Positions 1 to 64,000 of a stretch of 64,000 nt of DNA are shown piece after piece (position 1 is the stretch's first letter; each line of letters starts with the position of its first letter). The stretch covers positions 19,028,288-19,092,287 of the forward strand of contig NC_135246.1 in assembly GCF_947623445.1 (NCBI RefSeq). The letters are read 5' to 3'. Position numbers and translations under genes: made by a program. Under the pieces are notes generated by a model. That model was not told the origin of the DNA. It was given only the letters and a program-made list of their open reading frames with translations, and searched no databases. The DNA is from Clavelina lepadiformis (Eukaryota).

Positions 1-465
1 AAGAAAAGCAGGAGGTGGGTGGACAAGGTTTGGAACCTGCAAACTCTGGGAGGATATTCGGCAACTTACAACCAGAGCAGTATTAACCGGTGTTGATATC
101 TTGTTATTATGCAATACCTAAATTATTCCAACATCAGTAGTTGTTACGGCTGTTAAACTTTAGTTACTGTACATTGCTTTCGTCAACCAGAATATGTTGC
201 AAATTACCCGCTCTGCCTTCAGTCAGGCCAATGGCGCAGCATCCTGATGCACATTAGGTGGAGAGTAAAGTTTAGTGAATAACAATCCAAAGGTTCCCGG
301 TTCAAACCCAGGACCTTGCAAGTCCGTTTCGGCGTATAAACTTGAATTCCAAATGTTTTCATTGGTTTTTTTAAAAAATACACCACAACTGTGCTTAATG
401 TTCAATGCAAATAGATAAAATCGCACTTTTCGCAAATCACTTATGGAAGCGTGATTCCAATTCCG

Positions 466-547
466 CGTTGTCGGCAGGATTCGAACCTAAGCGGGCAGAG
501 CCCAGCAGATTTCTAGTCTGTCGCCTTAACCACTCGGCCACGACAAC
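466..547 (-). tRNA. tRNA-Ser(AGA), class II, 82 nt
   Basis: The reverse complement reads GTTGTCGTGGCCGAGTGGTTAAGGCGACAGACTAGAAATCTGCTGGGCTCTGCCCGCTTAGGTTCGAATCCTGCCGACAACG. It has a 3-bp D stem, a long variable arm and a GGTTCGAATCC T-arm. The anticodon loop CTAGAAA gives AGA. Confidence 0.9.
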
Positions 548-624
548 TGTGCTTAATGCATAGATGAAATAGTTAAAATACCACATTTCCGAATATCCAT
601 ATGAAATTGCAAAAGTAATATCGG

Positions 625-706
625 CGTTGTCGGCAGGATTCGAACCTACGCGGGCTGGGCCCAACAGATTTCGAGTCTGTCGCCTTAACCACTCGGCCAC
701 GACAAC
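625..706 (-). tRNA. tRNA-Ser(CGA), 82 nt
   Basis: Same scaffold 159 bp downstream. The anticodon loop CTCGAAA gives CGA. Variable arm is GGGCCCAGCCC. Confidence 0.9.
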
Positions 707-783
707 TGTGCTTAATGCATAGATGAAATAGTTAAAATGGCACATTTCCGAATATCCATATGAAATTGCAAAAGTAATATCGG

Positions 784-865
784 CGTTGTCGGCAGGATTC
801 GAACCTACGCGGGCAGGGCCCAACAGATTTCGAGTCTGTCGCCTTAACCACTCGGCCACGACAAC
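784..865 (-). tRNA. tRNA-Ser(CGA), 82 nt
   Basis: Third 159-bp sub-repeat. Anticodon loop is CTCGAAA. The variable arm differs by one base, GGGCCCTGCCC. Confidence 0.9.
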
Positions 866-942
866 TGTGCTTAATGCATAGATGAAATAGATAAAATCGC
901 ACTTTTCCGAATATCCATATGAAATTGCAAAAGTAATATCGG

Positions 943-1024
943 CGTTGTCGGCAGGATTCGAACCTACGCGGGCATAGCCTAACAGATTTCAAGTCTGTCG
1001 CCTTAACCACTCGGCCACGACAAC
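943..1024 (-). tRNA. tRNA-Ser(TGA), 82 nt
   Basis: Fourth 159-bp sub-repeat. The anticodon loop CTTGAAA gives TGA. Variable arm is TAGGCTATGCC. Confidence 0.9.
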
Positions 1025-1136
1025 TGTGCTTAATGTGAAATGCAAATAGATAAAATGGCACTTTTCTCGAATCACTAGATAGATTCCACCATGTCGGTGT
1101 TTCCGGAATCTTCTCCTGACTTTCAAATCTGACAAG

Positions 1137-1310
1137 ATGAAAATGTAGCTAGCGTAGTCTAGATAAAAATCTAGCTAGTGTAGTCTAGATGAAAATGAAG
1201 CTAGCGTAGTCTAGATGAAAATCAAGCTAGCGTAGTCTAGATGAAAATCAAGCAAGCGTAGTCTAGATGAAAATCAAGCTAGCGTAGTCTAGATGAAAAT
1301 CAAGCTGATT
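1137..1310. repeat. 26-bp minisatellite, about 6.5 copies of GATGAAAATCAAGCTAGCGTAGTCTA. It recurs in every array unit at +2309n.
   Basis: Tandem 26-mers with point variants (gtagct, ctagct, gaagct, caagct, caagca) were read directly. Confidence 0.85.
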
Positions 1311-2774
1311 TCGAGACCTAGCTACGCCTACGTCTCTGTAGTGTATTAACTATAAGCTAGTTTCAACTAAATTTTAAGTATTAAAGTAAACTTCTGTTAT
1401 TTTCTTAAGGGGTCATGTCCCAATTCAAAGAGATAGGCTTTTCAATGCAAAGTACATTAAATCAAGAAGCTACCAACGCAAAACTACATCATAAACCTAC
1501 CCTGAATTTTGGCTTGCAACAAGACCTAGGTTATGTCTGTCTACAGTCTTAATTTGGACAAAATCCTTGTACTCAGTTTTCTATAACAATTGCCTAAACT
1601 TTACAACAAGTTTTTAGCTTAACATTTTATGACAAATACTCCAAAAAAACAAAAATTCAAACCCACACAAAATTTACAACTTAGCCTAGACCTGGAACCA
1701 GCTGTCGTCAAAGCAACGACGAACTACTCCACATCGACGTCACATGCGCATTGGACCGGAAAATTTTTACTTTTTTTAATATGACGCATTGAGTGCGACA
1801 CGGTCACAATCACTGTGTTGCCGGCACAAAATTGTCGTTTTATTGGGAAGTGACCCCTTAAACGTGAAGAAATTCATAAATTTTAGTTTTACTTATGACT
1901 ATATCTATATATAGATATCTATATATATTATATAAGGTAAGTGATTAGGATTAGGATTAGGTGATTAGTAGGGCAAGTTTTTGCAACTTTTGCAACTTTT
2001 TTTACAGCTTCCGGCAGCTTCCTAAATACTCAGGATTTATGTGAGTCTAGCCAGCTGGTGGTCTAGACACCAATCAGCTGGTGGTCTAGACGGTCAAATG
2101 GTCATCAAACGGTTGTTGGCTCGTCGCTCTGCGGCTCGCTGGTTTGAACCTGCAGCTTGTCTGTCGACGTTCTCCGGTTTTTCCACTGTGCTATGAGTTC
2201 CCCCCACCCACCCTATGCTTTCTGCGCATCTTGACTTTATTGCTTTAGGACTTTGGGCGTTTTTGCAATATTATTGTGCACTTTAACGCAGTCGGACTTA
2301 CAATCTCGCAAGAAAAGCAGGAGGTGGGTGGACAAGGTTTGGAACCTGCAAACTCTGGGAGGATATTCGGCAACTTACAACCAGAGCAGTATTAACCGGT
2401 GTTGATATCTTGTTATTATGCAATACCTAAATTATTCCAACATCAGTAGTTGTTACGGCTGTTAAACTTTAGTTACTGTACATTGCTTTCGTCAACCAGA
2501 ATATGTTGCAAATTACCCGCTCTGCCTTCAGTCAGGCCAATGGCGCAGCATCCTGATGCACATTAGGTGGAGAGTAAAGTTTAGTGAATAACAATCCAAA
2601 GGTTCCCGGTTCAAACCCAGGACCTTGCAAGTCCGTTTCGGCGTATAAACTTGAATTCCAAATGTTTTCATTGGTTTTTTTAAAAAATACACCACAACTG
2701 TGCTTAATGTTCAATGCAAATAGATAAAATCGCACTTTTCGCAAATCACTTATGGAAGCGTGATTCCAATTCCG

Positions 2775-2856
2775 CGTTGTCGGCAGGATTCGAACCTAAG
2801 CGGGCAGAGCCCAGCAGATTTCTAGTCTGTCGCCTTAACCACTCGGCCACGACAAC
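2775..2856 (-). tRNA. tRNA-Ser(AGA), unit 2
   Basis: Identical copy of 466..547, offset +2309. Confidence 0.9.
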
Positions 2857-2933
2857 TGTGCTTAATGCATAGATGAAATAGTTAAAATACCACATTTCCG
2901 AATATCCATATGAAATTGCAAAAGTAATATCGG

Positions 2934-3015
2934 CGTTGTCGGCAGGATTCGAACCTACGCGGGCTGGGCCCAACAGATTTCGAGTCTGTCGCCTTAACCA
3001 CTCGGCCACGACAAC
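2934..3015 (-). tRNA. tRNA-Ser(CGA), unit 2
   Basis: Identical copy of 625..706, offset +2309. Confidence 0.9.
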
Positions 3016-3092
3016 TGTGCTTAATGCATAGATGAAATAGTTAAAATGGCACATTTCCGAATATCCATATGAAATTGCAAAAGTAATATCGG

Positions 3093-3174
3093 CGTTGTCG
3101 GCAGGATTCGAACCTACGCGGGCAGGGCCCAACAGATTTCGAGTCTGTCGCCTTAACCACTCGGCCACGACAAC
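3093..3174 (-). tRNA. tRNA-Ser(CGA), unit 2
   Basis: Identical copy of 784..865, offset +2309. Confidence 0.9.
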
Positions 3175-3251
3175 TGTGCTTAATGCATAGATGAAATAGA
3201 TAAAATCGCACTTTTCCGAATATCCATATGAAATTGCAAAAGTAATATCGG

Positions 3252-3333
3252 CGTTGTCGGCAGGATTCGAACCTACGCGGGCATAGCCTAACAGATTTCA
3301 AGTCTGTCGCCTTAACCACTCGGCCACGACAAC
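3252..3333 (-). tRNA. tRNA-Ser(TGA), unit 2
   Basis: Identical copy of 943..1024, offset +2309. Confidence 0.9.
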
Positions 3334-5083
3334 TGTGCTTAATGTGAAATGCAAATAGATAAAATGGCACTTTTCTCGAATCACTAGATAGATTCCACCA
3401 TGTCGGTGTTTCCGGAATCTTCTCCTGACTTTCAAATCTGACAAGATGAAAATGTAGCTAGCGTAGTCTAGATAAAAATCTAGCTAGTGTAGTCTAGATG
3501 AAAATGAAGCTAGCGTAGTCTAGATGAAAATCAAGCTAGCGTAGTCTAGATGAAAATCAAGCAAGCGTAGTCTAGATGAAAATCAAGCTAGCGTAGTCTA
3601 GATGAAAATCAAGCTGATTTCGAGACCTAGCTACGCCTACGTCTCTGTAGTGTATTAACTATAAGCTAGTTTCAACTAAATTTTAAGTATTAAAGTAAAC
3701 TTCTGTTATTTTCTTAAGGGGTCATGTCCCAATTCAAAGAGATAGGCTTTTCAATGCAAAGTACATTAAATCAAGAAGCTACCAACGCAAAACTACATCA
3801 TAAACCTACCCTGAATTTTGGCTTGCAACAAGACCTAGGTTATGTCTGTCTACAGTCTTAATTTGGACAAAATCCTTGTACTCAGTTTTCTATAACAATT
3901 GCCTAAACTTTACAACAAGTTTTTAGCTTAACATTTTATGACAAATACTCCAAAAAAACAAAAATTCAAACCCACACAAAATTTACAACTTAGCCTAGAC
4001 CTGGAACCAGCTGTCGTCAAAGCAACGACGAACTACTCCACATCGACGTCACATGCGCATTGGACCGGAAAATTTTTACTTTTTTTAATATGACGCATTG
4101 AGTGCGACACGGTCACAATCACTGTGTTGCCGGCACAAAATTGTCGTTTTATTGGGAAGTGACCCCTTAAACGTGAAGAAATTCATAAATTTTAGTTTTA
4201 CTTATGACTATATCTATATATAGATATCTATATATATTATATAAGGTAAGTGATTAGGATTAGGATTAGGTGATTAGTAGGGCAAGTTTTTGCAACTTTT
4301 GCAACTTTTTTTACAGCTTCCGGCAGCTTCCTAAATACTCAGGATTTATGTGAGTCTAGCCAGCTGGTGGTCTAGACACCAATCAGCTGGTGGTCTAGAC
4401 GGTCAAATGGTCATCAAACGGTTGTTGGCTCGTCGCTCTGCGGCTCGCTGGTTTGAACCTGCAGCTTGTCTGTCGACGTTCTCCGGTTTTTCCACTGTGC
4501 TATGAGTTCCCCCCACCCACCCTATGCTTTCTGCGCATCTTGACTTTATTGCTTTAGGACTTTGGGCGTTTTTGCAATATTATTGTGCACTTTAACGCAG
4601 TCGGACTTACAATCTCGCAAGAAAAGCAGGAGGTGGGTGGACAAGGTTTGGAACCTGCAAACTCTGGGAGGATATTCGGCAACTTACAACCAGAGCAGTA
4701 TTAACCGGTGTTGATATCTTGTTATTATGCAATACCTAAATTATTCCAACATCAGTAGTTGTTACGGCTGTTAAACTTTAGTTACTGTACATTGCTTTCG
4801 TCAACCAGAATATGTTGCAAATTACCCGCTCTGCCTTCAGTCAGGCCAATGGCGCAGCATCCTGATGCACATTAGGTGGAGAGTAAAGTTTAGTGAATAA
4901 CAATCCAAAGGTTCCCGGTTCAAACCCAGGACCTTGCAAGTCCGTTTCGGCGTATAAACTTGAATTCCAAATGTTTTCATTGGTTTTTTTAAAAAATACA
5001 CCACAACTGTGCTTAATGTTCAATGCAAATAGATAAAATCGCACTTTTCGCAAATCACTTATGGAAGCGTGATTCCAATTCCG

Positions 5084-5165
5084 CGTTGTCGGCAGGATTC
5101 GAACCTAAGCGGGCAGAGCCCAGCAGATTTCTAGTCTGTCGCCTTAACCACTCGGCCACGACAAC
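5084..5165 (-). tRNA. tRNA-Ser(AGA), unit 3
   Basis: Identical copy, offset +4618. Confidence 0.9.
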
Positions 5166-5242
5166 TGTGCTTAATGCATAGATGAAATAGTTAAAATACC
5201 ACATTTCCGAATATCCATATGAAATTGCAAAAGTAATATCGG

Positions 5243-5324
5243 CGTTGTCGGCAGGATTCGAACCTACGCGGGCTGGGCCCAACAGATTTCGAGTCTGTCG
5301 CCTTAACCACTCGGCCACGACAAC
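5243..5324 (-). tRNA. tRNA-Ser(CGA), unit 3
   Basis: Identical copy, offset +4618. Confidence 0.9.
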
Positions 5325-5401
5325 TGTGCTTAATGCATAGATGAAATAGTTAAAATGGCACATTTCCGAATATCCATATGAAATTGCAAAAGTAATATCG
5401 G

Positions 5402-5483
5402 CGTTGTCGGCAGGATTCGAACCTACGCGGGCAGGGCCCAACAGATTTCGAGTCTGTCGCCTTAACCACTCGGCCACGACAAC
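5402..5483 (-). tRNA. tRNA-Ser(CGA), unit 3
   Basis: Identical copy, offset +4618. Confidence 0.9.
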
Positions 5484-5560
5484 TGTGCTTAATGCATAGA
5501 TGAAATAGATAAAATCGCACTTTTCCGAATATCCATATGAAATTGCAAAAGTAATATCGG

Positions 5561-5642
5561 CGTTGTCGGCAGGATTCGAACCTACGCGGGCATAGCCTAA
5601 CAGATTTCAAGTCTGTCGCCTTAACCACTCGGCCACGACAAC
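5561..5642 (-). tRNA. tRNA-Ser(TGA), unit 3
   Basis: Identical copy, offset +4618. Confidence 0.9.
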
Positions 5643-7392
5643 TGTGCTTAATGTGAAATGCAAATAGATAAAATGGCACTTTTCTCGAATCACTAGATAG
5701 ATTCCACCATGTCGGTGTTTCCGGAATCTTCTCCTGACTTTCAAATCTGACAAGATGAAAATGTAGCTAGCGTAGTCTAGATAAAAATCTAGCTAGTGTA
5801 GTCTAGATGAAAATGAAGCTAGCGTAGTCTAGATGAAAATCAAGCTAGCGTAGTCTAGATGAAAATCAAGCAAGCGTAGTCTAGATGAAAATCAAGCTAG
5901 CGTAGTCTAGATGAAAATCAAGCTGATTTCGAGACCTAGCTACGCCTACGTCTCTGTAGTGTATTAACTATAAGCTAGTTTCAACTAAATTTTAAGTATT
6001 AAAGTAAACTTCTGTTATTTTCTTAAGGGGTCATGTCCCAATTCAAAGAGATAGGCTTTTCAATGCAAAGTACATTAAATCAAGAAGCTACCAACGCAAA
6101 ACTACATCATAAACCTACCCTGAATTTTGGCTTGCAACAAGACCTAGGTTATGTCTGTCTACAGTCTTAATTTGGACAAAATCCTTGTACTCAGTTTTCT
6201 ATAACAATTGCCTAAACTTTACAACAAGTTTTTAGCTTAACATTTTATGACAAATACTCCAAAAAAACAAAAATTCAAACCCACACAAAATTTACAACTT
6301 AGCCTAGACCTGGAACCAGCTGTCGTCAAAGCAACGACGAACTACTCCACATCGACGTCACATGCGCATTGGACCGGAAAATTTTTACTTTTTTTAATAT
6401 GACGCATTGAGTGCGACACGGTCACAATCACTGTGTTGCCGGCACAAAATTGTCGTTTTATTGGGAAGTGACCCCTTAAACGTGAAGAAATTCATAAATT
6501 TTAGTTTTACTTATGACTATATCTATATATAGATATCTATATATATTATATAAGGTAAGTGATTAGGATTAGGATTAGGTGATTAGTAGGGCAAGTTTTT
6601 GCAACTTTTGCAACTTTTTTTACAGCTTCCGGCAGCTTCCTAAATACTCAGGATTTATGTGAGTCTAGCCAGCTGGTGGTCTAGACACCAATCAGCTGGT
6701 GGTCTAGACGGTCAAATGGTCATCAAACGGTTGTTGGCTCGTCGCTCTGCGGCTCGCTGGTTTGAACCTGCAGCTTGTCTGTCGACGTTCTCCGGTTTTT
6801 CCACTGTGCTATGAGTTCCCCCCACCCACCCTATGCTTTCTGCGCATCTTGACTTTATTGCTTTAGGACTTTGGGCGTTTTTGCAATATTATTGTGCACT
6901 TTAACGCAGTCGGACTTACAATCTCGCAAGAAAAGCAGGAGGTGGGTGGACAAGGTTTGGAACCTGCAAACTCTGGGAGGATATTCGGCAACTTACAACC
7001 AGAGCAGTATTAACCGGTGTTGATATCTTGTTATTATGCAATACCTAAATTATTCCAACATCAGTAGTTGTTACGGCTGTTAAACTTTAGTTACTGTACA
7101 TTGCTTTCGTCAACCAGAATATGTTGCAAATTACCCGCTCTGCCTTCAGTCAGGCCAATGGCGCAGCATCCTGATGCACATTAGGTGGAGAGTAAAGTTT
7201 AGTGAATAACAATCCAAAGGTTCCCGGTTCAAACCCAGGACCTTGCAAGTCCGTTTCGGCGTATAAACTTGAATTCCAAATGTTTTCATTGGTTTTTTTA
7301 AAAAATACACCACAACTGTGCTTAATGTTCAATGCAAATAGATAAAATCGCACTTTTCGCAAATCACTTATGGAAGCGTGATTCCAATTCCG

Positions 7393-7474
7393 CGTTGTCG
7401 GCAGGATTCGAACCTAAGCGGGCAGAGCCCAGCAGATTTCTAGTCTGTCGCCTTAACCACTCGGCCACGACAAC
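7393..7474 (-). tRNA. tRNA-Ser(AGA), unit 4
   Basis: Identical copy, offset +6927. Confidence 0.9.
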
Positions 7475-7551
7475 TGTGCTTAATGCATAGATGAAATAGT
7501 TAAAATACCACATTTCCGAATATCCATATGAAATTGCAAAAGTAATATCGG

Positions 7552-7633
7552 CGTTGTCGGCAGGATTCGAACCTACGCGGGCTGGGCCCAACAGATTTCG
7601 AGTCTGTCGCCTTAACCACTCGGCCACGACAAC
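7552..7633 (-). tRNA. tRNA-Ser(CGA), unit 4
   Basis: Identical copy, offset +6927. Confidence 0.9.
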
Positions 7634-7710
7634 TGTGCTTAATGCATAGATGAAATAGTTAAAATGGCACATTTCCGAATATCCATATGAAATTGCAAAA
7701 GTAATATCGG

Positions 7711-7792
7711 CGTTGTCGGCAGGATTCGAACCTACGCGGGCAGGGCCCAACAGATTTCGAGTCTGTCGCCTTAACCACTCGGCCACGACAAC
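7711..7792 (-). tRNA. tRNA-Ser(CGA), unit 4
   Basis: Identical copy, offset +6927. Confidence 0.9.
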
Positions 7793-7869
7793 TGTGCTTA
7801 ATGCATAGATGAAATAGATAAAATCGCACTTTTCCGAATATCCATATGAAATTGCAAAAGTAATATCGG

Positions 7870-7951
7870 CGTTGTCGGCAGGATTCGAACCTACGCGGGC
7901 ATAGCCTAACAGATTTCAAGTCTGTCGCCTTAACCACTCGGCCACGACAAC
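7870..7951 (-). tRNA. tRNA-Ser(TGA), unit 4
   Basis: Identical copy, offset +6927. Confidence 0.9.
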
Positions 7952-9701
7952 TGTGCTTAATGTGAAATGCAAATAGATAAAATGGCACTTTTCTCGAATC
8001 ACTAGATAGATTCCACCATGTCGGTGTTTCCGGAATCTTCTCCTGACTTTCAAATCTGACAAGATGAAAATGTAGCTAGCGTAGTCTAGATAAAAATCTA
8101 GCTAGTGTAGTCTAGATGAAAATGAAGCTAGCGTAGTCTAGATGAAAATCAAGCTAGCGTAGTCTAGATGAAAATCAAGCAAGCGTAGTCTAGATGAAAA
8201 TCAAGCTAGCGTAGTCTAGATGAAAATCAAGCTGATTTCGAGACCTAGCTACGCCTACGTCTCTGTAGTGTATTAACTATAAGCTAGTTTCAACTAAATT
8301 TTAAGTATTAAAGTAAACTTCTGTTATTTTCTTAAGGGGTCATGTCCCAATTCAAAGAGATAGGCTTTTCAATGCAAAGTACATTAAATCAAGAAGCTAC
8401 CAACGCAAAACTACATCATAAACCTACCCTGAATTTTGGCTTGCAACAAGACCTAGGTTATGTCTGTCTACAGTCTTAATTTGGACAAAATCCTTGTACT
8501 CAGTTTTCTATAACAATTGCCTAAACTTTACAACAAGTTTTTAGCTTAACATTTTATGACAAATACTCCAAAAAAACAAAAATTCAAACCCACACAAAAT
8601 TTACAACTTAGCCTAGACCTGGAACCAGCTGTCGTCAAAGCAACGACGAACTACTCCACATCGACGTCACATGCGCATTGGACCGGAAAATTTTTACTTT
8701 TTTTAATATGACGCATTGAGTGCGACACGGTCACAATCACTGTGTTGCCGGCACAAAATTGTCGTTTTATTGGGAAGTGACCCCTTAAACGTGAAGAAAT
8801 TCATAAATTTTAGTTTTACTTATGACTATATCTATATATAGATATCTATATATATTATATAAGGTAAGTGATTAGGATTAGGATTAGGTGATTAGTAGGG
8901 CAAGTTTTTGCAACTTTTGCAACTTTTTTTACAGCTTCCGGCAGCTTCCTAAATACTCAGGATTTATGTGAGTCTAGCCAGCTGGTGGTCTAGACACCAA
9001 TCAGCTGGTGGTCTAGACGGTCAAATGGTCATCAAACGGTTGTTGGCTCGTCGCTCTGCGGCTCGCTGGTTTGAACCTGCAGCTTGTCTGTCGACGTTCT
9101 CCGGTTTTTCCACTGTGCTATGAGTTCCCCCCACCCACCCTATGCTTTCTGCGCATCTTGACTTTATTGCTTTAGGACTTTGGGCGTTTTTGCAATATTA
9201 TTGTGCACTTTAACGCAGTCGGACTTACAATCTCGCAAGAAAAGCAGGAGGTGGGTGGACAAGGTTTGGAACCTGCAAACTCTGGGAGGATATTCGGCAA
9301 CTTACAACCAGAGCAGTATTAACCGGTGTTGATATCTTGTTATTATGCAATACCTAAATTATTCCAACATCAGTAGTTGTTACGGCTGTTAAACTTTAGT
9401 TACTGTACATTGCTTTCGTCAACCAGAATATGTTGCAAATTACCCGCTCTGCCTTCAGTCAGGCCAATGGCGCAGCATCCTGATGCACATTAGGTGGAGA
9501 GTAAAGTTTAGTGAATAACAATCCAAAGGTTCCCGGTTCAAACCCAGGACCTTGCAAGTCCGTTTCGGCGTATAAACTTGAATTCCAAATGTTTTCATTG
9601 GTTTTTTTAAAAAATACACCACAACTGTGCTTAATGTTCAATGCAAATAGATAAAATCGCACTTTTCGCAAATCACTTATGGAAGCGTGATTCCAATTCC
9701 G

Positions 9702-9783
9702 CGTTGTCGGCAGGATTCGAACCTAAGCGGGCAGAGCCCAGCAGATTTCTAGTCTGTCGCCTTAACCACTCGGCCACGACAAC
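9702..9783 (-). tRNA. tRNA-Ser(AGA), unit 5
   Basis: Identical copy, offset +9236. Confidence 0.9.
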
Positions 9784-9860
9784 TGTGCTTAATGCATAGA
9801 TGAAATAGTTAAAATACCACATTTCCGAATATCCATATGAAATTGCAAAAGTAATATCGG

Positions 9861-9942
9861 CGTTGTCGGCAGGATTCGAACCTACGCGGGCTGGGCCCAA
9901 CAGATTTCGAGTCTGTCGCCTTAACCACTCGGCCACGACAAC
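9861..9942 (-). tRNA. tRNA-Ser(CGA), unit 5
   Basis: Identical copy, offset +9236. Confidence 0.9.
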
Positions 9943-10019
9943 TGTGCTTAATGCATAGATGAAATAGTTAAAATGGCACATTTCCGAATATCCATATGAA
10001 ATTGCAAAAGTAATATCGG

Positions 10020-10101
10020 CGTTGTCGGCAGGATTCGAACCTACGCGGGCAGGGCCCAACAGATTTCGAGTCTGTCGCCTTAACCACTCGGCCACGACAA
10101 C
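10020..10101 (-). tRNA. tRNA-Ser(CGA), unit 5
   Basis: Identical copy, offset +9236. Confidence 0.9.
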
Positions 10102-10178
10102 TGTGCTTAATGCATAGATGAAATAGATAAAATCGCACTTTTCCGAATATCCATATGAAATTGCAAAAGTAATATCGG

Positions 10179-10260
10179 CGTTGTCGGCAGGATTCGAACC
10201 TACGCGGGCATAGCCTAACAGATTTCAAGTCTGTCGCCTTAACCACTCGGCCACGACAAC
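10179..10260 (-). tRNA. tRNA-Ser(TGA), unit 5
   Basis: Identical copy, offset +9236. Confidence 0.9.
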
Positions 10261-12010
10261 TGTGCTTAATGTGAAATGCAAATAGATAAAATGGCACTTT
10301 TCTCGAATCACTAGATAGATTCCACCATGTCGGTGTTTCCGGAATCTTCTCCTGACTTTCAAATCTGACAAGATGAAAATGTAGCTAGCGTAGTCTAGAT
10401 AAAAATCTAGCTAGTGTAGTCTAGATGAAAATGAAGCTAGCGTAGTCTAGATGAAAATCAAGCTAGCGTAGTCTAGATGAAAATCAAGCAAGCGTAGTCT
10501 AGATGAAAATCAAGCTAGCGTAGTCTAGATGAAAATCAAGCTGATTTCGAGACCTAGCTACGCCTACGTCTCTGTAGTGTATTAACTATAAGCTAGTTTC
10601 AACTAAATTTTAAGTATTAAAGTAAACTTCTGTTATTTTCTTAAGGGGTCATGTCCCAATTCAAAGAGATAGGCTTTTCAATGCAAAGTACATTAAATCA
10701 AGAAGCTACCAACGCAAAACTACATCATAAACCTACCCTGAATTTTGGCTTGCAACAAGACCTAGGTTATGTCTGTCTACAGTCTTAATTTGGACAAAAT
10801 CCTTGTACTCAGTTTTCTATAACAATTGCCTAAACTTTACAACAAGTTTTTAGCTTAACATTTTATGACAAATACTCCAAAAAAACAAAAATTCAAACCC
10901 ACACAAAATTTACAACTTAGCCTAGACCTGGAACCAGCTGTCGTCAAAGCAACGACGAACTACTCCACATCGACGTCACATGCGCATTGGACCGGAAAAT
11001 TTTTACTTTTTTTAATATGACGCATTGAGTGCGACACGGTCACAATCACTGTGTTGCCGGCACAAAATTGTCGTTTTATTGGGAAGTGACCCCTTAAACG
11101 TGAAGAAATTCATAAATTTTAGTTTTACTTATGACTATATCTATATATAGATATCTATATATATTATATAAGGTAAGTGATTAGGATTAGGATTAGGTGA
11201 TTAGTAGGGCAAGTTTTTGCAACTTTTGCAACTTTTTTTACAGCTTCCGGCAGCTTCCTAAATACTCAGGATTTATGTGAGTCTAGCCAGCTGGTGGTCT
11301 AGACACCAATCAGCTGGTGGTCTAGACGGTCAAATGGTCATCAAACGGTTGTTGGCTCGTCGCTCTGCGGCTCGCTGGTTTGAACCTGCAGCTTGTCTGT
11401 CGACGTTCTCCGGTTTTTCCACTGTGCTATGAGTTCCCCCCACCCACCCTATGCTTTCTGCGCATCTTGACTTTATTGCTTTAGGACTTTGGGCGTTTTT
11501 GCAATATTATTGTGCACTTTAACGCAGTCGGACTTACAATCTCGCAAGAAAAGCAGGAGGTGGGTGGACAAGGTTTGGAACCTGCAAACTCTGGGAGGAT
11601 ATTCGGCAACTTACAACCAGAGCAGTATTAACCGGTGTTGATATCTTGTTATTATGCAATACCTAAATTATTCCAACATCAGTAGTTGTTACGGCTGTTA
11701 AACTTTAGTTACTGTACATTGCTTTCGTCAACCAGAATATGTTGCAAATTACCCGCTCTGCCTTCAGTCAGGCCAATGGCGCAGCATCCTGATGCACATT
11801 AGGTGGAGAGTAAAGTTTAGTGAATAACAATCCAAAGGTTCCCGGTTCAAACCCAGGACCTTGCAAGTCCGTTTCGGCGTATAAACTTGAATTCCAAATG
11901 TTTTCATTGGTTTTTTTAAAAAATACACCACAACTGTGCTTAATGTTCAATGCAAATAGATAAAATCGCACTTTTCGCAAATCACTTATGGAAGCGTGAT
12001 TCCAATTCCG

Positions 12011-12092
12011 CGTTGTCGGCAGGATTCGAACCTAAGCGGGCAGAGCCCAGCAGATTTCTAGTCTGTCGCCTTAACCACTCGGCCACGACAAC
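12011..12092 (-). tRNA. tRNA-Ser(AGA), unit 6
   Basis: Identical copy, offset +11545. Confidence 0.9.
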
Positions 12093-12169
12093 TGTGCTTA
12101 ATGCATAGATGAAATAGTTAAAATACCACATTTCCGAATATCCATATGAAATTGCAAAAGTAATATCGG

Positions 12170-12251
12170 CGTTGTCGGCAGGATTCGAACCTACGCGGGC
12201 TGGGCCCAACAGATTTCGAGTCTGTCGCCTTAACCACTCGGCCACGACAAC
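12170..12251 (-). tRNA. tRNA-Ser(CGA), unit 6
   Basis: Identical copy, offset +11545. Confidence 0.9.
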
Positions 12252-12328
12252 TGTGCTTAATGCATAGATGAAATAGTTAAAATGGCACATTTCCGAATAT
12301 CCATATGAAATTGCAAAAGTAATATCGG

Positions 12329-12410
12329 CGTTGTCGGCAGGATTCGAACCTACGCGGGCAGGGCCCAACAGATTTCGAGTCTGTCGCCTTAACCACTCGG
12401 CCACGACAAC
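12329..12410 (-). tRNA. tRNA-Ser(CGA), unit 6
   Basis: Identical copy, offset +11545. Confidence 0.9.
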
Positions 12411-12487
12411 TGTGCTTAATGCATAGATGAAATAGATAAAATCGCACTTTTCCGAATATCCATATGAAATTGCAAAAGTAATATCGG

Positions 12488-12569
12488 CGTTGTCGGCAGG
12501 ATTCGAACCTACGCGGGCATAGCCTAACAGATTTCAAGTCTGTCGCCTTAACCACTCGGCCACGACAAC
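12488..12569 (-). tRNA. tRNA-Ser(TGA), unit 6
   Basis: Identical copy, offset +11545. Confidence 0.9.
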
Positions 12570-13403
12570 TGTGCTTAATGTGAAATGCAAATAGATAAAA
12601 TGGCACTTTTCTCGAATCACTAGATAGATTCCACCATGTCGGTGTTTCCGGAATCTTCTCCTGACTTTCAAATCTGACAAGATGAAAATGTAGCTAGCGT
12701 AGTCTAGATAAAAATCTAGCTAGTGTAGTCTAGATGAAAATGAAGCTAGCGTAGTCTAGATGAAAATCAAGCTAGCGTAGTCTAGATGAAAATCAAGCAA
12801 GCGTAGTCTAGATGAAAATCAAGCTAGCGTAGTCTAGATGAAAATCAAGCTGATTTCGAGACCTAGCTACGCCTACGTCTCTGTAGTGTATTAACTATAA
12901 GCTAGTTTCAACTAAATTTTAAGTATTAAAGTAAACTTCTGTTATTTTCTTAAGGGGTCATGTCCCAATTCAAAGAGATAGGCTTTTCAATGCAAAGTAC
13001 ATTAAATCAAGAAGCTACCAACGCAAAACTACATCATAAACCTACCCTGAATTTTGGCTTGCAACAAGACCTAGGTTATGTCTGTCTACAGTCTTAATTT
13101 GGACAAAATCCTTGTACTCAGTTTTCTATAACAATTGCCTAAACTTTACAACAAGTTTTTAGCTTAACATTTTATGACAAATACTCCAAAAAAACAAAAA
13201 TTCAAACCCACACAAAATTTACAACTTAGCCTAGACCTGGAACCAGCTGTCGTCAAAGCAACGACGAACTACTCCACATCGACGTCACATGCGCATTGGA
13301 CCGGAAAATTTTTACTTTTTTTAATATGACGCATTGAGTGCGACACGGTCACAATCACTGTGTTGCCGGCACAAAATTGTCGTTTTATTGGGAAGTGACC
13401 CCT

Positions 13404-13760
13404 GAAGTCATTCATTGCGTCAACTTTTTCTACGCTATACTAAGCAAAGGATGAATGCTACGTAACTTAGTATAGAAGTAAATTGCTGGTAGTTACTACG
13501 AATAGACAAATGTGTTGAAAAGCAGATCTTAACGCTGACCTTTCAATTGCAAATGCATGATTATTTTGCAACTCGAGCAATTTATACGGTACAAGACGGG
13601 AAATGATGAAAAAAGAGATGCGTGAACCGAAGTATAAGTTGCAAACTGATTAACGTCGCCCAGTGGATAGATAACACAGCAGGAAACCTTCTATTGTTCT
13701 CAGTGTCATTATCAAGCTGTGAGTCTGCATATTTCTTTATTTACAGAGTCGTATGATGGC
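13404..13760 (-). repeat. Inverted copy of 52130-52490, the sequence just upstream of P3. It begins immediately at the tRNA-array boundary.
   Basis: 13404-13700 aligns with the reverse complement of 52200-52490 (gaagtcattcattgcgtcaa[c/g]tttttctacgctatactaagcaa[a/t]ggat[g/c]a[a/t]gc...). 13660-13760 aligns with the reverse complement of 52130-52240. Confidence 0.6.
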
Positions 13761-13849
13761 AACTACATAACCAAACTACAACAATAACCAAACTACAACG
13801 TTGCTTTTAACTGTCGTTTTTTGTCGTGATTGTTTTGCACTTTTTCCAG

Positions 13850-14420
13850 AACGTCTTGAATGAACTCTTTATTATAGTTCATTTCATAGATCTGAAAATG
13901 TTTGTCGCTCAGATCCTTTAACATCTTCCTTATCTGTTAGGCTGAAAATTGAGTATAGCTGTGATTTACCCCTTCATAAGAGTTCCCATACAATCGTTTT
14001 CGAAGTAGTCCTCAAATGAAAGGTCTTAAGTTGCTGGAAATCGAAATGTTATCCAATGTTTGCATGATTTACCATTTCAAGCAACTGTAATAAGTGCACC
14101 AACATCCATCTCTTCAGTAACTTAAAACACGTCGCATGTTCTTCATGGAAGTCGATATTAAGGCATGACATGTTCGGTCATATGCTGGTAAGTTATTTTG
14201 CTCATAATTAATTCATTCACGTATGAATAGAAAATAACTGTTAAAACATGAAAATGTGGGCAAATTAGGTCTATATACTTGATATAATATATAATACAAA
14301 TTTCTAAGTTAACAGAACAAGGACAAGTAAATCTACAAACACGAATAATGGTTTGATTTACCATGAATAAACAAGTAATGTCCCTTTTAATCCAAGGTAG
14401 TCCTTACTCCTTACAAGTGA
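13850..14420 (-). pseudogene. Decayed DCP1-like paralogue (P0). Recognisable exon-2, exon-4 and terminal-exon homologues remain, with no intact exon 1.
   Basis: The minus strand at 14362-14395 reads gattaaaagggacattacttgtttattcatg|gtaaatc. This is near-identical to exon 2 of P2 (gaaatgaaaggaacattatttgtttattcacg|gtaagtc), but the frame is open upstream with no acceptor. The minus strand at ~13970-14035 reads caacttaagacctttcatttgaggactacttcgaaaacgattgt..., homologous to exon 4 of P2 (caacttacggattcatgttccaggactacttcgactgcataagc). The minus strand at 13845-13925 encodes MLKDLSDKHFQIYEMNYNKEFIQDVLEKV..., homologous to the P4/P5 terminal exon DLAYRTRNFRIYEVHSDDEFEYELLQQVD. Confidence 0.4.
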
Positions 14421-14561
14421 GAAACTTCTTTCTAACGATTTCAATTTGCAAAATAAGTTAAACACAAAAGTCTTAGAAACAATTATGGGCAGCAGCAACA
14501 TCTAATGTAAATGGTTCAACTTTCATGAGCAAGTAGAACTTGTACTGTATATTGGTCTGGA

Positions 14562-15909
14562 GGTGTACCGACACTTAATCACGTGACACTTAATCACGCG
14601 ACGCTTAATCACCGACACATAATCACTAGGACATTTAATCACGCGACACATAATCACTAGGACATTTAATCACGCGACACATAATCACTAGGACATTTAA
14701 TCACGCGACTTGGATACTTAATCACGCGACATTTAATCACGCGACACATAATCACTTGGATGCGACTGCCAAAGGCTTCCTTGGTCTTTCTTTTAGAACT
14801 CCCCGACAATTGTTTTGACTCCGTTGTTTCTTTAAATCAACACCAGCTTCATAAAGTCTAATTGTTACATTGTCCGAAAGTATAACCTATGTAATATCTA
14901 ACATTATTCTACTGTATTGTCACCGAAGCTCTTGACCAAAGTACCATCAAAACGTTACACCGTAAAATACAATGCTACTTGAAACTGTGTCAGAGCGTCG
15001 ATTTTGGAACTCTGGAACAATGCCACTGAATGAATTATTACAATTTACTATCACGACCGGTTTACAATTTACTATCACGGCTTTGGCAAGACAGGCTATC
15101 AGTCAAATGAAGGTGAATATGGGTGAACTGTCAGCCAGTACAAGCAACGTCATCGGGTCTGTAAGCAGAGACTTGGAACCAGGTGTACTCATGGCGCTGC
15201 CAAAAAAGCAATCTTTGAAGCGGACCTTGCAGAGAAAACGTCGCGATATGCTGACTGCACACTGTACGGCCGCTCTACAGTCTCCGATGGATACTAATTT
15301 CACAATACCAGAAACATTCCAGCGCATGATTTTGCACGACTCTGGACCTGGAAACAATCGTCTGATTCTTCTTGGCAGCAGGGATCTGCTAGACGGTTTG
15401 GCCAGAGCGAAATTGTGGCTAGCTGATGGAACGTTCAAGGTTGTACCGTCTTTGTTCTTTCAACTATACACAGTACATTTTGAACTTGTTCCCGGTCTTA
15501 TTCCTGCAGCAGTTTACTGCCTCGTTCAAAATAAAACGCGAGCAACGTACGATCGCATCCTTGATGCAATTAAAACAATGATCCCCACTGCTGTACAAGG
15601 CACTGAAACTGCGCGTGCAAAACACAGCTGACCGTTATCTGTCAAGCGAGATTTTAGTCTATCTTCGTGCAGTTGCTTACATTTCCCATGCATAACATTG
15701 CTGTAAATTGTAAATGTAAAAAAATATTGTAAATGTGTAATTAAATGTCGCGTGATTAAATGTCCTAGTGATTATGTGTCGCGTGATTAAATGTCCTAGT
15801 GATTATGTGTCGCGTGATAAAATGTCGCGTGATTAAATGTCCTAGTGATTATGTGTCGGTGATTAAGCGTCGCGTGATTAATTGTCGCGTGATTAAGTGT
15901 CACCAAACC
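14562..15909 (+). mobile_element. Non-autonomous MULE-like (Mutator superfamily) DNA transposon with long terminal inverted repeat (TIR) arrays and 8-bp TSDs
   Basis: The left end GGTGTACCGACACTTAATCACG... and the reverse complement of the right end GGTGACACTTAATCACGCGAC... are inverted repeats. Each end carries ~180 bp of tandem 12-24-bp motifs (TTAATCACGCGAC / ACATAATCACTAGGACATTTAATCACGCGAC). It is flanked by a perfect 8-bp direct repeat GGTCTGGA at 14554-14561 and 15910-15917. Internally it carries a truncated transposase ORF. Confidence 0.65.
14972..15631 (+). CDS. Truncated transposase fragment (219 aa) of the MULE-like element
   Basis: It is the only long ORF inside the TIR-bounded element. 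The motif ...LWLADGTFKVVPSLFFQLYTVHFELVPGLIPAAVYCLVQNKTRATYDRILDAI... resembles the DDE core region of MuDR/MULE transposases (D-x-T-[FY]-K ... spaced hydrophobics). At 219 aa it is too short to be autonomous. Confidence 0.45.
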   Translation: MLLETVSERRFWNSGTMPLNELLQFTITTGLQFTITALARQAISQMKVNMGELSASTSNVIGSVSRDLEPGVLMALPKKQSLKRTLQRKRRDMLTAHCTAALQSPMDTNFTIPETFQRMILHDSGPGNNRLILLGSRDLLDGLARAKLWLADGTFKVVPSLFFQLYTVHFELVPGLIPAAVYCLVQNKTRATYDRILDAIKTMIPTAVQGTETARAKHS

Positions 15910-18899
15910 GGTCTGGAAGGTTGTTTTTGTTTGCAAGTACTGTAGAAGAAGGCGAAAAAATTAACTTTAATGACAAGTTTGTTGTCTTTCTACCTCTTTT
16001 TGACTGCGTTTTTATCACTTATTTTCCTCGATATATATTTACTGGCAACATCGATGTTATTGATAGAGAACAACGTACATAGATTTAATCTGCAATGTAA
16101 ACTTTTAATAGAGAACGTCGTACTTACTGTTTTCACGACCGAGTCTTGACATATCCTCTTTGCTTTGAACAGGCCCACGTTGGGCAAAGTTGCCAAATTC
16201 TTTACATCGAAACGCTTTTTGCCATGAGCAAGGCGACCAAACTCTGCCCATTCCAAGTCAAATCACAGAAAACCCGGAGGCAACATGCTCGGTTGACTTT
16301 TCCGTTGATGGAACCACGTGGTCATGGACCATATTTTTTAAGACAGTGCCTTACATTATCACTGCAAACTTTTAAATTGATTGAAAAAAGATAAAATTAA
16401 ATGTGGCAGGAATATCATGTTAGTAAAACAACTGTTTTTAATTAGTGGAATACAAACAACATCCAAATGACGTGTAGGCCATGATGGACAATGGGCAGGG
16501 TTGGGGTTGTGATGTACGGTGCATATTATACCACACAGATGGAAAATAATATATACTTCCTGGTTTGGGAAATCTACTTTGCGAAGCGTTGCGTTACGTG
16601 TCGCCTATGCATAACTTCCTGTGTATCGTTATAAATCGTGACGTGAGTTATTCTTTCATTCATAGCTATTCATTGCGTTACAGTCTACTAAGTTAACCCT
16701 AGAAAGTGGTCGACTTTATTATGTAGCTGTCCCAATGTTTTATCTAAATGTGTGCGTTTAAAGAAGCTTCAATATAATCAGAATATACAGTTGTCATTGT
16801 TGTGTAACCTTTGTAGTGAAGTGGGTAAACCTTACAGGTTAAGGTACCATATACCACTTTTCATTACAGGGTATAATGGTTAGTAGTTATCGATTCGTCA
16901 ATTGCCGGAATTTACTTGGTTTTATCAAAAAACATTCATTATTTGATTAATCATTACTTTGAACAAAATGACACCGTACCAATTAACGCCATCAGGCGAG
17001 TAAACTTATATCAATTTGAATTCTCATTCGGCCTCTTTATATCAGCGCACGTTTTTAAGTCTGAAGTCTTAAGTCTTTAAAAAGATTTGCACGTTTTCAA
17101 AAACATTTTATAAATAATTGTTTGAAACGTCTTTAAGTAGGATGGGCAACCTAGTAAGTAGTTTATTAAATTACTTTAAGGAATATTGGATTAAACATTC
17201 TTTCAGAGCAACTCAGCCTAAGCGTAATCAAAGTGACGAAACAACGCGTAGGTTATTCCTCAACTGGTCCGTCGCGATTTGTGAGTATCTCCAGAATAAA
17301 CAGATTTTTCGTTAAAAGGTGCAGGCGACTAGATAATTACACTTTTTGCCGTCTGATAGTTTGCAACGACAGTATACGAATGGCACATAAGTTACAAAAC
17401 GAAGTTTATTTATTTTCAAAGTATTAAAAGTTAGTTCCCTTTGGAACAACGCGCTCTTCCATCGAAGCATGGACAGAGTTTCCAAACAAGACATCTATCT
17501 GAGACCAGCCGCTTCCAAACAAGAAACGTTCACACGGGGCAGAAATAGATAAGTCCGTTTATTAGAAACCTGGGAAAACAAAGTCATGCAACTCGCTGTA
17601 ACCATTAAAGCAACATATAACGACCCCATTGAAATTTAAAGCTCTCGTAAAACTTGTGCTTTTTGCACAGTTTTTAAACTACCAATATCAATATCAATAA
17701 CCGGCCCTACTTTGATCGTGATATAATCGTATCTGTTCTAAGCACTGCACGCGGAAATTGTTTGGTTTTATGATAGTTAAATGCTGCGAGAAATCGCTGA
17801 AAACTGACTGAGCCCTGTGGAAATAATATATTTCTGCAAAAGTCTAACTAAAAGAACGTAGTAAATAGACTAAGCTATGAGCTTTCGCTTCATCTCAAGA
17901 CACTACCTCACCAGCAAGTACTAAAACTTAATTTAAAAACGAAAACTATTTATTGTGTCAAAATTCCGACTCCTTACTAGTTACTACACATTTGCATCAT
18001 GCAATATTGAAATTGTCATATTGGAGCGAATGTCTGGAACGTATGATGAGTAGACTAATGAACGGAACGTACGACAGATCCAAAACGCTTGAGAACACAA
18101 TTTTGAAACAGAAATTTCAAACGAAAAAAAATGTTTTCGCCAATAAGATAATTTATGGGGAAAGATTAGACAGGGAAGAAATAAAGATTTGGACACAAGG
18201 TGCAAGATTGGTAAAATTAAATAAAGCAAGCAGGGGATATTGCAATTTTAGGATTAGCTCAGGTGCCAAGTCGCTATATTTCGAAGGCTCTTTTTGTACA
18301 GTCTCACGCAATTATCAGCTTGAGATAAAAGTATTGCCACAAAGCCAGGAGCAATTAAATCAGATATAACTGGAAGCAAGCGCGACTTCCACAACAAATT
18401 TTAAAGGTTTTGGCAATAACGAGACTGGTGGCTTCAAAATGTGAGCAAAGCGTTACTGTGAAGAACATAACTGAAGATTAATCGATTTTAAACTAAAATT
18501 TGTGTTTTTAAAATTTGCAGAAAGTTCGGTTTTGTTATAAAATAATTGTGCAAAATATTATTTCTAATCAAATTGATCGAATCTTCCTTACACGAAATCG
18601 CAACAAGTAAAAACTTTTAGATAAATTTTTCTTCTGCGGCATGCATCCTGATATTTATTTCATAGATCAAAAAATCTTTGGTTACATTCGCCAAAGCTGA
18701 ACCATTGTCTTCTTTATCTTCTGGTGAAGCTTCTCGAAGGCGGCTCATTGTATTCAGCCATGAAACCGTTTGGTACAAAAGTTTATTTATAATTATAATA
18801 AATGTAATCAATCAATACAATGAAGAAGCACCGACGACATAACTTGGTACAAATCATCGAACTGATTTGAGAGTTTATAGATCGATATAAAAATCGCCA

Positions 18900-19800
18900 C
18901 CAGCCGGGATATTAAACGAGCGGTGAAGTGAAGAAAGCGCGTATTGTAATATTTCGTCAAGAAAATTTTACGCTTATGGTCTTTATATATTGCAACAATT
19001 TTTAAAATGCTGGATCGGTGCAAGCGCTCTTGTGCTACCGTGGCATCAAAACGAAATGCAGTGAGCTTACAAGGAAACTTTCATCAAAGACGAAGCAAGA
19101 AGCTAAAGGAAATGTTTCCGAATTAAAAAAAAGTTTCTGATATAATTTATGCGCGGTTATTTGCATTACTAGTAACAAGTCAGCCATTGCTTACTTAGAA
19201 CATTGCACATAATTCTGGCCAAAATCGTGGTAAATGGCAATATTGCAGCATTCTACTAAATTGCACTGTTATGTTTGAAAAATAATATGAAAAAATAAAT
19301 AAACTCGAAGAAAGCAATTCTTTTAGGACGTGGCAAATATGGTAAAAATGTAGAAGAAATTGTTATTTCAGCTAGAAAGTGCTAGTTGCTAATTGCAATT
19401 TTAACAAAAAACGTGGTGCAAGATCATATAGTAATGAGGTCATTTTACAAAAATACATTTCACAAACTTTTAAAATTAAACAAAACTTAAAGGATGAAAT
19501 CAAAATCAGGACCTTGATCAAAAAAATAGAACACAAAATTCGAGTGCTGTCTTAATGCGAAGCAGAAACAAAAATCCATGATGTGTTTGAAGTATGATGT
19601 TAATTCCACAACTGAAACGTAATAATTGAAAAGCATTGCCTGCCAGTTTTCCAAAGTAAAACTAAAATTTGTAAATTGTGACTTAAATGGGAAATGAAGA
19701 ACTGGACAAAATAGCAAACTCTGATATGGGGGAAATTAACACGTTGGATGGAAAAGACTTTTCGTATATTGATTGAACACAAATTTTAAATAAATAATGT
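18900..19800 (+). repeat. Outer segment of the left palindrome arm. It is the inverted copy of 61700-62790.
   Basis: 19018-19150 is near-identical to the reverse complement of 62541-62680 (tgcaagcgctcttgtgctac[c/g]gtggcatcaaaacgaaatgcagtgagcttacaaggaaactttcatcaaagacgaagcaagaagc...). 19260-19330 matches the reverse complement of 62200-62300. Confidence 0.6.
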
Positions 19801-20097
19801 TGTGTGAAGATGTAAGAGGCAAGAGAGGAGATACATAGTAAGAACTTCTACATGGTAAGAAAACTTAACTGGCGTAAGTACTTCATCTAAAACTTAAAAC
19901 AGTCATTTTGTGTTAAGTAAAACCTATCTGCGGTTAAATCTCTATTCAAGTAACGCAACATTTTATGAAACGCTTTTACAAAATGAAATGTTATTGTTGT
20001 GACTTGTGATGTTATTCAAGTTATTTTACCTCTTCACTATCTTTAACTTGAAATAAGGAAACTGTGACATTGACCAACTGACCTTCGTTGTCCTCGA

Positions 20098-21284
20098 TTA
20101 ATCCACTTCTTCCAGAATGTCTTCCTCGAACTCTTCATCGCTATCTATTTCATAGATCCCAAAATGTTGTGTTCGATATGCCAAATCTTGTTTTTCCTTG
20201 GCATCGTCTTCTTCGTGTTCCATTAGACTGCATAAAAGACAACATACAAAAGATAACTTCAATGAAGAATTTGTCGTATTTTGCTACTACCAGTCCGTGT
20301 TTTGGATGCAGACAAGTGCTTGCTACTGTACTTAAATCTAATGCTGTACTTCAACTTTTCAAAAGTTATTTAGTGTAATTTGCTTTGTCATTAGATTAAA
20401 ATTTTCAATTGACCATTTGGTTTACATAGACAGGTATTTGTGCAGTTATATACAGACATGTATGCTACACATTTCCAAGAACTTACTGAAGTAAAAGGTG
20501 ACCAATTCGATTACCATCTCCTTTGTTTGCGAAACTTAAACAATGTTCGAATGTCATATCTACAAATACATAAATTTAACTCAACCAAGGTTCTGTATAA
20601 GCTTATTGATATTATTAATTAATATACTTGCACCTACTATCATATCTTGTGTATTTCAGGCTATGACTTTCTAGATTGAAGAACTCCATACAAGAATATT
20701 GAACTGGTTCAAACAAACTCTTTTGATTCAATGGGTTCAGTACAATGAACCCATAGTAGGGACGAACATAGCTGACCAAAAATGAGCGAGTCATGAAATC
20801 GGCTCATGCAAGCTATGATAGACGTTTAAGCAGCAAAATAGAATATAAAATCCGTTAAAAAATAAAATAATATTACACAAAACGGTAATGAGCTTGGCTT
20901 ACCTTGAATACACAAATAACGTCCCCTCTGCGATTAATTCCTCCTAAAATAATTGAAATTTGTTTCAATAATATAGAGAATAGATTATTATTAACTGCTG
21001 GAATAACTACACGCAAACGCTGTTACACCTACACCAGTTCTTTCTAGAAAAAGTAAAACTAGGCTAAACTTTATAAAAGTACAGATAGTGTCATTGCCAT
21101 AAATTGTGAAACATGTAAAAAATTCAACAATAAAGAAAATACACAAGCAACATACCGTTTGTGTATTTAAATTGTGCTTGTAAGCTTCCACTTGACTTGC
21201 AAAATCTATGATGTGTGAAATAAATGGATTATGACGGCGAAGTGTTCTCAAAATAACGTTCTTTTCCATTTCAGAAAACATCAT
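20098..21284 (-). CDS. DCP1-like EVH1-domain protein paralogue P5, 5 exons, ~168 aa. It mirrors P4.
   Basis: Exons on the minus strand are 21156-21284 (MMFSEMEKNVILRTLRRHNPFISHIIDFASQVEAYKHNLNTQT|gtatgt), 20903-20943, 20638-20771 (S YVRPYYGFIVLNPLNQKSLFEPVQYSCMEFFNLESHSLKYTRYD), 20487-20559 (NMTFEHCLSFANKGDGNRIGHLLL) and 20098-20227 (terminal, ...DLAYRTQHFGIYEIDSDEEFEEDILEEVD*). The GT-AG introns share phases with P1-P4. Exon 2 (GGINRRGDVICVFK) has lost the canonical GTLFVY motif, so this may be an early pseudogene. Confidence 0.5.
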
Positions 21285-22040
21285 GAAAAATAGTTTGCAC
21301 AGATATGCAGTAAATCTGGTATTTTAATCGCGAGCAATATTATACATATGCACTGCACAAAGAAATTTGTGAAAGTAAAGAACATCTTTTAGACAGATTT
21401 ACTTTTCAACTGCAATCACTGTACAGGACAACTGCTTTTATAGGGCAGTCATCTTATTAAAACAAAGGGATTGTCTACTAGAAAAAAATTACAAGCAAAA
21501 AAGAACTTGAAACCATGGCTCAAAAGCAGTCAATGACGAGATCAACACAGGTTAAAAGTTGTAAGTTGGTAAACGATGCACAATGTGTGAAAAATTCAAC
21601 AGTATACACAAGCAGCATACCCTTTATGCGTTTAAAATGCAGATATAAGCTTTAACTTGTTTGGAAGAATCTATGATGTGTGAAATGTATGAATTATGAC
21701 GCCGAAGTATTCTCAAAACAACGTTCTTTTCCATTTCAGAAAAAAATGGAAATTATTTTGCACGGATATGCAGTAAACCTGGTATTTTAATCGCGAGCAA
21801 TCATATACACAAACATTGCAAAAAGAAATCTGTTAAAGTAAAGCACATCTCTTAGACAGACTTACTTTTCAACTGCAGTCATTCTACAGGACAACTGCTT
21901 TTATTGGGCTTCCATCTTATTAAAAAAAGGGATTGTCTAATGCAAGATATTACAAAGCAAAAAAATTTGAAACCATGTCTCAAAAAGTAATCAATGATGA
22001 AATCAACACAGGTTCAAAGTTGTGACTTGATTGGTGATAG
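21100..22040. repeat. Local tandem duplication with a ~480-bp period and two copies. It contains the P5 exon 1 and a second exon-1 copy.
   Basis: 21100-21560 matches 21580-22040 with ~85-90% identity read by eye (gtgaaa[c/a]atgtaaaaaattcaaca..., gtaaagaacatcttttagacagatttacttttcaactgca...). Confidence 0.6.
21639..21755 (-). pseudogene. Extra P4/P5-type exon-1 copy with an in-frame stop
   Basis: The minus strand encodes MEKNVVLRILRRHNSYISHIIDSSKQVKAYICILNA*. A TAA precedes the donor gggtatgctgc. Confidence 0.45.
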
Positions 22041-22079
22041 CACCATATTCCAAGCATAAACTTTTTCGTTAAAGATAAA

Positions 22080-22652
22080 TGGCCATTCTTTGGTAAGAGT
22101 TTCAGTAATGCACCACTGCTAATTTCCGGTTAACTGAATGAAAAGCTTTCTTTCATGAACCTTTTAACTTTGCCTTGATCTTTGATGGTTTACTTATGCG
22201 TCTCCTGCAAATCCAAAGATATTCCCAACTTCTAATTTCTTTTCTTATCACAGTTTCCAGCCTGTACTTGAGTTGCTTGGTCAATGACTTATGTCCACCA
22301 CCCAAAACCACTCCATCGCAAAAGTCCTCAATTGGCTGAGGAAACTTTGATATAACTTTGTACGATATTAGCCGTAAATCTCTAAGTGATAGTTTTTTGC
22401 AACTTTCATTACATCTTCAATAATAACCCTAACCATATACGGTATAGCTGCCAGATCTGGCATCAGGCCTTTGTCAGAAGTTTGGTTTAAAATGATTGGA
22501 AACTTGTTACAGGGATATTGAAATCCAGCTGGCCATGAGTATGACTGATAGCTCACTGATGAAGTCGACGCTTTCATACTAGTGCTGTCTTTTTCCATAA
22601 CTTCACATTTTCCTGCCACCTGAACTGTAGCAGCTAAAATTTGGAAAATCAT
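22080..22652 (-). pseudogene. Frameshifted coding remnant, probably transposon-derived
   Basis: The 94-aa ORF 22368-22652 (...ILNQTSDKGLMPDLAAIPYMVRVIIEDVMKVAKNYHLEIYG*) is continued in another frame at 22080-22370 (ISYKVISKFPQPIEDFCDGVVLGGGHKSLTKQLKYRLETVIRKEI...). There are no splice signals at the junction. Confidence 0.25.
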
Positions 22653-24033
22653 TCAAATTCATTACTGCACAGGATTTTATTTTACAACAAAGGTCACAAA
22701 TGACTAAACTCAATATGACTTCCAAGCTCTTATAAGCTTTCTTGCTTAAATAGGTTTGATAATGGAAGTGATGTCTGACTCTTGAACTTCAGATAGGTCG
22801 GCTTCCTCTTCTACTCCTATATCTTCTAAACATTTCAATAACTCTACCAATTTAAGTACGCTAAACCCAGGTAAAATTTTGCTTATGGACTGCCCTATCA
22901 CTTTCAAAAGAAAATAGCAATCAGTTGAAAGTATACAGTATCATAAATGTAACTTGATAAATGCTGTACAAATCATATTTCAACACTAACGTATACCTTT
23001 TACAGCCTGTGAGTGCCAATTTAGATAAAGCAGTATGACGTAAAGTAAGAAGCTTGCAACCATTAAGATTATAAGCAATCGAAAGATAGCCTAATAGTTA
23101 TAAAAATCGGAAATAAGCACAAACATACTCTCTATGCGCTTCTGCACTACATAAACCCCCAAGGAAAGCAAGAAACGTAACAGACGTTTTTCTACACCGA
23201 TTTATCAATAATTAACCATAACTTAAGCTTTCAACGCACCACGCATGTCTTCGCCCGAAAATGTGTTTCAGCACATACAATTTCGTTAAAAACTGTTATA
23301 GTATGACCTGTAAGCCTATACTGGGAACAGTACTGGTGTAGTGGGAAATAGTCACCCCTGCCAAATATTGAACTCCCTCTGTGACGTAATGAATTCATTG
23401 TCTGATAAAGGATTTGACTCAGCAGAAAACGTACCATTATTCTATGGCTGAATAGTGTAATATAGTAACTTTTGTGAATGCATGTATACTGGAAAACAAA
23501 ATACCCTATACACTGTATACAGGTTACATTTGTTGGCCTACTTCTGTCAGTAAGTTCTGTAGGCTACTTGTGTATAGACTTGTCACGGTTACGTCAAGAG
23601 TCACGACTTGTTTTGTCGATGCTGGAATTTTATTTCGGGATCTTGTAATTCAGTTGTTGACCAAACTTAAATTCTCTGTAATGACGTTCAGATAAATTAC
23701 CTCGCTTGAACTGGTGTGCCACATATATATACTGTTGTAATGTTTACAACTTCCTTTTTACACTTTACTCTGTCACTTGTTACTACCGCGCAATGTTACA
23801 TTCAGTAAGCTTTACTCGAAGGTGAAAGCCTTTGTGTCTGATAATAAATAAAATGGGAACTTTATAATTTAGTAATTTATATAGACAGAATTAAGCAACT
23901 AACAGCATAATCACGCCGTTTGAGAAATGATAACTCATATCATCAAAGCAGAAGCAAAACAAGTTATCAACCATCAATCGTCCTCGCTCATATTGCAACA
24001 ATAGCCGCCAGTGTACGCGGTCTTTATGGCGAA

Positions 24034-24419
24034 CACCGTATTTTCTTGAATAGAAACCGCCCTTGAATAGAAGCCGCCCTCGAATAGAAACCGCACGATT
24101 TGATTAAAAATAAACAATAGAAGCCGCTTTCGCATAGAAACAGCAGAAGACAATGCTGAAATCGCTTCGGTATAATATAAAGGCTGTCATTGAGAGCTCG
24201 CACATGCGAAAAACAGCAGTTGTCACATTGTAGTAGTGATCGGATAGTAGTCAAAAGAGAGCGCAGAATTTTAATGTCACCTAATCCACACTACCGGTAC
24301 TTCATGTAATAAATATAGAAGCTGCCTTCGAATAGAAGCCGCCCTCGAATAGAAGCCGCACAAAACCTTCAAAAATAAAAAATAGTTGCCGCGGTTTCTA
24401 TTCAAGAAAACACGGTATG
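24034..24419. mobile_element. MITE-like element, ~385 bp, with ~28-bp TIRs and subterminal (GAATAGAARCCGCC)n repeats
   Basis: Left end reads CACCGTATTTTCTTGAATAGAAACCGC. Right end reads GCGGTTTCTATTCAAGAAAACACGGTATG, which is its reverse complement. Subterminal tandem gaatagaagccgcc motifs sit at both ends. Confidence 0.35.
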
Positions 24420-25189
24420 TTTGTTGTATAATACTTCGCACAAGTAATACAGCAACGAAATCTGTATTTGTCGTAAGCTTTTTGGGTGTTGAATGAATGA
24501 ATTTATTACGTCACAAAGAGGGGTCACTATTTGGCACGACTCCGGTACCTCCGATCCAAAACTCTTAACTCTCATAACTAGGCCTAAATTAAACTGAAAG
24601 TAAATTTTAACAAAAACAAAGATACGAAACAATCGTTGCTACCTCAGCAAATACGTCACGTGAATCGTCACAGCAAATAAGTCACATGAATCTGTCAGAA
24701 TACGTCAGACGTAGTTGGTACCGGTATACCGCAGCTTAGCATAATCCGCCACAACTTGATTCATGAATCAAATTGACTATTTCACCGGCGTCCTTTCACC
24801 AGAATTGCAGTTTGTGTACATCACAATGATGACTCGAACAATCAAGGATGATTCCAAACGAAACTTAAACACGTGATTAAAAAACAAGTATCAGTTTTTA
24901 GTTGTGCATGTTGCCCATGCTTGATCAGTACACTAAAGCAAAAAGTAAAAAGTCAAACCCATAGGCCTACTTACCCACCTGAAGTGAATAATGCGAAATG
25001 TGCCTCGCAAACAAGCAAGCTATATATTATGTAGCTTACAGTTGAAAACGTTACAAACACAAATACGTTAAAATATCCAAAAACGTAGAACTACAAAACA
25101 TACATTTGTGTTTTGAATCATTGGTAGACCCATGTATTTGATTATAATAATATATAATATAATAATTATTATAGCACAACACCTTACAC

Positions 25190-25930
25190 ATTATGAAACT
25201 TGTATATTATATGTACTAGAGTAACTAGACTATTTAGGGAGAACCACTTGTCCATGCTCCCGGCACAAACTCTATTTTTAGGAGCCATAAACGATTTTAT
25301 GTTTTCGATTTTCCTTTCGTTGCATTTTCTTGTTTGCGACTCCTTATCGGTTACAACCATTACAATATAAAGTTCTGGGAAATCTCCAGACAACATTTTT
25401 TCAAAACAATTGCAATAGTCAAAACATAATGGTCGGAACGTCAAACATGGCAGGTTGCTTGTTGTTATCGTTGTCAAGTGATGTGAGCTGATTCTAACCA
25501 CCAACTTTCATGAAAACAATATGCGCATTGCAGTTGTTAATAAGGAGCTGTTTTTTTGTTTTATCGAGTTGTAAAAATAAACTTAAATAATTTCCATGTT
25601 TCAAAACGTATCTGTTGAGAAGGAATATGTCACAATCTTATTATGACGTAAGTAAAATTTGGGTGAGTGTCCTGGCTTCGACGAAGTTCAGGAGTAAAAC
25701 AATGTGCGTGATAACTAGTCGAATATTTTGGGATCATAAAAGTTTTTACGTCTTTATTCTTTATTTGCTAAAACCGTGGCAATATTAAGTGTTGTGAGTC
25801 ACTGACAGCATTGTTATAACACCATGACTCTAGTCGAGATGAACTGATGGTGATCAAACATAGCAGGTTGCTTGTCGATCTGGTTGTCAGCCATTGAACG
25901 AAATGTTTCCATGATCTACTTCTAACAAAA
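25190..25930 (-). repeat. Inverted-duplication segment, the partner of 55150-56310
   Basis: ORF 25184-25504(-) and ORF 56105-56308(+) encode near-identical peptides (MLSGDFPELYIVMVVTD[K/E]ESQTRKCNERKIENIKS...). 25560-25760 matches the reverse complement of 55660-55970. 25790-25930 matches the reverse complement of 55150-55260. Confidence 0.6.
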
Positions 25931-27244
25931 CAAACTTCGCATTGTATTTCTTGATGCGGAGTTGATTGTTATTATTTGGAAAACCGAGCTGCAAAAGCAA
26001 ATTTAGATCATACGTGGTTTACAAGATAGTGAATGAGGGGAAATATGTCACAAAACCCGAGTACGGTTGTGTGCGGTTACGGCTCCTATCTGCGAAACCA
26101 TATAGACCTCAAGCTTAATTTATCAGAAAAATTATCTACTCCTTGCAAAACACATGGTAGAAAGATTATATAGCGTTTCAAAATTATCGCATTTGGTGTT
26201 TCAATATTGAGGTCCATAAAGTGTCAAACTTTACGTCTGGGTTCTTCGAATAAAGGCGACTTTTTTGAAGAAAAGACGTTAAGGTAATGCTCAAAACTGA
26301 TCAGACAAAGCCAACAAAGCAATTGGGGAAAGTTGCATTTCTGCGAAGCAAGCCGCTGGTGAGGTGTGATGTTGTAAACATTCTTTATCTACTGACTTCC
26401 TGCTTACAAAAACTTTTATGAAAGAAAAGTCGCAAGTTTATCAGAGTTTGAAGCCGATGTCACTGATAGACTTGTTGTTGTTGATGTTGCAAATTGTGAT
26501 CTGGAAACACTTTTAGTTGAAGAGTAGCAGCATATTATTGTATTAGAAGTTAATGATTTATTTACTGCATTTAGCCAGTGATGACGATTTGCAAATCCAG
26601 TTAATGAGAAATAGTTCTAAAGTAACAAGCGAATAAATGATATGATGTATTCAGTCTGCGCTATCGTTTTCTGTGCCTATACGTCGTACAAAAGAAACCA
26701 AAACCGGTTGAATTATATTTGTATTTGCCGCTAAAACGCGTTCAAGACAAACTTCACAGATGTACAGCAAATATATATAGACATCTCAATGAACTACAAA
26801 TGAACATTAAACAACTAAAATATATACGAATATAAAATAATATGTCACTTATAAACACGCTATTAGTTTTTATTAAACGGTGAACAACAAGTTAATAGCA
26901 GAAACCGGTTTCATAGTCTTACTGGCTGCTCCAGCATTTATCTTCATGGTGATAATATAAAAAGAAAAAAGATAGAACGACAAGTTGTAATGATTGTACC
27001 ATATCAACGCTTAAGAACGCTTGGAACCACGGTTTGCTGTTAGTGAAACTACAGTTTCTAACTTAAATATAAGCGTATTATGCAACAGTTACCTTCAATT
27101 ACACTCAGCTATGAATGAAATACATGCACCCAGGAAAGTTACTTAATTTCGACAATTTAACAGTTCTTGAAACGCTGCCTGATAGAAGCTGATTGTTTAT
27201 AAAAATATTTTATCAGAAAAATTAATGATCACAGCGATCTTATA

Positions 27245-28551
27245 TTAGGCCATATTCTCCTCCGAAGCAACATCGCTTAACTCCTCATCATCACTGCTCT
27301 CTGATGATGAATAAGTGCTGCAGGGAAAGTCCGGAGGATTCTCCAACTCTTTCCACACACTGTGAAAAAAGTGCAAAATTCAGTTTTAATAACAAGTCTT
27401 CCAATTCCATTTGTCTGAATTTTGATGGAAATTTATTGCATAATGACGTGCAGTAACTTATAATTAAAGAACAGTGTTATATACTTGTTGCCTATATGTT
27501 ATATATATATTGATTTATCAGCATATATAGCACAAATAGAAATATTAGATTAGATATTTATTAGATAGCACTTTGTAATTATCGCTTATTTTTAAATGCT
27601 CAACACAAGCTAAGCTAAAACAATAGAAATAACTGTTAAGATGCATAATGCTATCCAGAATCTTGCTTTTTACTTCACTGTATTCTCATTATATACTGGG
27701 CTCACATGATTCAGCTTTCATAAATTTTGGAATATTCTTTCTGTTACAGGCTTACAATTATATATATAAATGTAACTTGTAAACGTTAAGAAACTGTAAC
27801 TTACTCCTTCAACAGATTTCCCATGCATATGCAGTCGAAATAATCTTGAAACATTAGGCCGTAAGTTGCTGCAAATAATTAATTAAAATTAAATTAAAAT
27901 TTTTCATAGGTTACTACAAAACAACTATAACAAGGGCACTAACATCCATAGTACTTGTAAGTTAAAAAACAATGTTCGGCGATCATCTCGGCGCTAGGCG
28001 TGTTGGGTTCCGTGAGGTCTTTCGGGGAAAGTTTGTTAATAATAACATGGCCAGGTTTGAAAGGATAAGAACTGTTAAAACATAAAAGCGTACGCGTCAA
28101 AACCTTAATAACAAATATAATGCAAATTTTTAAACAATCATAATAAGAACAAGTAAATCTATAAAGAAAGAAAATGATTTGACTTACCGTGAATAAACAA
28201 ATAATGTTCCTTTCATTTCAAGATATTCCTTAAAAAATAGAAATTTATCTTTAATGATTAATTTAATTTTTGTAAAATGAGTTACGTAAAAAACTGTAAA
28301 ATCAGTAACAGTTATTTGCAGTAAAAGGCACAGTTGGAATTTCAAAACAACTTAGCTGTAGTTGTAAGAAGTTGAAATTAGTGCAATTTTCTCAAGATTT
28401 CCGAACGTTGCAAACGACTTACCCATTCTTCACTTTCCTCATCAAGACGATAAACCGCCACTTGATTAGCATAACCCAAGATATTTGAAATGTGAGGGAT
28501 GTCAGCCAGAAGTGCGTTCAAATTGATTAACATTTCAATGTTCGACTCCAT
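27245..28551 (-). CDS. DCP1-like EVH1-domain protein paralogue P1, 5 exons, 158 aa
   Basis: Exons on the minus strand are 28423-28551 (MESNIEMLINLNALLADIPHISNILGYANQVAVYRLDEESEEW|gtaagt), 28188-28228 (EYLEMKGTLFVYS), 27944-28071, 27805-27868 (..YGLMFQDYFDCICMGNLLKE) and 27245-27359 (DVWKELENPPDFPCSTYSSSESSDDEELSDVASEENMA*). All introns are GT-AG. The protein aligns with the DCP1 EVH1 consensus (NL.aL...DPyIt.I.d.a.QVAlY.F......We + IEGTLFVYrR + ..GF.I.N.l + DC..i). Confidence 0.7.
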
Positions 28552-29167
28552 TTTAGCAAGTTTATAATTACTCTGATAAGCAAAATATTTTAATCGCGAA
28601 AGATAATGCAAAGTTGCAGCTTACTATAAACCCTGGCAAAAAACGAATTGAAAAGTAATGGTTAGACTTTAGACTAGACTATAACGTCATTTCGTTGCTT
28701 GGCACTATACCGTCAACTAGCATCTAAGCCTGATTAAAAATTTTTGCTCAACATTGCGTCATGTTTTCTTTACTTTACCAGGCATTGCATCAAGCAATGT
28801 AACTTTACACAGAAGCAAACTGCTGAAAATTACGCAGAGTACAAATACACTGCAAAAAAATCTTTTAAAGTAAAGCACATCCCTTAGACAGACTTACTTT
28901 TCAAATGCAGTCACTCTACAGGACAACTGCTTTTATAGGGCAGTCATCTTATTAAAACAAAGGGATTGTTTACAAGAAAAAATTTCAAGCAAGAAAAAGA
29001 ATTTGAAACCATGTCTCCAAAGTAATCAAGGACGAAATGAACGCAGGTTCAAAGTTGTGAATTGGTAAACATTGCCCAATCTTGGTTAGCACCTGTGCAC
29101 CTGTTGTTCTGAGACAAGGAATTTTCTTTGAAAGACTCGCGCCATTTACAACTTAGAATAAGACCGT

Positions 29168-29400
29168 TTAGTAATCCAACAGCGTTTTAGAGTGAAACCA
29201 GGAGGAAATTATGTGCGAGTTCGATAACAACATGCAACGATTTGCATCAACAGATAAGTCACTGAACGTAAGTGCGAATTGGATAAGATGAGATTGAAGT
29301 GTTTGGTTCTTACACAACCGGTGGCGAAAGTGTATGAGAAATATAAGTACTGTAGTCTGAGCAATACAACTTGTTCGCATGTCAAATGTGAATATACGAA
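29168..29400 (-). repeat. Family-2 dispersed repeat, ~230 bp. This is copy 1 of 3.
   Basis: ORF 29168-29380(-), ORF 57500-57760(+) and the sequence at 46900-47110 share ...HRLCKNQTLHFHLIQFALTFSDLS[IV]DANRCMLLSNSHIISSW... at the nucleotide level. Confidence 0.5.
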
Positions 29401-29779
29401 AACCATTCTTTTTTCAAAAGGTAACTCAAACGGTTTAACCCATTTTGCCCTGGTTTGGGTCCAATGGACCCAATGGAGCGTGTTTTAAAATTTCATTAGC
29501 TGCTTCATTGATTAGACCTGCAGGTTCTTATTACAAGTTTGTAATGTTAATGTTAGATAAAATTGCAGTAAATTAAATTGCATTGCCTACCATTTCACAA
29601 AGGCAAATAAATAACTTCTCCGTAATCGGGGACGTATTTGATCAACTTTTTGCAGTAATAACAATTACTCATGTAGTTACCTGTTTGTGTTGTCTGCGTC
29701 ATATACTGCAAGTAGGCTAAAGCAAGATCTCAGCAAAAAAAAAATAGGCTAATATAGGTTTCCTAAAATATGCTTTTTC

Positions 29780-31170
29780 GTTTAGTTTGAATTTGAATAC
29801 AACGTTGAACGGTTAAAGTGAACTTTAAATCCCAGCACGTAGTTGCAATTGAAGCAACAACTTCATGCAAAAATTATCTTTATATCCAAGGTACTTTGAC
29901 ACGTTTTGGACACAAATATTACTTGTTTATAGATAACTTAAAGGAGAAATTTAGGAACAAGCCTACTTGGAGGAAAGCAAAAGTAGCAGTCCCAACAAAT
30001 AACGTAAAACCTAAAGCGTTTCATGACCAAGATATGGAAAGTACACCACAAGGATAACATTAGTGATAAATGGTAATAGGAATTGCAAGAAATGAAGCGA
30101 GGTATAACATTGCACCAGAGGCAACGTACTGTGCTATACATTGGAAAAATGAGCATTGATGTTGATAACGAGAATAACACGTTAGGAAAAATGGAAAGTA
30201 ACTGTTAATTTTGGGCGCTAAATTTTGGTGTAGATCTTACAAACTAAAGCTTTTTATTTAAATGGACAAACCTTTTCAAATGCTTATTTGTTGATGACAG
30301 GGTTTAATTGTTTGATCAAAAAGGCCTCATGTACTTTGTTTTCATAACCGGTTTTACATTTAAGGAATATGTTGAAGTTATTCGGTCGTTACGTCACAGC
30401 GTCTGTATTTGATGAAATGGTAATTTTTATGCACCGATCTGACAACATGTGTGTAAAATTATGAAATATTTTTGCATTGCGCCACGAATGGAACGAGCCA
30501 ATTTCGTCCAGCTCTAAACAAAACCATCCGGTCATTTTGTGTTAAGTAAAACCTGTCTGCGATTTAATCTCCATTGAAGTAACGCAACAATTTATGAAAC
30601 GTATTTTCAAAATGAAATGTTATTATTTTGATGTTATCAAAGTTGTTTAACTTGTTCACATTCATAACCCATGATAACAAGCTTTAATTTGAAATAACGA
30701 AAGTGTGACATTAAATAACTGACCTTTGTTGTCCTCGATTAATCTACTTCTTTTTTGAGAATATTTTCGTTGAACTCACCTTAGCAGTCGTCATCATCGA
30801 ACTCTCCTGTTTTGGATGCAGACAAATGCTTGCTACTGTACATAAATCTAATGCTTTGTCAACTTTTCAAACACTATTTAGTGCAATTCGCTTTGCCAAT
30901 TAGGCTAAAATTTTCTATTGAGCATTTGGTTTCAAGGTTACTACATTTTTCTTACATAAAAACGTGCTGATAGAAACGGATGTTTGTACAGTAATATACC
31001 GATATGTATGCTATACCTATCGCAAAAGTTGTTAAAACAACACCAGTTTTTTGTAGAAAAATCAAAATTAGGCTTAACTTAATATGAGTACAGATAATGT
31101 TAACACAATAAAATAGAATACGTGTGAAAAATTCAACAATAAACAACATGCAAAAGCATCCCATCCGTGA
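29780..31170 (-). repeat. Gene-fragment repeat, family A, ~1.4 kb. It is a DCP1-like intron-4 plus terminal-exon plus 3-prime-flank segment, here with the terminal exon degenerated.
   Basis: The reverse complement of 29940-30900 aligns block by block with 41640-42540. Examples are cctattaccatttatcactaatgttatccttgtggtgtactttccatat..., cgctgtgacgtaac[g/g]cccgaataacttcaacat and ccagctctaaacaaaaccatcc[g/a]gtcattttgtgt. The terminal-exon homologue at ~30740-30830 is truncated. Confidence 0.55.
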
Positions 31171-33980
31171 AGGCAGTTGATCCCGGTTTGACGTACTTAG
31201 TTCCCAAACGCTGCTGTCGAGGAGTTAGGAGGAGTTAAATTTAGTTTTATATCTAGGCATACCATATTTTTGTGACTGAAAAGTGGGACGCTTCAGAACA
31301 ACGAACCTTATCAGATAAATGTGGTTCATATTTTACTAGGAGTATGCAACTATTTTGGATTCCTATCGTCAGGGATAACTAAAGTAGTAAGACACCAAGA
31401 AAAACTAAATTAACTCATTTTACTAAGAAACAAAACAATGTTCAAGCATTTGTAAATTTACATAATCGTCCAATCATACTTTTCTGTAGAATATACTTTC
31501 TTCAAGAAGTCTTTATTCGACTTTATTTTCTCATAAAAATCACAGCAGGAAAAGTCAGTGTTAATTTTGCAGGTGGTAAGGGCTTTCACATTCAAATGGT
31601 TTTTGCAGAAGGAAACGCAAACAAGTACCGGAACGAAATAAGTTCTTTCCATAACCTAACTGCAAAAAGTTCACCTCCTCCTTCTAGCCTGCTATTACTG
31701 AACTAGCGAATGCGTTAACATTAAACTCACTACTGGACCAATTACCCGTTAGAATGACGTAACAATTGCTTTCACATTAAACACAACAAAACAAGAACAC
31801 GCATCGAGCATTGCTCTTCAGCAAGTTGGCTAAGCAGACCTATCACAGCATGCTAATACTGGTGTAGTGAAGGGCAATGCTGGTTGACTAAATGCCAAAG
31901 CGGGACTTTGGGTTGACTCAGCGGGACGCCGGGACAAAGCCTTAAAAAGCGGTACTGTCCCGGCTAAAACGGGACGTATGGTAAGCCTATTTATATCCCT
32001 AATTGCCTACCATCTCCATTGCAAGTTCTATTGGTTTTCACAAGTACATTCAAAACGTATATCCTGTTGAGGATAAAAACATTTCGGTTATTGAGAACTA
32101 TAACTGATAAAACACGTACAAAATTTTTTCCAGTTTAAGACAAAACCATCCAATCTAGAATTAATCTTCCTTTAGTTAAATCACATTTAATAAAGCGCTT
32201 TATTTCAAAAACAAAATGTCAGCATTGTGGATTTATTAATGGAATTGTAGTTGCCGTCATATGTTACATCCAGAGACAAAAGTTCGTTGTCAAGCTTAAA
32301 AACGTTAAGTATCTTCCTCATACATGAGATTGTGAAAAGTGTTTTACGTCGTTTTAGTTTATCAGAAAACTTATCTATTCCTTGCAAAACACATGGAAGA
32401 CAGATTATACGGCGTTTCAAAATTATCGCATTCGGAGTTTCAGTGTTGAGGTCCATAAATTGTCAAACTTTGAGTCTGGGTTGTTTGAATAAAGGGGGTG
32501 GAAAGAAGTGTTACGAATTTTACTGTACATTAAAATATGAGAATATATTTCGATTGATTTTGAGCAATTTTGAAAGCAGAAAAGCACAGAATTTGTGGAA
32601 TATCTGCACCCTATTTTGGGCGTTTTCCGTCAGAGCAATCCTAAATACGTCGCTACTATGTACAAGGTAGGCTTGTTGATATTTTAAGAAACTTCTGATT
32701 TTTGAATTTCATCAAAATGCTTAAACTAAGCTTTTTATACTTAAAATCGTAATATTGTCACGTGTCATCTAAAAACATGCTTTATATCTTACTTTATATC
32801 TTTATATAGCTTTAATCTTCTCATTTTTTGTCTTTCTTGTACTTTTCTTCAATTTTTATATCCTACTTCAAACTTTTTTAATAATTTTCATTATTTTGTT
32901 GAAAACAAGTTATTGTTTGCGATTTCTATGATTATGTTTTGATTTCATCAGAACGCCAGAATGACGTTGCTTTTGTTATTAAAACTACAACTACAGTACT
33001 ACTACTGTACTACTTTTGTTATTAAAAGTCTACGTACAAATGTAACAGCGCTGTTAGTTGTTTTGGAGTCTACATAAAAAGTAATATAATTGCAGAATGC
33101 TTTCTTTAAATAATACTGACAGGTTAATTTAGAAAGTAAAAAGAGTAATTGCCTATTATCTTCCTTTTTATTACTCAGAGGTTTTGATGCTGAAAGGAGT
33201 GGAAAATACAAACAAGTTGACAATAAATCAAACTAAGCTAGCGCTGTCTTTTAGGCTTGACTTTTCAGAATAGTAAATATATCAGAGAAAAAACTTTTAA
33301 ATGATGCTGTGCGGTTAAACAAGTAAGCCTGCTGCCGAAAGATTGTCCCAAAAAAGCAGATTTGACGCAAATTTTGACATTTGTGGTACAGTAGTGACGT
33401 CATAATATAAGAGCAATATGTATGAGTAGGCTAGCATGACTCTGGTAAGGTTACGCCATGCAGGGAAACCTCAATTGTCTGTTCATTTATTACAATTGGC
33501 ATTGAAAAATTCTGATTTGCTTTGTTTATTTGCTATAAGTTAGTGTGAAGATGTAAAAGTTTGGCGTGCAAGTTAATGAGATTCATTAACGCAGGGTGCG
33601 GTGGTGTGGTATAATCTTTATCCTTGGACTGAGGAAAGTCTTTGAACGACTTAAACCCGGCGATGATTTCCAATAACTTGAGACCCGGTTACTGAGCTAG
33701 CCTTTGTGCAAGTTTGTAACATGAAAAGGGTCTTTATTAGATCCAGTGTAAACCTACATTAACCTGCAACTGATGTATTTATGCTGGTGAAGATTGATGT
33801 TAAGCTACAGCTCAGTTTTGCCTATGCGTTCAGTTGCTGGATGAAAATATACAACCTGTGTTAAGAAATTTTTCTCGTTTTTCTCAGTAGAAAAACTTCA
33901 AAGCAATCATGTTAGATATGTTTGGTCCTTAAGTTTGTAGGTTGAGCTGTGCAACAAAAATTTCACTAACTTAAAGGAAA

Positions 33981-34520
33981 ATGCTTCGTTGGATATGTCG
34001 AGAAGAGAAGGAAAGAGAGCCAGAGATATTTGAAAACGTGTCGTTGGGTTTAAAGAATCTTTATAAAAGCAGACTTAAACCACTGGAAGAGGCATATAAA
34101 TTCCATAACTTTCATTCACCTGCATTACACAATGCTGACTTTGACTCAAAGCCTATGATTTTACTAATAGGCCAGTACTCAACCGGAAAAACAACGTTCA
34201 TTAGATATTTGTTGGAAAAAGATTTTCCAGGCATGAGAATTGGCCCCGAACCAACAACAGACTGCTTTATTGCTATAATGGCTGGTGCAAAAGACAAAGC
34301 CAGTGGAGTTGTCAATGAAGGGATTGTTCCTGGAAATGCTGCTGTTGTCGATGATACAAAACCTTTTAGGGCCCTTTCCTCATTCGGAAATGCATTTTTA
34401 TCTCGGTTTTTATGTTCTCATATGGAAAATGAAGTTTTAAACAGCATCAGCATCATCGACACTCCTGGTATTTTGTCTGGTGAAAAGCAGAGAGTAAACC
34501 GAGGTTATGATTTTGCAAAG
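33981..34520 (+). CDS. EHD: EHD (EH-domain-containing dynamin-like ATPase) exon 1
   Basis: The translation MLRWICREEKEREPEIFENVSLGLKNLYKSRLKPLEEAYKFHNFHSPALHNADFDSKPMILLIGQYSTGKTTFIRYLLEKDFPGMRIGPEPTTD...SIIDTPGILSGEKQRVNRGYDFAK matches the EHD1-4 N-terminal G-domain, including the P-loop GQYSTGKTTF and DTPG. The donor follows at aag|gtaatt. Confidence 0.85.
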
Positions 34521-34772
34521 GTAATTTTAAAGTGAGGTTTCTCGTCAACATGCATAACCGAGCCATAAATTATCTAAAGTAACACTTGTACATATTATAG
34601 TCCTTTGCAATTAATTTAATCAAATTTACCGATAATTTTTGTTTTGGTTTGCTCGTATTATGTTTTGTTTACCTTTTAAGACAAATAATTACCATGAATA
34701 CAAATAATTACTTAATTACCTTAATGTTTACAGCGAATTTAGAAGTCCTTTTGTTAGCCTCAGTTTTTTCAG

Positions 34773-34979
34773 GTGCTGACCTGGTTAGCAGAGAGAGTTG
34801 ACCGGATCATTCTCTTGTTCGACGCTCACAAGCTTGACATTTCAGATGAGTTCCATGAAGCTCTCGACGCCGTTAAAACCTTTGATTCCAAGATTCGCGT
34901 TGTTCTAAATAAGTCGGACCAAGTCAACACTCAACAACTGATGAGGGTTTATGGAGCTCTTATGTGGTCCCTTGGAAAG
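34773..34979 (+). CDS. EHD: EHD exon 2
   Basis: The acceptor is ttttttcag|gtgctg. It encodes VLTWLAERVDRIILLFDAHKLDISDEFHEALDAVKTFDSKIRVVLNKSDQVNTQQLMRVYGALMWSLGK, the canonical EHD NKAD/NKSD region. Phase is 0. Confidence 0.85.
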
Positions 34980-35306
34980 GTAGGCTAATCTATGCAGGAT
35001 GGGGAAATTATGGAATTTTCTTCCAGTAGGGACCACATGCACAGTATGATTTTAACATCATTATAGTTTTTCTCTTACCAAATTGCACTGAAATGATAAA
35101 GTTGGAGCTGTTTGATATGACATAATCATATGCTTTGCTTGCATTTATAAAGACTAAACATATATCTTATACTGTATGATGTCATGAGTTTGTGCTTAAC
35201 TGGTATTTGTTGGTATCATTTATAAACATATTTAAAGACAGCATAAAGTTGACAGTTTTATGCACCTGACTCCAACAAAGGGTGCAGCTAAAGCTTGTGA
35301 TCTCAG

Positions 35307-35495
35307 GTAATAACCACACCGGAAGTGGTTAGGGTGTATATTGGGTCATTCTGGGACCAACCACTACGCTACGATGAAAACAGGCTCTTGTTTGAAGCTG
35401 AACGCAATGATCTCTTTGATGATATTCAAAGTCTGCCCAGGAATGCTGCTTTAAGAAAACTGAACGATTTAATTAAAAGAGCTAGACTAGCAAAG
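35307..35495 (+). CDS. EHD: EHD exon 3
   Basis: tctcag|gtaataacc encodes VITTPEVVRVYIGSFWDQPLRYDENRLLFEAERNDLFDDIQSLPRNAALRKLNDLIKRARLAK. Compare EHD1 IINTPEVVRVYIGSFW...RARLAK. Confidence 0.85.
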
Positions 35496-35846
35496 GTGAA
35501 CATATTATCAAGTTTCTTCAGACTAATTTACATTCCATTCTCCACATGCGTTCATTTGTAGTTTAGCTACTCGATATTAGTTTCAATATACACATGTTCC
35601 TATTACTTTGTAATACACTTGTTATTATAAGTTTTGCAAATGGCAGCAAGAATGTTATCTGTGTTTATGGTAAGTTGACTTTGCTTCTAGTTAAGGCAGT
35701 ACATTAGGCATCAGTTTAGCGTCACTATTTTCAGGCACCGGCTGAAGTTAGGAAAGAAAACATGCATTTGTGATAGTGCATGTGCATCATCGATCAGACA
35801 TGCAAGTGTGATAGACTTTTAATGTTTTCACTTTTCTTATTTTTAG

Positions 35847-35982
35847 GTCCATGCTTATATCATCAGTCATTTGTATGACAGCATGCCGTCCCTGTTTGGC
35901 AAGACCAAGACCAAGAATAAGCTAATTAATGATCTGGAAAAAATCTTTGTCGAACTGTCTCATAAACACAGCATCTCACTTG
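35847..35982 (+). CDS. EHD: EHD exon 4
   Basis: ttttag|gtccat encodes VHAYIISHLYDSMPSLFGKTKTKNKLINDLEKIFVELSHKHSISL(G). It ends in phase 1 before gtaagc. Confidence 0.8.
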
Positions 35983-36372
35983 GTAAGCTATTGCATTTTT
36001 GGCCTGTGGTTAATTTATGCTGCATAACTATGTCAGTGAAGAAGACCACAGTTACACTTTGTAGTACGGGTGGTTGTGTATAAATGTACGATGGCTTTTG
36101 TTAGGCAACGATTTAAAATAAAATTTTGCTTGATTACACAATGTAACAAAAAAAGAAAATTTTTTTGTTCCCAGGTTCTAATCGATTTTTCCCTATTGCT
36201 TAGGACCAGTAAGTGTTGAAAATCAACTTTATTTCATATAAACTTTGTTTTTGTGGTTTAGAGACTGAAATTCTAAAATCGCAATATTTTTGAGAAAAGA
36301 TATCAAAGATATGGCTAAAGAGCATCCAAGATGGATGTTAATCACTTTTAAATGTTAATATACTCTCATTCA

Positions 36373-37196
36373 GTCCACCTGAAAGAAAACTATGAGACTG
36401 TTAAGACTTTGTTGAATGTTTTAAAGTACGATCAATATAACTGGGAAAAATTGGGGACTTTAAAATGGTAGCGTTTGTAATGGGTATGCAAGGGGGGTTC
36501 ACCAAGTATCCTTGCCACCTTTGCCTTTGGGATAGTAGGGCTACCACAGAACACTACAAAAAGCAAATATGGCCAAAACGAAACGAATTTGTTGTTGGAG
36601 AGAAAAACGTAGGGCAAACTCGGTTGATTAACCCAAACAAAGTGCTTATGCCTCCCCTTCACATAAAACTTGGGCTTATAAAGCAATTTGTGAAAGCATT
36701 GGATAAAGGTGGTGACGCATTCCAGTTTCTGAAAAACTTGTTTCCTGAACTATCAGAAGCTAAAGTAAAAGCTGGTGTATTTATTGGCCCACAAATTAAA
36801 AAGATTCTCAAGTCAAATGATTTTATCCAAATGCTTAATGATGTTGAAAAGAAGGCTTGGGATAGCTTTGCAGATGTGGTGAATGGGTTCTTGGGCAATA
36901 ACAAGGAAGATAACTATGCCGAACTCGTTGCCAATTTGGTAAAGTCGTATGGAAACATGGGGTGCAGAATGTCCATGAAAGTACATATGCTTGATGCTCA
37001 CTTGGACGAGTTTAAAGACAATATGGGAGCTTATTCAGAAGAACAAGGGGAGCGATTCCATCAAGACATAACAGATTTTGAAAGGAGATACCAAGGGCAA
37101 TATAATGAAAGCATGATGGGAGATTATGTCTGGGCCTTGATGCGGGAAAGTGATGTGGAGTACAAAAGAAAATCCCGCAAAACATCCCATTTTTAA
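36373..37196 (+). pseudogene. Transposon-derived ORF remnant inside EHD intron 4. The intact 243-aa ORF is 36465-37196, preceded by a frameshifted continuation.
   Basis: The ORF reads MVAFVMGMQGGFTKYPCHLCLWDSRATTEHYKK...MGCRMSMKVHMLDAHLDEFKDNMGAYSEEQGERFHQDITDFERRYQGQYNESMMGDYVWALMRE. It is single-exon, sits in the sense orientation inside a host intron, and carries a Cys/His motif. The upstream +2 frame reads LKENYETVKTLLNVLKYDQYNWEKLGTLKW*, so it is a fragment of a larger ORF. Its family is unresolved. From memory I associate this motif pattern with transposon-domesticated proteins common in invertebrate genomes, but I cannot place it in a family. Confidence 0.4.
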
Positions 37197-38202
37197 CTGA
37201 TTTTATACTTGAACTGTTTTAGCCTGAAATACTTATTTAGTTTTGCATTTAACATTTAATGATGGTATTGATTCGGATACAGTTGATACATTTATGTGCA
37301 AATTTCCATGTACCAAATGCCTGTGCTTTGTGATTTGATTTTAATAACAAAAATTCTAATTCGTTGCCTGTTACTAGGCAAACTCAGAATTAACCCTTTG
37401 CCAGACAGAAAAATAGCCAAAAGTTGGCTGTAATTTGCTTTGCGAAAAAGCAATCGATAGCCTACGACTAGCGCGTCAGAATATTTAGTAAATACATTGA
37501 TAGAATATAACTTCTTAGTCGATGCCAAGCGATTAAAAATGGACTTACAGCGATCAAAGACAGTTTGGTAAATATCCATTTCCTATAGGGTAAATCAGTA
37601 TAACCATGCACAATATTGCACATACAAGCAAATTCAAAAAATTACTCTCCTAACCACAAAATCAATGTTTGGAATGAACTATATTGATTTTTGGAAGTTT
37701 CTAGGTGAGAGAGATCAGGAAATATCAATTAGAACCCGGGAACAAAAATCGTGTTACACAGTGTTATCTAACTCGATTGAACACATTCATTGTATAAGCC
37801 ACAAACATTGTCTGGTCAGTCATCCAAGGTATTTGTCTTTAAGTAGTTGTTGTTGTTGTGAAATTGTGTTGATACGAAACGAATAGTCGTTTTTAAAACT
37901 AACATTACTTGATAGGGCATTGCAATCAGAACTGCTTTAAAGTGCAAGTGCTAAAACAAGTTTACCTTAATCAAAAATGTGTCGGTTGCTGTAAAATATT
38001 TTTTTCCGGGGCTTTTCCTGGCATCTCTTATTTGGTTTAAGATCGACTTGTTTTAGAACTTGCCCTTCGCTTTATACAAGAATACTTCTAAAAAATAATA
38101 ACAGTTTTTATTTTCCAAATGTTTGGTTTCATTTTGTTCTTTTATAAACTCGCTTGGCTTTGTGTTACTATTAAGATTGCTTTGATAATTTCTGTCTTGC
38201 AG

Positions 38203-38294
38203 GTGATTTCCCAAACGCACAAAAAATGAAAGAAAAACTGAAACTCACAGATTTTGGCAAATTACGAAGCTTGAGTAAGTCCATGGTTAAAAAG
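38203..38294 (+). CDS. EHD: EHD exon 5
   Basis: cttgcag|gtgatttcc gives (G)DFPNAQKMKEKLKLTDFGKLRSLSKSMVKK, then donor aag|gtattg. Compare EHD1 PGDFPSLRKMQELLQTQDFSKFQALKPKLLDT. Confidence 0.75.
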
Positions 38295-38703
38295 GTATTG
38301 GCTTATTTGCTCACTAAAGTCATGTTTGCTGTTATTTATACACGTTTTAGAGTTTTTATTACTAACTTAGCAGAAAAAGTATTTACTAGTGATGGGCCGC
38401 ACGAACCTGAATAATCTTCCTCGCGGCACAGTATTTACTGAAGTAGCCCTTTAATTTTCATTTAGAAATAGTAAATGTTCATGTTGACTGCTCAGAGACA
38501 GTGTTGCTTTCTGTATTAAATTTTATTTCCTTGGAAAGTAGACCTATGTCTTTTCATTTTATGGAATTATATTGAGACAAAGAAGCTGTTGAATCATCGC
38601 AAATTATCACACACATTATGACACAAGCCTTTAAATGCATGGTCATTCTGGAGAACAGTCGTTCCCAGCCTTTTCCAACTTATTATGTATCAGTTCTGTT
38701 TAG

Positions 38704-38809
38704 GTTGACGACATGCTTGCAAAAGACATTGCCGAGTTGATGAAGTTGATTCAGAGAGAGGAAACTAAAGCTGCCGAGAAAATCAAGTCTGAAGGCCCTT
38801 CAGTTAAAG
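38704..38809 (+). CDS. EHD: EHD exon 6
   Basis: ctgtttag|gttgacgac encodes VDDMLAKDIAELMKLIQREETKAAEKIKSEGPSVK(G). It ends in phase 1 before gtatttgc. Confidence 0.8.
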
Positions 38810-38920
38810 GTATTTGCATTTACATTTCTGTACAGCACATGGTGTGTTTTACAAACTATTTGACAAAGATATCACCACTAAAATTCACCTTTAACCTTAG
38901 CACACTGTCTGTTGTTTCAG

Positions 38921-39099
38921 GTGGAGCATTTTTTGCTTCCAAAGATAATCCTTTCAGCAATACATTTGGAGTCGGAGTTAACGCTGGGAGCGATTGTGAT
39001 GGAGAATGGATCGTTTCAGAGAAGAAATCAGCGTATGACGAAGTCTTCATGAAACTGAATCCGGCCGACGGCAAAGTCAAAGGAAGTGAAGCGAAGAAG
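38921..39099 (+). CDS. EHD: EHD exon 7
   Basis: tgtttcag|gtggagc encodes GGAFFASKDNPFSNTFGVGVNAGSDCDGEWIVSEKKSAYDEVFMKLNPADGKVKGSEAKK, then aag|gtggta. Compare EHD1 GGAFDGT...EWVVGKDKPTYDEIFYTLSPVNGKITGANAKK. Confidence 0.8.
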
Positions 39100-39419
39100 G
39101 TGGTACTCTAAATAATAACAGCAACCAGTCCAGCTGGTCACTATGGTGTCATAACTGGTGCAAAATGCACGTAGTTGTATAAAAGTTGTATTATTCCAGT
39201 AAAAATTTACTAAAAACTGCCCATTGTTTTCTCAGCGAATTAAAAACATATGTGTTACTTATTTAATATGCTGCATGTGTATATTAACTTATCGCTTTCC
39301 TTTTACTATTATCGCATAAAATGTGTCCGAACCTATACCTAGAGTAGTTGCTGGCAATAGCTACTATCATACTATCACAAAAGTTTTTGGTTTTTTGCAT
39401 TTTTTTCTCTCGTATGCAG

Positions 39420-39606
39420 GAAATGATCAAATCAAAACTCCCAAACACGGCACTGGCAAAGGTCTGGCGTTTGGCAGATCACGATAAAGATGGTATGCTG
39501 ACCGAGGAAGAGTTTGCACTCGCAATGCATTTGATAAATGTTCGCTTGGAAGGACATGTCTTACCTGACGATCTTCCAAAGCACCTCATCCCACCTTCTC
39601 AAAGAT
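39420..39606 (+). CDS. EHD: EHD exon 8, the EH domain with EF-hand. A good gtaagc donor at 39607 implies a further short terminal exon that I could not locate. Otherwise it reads through to the stop at 39791.
   Basis: gcag|gaaatg encodes EMIKSKLPNTALAKVWRLADHDKDGMLTEEEFALAMHLINVRLEGHVLPDDLPKHLIPPSQR. Compare EHD1 EMVKSKLPNTVLGKIWKLADVDKDGLLDDEEFALANHLIKVKLEGHELPADLPPHLVPPSKRRHE*. Confidence 0.75.
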
Positions 39607-41329
39607 GTAAGCTAATACGATTTAAATTTTGTATCCACAAATCTATTAAGTGTAACTGTTTAAGCAAAAAGTTACAGCATTTGTCTAACCACTTCCTTTA
39701 TCTTTCACGTTTTAATGATGTTTTTCTGTGCATCTGGGTCTGCAGCTTAGCTTCTTTGTTTTTCAAAACCAAGCCTGTTCGGGGATTGTGAAGCACTCGA
39801 TATGAATGTAGTTAACATCATCAAAGCTAATTATATGACTGAATTGAAACACTCATAGCATTGTAGACCCAATTAATTATAATAGATAATTATAATAATA
39901 AACAATAAACATTATATATATTTAGAGGTTTATGTTATTGGACAAGATTTGGGAATCAATAACGTAATGGTGTCACAATTGCCATTCTTTGATGTACCGT
40001 TGAAACTAGTCGTATAGCTCCTCTTAGCGCATTTTAACTAAAGCTATCTTTTAGCTGATGAGCCTGACTTAGAAGAAGAATCAGATTAACTAACCTTAAA
40101 ACACAACACAAAGGTTAGTTATTCTGTACGAGTTGCAACATTTGCTTTTTCTCTGGCATTATTAAGTCGTTACAACGACAAATAAATTTTTCATCCATTG
40201 TATAATCATGTGATGCGACTGGGATGATTGACAGTTGTTGTTTTCTTTTAGTTTTGGAGGCATGATGGCTTATTTCAAGTTGTTCACTTCAAAAAGAAAA
40301 AATCTAGTGTAGCAATAGGCAGATCTTTTTTCTGTTTGGTAAAAATATACCTTTCCCAATATTGCAAGAAATGTTTTGAAATGCGCACAAATTTTCACGC
40401 AGCACTGTGTTGTTTTGTACTATGTTATTTATTTTTTTAAATTATAATAATTTATAATATTTTTTATAATATACTTTCTGTAATTGTTCATTCTTACAGT
40501 TTTCAAGTTTCCTATGAACAAATGTGATTAGTAGCATAGCAGTATGTTTGCATTGCATTTGTACCTGAATGAGTACATTCTTACGCATGCGTGCATACTA
40601 CATTTTATTACATTTTATATTACACAATATAATTGAAACATTTTGCTATTTGGTAGCCTAGATTTCAGCATAGATAGGCAGGTACTCTGGTACTGATAGA
40701 AGGCGAGTTGAATGGTAGAAAAGAAATCCTTGGACAGATGACTCAGTTTGGACTTTGGATGCAAGAAAAAATTTTCTAAAAATTGATAAACAGCATTTCA
40801 AGTCTTTCAAAAACTATCAGTAGCCTACTGGAAATTAGCACTCCAGTACGTTGTAAAGGGATGTCAAGTCCAGTACTGTACTCTACAAAAACAGCTCTGG
40901 ATGCTAGATTGACTATTTTTATTGTATAAATGAAGACAACATGCGCCGATGAAATAGGCTAGCACATTTTGAAAAACGTCTTATAGAGCAGACGGCTTTC
41001 ACGCACAAAGATAAAATAATTTAATGGATGAATGAACTTAGTGCTCTACCGCCAACTGGCGGTCGTTATGACAAATCTACCATCACATAAGCTTGAAGTA
41101 TTGATGTCAAAACTCACTACACGAGAGCCAGATCCGTTTAATTAATCTCCGGAGTTGTTAAGACTAAATACACCGACGTCAATCTGGTTATAGGTTCCCT
41201 GGTTTAAGTGATAACCATTTAATTATTCAGTTCCAGCCTACCTGCCTAAAACGTGTTGGGTAAACAACTGGTGTGGTTTGAAATTAGCTACAACTTAAAA
41301 GTAACTTAGTCCTTCCATATATACACTAA

Positions 41330-42750
41330 AGCTTACACACCATATTTTCAATGCCCTTTTCTTAACATGAAAATAATGGTTTTTGAAAATCAATGCACTT
41401 TTACATTCACTACGTTAACAAACACGCATTTAAACAAAACAAACACAATTTTAAAGTAAACATTTGTCTTAAGTTTAAGCAATGAAGTTATTAAAATTGA
41501 AGTCTAGTCCCGTAGTTCTTTAAACTCTGTCAACTTTATCCGTGAGTCTAACAATAGTAAAATAACTAATATTCAAAATTTGCAAATTTTATTTTCAATG
41601 ATAAATTATCTTGCAAGTGTTGTACTTTTACACTCTGCCGTTAAACGACACAATAACTAAACCAATTTTTATTCAACATGTAGCATGGTTCTGTCGAACT
41701 TATATTTCAAAAATGGATTGGTAGTGGCAAAAAACGACAAATTTGTCATTGAAATTAAACTTTGGTATATTTATGCAGTCTAATAGAAGAGGAAAAAAAC
41801 GATGAATATGAAAAACGAGATTTAGCATATCGAACGCAAATTTTTTGGATATATGAAGAACTGCATGACGACGATAGCGATGGAAAACTCGATGACGACG
41901 ATAGCGATGATGAGGTCAACGAAAACATTCTGGAGGAAAAAGTGGTTCAATCGAGGACAACAAAGATCAGTTAGTCAATGTCACAGTTTTGTTATTTCAA
42001 ATTAAAGATTGCTACCAAGAATTGTGAATGTGAGCAGGCAAAATAACGTTAATAACATCACAACATAACCATTTCATCATATACAATTGTTGTGACGTAA
42101 CGCCCGAATAACTTCAACATTTTCCTTAAATGTAAAACTAGCAATGAAAGCAAAGATGATGACGCCTTTTTGATAAAACAATTAAACCCTATCATCAACA
42201 AATAAGCATTTGAAAACGTTTAATCATTTTCAATGCAAAGATTTAGTCCATAAGACCTATTTCAATATCCAGCGCCAAACCTTACCTGTTATTTTCCATT
42301 CTTCTCACCGTGTCGTTCTCGTTATCCAACATTGTCAACATTGCCACTGTTCATTTTCTCATAGCACAGTACGTTGCCTCTGGTGCAATTTCATACCCCG
42401 TTTCATTTTTTTCGAAGTTTTTTAATACCAATTATCACTAATGTTATCCTTGTGGTGTACTTTCCATATGTTGCTCATGTAACGCTTTAGGTTTTGCACT
42501 ATTTTTTGGGACAGCTAATTTTACTTTCCTCTACGACTCTACGTAGTTATTATTATTCCATTATGTTATCTACAAAAAAAGAAATGTTTATGTCCAAAAC
42601 GTGTCAAACTAACTTGAAAATAAACATCATTCTTGCATGAAGTTGTCGCTTCAATTGCAACTACGTGCAGGGATTTAAGGTCGATTTTAACCGTTCAACA
42701 TTGTATTCAAAGTCAAACTAAACAAAAAAGCATATTTAAGCAAGCTTATA
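41330..42750 (+). repeat. Family-A gene-fragment repeat. It lies inside tandem-duplication copy 1 and carries an orphan DCP1-like terminal-exon homologue.
   Basis: See 29780-31170. It contains the exon-like block 41779-41974. Confidence 0.55.
41779..41974 (+). pseudogene. Orphan DCP1-like terminal-exon homologue. The expected stop is mutated to CAA.
   Basis: atgcag|tctaatagaagag... encodes LIEEEKNDEYEKRDLAYRTQIFWIYEELHDDDSDGKLDDDDSDDEVNENILEEKVVQ.... This is homologous to the P4 terminal exon DLMQDEEQDVYEKQDLAYRTRNFRIYEVHSDDEFEYELLQQVD*. No exons 1-4 are recognisable upstream. Confidence 0.4.
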
Positions 42751-42767
42751 GGAAGAGTTGAGTTGCA

Positions 42768-42868
42768 GGAAGAGTTTGCACTCGCAATGCATTTGATAAA
42801 TGTTCGCTTGGAAGGACATGTCTTACCTGACGATCTTCCAAAGCACCTCATCCCACCTTCTCAAAGAT
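42768..42868 (+). pseudogene. Duplicated 3-prime fragment of EHD exon 8. It is a pseudo-exon with no upstream exons.
   Basis: It encodes (E)EFALAMHLINVRLEGHVLPDDLPKHLIPPSQR followed by gtaagc. It is identical to 39506-39606. Confidence 0.6.
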
Positions 42869-44560
42869 GTAAGCTAATACGATTTAAATTTTGTATCCAC
42901 AAATCTATTAAGTGTAACTGTTTAAGCAAAAAGTTACAGCATTTGTCTAACCACTTCCTTTATCTTTCACGTTTTAATGATGTTTTTCTGTGCATCTGGG
43001 TCTGCAGCTTAGCTTCTTTGTTTTTCAAAACCAAGCCTGTTCGGGGATTGTGAAGCACTCGATATGAATGTAGTTAACATCATCAAAGCTAATTATATGA
43101 CTGAATTGAAACACTCATAGCATTGTAGACCCAATTAATTATAATAGATAATTATAATAATAAACAATAAACATTATATATATTTAGAGGTTTATGTTAT
43201 TGGACAAGATTTGGGAATCAATAACGTAATGGTGTCACAATTGCCATTCTTTGATGTACCATTGAAACTAGTCGTATAGCTCCTCTTAGCGCATTTTAAC
43301 TAAAGCTATCTTTTAGCTGATGAGCCTGACTTAGAAGAAGAATCAGATTAACTAACCTTAAGACACAACACAGAGGTTAGTTATTCTGTACGAGTTGAAA
43401 CATTTGCTTTTTCTCTGGCATTATTAAGTCGTTACAACGACAAATAAATTTTTCATCCATTATATAATCATGTGATGCGACTGGGATGATTGACAATTGT
43501 TGTTTTCTTTTAGTTTTGGAGACATGATGGCTTATTTCAAGTTGTTCACTTCAAAAAGAAAAAATCAAGTGTAGCAATAGGCAGATCTTTTTTCTGTTTG
43601 GTAAAAATATACCTTTCCCAATATTGCAAGAAATGTTTTGAAATGCGCACAAATTTTCACGCAGCACTGTGTTGTTTTGTACTATGTTATTTATTTTTTT
43701 AAATTATAATAATTTATAATATTTTTTATAATATACTTTCTGTAATTGTTCATTTTTACAATTTTCAAGTTTCCTATTAACAAATGTGATTAGTAGCATA
43801 GCAGTATGTTTCCATTGCATTTGTACCTGAATGAGTGCATACTACATTTTATTACATTTTATATTACACAATATAGTTGAAACATTTTGCTATTTGGTAG
43901 CCTAGATTTCAGCATAGATAGGCAGGTACTCTAGTACTGATAGAAGGCGAGTAGAATGGTAGAAAAGAAATCCTTGGACAGATGACTCAGTTTGGATGAA
44001 AGAAAAAATTTTCTAAAAATTGATAAACAGCATTTCAAGTCTTTCAAAAACTATCAGTAGCCTACTGAAAATTAGCACTCCAGTACATTGTAAAGGGTTG
44101 TCAAGTCCAGTACTGTACTCTACAAAAACAGCTCTGGATGCTGGATTGACTATTTTTGTTGTATAAATGAAGACAACATGCGCCGATGAAATAGGCTAGC
44201 ACATTTTGAAAAACGTCTTATAGAGCAGACGGCTTTTACGCACAATGATAAAATAATTTAATGGATGAATGAACTTAGTGCTCTACCGCCAACTGGCGGT
44301 CGTTATGACAAATCTACCATCACATAAGCTTGAAGTATTGATGTCAAAACTCACTACACGAGAGCCAGATCCGTTTAATTAATCTCCGGAGTTGTTAAGA
44401 CTAAATACACCGACGTCAATCTGGTTATAGTTTCCCTAGTTTATATCATAACGATTCAGTTATTCAGATCCTGCCTACCTGCCTAAAACGTGTTGGGTAA
44501 ACAACTGGTGTGGTTTGAAATTAGCTACAACGTAAAAGTAACTTAGTCCTTCCATATATA

Positions 44561-45199
44561 TGTGGCGGTCGTGATAACAAACAATAATAAGTTATGTAAT
44601 TAGCATTTTAAAAAGCGGATTGTGTGTTTCTCCAGTTAGAGGCAATTCAATATTTAAACAGATGTATTATTCGTGGTTAAGCAGTTATTCAAACAAAGGA
44701 GTTTGAAGTGTTTCAAGTACCATATTGTATTTTTACCGTGTAACGTTTTGATGGTACTTTGGTCAAGAGCTTCGGTGACAATAGAATAATGTTAGATGTG
44801 ACATAGCTTGTACGTAAGAATGCAAAAATAACATATGGCACGCGCCCATTGGTCAAAATACGGGAGTATAAAAGCTAAGGTTTGGTCTAAATTGGGATCT
44901 TCTCTCTTCGTGCTTTTCGGATTATTCGGTTTACTGAATTATTCGGAATTGGAATCATTACTGAATTCGAGTTATAGCTTGTTTAAATGTGAAAATATGG
45001 TGTAAATGTTTCTAATTTGATACAACCTATTCGGACAATATAACAATTAGACTTTATGAAGTTGGTGTTGATTTGAAAAAACATTATAGAGACAGCAAAC
45101 ACAACGAAGTCAAAGACAATTGTCTATAGGAGTCTAACAGTAAGACTAATAGTCTTGGCTTAGGCCAACCTAAAAGCAAAGCCACACCGCCATCCCCAC
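44561..45199. mobile_element. Transposon-like insertion of 639 bp, specific to duplication copy 2. It is internally related to the MULE-like element at 14562.
   Basis: Copy 1 has the uninterrupted site tccatatatacactaaagc. Copy 2 reads tccatatata[TGTGGCGGTCG...CCGCCATCCCCAC]atatacactaaagc, with a TA-rich 4-5-bp target duplication. Insert blocks 44700-44800 and 44990-45195 match the reverse complement of 14760-14980, for example caacacca[g/a]cttcataaagtctaattgtta[c/t]attgtccgaa and ttgtcaccgaagctcttgaccaaagtaccatcaaaacgttacac. Confidence 0.5.
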
Positions 45200-45204
45200 A
45201 TATA

Positions 45205-46628
45205 CACTAAAGCTTACACACCATATTTTCAATGCCCTTTTCTTAACATGAAAATAATGGTTTTTGAAAATCAATGCACTTTTAAATTCACTACGTTAAC
45301 AAGAACGCATTTAAACAAAACAAACACAATTTTATAGTAAACATTTGTCTTAAGTTTAAGCAATGAAGTTATTAAAATTGAAGTCTAGTCCCGTAGTTCT
45401 TTAAATTCGGTTAACTTTATCCGTGAATCTAACAATAGTAAAATAACTAATATTCAAAATTTGCAAATTTTATTTTCAATGATAAATTAACCTGCAAGTG
45501 TTGTACTTTTACACTCTGCCGTTAAACGACACAATAACTAAACCAATTTTTATTCAACGTGTAGCATGGTTCTGTCGAACTTATATTTCAAAAACGGAAT
45601 GGTAGTGGTAAAAAACGACAAAGTTTTCATTGAAATTAAACTTTGGTATATTTTTGCAGTCTAATAGAAGAGGAAGAAAACGATGAATATGAAAAACGAG
45701 ATTTAGCATATCGAACGCAAATTTTTTGGATATATGAAGAACTGCATGACGACGATAGCGATGGAAAACTCGACGATGACGATAGCGATGATGAGTTCAA
45801 CGAAAACACTCTGGAGGAAAAAGTGGTTTAATCGAGGACAACAAAGATCAGTTAGTCAATGTCACAGTTTTGTTATTTTCAGTTAAAGATTGTTACCAAG
45901 AATTGTGAATGTGAACAGGTAAAATAACGTTAATAACATCACAATATGACCATTTCATCATATACAATTGTTGTGACGTAACGCCCGAATAACTTCAACA
46001 TTTTCCTTAAATGTAAAACTGGCAATGAAAGCAAAGATGATGACGCCTTTTTGATAAAACAATTAAACCCTATCATCAACAAATAAGCATTTGAAAACGT
46101 TTAATCATTTTCAATGCAAAGATTTAGTCCATAAGACCTATTTCAATATCCAGCGCCAAACCTTACCTGTTATTTTCCATTCTTCTCACCGTGTCGTTCT
46201 CGTTATCCAACATTGTCAACGCCACTGTTCATTTTATCATAGCACAGTACGTTGCCTCTGGTGCAATTTCATACCCCGTTTCATTTTTTTCGAAGTTTTT
46301 TAATACCAATTATCACTAATGTTATCCTTGTGGTGTACTTTCCATATCTTGCTCATGTAACGCTTTAGGTTTTGCACTATTTTTTGGGACAGCTAATTTT
46401 ACTTTCCTCTACGACTCTACGTAGTAATTATTATTCCATTATGTTATCTACAAAAAAAGAAATGTTTATGTCCAAAACGTGTCAAACTAATTTGAAAATA
46501 AACATCATTCTTGCATGAAGTTGTCGCTTCAATTGCAACTACGTGCAGGGATTTAAGGTCGATTTTAACCGCTCAACATTGTATTCAAATTCAAACTAAA
46601 CGAAAAAGCATATTTAAGCAAGCTTATA
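45205..46628 (+). repeat. Family-A gene-fragment repeat. It lies inside tandem-duplication copy 2.
   Basis: It is a tandem duplicate of 41330-42750. ORF 45643-45831 is near-identical to ORF 41762-41974. Confidence 0.55.
45660..45831 (+). pseudogene. Orphan DCP1-like terminal-exon homologue, the duplicate of 41779-41974. Its stop codon is retained.
   Basis: It encodes ...DLAYRTQIFWIYEELHDDDSDGKLDDDDSDDEFNENTLEEKVV* and ends at TAA 45829-45831. Confidence 0.4.
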
Positions 46629-46899
46629 TTAGTCTACTTTTTTTGCTGAGATCTTGCATTAGCCTACTTACAGTATATGACGCAGAAAACACAAGCAGGA
46701 AGCTACATGAGTAATTGTTACTAACCTAAAAATTGATAATTTTACGCTTACGCTTTCCAGTATCTGCAAAGACAGGATACATATCATAAAATCCGTCTCT
46801 ATGAACGACTATACGTCCTGTGACATAATTCTGTGACATATTTCCTCTCATTAACTATCTTGTAAAGCACCTATAACCTAAATTTGCTTTTTGAATGTC

Positions 46900-47110
46900 T
46901 ATCGTATATTTAAGTTTCACATACGAACAAGTTATATTGCTCAGACTAGTTATTTTCCTCACATTGTTTCGCCGCCGGTTGTGTAAGAACCAAACACTTC
47001 ATGTTCATCTTATCCAATTCGCACTTATGTTTAGTGACTTATCTGTTGATGCCAATCGTCGCATGTTGTGATCGCACTCGCACCTAATTTCCTCCTGATA
47101 TCAATCTAAA
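46900..47110 (+). repeat. Family-2 repeat copy. This is the right-arm partner of 29168-29400.
   Basis: The nucleotide match cgaacaagttatattgctcagactagttattttcctcacattgtttcgccgccggttgtgtaagaaccaaacacttcat... was read directly. Confidence 0.5.
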
Positions 47111-47635
47111 ACGCTGCTGGATTTCTAAATGTTCTTATTTTATGTTGCAAATCTCGCGAGTCTGTAGGCAAAGACAGCTCATTGTCTCAGAACAACAGGT
47201 GCACAGGTGCTAACCATGATTGTGCAATATTTACCAATTCACAACTTTGAACCTGCGTTGATTTCGTCGTTGATTACTTTTTGAGCCATGGTTTCAAAAT
47301 CTGTTTTTGCTTGAAATTTTTTCTAGTAAACAATCCCTTTGTTTTAATAAGAAGACTGCCTTATAAAAGCAGTTGTCTTGTAGAGTGACTGCAGTTGAAA
47401 AGTAAGTCTGTCTAAGCCCTAAGGAATGTGTTATACTTTAACAGATTTCAGTTTTGCAATGTATATGTACTCGACGTAAATTCAGCAGTTTGCTTCTGTG
47501 TAAAGTTACATTGCTTGATGCAATGCGTGGTAAATAAAGTAAACTTGAGGCAATGTTAAGCAAAATATTTTAATCAGGCTTTGGTGCTAGTTGACGTTAT
47601 AGTGTCAAGAAACGAAATGACATCATAGTCTAGTC

Positions 47636-47934
47636 CAGGGGCGGGCAACTTTTTCGGTCGGCGGGCCTGATATGAGAAAATAAAGTACTTGGCGGGCCGG
47701 ATTCCTGAATCGATACATTAATCGTGGATTTATCCACCTATGCAAGCAATAAATCGTATTTAATGTAAACTTTAAGTTTTAAGCATAGAGACCAAAAACA
47801 GTATTTAATGAATTTATTAACGATTAATGTACTTCAATAGCTGCTGAAGTCAAAACTGAACTGCTAAACTGAACTGCTGAACTGTCTGCGGGCCGCTCAA
47901 AATCCCGTCGCGGGCCGTATATTGCCCACCCCTG
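47636..47934. mobile_element. hAT-type MITE, 299 bp
   Basis: The TIRs are CAGGGGCGGGCAAC... and ...TTGCCCACCCCTG. It is flanked by a perfect 8-bp TSD GTCTAGTC at 47628-47635 and 47935-47942. The homologous position in the left arm (~28660) is an empty site with a single gtctagtc. Confidence 0.7.
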
Positions 47935-48061
47935 GTCTAGTCTATATTCTATCTATTACCTTTCAATTCGTTTTTGTCAGGGTTTATAGTAAGTTGCAAC
48001 TTTGCATTATCTTTCGCGATTAAATTTTTTTGTTTATCAGAGTAATTATCAACTTGCTAAA

Positions 48062-49333
48062 ATGGAGTCGAACATTGAAATGATAATCAATTTGAACTCA
48101 CTTCTTGCTGACATCCCACACATTTCAAATATTTTGGGTTATGCTAATCAAGTGGCGGTTTATCGTTTTGATGAGGAAAGTGAAGAATGGGTAAGTCGTT
48201 TGCAACGTTTGGAAATCTTGAGAAAATTGCACCAATGTTATAACTTATTGGAATTACAACTATACGTTTTTTTTTTTGAATGTCCAACTGTGACTTTTCC
48301 TGCAAATAACTGTTATTGATTTTACAGTTTTTTACGTAACTAATTTTACAAAAATTACATCAATTATTATTATTAAAGATAAATTTCTATTTTTAAGGAA
48401 TACCTTGAAATGAAAGGAACATTATTTGTTTATTCACGGTAAGTCAAATCATTTTCTTTCTTTGTACATTTACTTAACCTTGTTCTGCTTGTTTAAAAAT
48501 TTGCATTGTATTTGTTATCAAGGTTTTGACGTGTACGTTTTTATGTTTTAACAGTTCTTATCCTTTGAAACCTGGTTTTGTAATCATCAACAAACTTTCT
48601 CCTAAAGACTTGACGGAACCCAACACGCCTAGTGCCGAGATGATCGCCGAACACTGTTTTTTAATTTGCAAATACTATGGATGTTAGTGCCCTTGTTATA
48701 GTTGCTTTTGTAGTAACCTGTGATATATTTTAATTTAATTTTAATTGATTATTTGCAGCAACTTACGGATTCATGTTCCAGGACTACTTCGACTGCATAA
48801 GCATTGGATATCTGTTGAAGGAGTAAGCTACAGTTTCTTAACATTTAAAGGCTACTGTAAATATATTTGTAAACATATAACAGAAAGTACACTCTAAATT
48901 TATGAAAGCTGAATCATATGAGCCCAGTATATAACCAGAATACAGTGAAGTAAAATGCAACATTCTGGATAGCATTATGCATCTTAACAGTTATTTCTAT
49001 TGTTTTTAGCAAAACTTGTGAGGAGAATTTTAAAATAAGCGGTAATTACAAAGTGCTATCTAATAATTAATTAACTAATATCTAATAATAATCTAACATT
49101 TCTATATATACTGATAATTCAATATATACATAACATATGCAGTAAGCAACAAGTATACAATATTATTCTTGAATTATAACTTACTGCACGTCATTATGCA
49201 ATAAATTCACTTTTTTCACAGCCTTTGGAAAGAGTTTGAGAATTCTCCGGACTATCCCAGTAGCAATTATTCATCATCGGAAAGCAGTGATGAAGAGGAG
49301 TTAAGCGATGTTGCTTCGGAGGAAAATATATAG
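48062..49333 (+). CDS. DCP1-like EVH1-domain protein paralogue P2, 5 exons, 157 aa. It mirrors P1.
   Basis: The exons are 48062-48190 (MESNIEMIINLNSLLADIPHISNILGYANQVAVYRFDEESEEW|gtaagt), 48398-48438 (EYLEMKGTLFVYS), 48555-48682, 48759-48822 (TYGFMFQDYFDCISIGYLLKE) and 49222-49333 (DLWKEFENSPDYPSSNYSSSESSDEEELSDVASEENI*). All introns are GT-AG, and the phases are conserved with P3 and P4. Confidence 0.75.
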
Positions 49334-50381
49334 CCTATTATAAGATAGCTGTGATCATTTATTTTTTTAATAAAATATTTTTATCAACATACAGGTTCTA
49401 TCAGGTCGATAATAGTCGAAACAAAGTTTAACTTATATTTTCTTAACTTTCCTGGATTATTGTACTTTATTTATCAGGCGTGCGTGTTTATAAGTGCGTT
49501 TATAATTGCGTTATTATAAGTGACGTATTTTATGTTGATATAAATTTTAGTTGTTTATCGCTATTGAAATTTAATTAAAATCTTCATTTTTCATTCATTG
49601 AGATGTCTATCTATATTTGCTGCACATCTGTGAAGTTTGTCTTGAACGCGTTTTAGCGGCAAATACAAATATAATTCAATCGTGTTTGGTTTCTTGTGTA
49701 CGACGTATACGCGCTCAAAACGATATCGCAGACTGCATACATCATATTTTATATTCGCTTGTTATTTTAGAACTATTTCTCATTAACTGGATTCGCAAAT
49801 CGTCATCACTGGCTAAATGCAGTATGTAAATCATTAACTTCTGAAGCAATATGCCGGTACTCGTCTCCAGATCACAATTTGCAGATCGTAAAGAAATAGA
49901 AGACAACTTGCAAAGTCTATCAGTGATATCGGCTTTAAATTCTGATAAACTTGTGAATTTTCTTTCAAAGTTTTCGTAAGCAGGGAGTCTGTAAATGAGG
50001 AATATTTACAACATCACACCTCACCAGCAGCTTGCTTCGCAGAAATACAATTTATCTCACTTGTTTTGTTGACATTGTCTCATCAGTTTTTGAAAACGAT
50101 CTCGTTTGCTACCTTTCAATGGCGTTATAATAAAGAGGGTATAAGCTTATAATTTCTTGAACACAGCAAACTTTAAAGCTGCAGATATTATTGCACATAA
50201 ACGAGTCTGTAAAAAGACACAAAATAAGTTAAGTTTGTTGAAGTAACTTCCTTAAATGTCTGAGGATCCCAACGACAGTGGACCCGTATTCCCTTTTTCG
50301 ACCAACTGTGCCAGGACGACGCGCCCTGAATAAAAGAGCTTTGAATTGCAGAGGTATGTCTTGATCAAAGCTGAGATTTTA

Positions 50382-50726
50382 CAGGCTTGTCCATGGGACA
50401 TTTTTTTCTGTCCCATCCCATCCTATCCCATAGCAATTCATGCCTGTCCCATCCCATCCCATCCCAATGTCCCATCTCATTTAAAATTGGCAGGTTAGAA
50501 TGAAGCTATGACATTTTCGGGCAGATATTATTTTTTAGATTTACATTTTCGGATAGATATATTAAATTAAAATCGATTTCACCCACAAAATGGCTTCAAA
50601 CAATAACCTCTGTACTGGTTCCCATGTCCCATGGGAATTGCAATTCGTGCTGTTCCATCCCATCCCCTCCCATGGGACATTTCCCATGGGATTCCCGTGG
50701 GAATCCCATTCCCATGGACAAGCCTG
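50382..50726. mobile_element. MITE, 345 bp, with ~19-bp TIRs and an internal (CCCATCC)n microsatellite
   Basis: The TIRs are CAGGCTTGTCCATGGGACA... and ...TCCCATGGACAAGCCTG. The flanks are gagatttta / gagatttat, an imperfect 8-9-bp TSD. Internal cccatcccatcc runs and cccatggga palindromes are present. Confidence 0.5.
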
Positions 50727-52129
50727 GAGATTTATGACTTTCCCTAAAATTTTACAGTCCATTAGACTTTGCAACTTTGATAAATTTCCCTTTCGAAATT
50801 TATGAGATATTAACATATTTATTTCGAAATGTTGCTTACTACCTTCTATGTTGACCTCACTTTTATTATTCGCCTGTTAATATTTGGGGTCTGGCTGTCA
50901 AAATTTGTAGTTGCTGCTAGCTTTCGCGAGAGAAAAGATGGACCTTTTCTAATCACCGCAGTTGACACAAAAGGACATTTTTCTCTCTCGTGCTGGGCAG
51001 TTGTATGCTGCAACCTCGAACTGATCAACCTTCTCGCTTTCATGTCCCAGATTTTCTGCTGCGCGTAATAAGCATAAGATACAAAACAGCGGGAGCGCGA
51101 CAAGTCAACGTAACAAAAACTGAGCTGAGCGGTAAGTCTGGCGTTTTTCACAAGGTGTGCTTTGCACAAAATTAACATCATGCAAGGATTCAAAAGCCAA
51201 AGAATTTTTCTTTCAAGTCGTGAAAACCCGATTGTTCTACCACGGTAGTTTTCGAGCACTATGCAGTAAAGTATAACCAGGAGTGCGTCGCTGCAATACA
51301 CTTGTTCCTTCGACCGACATGGTGAGCATGTTAGAAATAGGGTTAAGGTTAAATTGTTTTGGACTGTCCTTTCACTTTAACGAAAAGTGTTAAAAACCAT
51401 GCAAAAAATCCTTTTCACGTCTTTACGCAATTAAGCGTTGGTTGGTATAATTATATGTGAATACTCTATACAAAAAAGGCGTTGACTTATGATAAAAAGT
51501 TCACAGTAATTAAGCTCACATTAACAGGAACAACTTTAAGAACCTACACACAACCCCATGCTCGAAGTGGAACTGATTTGATATAGGTAAATGTATTGTA
51601 TCAGGAACACGGAAAGAATTCAACAATTAGCTTTATATTAAGTATGGATAAAAGTAATTATGTATGGATAATAGTAATTTAATTAGGTTGTTGAATTGAA
51701 GCAGTTATTCAAAACATAACAATACCTAATATTTGCTTCGAGATAATACGTTTTGTAAAACTTTTCTCCGACAATTCAAAACAATAGTTTTACACCGGAG
51801 CAGTATTAGGCACTTCTAGTATGAAAATGTTTAGAGTTTATGTCTAACACATTTCGCATTGAAAGTAATTGCTGTAAGTTTCGACTCTTGCATTCATTTG
51901 CAGAGAAGTCTCATTGGTCTTCCAACAAACACTCTAACACCCTTTTAGAAGAACCCCTCCTTATCATAAATTGATAATTGGTCCAACTTTATCCTTCAGG
52001 TCCTGATTCCAGGCCTTTATCACATGATATCGTCACCCATTGTGTTGTTGTTAAGTCCGCGTTAATCATCTTCGCACTCGCTATCAGCGACACCTCCTCT
52101 TCTGCTTTTACATTTCTAAACAGTTTATG

Positions 52130-52490
52130 CTGAGTTGACATCAGACGACTCTGTAAATAAAGAAATTAACAAACTCGCAGCTTGATAACAATAGAAGGTT
52201 TCCTGCTGGTTTTATCTATTCACTGCGGGACGTTAATCAGTTTGCAACTTAGACTTCGGTTCAAGCATCTCTTTTTTCATCGTTTCCCTTCTTGTACCGT
52301 ATGAATTCATCAAGTTGCAAAATAATCATGCATTTGCGATTGAGAAAGGTGAGCGTTAAGATCTGCTTTTTCAACACATTTGTCTATTCATAGTAACTAC
52401 CAGCAATTTACTTCTGTGCTAAGTTACCTTGCATGATCCATTGCTTAGTATAGCGTAGAAAAACTTGACGCAATGAATGACTTCAGATTT
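52130..52490 (+). repeat. Partner of 13404-13760. It covers -580 to -220 relative to the P3 ATG.
   Basis: See the partner feature. Confidence 0.6.
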
Positions 52491-52707
52491 ATAGTAGATC
52501 GATCAGTCAAGTTTTGGTGCCTGATAGTAGTGAAATGTTGTCTGATGAGATGATGCTCTATAGCTTAGTCAACCATCTTACTTGAATTTGTATTTACCCA
52601 TAAACACATAAGGCCTTTTTTTACTTTCTTTAATTCACACGATTGCATTATTGCTCACAATTGACTTGTTCTTTATAGGTCAGTGTTAAATAGCAGCTTG
52701 GTACATA

Positions 52708-53949
52708 ATGGCGTTCGAAGGTGAAGTAGAAGTTAATTTGAAAGCACTTCTTCGCGAAGATCAAAGCGTTTCGGACATCCTTGATTCTGCAAATCCAGTT
52801 GCAGTTTATATTTTCAATGATGAAAGCAAAGAATGGGTATGTTGTTGGTATAAACTTAAGTAATCATTTCTAACTATGGTTTTAACTTAATCACTTATTT
52901 TAACTTTTCCGAGACTGCTAAATTATGCTGCAATTTTGTTCGATTCGTTTTGGTAGCTTGGATGATTGAGATTACAAAGTTACAACTTTTTAATAAGTTT
53001 TATGCCCTCCTTTGCTTCCGAGCACAAAAGATTCCCAATAAGATGTATTATTTAGTTCTACTACAATGGAATCTTATATTAAAATAAACTTTTTGTATTT
53101 TTAAGGAGAACATTGAAATGGAGGGAACGATATTCGTTCATAAACGGTAAGCCAAACTTATTAACTTACCTTATTGCTTAGTGTTCTTTAAATCTTGTTC
53201 CGTTTAATCAATATTTCGCATTATGCAGTAGTATATCCCGAGTACTTTAAGGATGTAGGGCACATAATTTTGCAATTTCTAATTTGACTTTTCAGTTGTG
53301 TGTTGCTGTAGGTTGTGAAATATTAAAAGTGTTTTTTGTCTGTTCTTTAATCTTGTTCTGTTTGTTCAGCATTCTACATAATACAGATAATTTTACCACA
53401 ATTTATGACATAAATTCTTTCAAGTTTTGACATTATGCATCGCCCTACATTTGGCTTCACCATCATGAACCAAGAGAGTTTGGATAATTGGAGCCAAACT
53501 CTCTATCCTGGTTTGGAGTTTCTTGAATACTCACCGTTCCTGGTGACCAGAAATACTAAATGTAAGTGCATTCAATGTGATCGATTATACCGTAGTAGTA
53601 GCCTAAGTTGAGAATGCATTGGACAATAGGATTTTATGTTTTATATGTTTCAGCAATGGGCTTCGGCTTGAAATTTGAAAACATGGTCGATTGCAGACGC
53701 ATGGGATATCTTCTAAACGAGTAAGTATTAGCTTCATTATAAAGATGCACATAAACTTATACATATTACTATGAAACACCAAGTGGTAACATTATGAACA
53801 AACGCTGATTTAATGATAAAAAAAATCAAAGCAAATATTACTGGGCAATATTTTTGCGATTTTTTTTACAGTCTTTGCAAATAGATAGAATGGACCATGA
53901 AGGCTCTCCCATTGAAGGACTAAATGAAATTGTTAAACTAAAGGATTAA
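52708..53949 (+). CDS. DCP1-like EVH1-domain protein paralogue P3, 5 exons. The terminal exon is ambiguous.
   Basis: The exons are 52708-52836 (MAFEGEVEVNLKALLREDQSVSDILDSANPVAVYIFNDESKEW|gtatgt), 53106-53146 (ENIEMEGTIFVHK), 53425-53561 (R FDIMHRPTFGFTIMNQESLDNWSQTLYPGLEFLEYSPFLVTRNTK) and 53654-53720 (SMGFGLKFENMVDCRRMGYLLN). The last exon is either 53872-53884 (DLCK*, stronger acceptor ttttttttacag) or 53889-53949 (EMDHEGSPIEGLNEIVKLKD*, acidic tail like other paralogues). P3 is the closest to the DCP1 consensus, with HGFTIVNRL matched by FGFTIMNQE. Confidence 0.65.
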
Positions 53950-55149
53950 ATTTTATGATTTTTTTTAATTAAAATGTTTTGTATTTATATTTTGTGATTT
54001 CCAAGTTCAGTGTTGTTTTATTGTTGGCTGTTTATTTAAAACTAGCAACTGATTAAAAATGTTGCCTTTTATATTAAGTTTGAATTTTTATGTTTTTCGT
54101 ATTTTGTACCCGTATATATATTTGTTTTTGGATTATGTTTTATATTAAACATAGAAATAAATAAATGTATTTTGTAAATTTTCTGCTGCATTTATACGCA
54201 TTTCGAAATATCAGACGATTTTATTGTCTCCAGCACAATGCAATTGTAAGCATAAAGTCGAGATGTTTTCAAAATCTTTTTAAATATCAATGTGTCACTT
54301 ATAAATGATGGGAACCATTTTTGCAGTTGGGAACAAGCATTTACGAAAGTAACCGCATGTAAAGGAAGTATATATTTCACAACTATTTTCACTATTATTC
54401 AGTTCGTATTAAAGCTAGACAACCTGCTTATATCGGGAAGATATATCCAGTGGTTTTCAGATTTTTAAATATATCAAATTCCAAATCTTTCATATGTGTG
54501 TCATCAAAAAAGACACTCTTTCGCTATCACAAAAGTATACCAATACCAAATATTGTTTTAATATTTCCTTCCAGTATTACATCGCTTTTAATTTTTAAAC
54601 ATGATGTTTAGATATCACATATTTCTATTCACTGCCACCACTAACTCATAGGTGTCATATTAGCGCATTGATTATGATCACGCATTATGCTTTTGGATGG
54701 TTTCTTATGTTTGCATCGATGGTGTGTTTTTGCGAAAACCTGCAACCTCAAGCAATCGTTGCGTTTTGAGCGTGTTAATTATTCCTATGTCTGTTGTGCA
54801 TGGTAAGTAAATTACAATTTGTTCCAAGTTTGAGTGAGCGACCGAACGGATGTTTTGGTACATCCTTGTTTTTATGTTCGCTTAAGTTGTGCCTCTCATA
54901 GTGTTTCAATTATTTTTGTTTCTGATTTTATGACGATTGCTCACCACAATTAAATCAAACAATTTCAGCCTAACGTAACGCTCAGGCCGTTACTCAAGAG
55001 TGTTCCTGGAAGTCTAAGGTGACAAAAACTGCACGTCACATATGCACTCATCGAACTCAAAAATCTAAACAATTTGCTTTAGCGGCTCGGTTTTACAGTA
55101 ATACCAAACTCCACATCAACAAATCCAAAGTGTGATTTGTTTTCTTAGA

Positions 55150-56310
55150 ATTAGATCATGGAAACATTTCGTTCAATGGTTGACACCCAGATCGACAAGC
55201 AACCTGCTATGTTTGATCACCATCAGTCCATTATTGTCTCGACTAGGGTCATTGTGTTATAAAACTTATAACAATGCTGTTAGTGACTCACAACACCTAA
55301 TAGTGCGATGATTTTAGCCAGAAAGGCGTTCACAAACACAAAACTGCGAAAGACATTTTTTATAAAACATTAAAAAGTTATTTTGCTTCATCATCACACT
55401 TGCAGGACACTATGTGAGAATTGTAATCATGCAGTATGTAAATCTGCACTCCAGCACCAAGCACTCTCGTATATTTTATTGCACTATACACTTATTTTTC
55501 TCTATATTATGTAGGCCTATATGTTTTCAATTGTATTCCACTAATAGATGTTCGCTGGCTTTAAATCACATTCTGTTATTGAGTGCGGGCAGCATGTAGT
55601 AATGCTGGTTAACTGTAATCATATTGACGAGGTTTCACAGAATTTTTAATACAATGTAAATCAATACAGTGTAAATCTTAGATACTGTGTAATTTTAACC
55701 ATAAAGAGTTCATAAACAAGAACCTGCGATACACGAACAACAATAAAGACGTAAAAACTTTTATGACCCCAAAATATTCGACTATTTATCACGCACATTG
55801 TTTGTTTCTTGAACTTCGTCGAAGCCAGGATACTCACCCAACTTGTACTAACGTCATAATAAGTTTGTGACATATTTCTTCTCAACAGATACGTTTTTGA
55901 AACATGGAAATGATTTAAGTTTATTTTTACAACCCGATTAAACAAAAAACGGATTCTTATTAACAATTGCAATGCGCATATTGCTCTTTTGAAAGTTGGT
56001 CGTTAGAATCAGCTCACATCGCTTGACAACGAGAACAACAAGCAACCTGCCATGTTTGACGATCAGACCATTGTGTTCTTGATTATTGCAATTGCTTTGA
56101 AAACATGCTTTCTGGAGATTTCCCAGAACTTTATATTGTAATGGTTGTAACCGATGAGGAGTCGCAAACAAGAAAATGTAACGAACGGAAAATCGAAAAC
56201 ATAAAATCGCTTATGGCTCCTAAAAATAGAGTTTGTGCCGGGAGCATGGACAAGTGGTTCTCCCTAAAAAGTCAAGTGCATAAGATGTATAAGTTTCATA
56301 ATGTGTAAGG
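55150..56310 (+). repeat. Inverted-duplication segment, the partner of 25190-25930. It has ~400 bp of extra internal sequence.
   Basis: See the partner feature. The order of sub-blocks is reversed, as expected for a mirror copy. Confidence 0.6.
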
Positions 56311-57509
56311 TGTTGTACTAAAATAATCAGATAATCGGTCTATCAACAATTCAAAACACATTGCAAAATGCACTGGCTACTGTGACGATAAGTATGTTTT
56401 GTAGTTCTACACTTTAGTGTATTTTAACATATTTGTGTTTTTAACGTTTTCAACTGTACATAATACATAGCTTGCATGTTTGCGAGGCACATTTCGCATT
56501 ATTCACTTCAGGTGGGTAAGTATGGGTTTGACGTTTTGCTTCTCGCTTTAATGTACTGATATAGCGCTGGTAACTTGCACAACTAAAAACTTACATTTCT
56601 TTTTAATCACGTGTTTAATTTTCCTTTGGAGTCATCATCGCGATGAACACGATTGTGACGAATCTCCTTCCCGCGCCTCAAGCCCGAGGCAAGGAGCGCG
56701 TTTTGTCACAAATCTTATTTAGGTTTTTGTACCTTGTTCTGGTTTTGATTTGCCTTGGAGTTAACTTCAGTGACGGCTATAACAATTGTGACAAGTGATC
56801 GAATCGAGGGATCCTGCAAATAAGGTGGTTGTACGAAAACTAAAAGAAACTTGCTTTTATTCTGATTATAAATCGAGGCATTTGGGAAGTTGTAGGTTTG
56901 GTTTTCAGAGACGAGCAGCAGCTATAAGAGTGGGGAGTTTTCTGGATAGAACACTTTAACGTGACACTACTTTAACATAAAAAAGTATTGTTAATATTAA
57001 AAATTATTAAAAGTAAATAAGTAAGTAAGTATTAAAAGTATTAAAAAGTATTCAAGTTATTGCTGAGAGATAGTAAAATTCAGTGCAAAAGTAGCTCCAT
57101 GAGCAAGTCGATAGAAATTTTACTGACAAAATAGTTCATCATATTCTACCTGGGCTTCTTAATATACAGAGGTGGGCAGTCGGTACTTTGAAAGTACCGT
57201 CGGTAATGGTAACGGCAAAAAATGTACCGACGGTTCCAGAATTCGGCAATATCTTGAAAAAGTAGTTTGATACTTTGTCGGTACTCGGTACCGGTACTTT
57301 TTGTATAAAAGATGCTGCTGCAAATGCAGTGTTTGCCACTATTATGTCCCTGTAAAGTTTAGTCCAGGTCAAAAAAAATGAGACGTTAATCGCTTGCAAA
57401 TTTTCTTTGACATTTTTAGATTAAAAAAGATCAACAGATGCTAAAATTGGTATTAAGGATTAATTAACATATATTTTTAAAAACATACTTGTCAAAATTT
57501 TGAAATTAT

Positions 57510-57740
57510 CTTTTGCATATTCAAGGTTGACATGCAAACAAGTCATATTGCTCAGACTAGTTATTTTTCTCACATTGTTTCCCCACCGGTTGTGTAAGAA
57601 CCAAACACTTCATTTTCATCTCATCCAATTCGCACTTACGTTCAGTGACTTATCTATTGATGCCAATCGTTGCATGTTGTTATCGAACTCGCACATAATT
57701 TCCTCTTGGTATCAATCTAAAACGCTGCTCGATTTGTACA
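57510..57740 (+). repeat. Family-2 repeat, third copy
   Basis: As above. Confidence 0.5.
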
Positions 57741-58758
57741 GTGTAAAAGATATTCGTTAGTTTTACGTGAAAATGTCTGTAATAATTTACAGTTGCGTAC
57801 GTTTTCTTAGTTTAACCCTGTTTTGAAGTTTACCTGATTTTCTAGTATTTTCATTTCCATGCGATTGCCGAAGTCCCACAACCAATGATTTGTTTGATAA
57901 TATCACGTGACCTTCCAGTAGTCACTTTGAATATATTTTTTCCAATTAAGGATGTTGTGTGCGTTCTGTCAAGTTGACCTAGGCTAGCTGTTGCTAGCAG
58001 GCAAGGGTCATGGGTTGTAAATGATACAATGCACGATATATAGTTATATATATATAGGCTAGAAGTATACTTTCTGCTGGTTATGATAACGCACGGGAAG
58101 CATCAGCTCAGCAAAATTTATTTGATACGCGTAATGGCCAACGTTGGAGTTTGTATGCTAGAGGGTTCGATTCTTGCCGTTGTTTAATTTCTTTCTTTTT
58201 GTTAAAATTTATTTTGAATTTAACATAGGCCTATAGTCATGAGCAGGGTTTTTTTTAAGGTTTGGTTTGGGTGACCGCTAAGTAGTTTTAAGAGACCGCA
58301 AGTGTGTCATTTAAATACCAAAAAAAGTAGTAGTAAGTTGCAAGTCCAAATTTTGGGAAACCGCTGGAGAAATTTGGGGGACCGTTTCGGTCCCTCAAAA
58401 CACCTTAAAAAAAAACACTGGTCATGAGAGATGAAAGTTTGGATCGTAGGTACCGGTGTCGTGCCAAATAGTGACCCCCATTTGTGACGTAAGAAATCGA
58501 TTCATTCGACACCGAATAAGCTCTATACACAAGTAGCCTACAGAACTTTTTGACAGAAGTAGTCCAACACCTGTGACCTGTATAGGGTATTTTTTTTGCT
58601 GCTGTGCTGTAGAATGACTAAATAAGTAAGTCTATTTAAGGGATCTGCTTTACTTTAACAAATTTCTTTTTGCAGTGTTTATGTATAAGATTGCTCGCGA
58701 TTAAAACACCAGCTTTACTGCATATACCTACAAAATAATTCTTCTAATTTTCTCTGAA

Positions 58759-61108
58759 ATGGAAATGAATGAAATTGTATTGAGAATACTTCGTCGTCAT
58801 AATTCATACATTTCACACATCTTAGATTCTTCCAAACAAGTTGAAGCTTATATGTGCAATATAAACGCAAACAGGGTATGTTGCTTGTGTATATTGTTGA
58901 ATTTTTCACACATTTCCCATTTTGTGGTTTAGTCTACTTTTAATTTTTCTACAAAGACCTGTTGTTACTTTAATAGCTTTCGTTTGTAATTATTCCACCA
59001 TTTATCAATCTATATTCTATAATCTATAGTATTGAAACAGATTCTAATTTTTTAGGGAGAATTCATCATAAGGGGAACGTTATTTGTTTATTCAAGGTAA
59101 GCCAAGCTCAATACCGTATTGTGTAACCTCATCTTATTTCACTGTTGGATTTTATATTCTGTTTTGCTTCTTAAACGTCTACAATAGCTTTTCTAAGCCT
59201 GGGTTCCTGACTCGCTCATTGTTGTACAGCTACGTTCCAGCCTACTATGGGTTCATAATATTGGACCCATTGCAACTGTGCAGCTTGTGTGAACCGGTTT
59301 GTTATTCGAGCGTAGAGGTCAACGAACGCGAAAGTGGTCTTCTAAAATACGCAAGATATGACTGTAGGTTCAAGTATATTAGTTAGTAATATCAATAAGC
59401 TTACGCAGAACGTTGAGCTACTTAAGATTATCTATTTGCAGGTCCGTTTTACGTTCATCTTTTAAACTTCGCCAGTGTGGAAGAATGTGACCGAATCGGA
59501 CAACTTCTAGTTGAGTAAGTTCTTGTATGTGTATATAGCGTATTCGGAGGGGGCATTGGGCCATGGCTCCCATCACTACCCCAAGTTTTTTGGGGTCCAT
59601 AGGCGTTTTTGCGTCTTAAGCTTCTTCGTTTATCGTATTTTTGAGACTCCTTTCGACTTTGACCGAAAAGCGTTGCAATTACAAATACACAAAGCTCCCT
59701 CTTAATTGCGTTCCCTTTTAGAAGAAACACACAGACCAAATGTTTGCAATAAAAGCCACAGAAGCAGGTATAAATATTTTATTAAGAAGGCGCGAAAAAG
59801 GTTTCGAACAACATTCGTTCTTTATCGAAGCTGGAATAAATTATAGGAGTTGAATTATCGATTTAAGTACTCCACAATGTTATATTAAAGTAAGAAGAGA
59901 ATAAAATAAGTAGATAAGAAATATGAGCCAACAACGTGCAGAAGTAAACGATAATGTCAGGAAAACAATGAGTCTGCAACGATTCGTGGAACATGGTAGT
60001 TAAACAAAACGGACATGCAAAGCAGTAAACCGCATGGTGCAGACATGTCGGAATATTGTGTTTGGGCTCTAGTAAATTTTTAGTCCCACATGTTTTACGG
60101 CGCCGCTGGCACGAAAATTTATTTATCGTTTGTTTCAAATCGCCATTGTTATCGCTTTGTCAGGGAGAAAAGTTATTTATAAAGGGTTTTTTTGCAGATA
60201 GCAACATTTCAGTTCCAGTACAGTGAAGTCGATCATAAAGCAGGAAGGGAAGTTTATTTTTCAGAATCAAAAAAGCAGAAAGTTTTGTTAGTTTCCGAAA
60301 CGACCAAGGTTGTAAGCGGCGATGTAACAGAAAAGAATCACAGTAACGTTCCCTGTTTTTGTAAAAAAAATACCAATGTTTGTCGGACGCAGAGCCGCCA
60401 TTTGACATTGCACGTGCCATTGTCACTCCTTTGTTAGATGACCGAAAGCGTTTTGTGATAAGTGTTTTTATAAAAAGACATTGTGTGCATATTTTGAGGT
60501 GACCTTGACTTTAGTAGAAATGACATATCGCGAGAGTAATTAGAAAACTACAATTTATTTCCAGGCGTTTTTAAGCGGTGTTTTGACGAAAAAATATAAT
60601 TTTTGCGCTCCACGAATTTTGGCGGAACGGACGTACGCGTGAGTTTTAAACCTAGTACTAAAACGTTTTGGTCCTCCATAAACGTCATCCAAAATACGCT
60701 ACTGTACATGGCTGTATGTAACTGTAGCCTGCATGAATCAGTTTCTATCAGCATATTTTTATGTAAAAAAAGGGTAGTAACCTTGAAACCAAATGCTCAA
60801 CTGAAAATGTTAACATAATTGGCAAAGCGAATTGCACCAATTAACTTTTGAATAATTGACATAAAGCATTAGATATAAGCACAGTAGCAAGCGTTTGTCT
60901 GCATCAGAAACACGGACTGGTAGTGGCAAAAAAACGACAAACTCTTCATTGCACTTAATCTTTTGTACGTTTGTGCAGTCTAATGCAAGATGAAGAGCAA
61001 GATGTCTATGAAAAACAAGATTTGGCATATCGAACACGGAATTTTAGGATCTATGAAGTACATAGCGATGATGAGTTCGAGTATGAATTACTACAACAAG
61101 TGGATTAA
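58759..61108 (+). CDS. DCP1-like EVH1-domain protein paralogue P4, 5 exons, 164 aa. It mirrors P5.
   Basis: The exons are 58759-58875 (MEMNEIVLRILRRHNSYISHILDSSKQVEAYMCNINANR|gtatgt), 59056-59096 (GEFIIRGTLFVYS), 59230-59363 (S YVPAYYGFIILDPLQLCSLCEPVCYSSVEVNERESGLLKYARYD), 59442-59514 (CPFYVHLLNFASVEECDRIGQLLVE) and terminal 60979-61108 (DLMQDEEQDVYEKQDLAYRTRNFRIYEVHSDDEFEYELLQQVD*). Intron 4 is ~1.46 kb. The ORF-track entry 59084-59386 is intron read-through into exon 3. Confidence 0.6.
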
Positions 61109-61699
61109 ACGAGGACAACAAAGGTCAGTTGGTCAATGTCACAGTTTCGTTATTTCACCTTCAAGATTGTTACCATGTGTTATGAATGTGAACAAGTAAA
61201 ATAACGTTAATAACATCACAATAATGACATTCCATTTTGCAAAAGCGTTTCATAAAATGTTACTTTACGGTTTACTTCAATAGATATTTAACTGAAATTA
61301 GGTTTTACTTGACACAAAATGACTGGATGGTTTTGTTTAGAGCTGGGAGAAATTGATTCTTTCCATTAGAGGCGCAATGTAAATATATTTCATAATTTTA
61401 TTCACATGTTGTATGTGCAGTGTGACATCGTCACATTTTAGGTTTAGGTTCTTGATACGAGATACTTAAATTTCTTGCAATGTATCTAGTTTAGTTTTCT
61501 TTTTAACTTTTCTTTTAAGACTTTGTGCTTTCCCATAGCTTATCTACTTATTCATAAATGTGGGTTGGGTAAAGTATTTGGAGTAAAAGATTAATGTCAT
61601 TTGTTTAATCGCAATTAAAATAACAGCGTGATTGTGGCAACCTCTGCCTGGTGTAATATTGTGATGGTGATCACCTCTTGACACAACATTATTCATTTA

Positions 61700-62790
61700 A
61701 AATTTGTGTTCAATCAATTAATATGCGAAAAGTCTTTTCCATCCAACGTGTTAATTTCCCCCGTATCAGAGTTTGCTATTTCGTCCAGTTTTAAACTTCC
61801 ATTTAAATCGCAATTTACAAATTTCAATTTTACTTTGGAAAACTGGCAGGCACATTGTTAATGGTTTTCAATTATTACTTTTCAGTTGTGTATTAACATC
61901 ATATTTCAAACACTTCAAGAAATGAAGAACTTTAACTCTTGTTTAGGCTTCGCACAATGACAGCACAACGTATATCTGCATCAGCATGGCATAACTGATT
62001 GCAAACCTGTGCATATATTTTATCCGTTTGCATCAACGTATCTGCCCGAATTTTGTGTTCTATTTTTGTGAACCGGCGTCTTAAGATGTTTTATCAAGTT
62101 CGTGACTTTGAGATTATTATAAAAGTCGTATTTACTTCGAATTTACATAACTATATTCTCCTACGCATCGTTTTTTTGCCAAAATTTGCCATAAGCCACC
62201 AGTAGTGTCAAGTCCATATCGGAATTTATTTCTACATTTTTACCATATTTGCCACGTCCTAAAAGAGTTGCTTTGTTCGAGTTTGATTTTTTCAAATAAA
62301 ATAATTTTTGAATACGTGTGTGTAATTGAGCATCTTGTTATCAGCAGACGCAGATATCTACAGTAATAAGTTCTTTTACCTTTACTTTGCAGGCTTTGTA
62401 TCTGATCTGGAATAATCACTGATCTTTATAAACACTGTGGGGATAATCCGGCAATGCCACGATTTTGGCCAGAATTATGCGCAATATTTTAAGTAAGCAA
62501 GAGCGCAGAATGAGGGAGACTTGTTACTAGAAATGCAAATAACTGCGCATAAATTATATCAGAAACTTTTTTTTAATTCGGAAACATTTCCTTTAGCTTC
62601 TTGCTTCGTCTTTGATGAAAGTTTCCTTGTAAGCTCACTGCATTTCGTTTTGATGCCACCGTAGCACAAGAGCGCTTGCACCGATCCAGCATTTTGAAAA
62701 TTGTTGCAATATATAAAGACCATAAGCGTACATGTTTCTTTAAAAATATTACAATACGCGCTTTTTCCACTTCACCATGACTTATTCGCT
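61700..62790 (-). repeat. Outer segment of the right palindrome arm. It is the inverted copy of 18900-19800.
   Basis: See 18900-19800. ORF 62573-62770(-) lies in the block matching 18936-19133(+). Confidence 0.6.
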
Positions 62791-63084
62791 GAATTGTTAA
62801 AGTAATTTGTAATAGATTATTATGGTGTTATATATTGTCGCTATATATTATGTGCTATATATACTTTCTGATCTAAGGCTTAAAAAGTTGTTAAAACATG
62901 CTTTGCCGCATTTCGCAAAGAACAAGGATTATTATGTACAGTAAGGTTTGGAACGTGAACGGAAACAGAATTAAAAATATTAAAATAATAAACACACGCA
63001 CCGATCGCATACGACTTAGAGCTGATCGTGAAACCTCCAGTCAAAATAATACGCGAACATGGTGTTATTGTTGACATTCTATAG

Positions 63085-63584
63085 CAGGGGTGGCCAGACC
63101 TGCTTCATGCTCGAGCCGCATATAACAAATTCCAGTTTTAAAAGAGCCACAACACAAAACAATAAAAAACACGAATTTATTCAGTTACAACGAAGTGTAG
63201 CTATTGATAAACATTAGTGCTGCGTGGTGATACTATGAGTCTCCACCTGGGCTTCACCAACTCTTTTTGCAATTTACAATTATTAGTATAACCGTAACCA
63301 AGACTTAAAACTAGGTCAGCCCTGACGTACAGCTTCAATTTGACAGTTTACTTAACTACAGTGTACAAGTTAGCACACTTCTGTACAATAATGTCCTTTT
63401 TGGAGTGTAATTTGATTATTACTAACAATGAGTCCATTGTTACTACGTGTGATAGAACGCATTGCTTCATAATCTGATCAAACAACTCGTCTAGACCGGG
63501 AAAATTGCATGTCTAATTCAACAATGCTAATTCATTAAAGAGCCGCAATCAAAGGCTCAAAGAGCCGCAGTTTGGCCACCCCTG
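63085..63584. mobile_element. hAT-type MITE, 500 bp, of the same TIR family as 47636-47934
   Basis: The TIRs are CAGGGGTGGCCAGACCTGC... and ...GCAGTTTGGCCACCCCTG. It is flanked by a perfect 8-bp TSD TTCTATAG at 63077-63084 and 63585-63592. Confidence 0.7.
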
Positions 63585-64000
63585 TTCTATAGCAATGTAT
63601 TCTGCATATAAAATCATAATTGATCGCTCAAAAATTGTTAAAGTTTGAGATAACCTTTTAAAAGGCTGGAAGATTTTCATGGTTGAAGATAATGGGCCGC
63701 CTTCAGATTTTATCGATGTTTGAAGTTCATTTTCTTTCCTGGCAGCACCGTTTTGTACGGTAACCGTCACCCACCCAATATCAGGTTGCAAAGGTCAGTT
63801 CGATTATGACGTTATAACTTGAACACAGCAGCATGAACCAAGGAGGACTTATAATACCCGCTTTATAAGAAGATCAACGAATTGAAGCTTAAAGGGAAGA
63901 TTAAGAACTTTTAGTTCGTGTGAAGGTTCATGGTACAGACTATTCACAGAGCAGGCTACATACTACTATTTGTTGCTTTACTGGAATCTAACAACAGCTT

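Follow-up and report, generated by a model that had tools for sequence, protein, structure and literature searches.

The 3' end of the EHD gene of Clavelina lepadiformis, a tunicate, raises two questions. Where does the coding region end, and what becomes of that end when a tandem duplication begins inside one of the exons? The locus lies in a window of 64,000 nt (contig NC_135246.1, positions 19,028,288–19,092,287 of the forward strand); all positions below are those of the window, and all features with a strand are on its + strand. An earlier note, made from the sequence alone, took exon 8 as the last recognizable EHD exon and left the 3' end of the gene undecided.

EHD gene model and protein

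The gene encodes a dynamin-like ATPase with a C-terminal EH domain. The complete coding region spans positions 33981–40089 and consists of nine exons (33981–34520, 34773–34979, 35307–35495, 35847–35982, 38203–38294, 38704–38809, 38921–39099, 39420–39606 and 40055–40089). This model is the sole solution of a search over GT/AG boundaries, and its translation matches the RefSeq protein XP_076820523.1, annotated as 'EH domain-containing protein 3-like', at every residue. A second protein, CAK8671212.1 from the assembly Cvlepa_BANY2021 of another individual (Banyuls), is 99% identical to the window EHD and has the same C-terminus. The first is a Gnomon model, for which RefSeq gives a single protein without isoform label, and the second is a funannotate model from a pipeline that took in RNA-seq (PMC10950049). 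Both were compared as proteins only, and they show no departure from the gene model of the window. As proteins they are silent on the duplicated exon fragments found 3' of the gene.

Pfam places EHD_N at residues 23–55, Dynamin_N at 60–227, DUF5600 at 295–401 and EH at 458–546, all above the curated cut-offs. This is the domain order of the EHD / RME-1 family, i.e., EHD_N, a dynamin-type G domain, the helical domain (DUF5600) and a C-terminal EH domain. Similarity to Ciona and vertebrate EHD1/EHD3 extends over 100% of the query with 63–79% identity.

Exon 8, intron 8 and the terminal exon

Exon 8 (positions 39420–39606) covers the C-terminal portion of the EH domain, with residues 484–545 and the opening base of codon 546. 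It ends in PPSQR plus one base (T), and the donor GTAAGC (positions 39607–39612, GT at 39607–39608) is directly 3' of it. The earlier note had placed a strong donor at PPSQR, and exon 8 does end there. The intron that follows, intron 8 (positions 39607–40054), is 448 nt in length, is in phase 1 and has the form GTAAGC...TTTTAG. The coding part of exon 9 is 35 nt (positions 40055–40089) and reads (T)CT GAT GAG CCT GAC TTA GAA GAA GAA TCA GAT TAA, or SDEPDLEEESD followed by a stop codon at positions 40087–40089. It matches the C-termini of both XP_076820523.1 and CAK8671212.1. As judged from these models, the 3' end of EHD is already settled in public annotation, with exon 9 as a terminal micro-exon of 11 codons, and the public gene models are correct. 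Two annotation pipelines, together with homology, support the use of exon 9 in the mRNA. The likely poly(A) signal, read from sequence only, is an AATAAA at positions 40181–40186, 92 nt 3' of the stop.

Exon 8 is not the last EHD exon, because exon 9 is annotated and the position and phase of the intron are conserved. The earlier note had proposed a missing terminal exon of two to five codons; a short exon does exist, but it has 11 codons and, because it lies inside the duplicated unit described below, it is present twice (positions 40055–40089 and 43317–43351). The note's suggested downstream search for a micro-exon leads to exon 9 by way of homology and annotation, as scans for acceptors could not discriminate. 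A strict scan 3' of the exon 8 donor (pyrimidine fraction of at least 0.74) missed the real exon 9. A relaxed scan returned 24 equally plausible micro-exons; the real exon 9 acceptor scores only 0.59. The seemingly missing end of EHD is a conserved tunicate micro-exon that is not identifiable by reading the sequence alone, and its recovery is mainly a matter of quality control.

Comparison with other EHD genes

A phase-1 GT-AG intron interrupts the same codon after PPSQR in the window gene, in a Clavelina paralogue on another chromosome (XP_076815594/5/7.1, 87% protein identity to the window EHD) and in Ciona intestinalis EHD3 (79%). In the paralogue the boundaries are ...CAAAGAC/GTAAGT and ...AACAG/ATAAGCAT... 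(HKHDFNEESY and stop), and in Ciona they are ...CAGAGAC/GTAAGT and ...TTCAG/AGCAAAAT... (QQNDFNDAAY and stop). The terminal exons in the three genes are alike in having 6–11 codons after this intron, and the tails contain similar motifs, PDLEEES in the window, HDFNEES in the paralogue and NDFNDAA in Ciona. Exon 9 is homologous to the HKHDFNEESY exon of the paralogue. The last residues of a C. savignyi EHD model are exactly PPSQR. These sequences indicate that tunicate EHD genes normally have their terminal exon split in this way. Intron 8 was also considered as unusually conserved between the paralogues, but this was rejected as several other introns are similar too.

The paralogue has a second annotated alternative terminal exon (...TGCAG/GCATGGCT..., RMAEVN and stop), so that by its annotated sequence alternative terminal exons do exist in the EHD family. 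The homologue of this exon at the window locus (positions 40260–40312) is degenerate. Its acceptor is GAG and not CAG, the stop was lost through a 13-nt deletion, and if spliced in it would read CMMAYFKLFTSKRKNLV followed by a stop.

Vertebrate EHD1-4 have the same domain architecture, with about 63–64% identity, and likewise end soon after PPS(K/Q)R, e.g., PPSKRRHE in human EHD1 and PPSKRKIPE in teleost EHD3; tunicates have a longer, acidic tail. Unlike the tunicate genes, teleost EHD3 encodes the EH domain to the stop in one exon, with no intron at the position of the exon 8 donor.

Structure of the tandem duplication

Blastn aligns positions 39505–41323 with 42767–44560 (96.8% identity) and 41315–42750 with 45196–46628 (97.0%), both with E = 0. 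Copy 1 (positions 39505–42750) is 3246 bp and copy 2 (positions 42767–46628) is 3862 bp, the latter being longer because of a 635-bp insert at positions 44561–45195. The 3.25-kb tandem duplication reported in the earlier note, with a breakpoint inside exon 8, is therefore present, its copies about 97% identical, and the proposed start at a glutamate codon (39506) is right to within one base, since homology begins at position 39505, in the middle of a GAG codon. The duplicated unit begins with the 3'-most 102 nt of exon 8 and continues through intron 8, exon 9 and the poly(A) signal into 2.6 kb of intergenic DNA, of which about 1 kb is a repeat module that occurs upstream of DCP1-like genes. 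It ends 2.66 kb beyond the stop codon, and the copies are arranged head to tail.

Copy 2 opens with a pseudo-exon, 8' (positions 42767–42868, EH-domain residues about 512–545), which has its own donor (GT at 42869–42870), as the note had also recognized; an AG at 42767–42768 arises from the junction. Exon 9' (positions 43317–43351) is a second, identical terminal coding exon with an identical acceptor, and has an AATAAA at 43443. The exon 9 coding sequence is invariant across both copies and the Banyuls allele. No second copy of the exon 8 end was found at the paralogue locus or at the Ciona locus, which has one PPSQR-coding site.

The 635-bp insert is found in copy 2 only and is flanked by a 9-bp direct repeat, read by eye (CCATATATA / CCACATATA). 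An inverted-repeat search gave no convincing terminal inverted repeats. The single Banyuls copy has the same insert, there 513 bp longer, and copy 1 represents the empty site. From its sequence, the insert is probably a non-autonomous transposon. Fragments related to it are present at positions 14825–14985.

The duplication junction

Between the copies is a 16-nt filler, ggaagagttgagttgc (positions 42751–42766), which has the form of a templated (stuttered) insertion. Its first 9 nt are the same as positions 42768–42776, i.e., starting one base into copy 2, and its last 7 nt repeat GAGTT(T)GC, matching GAGTTTGC minus one T. At one fixed neighbouring position, 9 nt would match by chance with a probability of about 4e-6. 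Because the filler is copied from the adjacent sequence, the junction is attributed to non-homologous repair. Identity of a filler to sequence beside the junction is characteristic of TMEJ or template switching, and end-joining of the polymerase-theta type or replicative template switching would be the likely routes, as inferred from one junction. In C. elegans, tandem duplications on the kb scale require polymerase theta, and templated insertions are described as its hallmark (PMC7368036). The window duplication resembles TMEJ or FoSTeS/MMBIR tandem duplications (PMC7368036) in being head to tail, in lacking long breakpoint homology and in having a filler from the flanks. It differs in the later divergence of its copies, which is about 3%, and in that its candidate pathways are proposed from a single natural junction.

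Polymorphism of the duplication

The arrangement has the properties of a genuine tandem duplication, with two adjacent head-to-tail copies, one novel junction and no assembly gap; the window contains no N. In the Banyuls assembly the duplication is absent. Both exons are single-copy there and the sequence is collinear across both breakpoints. The 28-mer that spans the junction (positions 42745–42772) is found once in the window and is absent from the Banyuls locus; a single-copy arrangement would have ...AAGCTTATA joined directly to TTAGTCTAC. Both assemblies are from PacBio HiFi reads (PMC10950049, PMC10884593).

The presence of two copies could also result from two haplotypes of one locus being placed end to end during assembly, and several observations are of the type that a mis-assembled haplotype pair would produce. 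The copies diverge as alleles do (about 3%, similar to either copy versus the Banyuls allele), and three-way comparison of the two copies with the Banyuls allele gives a star-like pattern, with difference counts of 33, 38 and 28. The copies differ by the insert, which the single Banyuls copy shares with copy 2, the second assembly is without the duplication, and curators removed 9 haplotypic duplications from the assembly analyzed here (PMC10884593). Against such an artefact, the window is gap-free, and a junction within an exon that carries a 16-nt stuttered filler has the appearance of a repair scar and not of an overlap join. In addition, the kaClaLepa1 DNA was sheared to 12–20 kb and sequenced with HiFi at 117x (PMC10884593), so that one read would be long enough to cover all 7.1 kb of the structure. 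An assembly artefact is accordingly considered improbable. Because only one of the two assemblies has it, the duplication is taken as a structural polymorphism and as an ordinary structural variant. Taken singly it is unsurprising; it represents a small, well-resolved natural variant with a templated scar in a highly polymorphic chordate, and one data point for a survey of tunicate duplications.

Predicted effect of the duplication on EHD

In the proposed account, exon 8 would be joined across the 448-nt intron to the 35-nt micro-exon 9, with the AATAAA 92 nt further on. The 3.25-kb segment, which starts midway through exon 8 and ends 2.66 kb beyond the stop, has been duplicated head to tail. 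Copy 1 leaves the gene end unbroken from exon 8 through intron 8 and exon 9 to the poly(A) signal, and because of this the mRNA and protein are predicted to be unchanged. The partial exon 8 and spare exon 9 of copy 2 would be inert fragments past the gene end; no protein effect is expected, since all of copy 2 is downstream of the intact end of the gene. The account as a whole, a nine-exon EHD with micro-exon 9 and a non-homologous, polymorphic duplication that leaves the protein unchanged, is assigned a probability of about 0.88.

The duplication might instead be functional, by providing another terminal exon with its own poly(A) unit, an isoform that ends at PPSQR, or an EH-truncated isoform in which exon 7 is spliced to 8'. 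Exon 9' has the same sequence as exon 9, acceptor included, a splice from exon 7 to 8' is in frame, one from exon 8 to 8' gives T/GA, an immediate TGA, and the paralogue uses alternative terminal exons. All of copy 2 is past the first AATAAA, however, and pyrimidines make up a fraction of 0.29 at the junction acceptor, compared with 0.53–0.88 for real acceptors. RefSeq has one unlabelled protein and the other individual lacks the duplication, and a functional duplication is very improbable. The alternative 3' ends that the earlier note had derived from the duplication are a formal possibility, with the poor junction acceptor and the immediate TGA from an exon 8 splice against them. It is equally doubtful that the segregating duplication changes EHD output, which would require transcripts that skip the first poly(A) signal and use exon 9', with a different 3' UTR, or the junction acceptor. 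Use of the junction acceptor would give a tail-less protein ending at PPSQR or an NMD target, and a changed output would mean a natural allele in which the acidic C-terminus of this endocytic-recycling ATPase is altered.

Very improbable, too, is a normal EHD mRNA that ignores the donor and continues to a stop at positions 39789–39791, adding 61 residues (CKLIRFKF...; about 60 in the earlier note): the frame is indeed open for 61 codons and AATAAA motifs in intron 8 (39897 and 39904) are 106–113 nt past its stop, but the paralogue and Ciona have a donor at the position of GTAAGC and in the same phase, the paralogue frame stops after 18 codons, the paralogue intron has many indels of lengths not divisible by three with the AATAAA region largely deleted, neither annotation uses this end, and the tail is cysteine-rich, hydrophobic and unlike all of the 16 tunicate EHD C-termini listed. 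A minor isoform that retains intron 8, or is polyadenylated within it at these motifs, may occur.

Other sequences in the region

A search of positions 33000–49000 against Rfam at gathering thresholds gave no matches. Pfam gave none for an acidic ORF in the duplicated unit (positions 41762–41974) or its relative at 20098–20262, the ORF of the insert (44835–45005), an ORF at 42210–42425 or a 243-aa ORF in intron 4. The acidic ORF was considered as a constrained gene and rejected. Its copies have 44–65% amino-acid identity at about 79–84% nucleotide identity and two of them contain stops, and because of this low amino-acid relative to nucleotide identity, together with the stops, the ORF fits neutral decay.

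EHD gene and its terminal exon

The EHD gene has nine coding exons on the plus strand, at 33981–34520, 34773–34979, 35307–35495, 35847–35982, 38203–38294, 38704–38809, 38921–39099, 39420–39606 and 40055–40089. This is the single solution from a search of all GT/AG boundaries near tblastn hits, and its translation equals XP_076820523.1, a model by NCBI itself, at every residue. The window's own variants (Cys6 and the Ala at FFASKD) are present in that protein. [quoted passage not shown] At 90% identity, the cluster that contains the best match has two members, CAK8671212.1 and RefSeq XP_076820523.1. The former comes from the Cvlepa_BANY2021 assembly, annotated by funannotate with RNA-seq as an input to the pipeline (PMC10950049). 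The Pfam matches confirm that the protein is built like an EHD, and its EH domain covers residues 458–546 of 556.

Exon 8 terminates at 39606 with ...CCT TCT CAA AGA T, directly adjoined by GTAAGC; the earlier note had correctly seen the exon run up to PPSQR with a strong donor there. Ignoring this donor adds 61 residues before a stop at 39789–39791, in agreement with the approximately 60 first estimated. The C-terminus ...PPSQRSDEPDLEEESD is common to both annotated proteins, and positions 40055–40089, preceded by the acceptor ...CTATCTTTTAG, code for this tail. A Ser codon is split (T from exon 8, CT from exon 9), followed by DEPDLEEESD and a TAA at 40087–40089. Intron 8 is phase 1 and 448 nt in length, and an AATAAA is found at 40181, 92 nt past the stop. 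Exon 9, with 11 codons, is the predicted terminal micro-exon of EHD and is already in the public databases. Since it codes for the annotated tail, the missing micro-exon proposed in the earlier note was right in kind, but not in its length of 2–5 codons. The 3' end, which that note considered unresolved, is settled by existing annotation and comparative gene structure; its observation is thus confirmed and its interpretation right in part.

Conservation of the terminal intron

A comparison of EHD C-termini in relatives shows the same intron after the PPSQR codons, and short terminal exons, in both the Clavelina paralogue and Ciona. Exon 8 of the paralogue (locus L002) ends with ...CAA AGA C|GTAAGT, at the same codon position and in the same phase as in the window. 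Two alternative terminal exons are annotated there, HKHDFNEESY* (17381–17412) and RMAEVN* (17571–17590). The Ciona intestinalis locus has ...CAG AGA C|GTAAGT, then ...TTTTTCAG|AG CAA AAT..., coding QQNDFNDAAY*, and one C. savignyi model ends exactly at PPSQR. A teleost EHD3, unlike the tunicate genes, has one uninterrupted coding stretch for the EH domain and PPSKRKIPE*. Within the loci compared here, the intron appears in tunicates only.

Window exon 9 aligns to the first terminal exon of L002 (PDLEEES vs HDFNEES). The homologue of the second is degenerate, with a GAG acceptor and a stop lost by a 13-nt deletion, and this state is common to both duplication copies and the Banyuls allele. No conservation of the read-through frame was found in L002, where read-through ends after 18 codons. 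The L002 intron differs from window intron 8 by numerous indels whose lengths are not multiples of three, and it has lost most of the AATAAA region.

The paralogue is a second Clavelina EHD gene on another contig (GCA_961645235.1 CAUIVY010000063.1, 10001–17590), with a TADA2-like gene on one side and a class-V aminotransferase gene on the other. At the nucleotide level, its similarity to the window EHD reaches a number of introns as well as the 3' UTR. The protein search gave one Ciona intestinalis EHD cluster, and the C. savignyi entries are nearly identical in sequence, which suggests that the two Clavelina genes come from a lineage-specific duplication.

Tandem duplication

A 3246-bp unit is duplicated head-to-tail, with copy 1 at 39505–42750 and copy 2 at 42767–46628. 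When the region was compared with the window by blastn, 39505–41323 matched 42767–44560 (96.8% identity) and 41315–42750 matched 45196–46628 (97.0%), both with E = 0; copy 2 is longer by a 635-bp insert at 44561–45195. On the left, the break falls on the second base of the codon for Glu 512, within the EF-hand of the EH domain. The window contains the final 33 codons of exon 8 in these two copies and in no other place. The coordinates and description in the earlier note, including a start inside this exon-8 Glu codon, are accurate.

The junction reads ...AAGCTTATA, a filler ggaagagttgagttgc, then AGGAAGAGTTTGC... The first 9 of the 16 filler nt copy sequence starting one base into copy 2 and the remaining 7 copy GAGTT(T)GC. 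A 28-mer across the junction occurs once in the window and is absent from the Banyuls EHD locus. Filler that is stuttered and locally templated is well known as the scar left by polymerase-theta-mediated end joining or by replicative template switching. From this one junction, the duplication may have arisen by either process. Kb-scale tandem duplications in C. elegans need polymerase theta (PMC7368036).

The Banyuls locus (GCA_961645235.1) is collinear with the window over the whole region and has a single unit, a single exon-8 end and a single exon 9; self-comparison of this locus found no tandem repeat. This leaves two options for the duplication: a polymorphism, or a variant private to the Plymouth individual that was sequenced. 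Divergence between the two copies is similar to that of either copy from the Banyuls allele (three-way informative sites 33, 38 and 28). The insert at 44561–45195 is transposon-like with a 9-bp flanking direct repeat; it is present in copy 2 and in the Banyuls locus (~16607–17757, 513 bp longer), with an empty site in copy 1, so that the copies hold different allelic states. Together these patterns fit an old duplication, with later exchange between its copies and single-copy alleles, or a duplication formed between two homologues. They would also fit the main rival, an assembly artefact that placed two haplotypes in tandem, but the window is without Ns, the junction is a repair scar with no overlap join, and HiFi reads underlie both assemblies (DNA of kaClaLepa1, the individual behind the window, sheared to 12–20 kb, depth 117x); such an artefact is quite improbable. 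The duplication is probably an ordinary structural variant, real and neutral. Fragments related to the insert are also found at 14825–14985.

Because exon 8, intron 8, exon 9 and the AATAAA are contiguous in copy 1, the normal EHD mRNA and protein are presumably unaffected. A perfect copy of exon 9 (exon 9', 43317–43351) and a second AATAAA (43443) are downstream of the gene end. The junction happens to supply an AG before the partial exon 8' of copy 2, with a pyrimidine fraction of 0.29 vs 0.53–0.88 at real EHD acceptors. If used, an exon 8 to 9' splice would leave the protein unchanged, exon 8 to 8' would give T|GA, i.e., ...PPSQR*, and exon 7 to 8' would produce an in-frame loss of 29 EH-domain residues.

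Inverted module around EHD

EHD is flanked by the two arms of an inverted segmental duplication, a module of ~4.5 kb (45589–50090, plus strand, vs 30800–26293, minus strand; 79–90% identity). Each arm has a short DCP1-like gene (PF06058), with first coding exons at 28423–28551 (minus) and 48062–48190 (plus). A third, more divergent DCP1-like exon is at 52723–52836 (plus), and further module fragments are at ~20–22 kb, 55–57.7 kb and 60.9–61.2 kb. The right breakpoint of the duplication (46628, equivalent to 42750) is inside the proximal part of the module.

An acidic exon-like ORF (LIEEEKNDEYEKRDLAYRTQIFWIYEEL...DSDDE..ILEE) is repeated within the window, at 41779–41974, 45660–45831 and 60980–61129 (plus) and at 20149–20226 and 30718–30855 (minus). 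Where mapped (28.4 and 48.1 kb), it is ~2.2 kb upstream of the DCP1-like first exon. In the Banyuls annotation it is a gene of 66 aa; the first coding exon of that gene, as reconstructed here, has only 5 nt. The ORF has no Pfam match. Two copies contain stops, the usual stop is gone from duplication copy 1, and the copies look neutrally diverged.

Other features

The window has a 1.6-kb segment at 36136–37764, in EHD intron 4, that the Banyuls locus lacks; the segment contains a 243-aa ORF (36465–37196) with no Pfam match. In intron 5 it is the Banyuls locus that has an extra segment, of 858 bp (12877–13735), which the window lacks. Both segments are polymorphic insertions that distinguish the two individuals.

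Window positions 1–13400 contain 24 tRNA-Ser genes on the minus strand (465–12569). They form ~5.8 tandem repeats of a 2309-bp unit, and every unit has four genes spaced ~159 bp, with anticodons AGA, CGA, CGA and TGA. The array continues past the left window edge, and its units are 100% identical from position 1 to ~13400, suggesting that the array was amplified very recently, evolves in concert or reflects an effect of the assembly.
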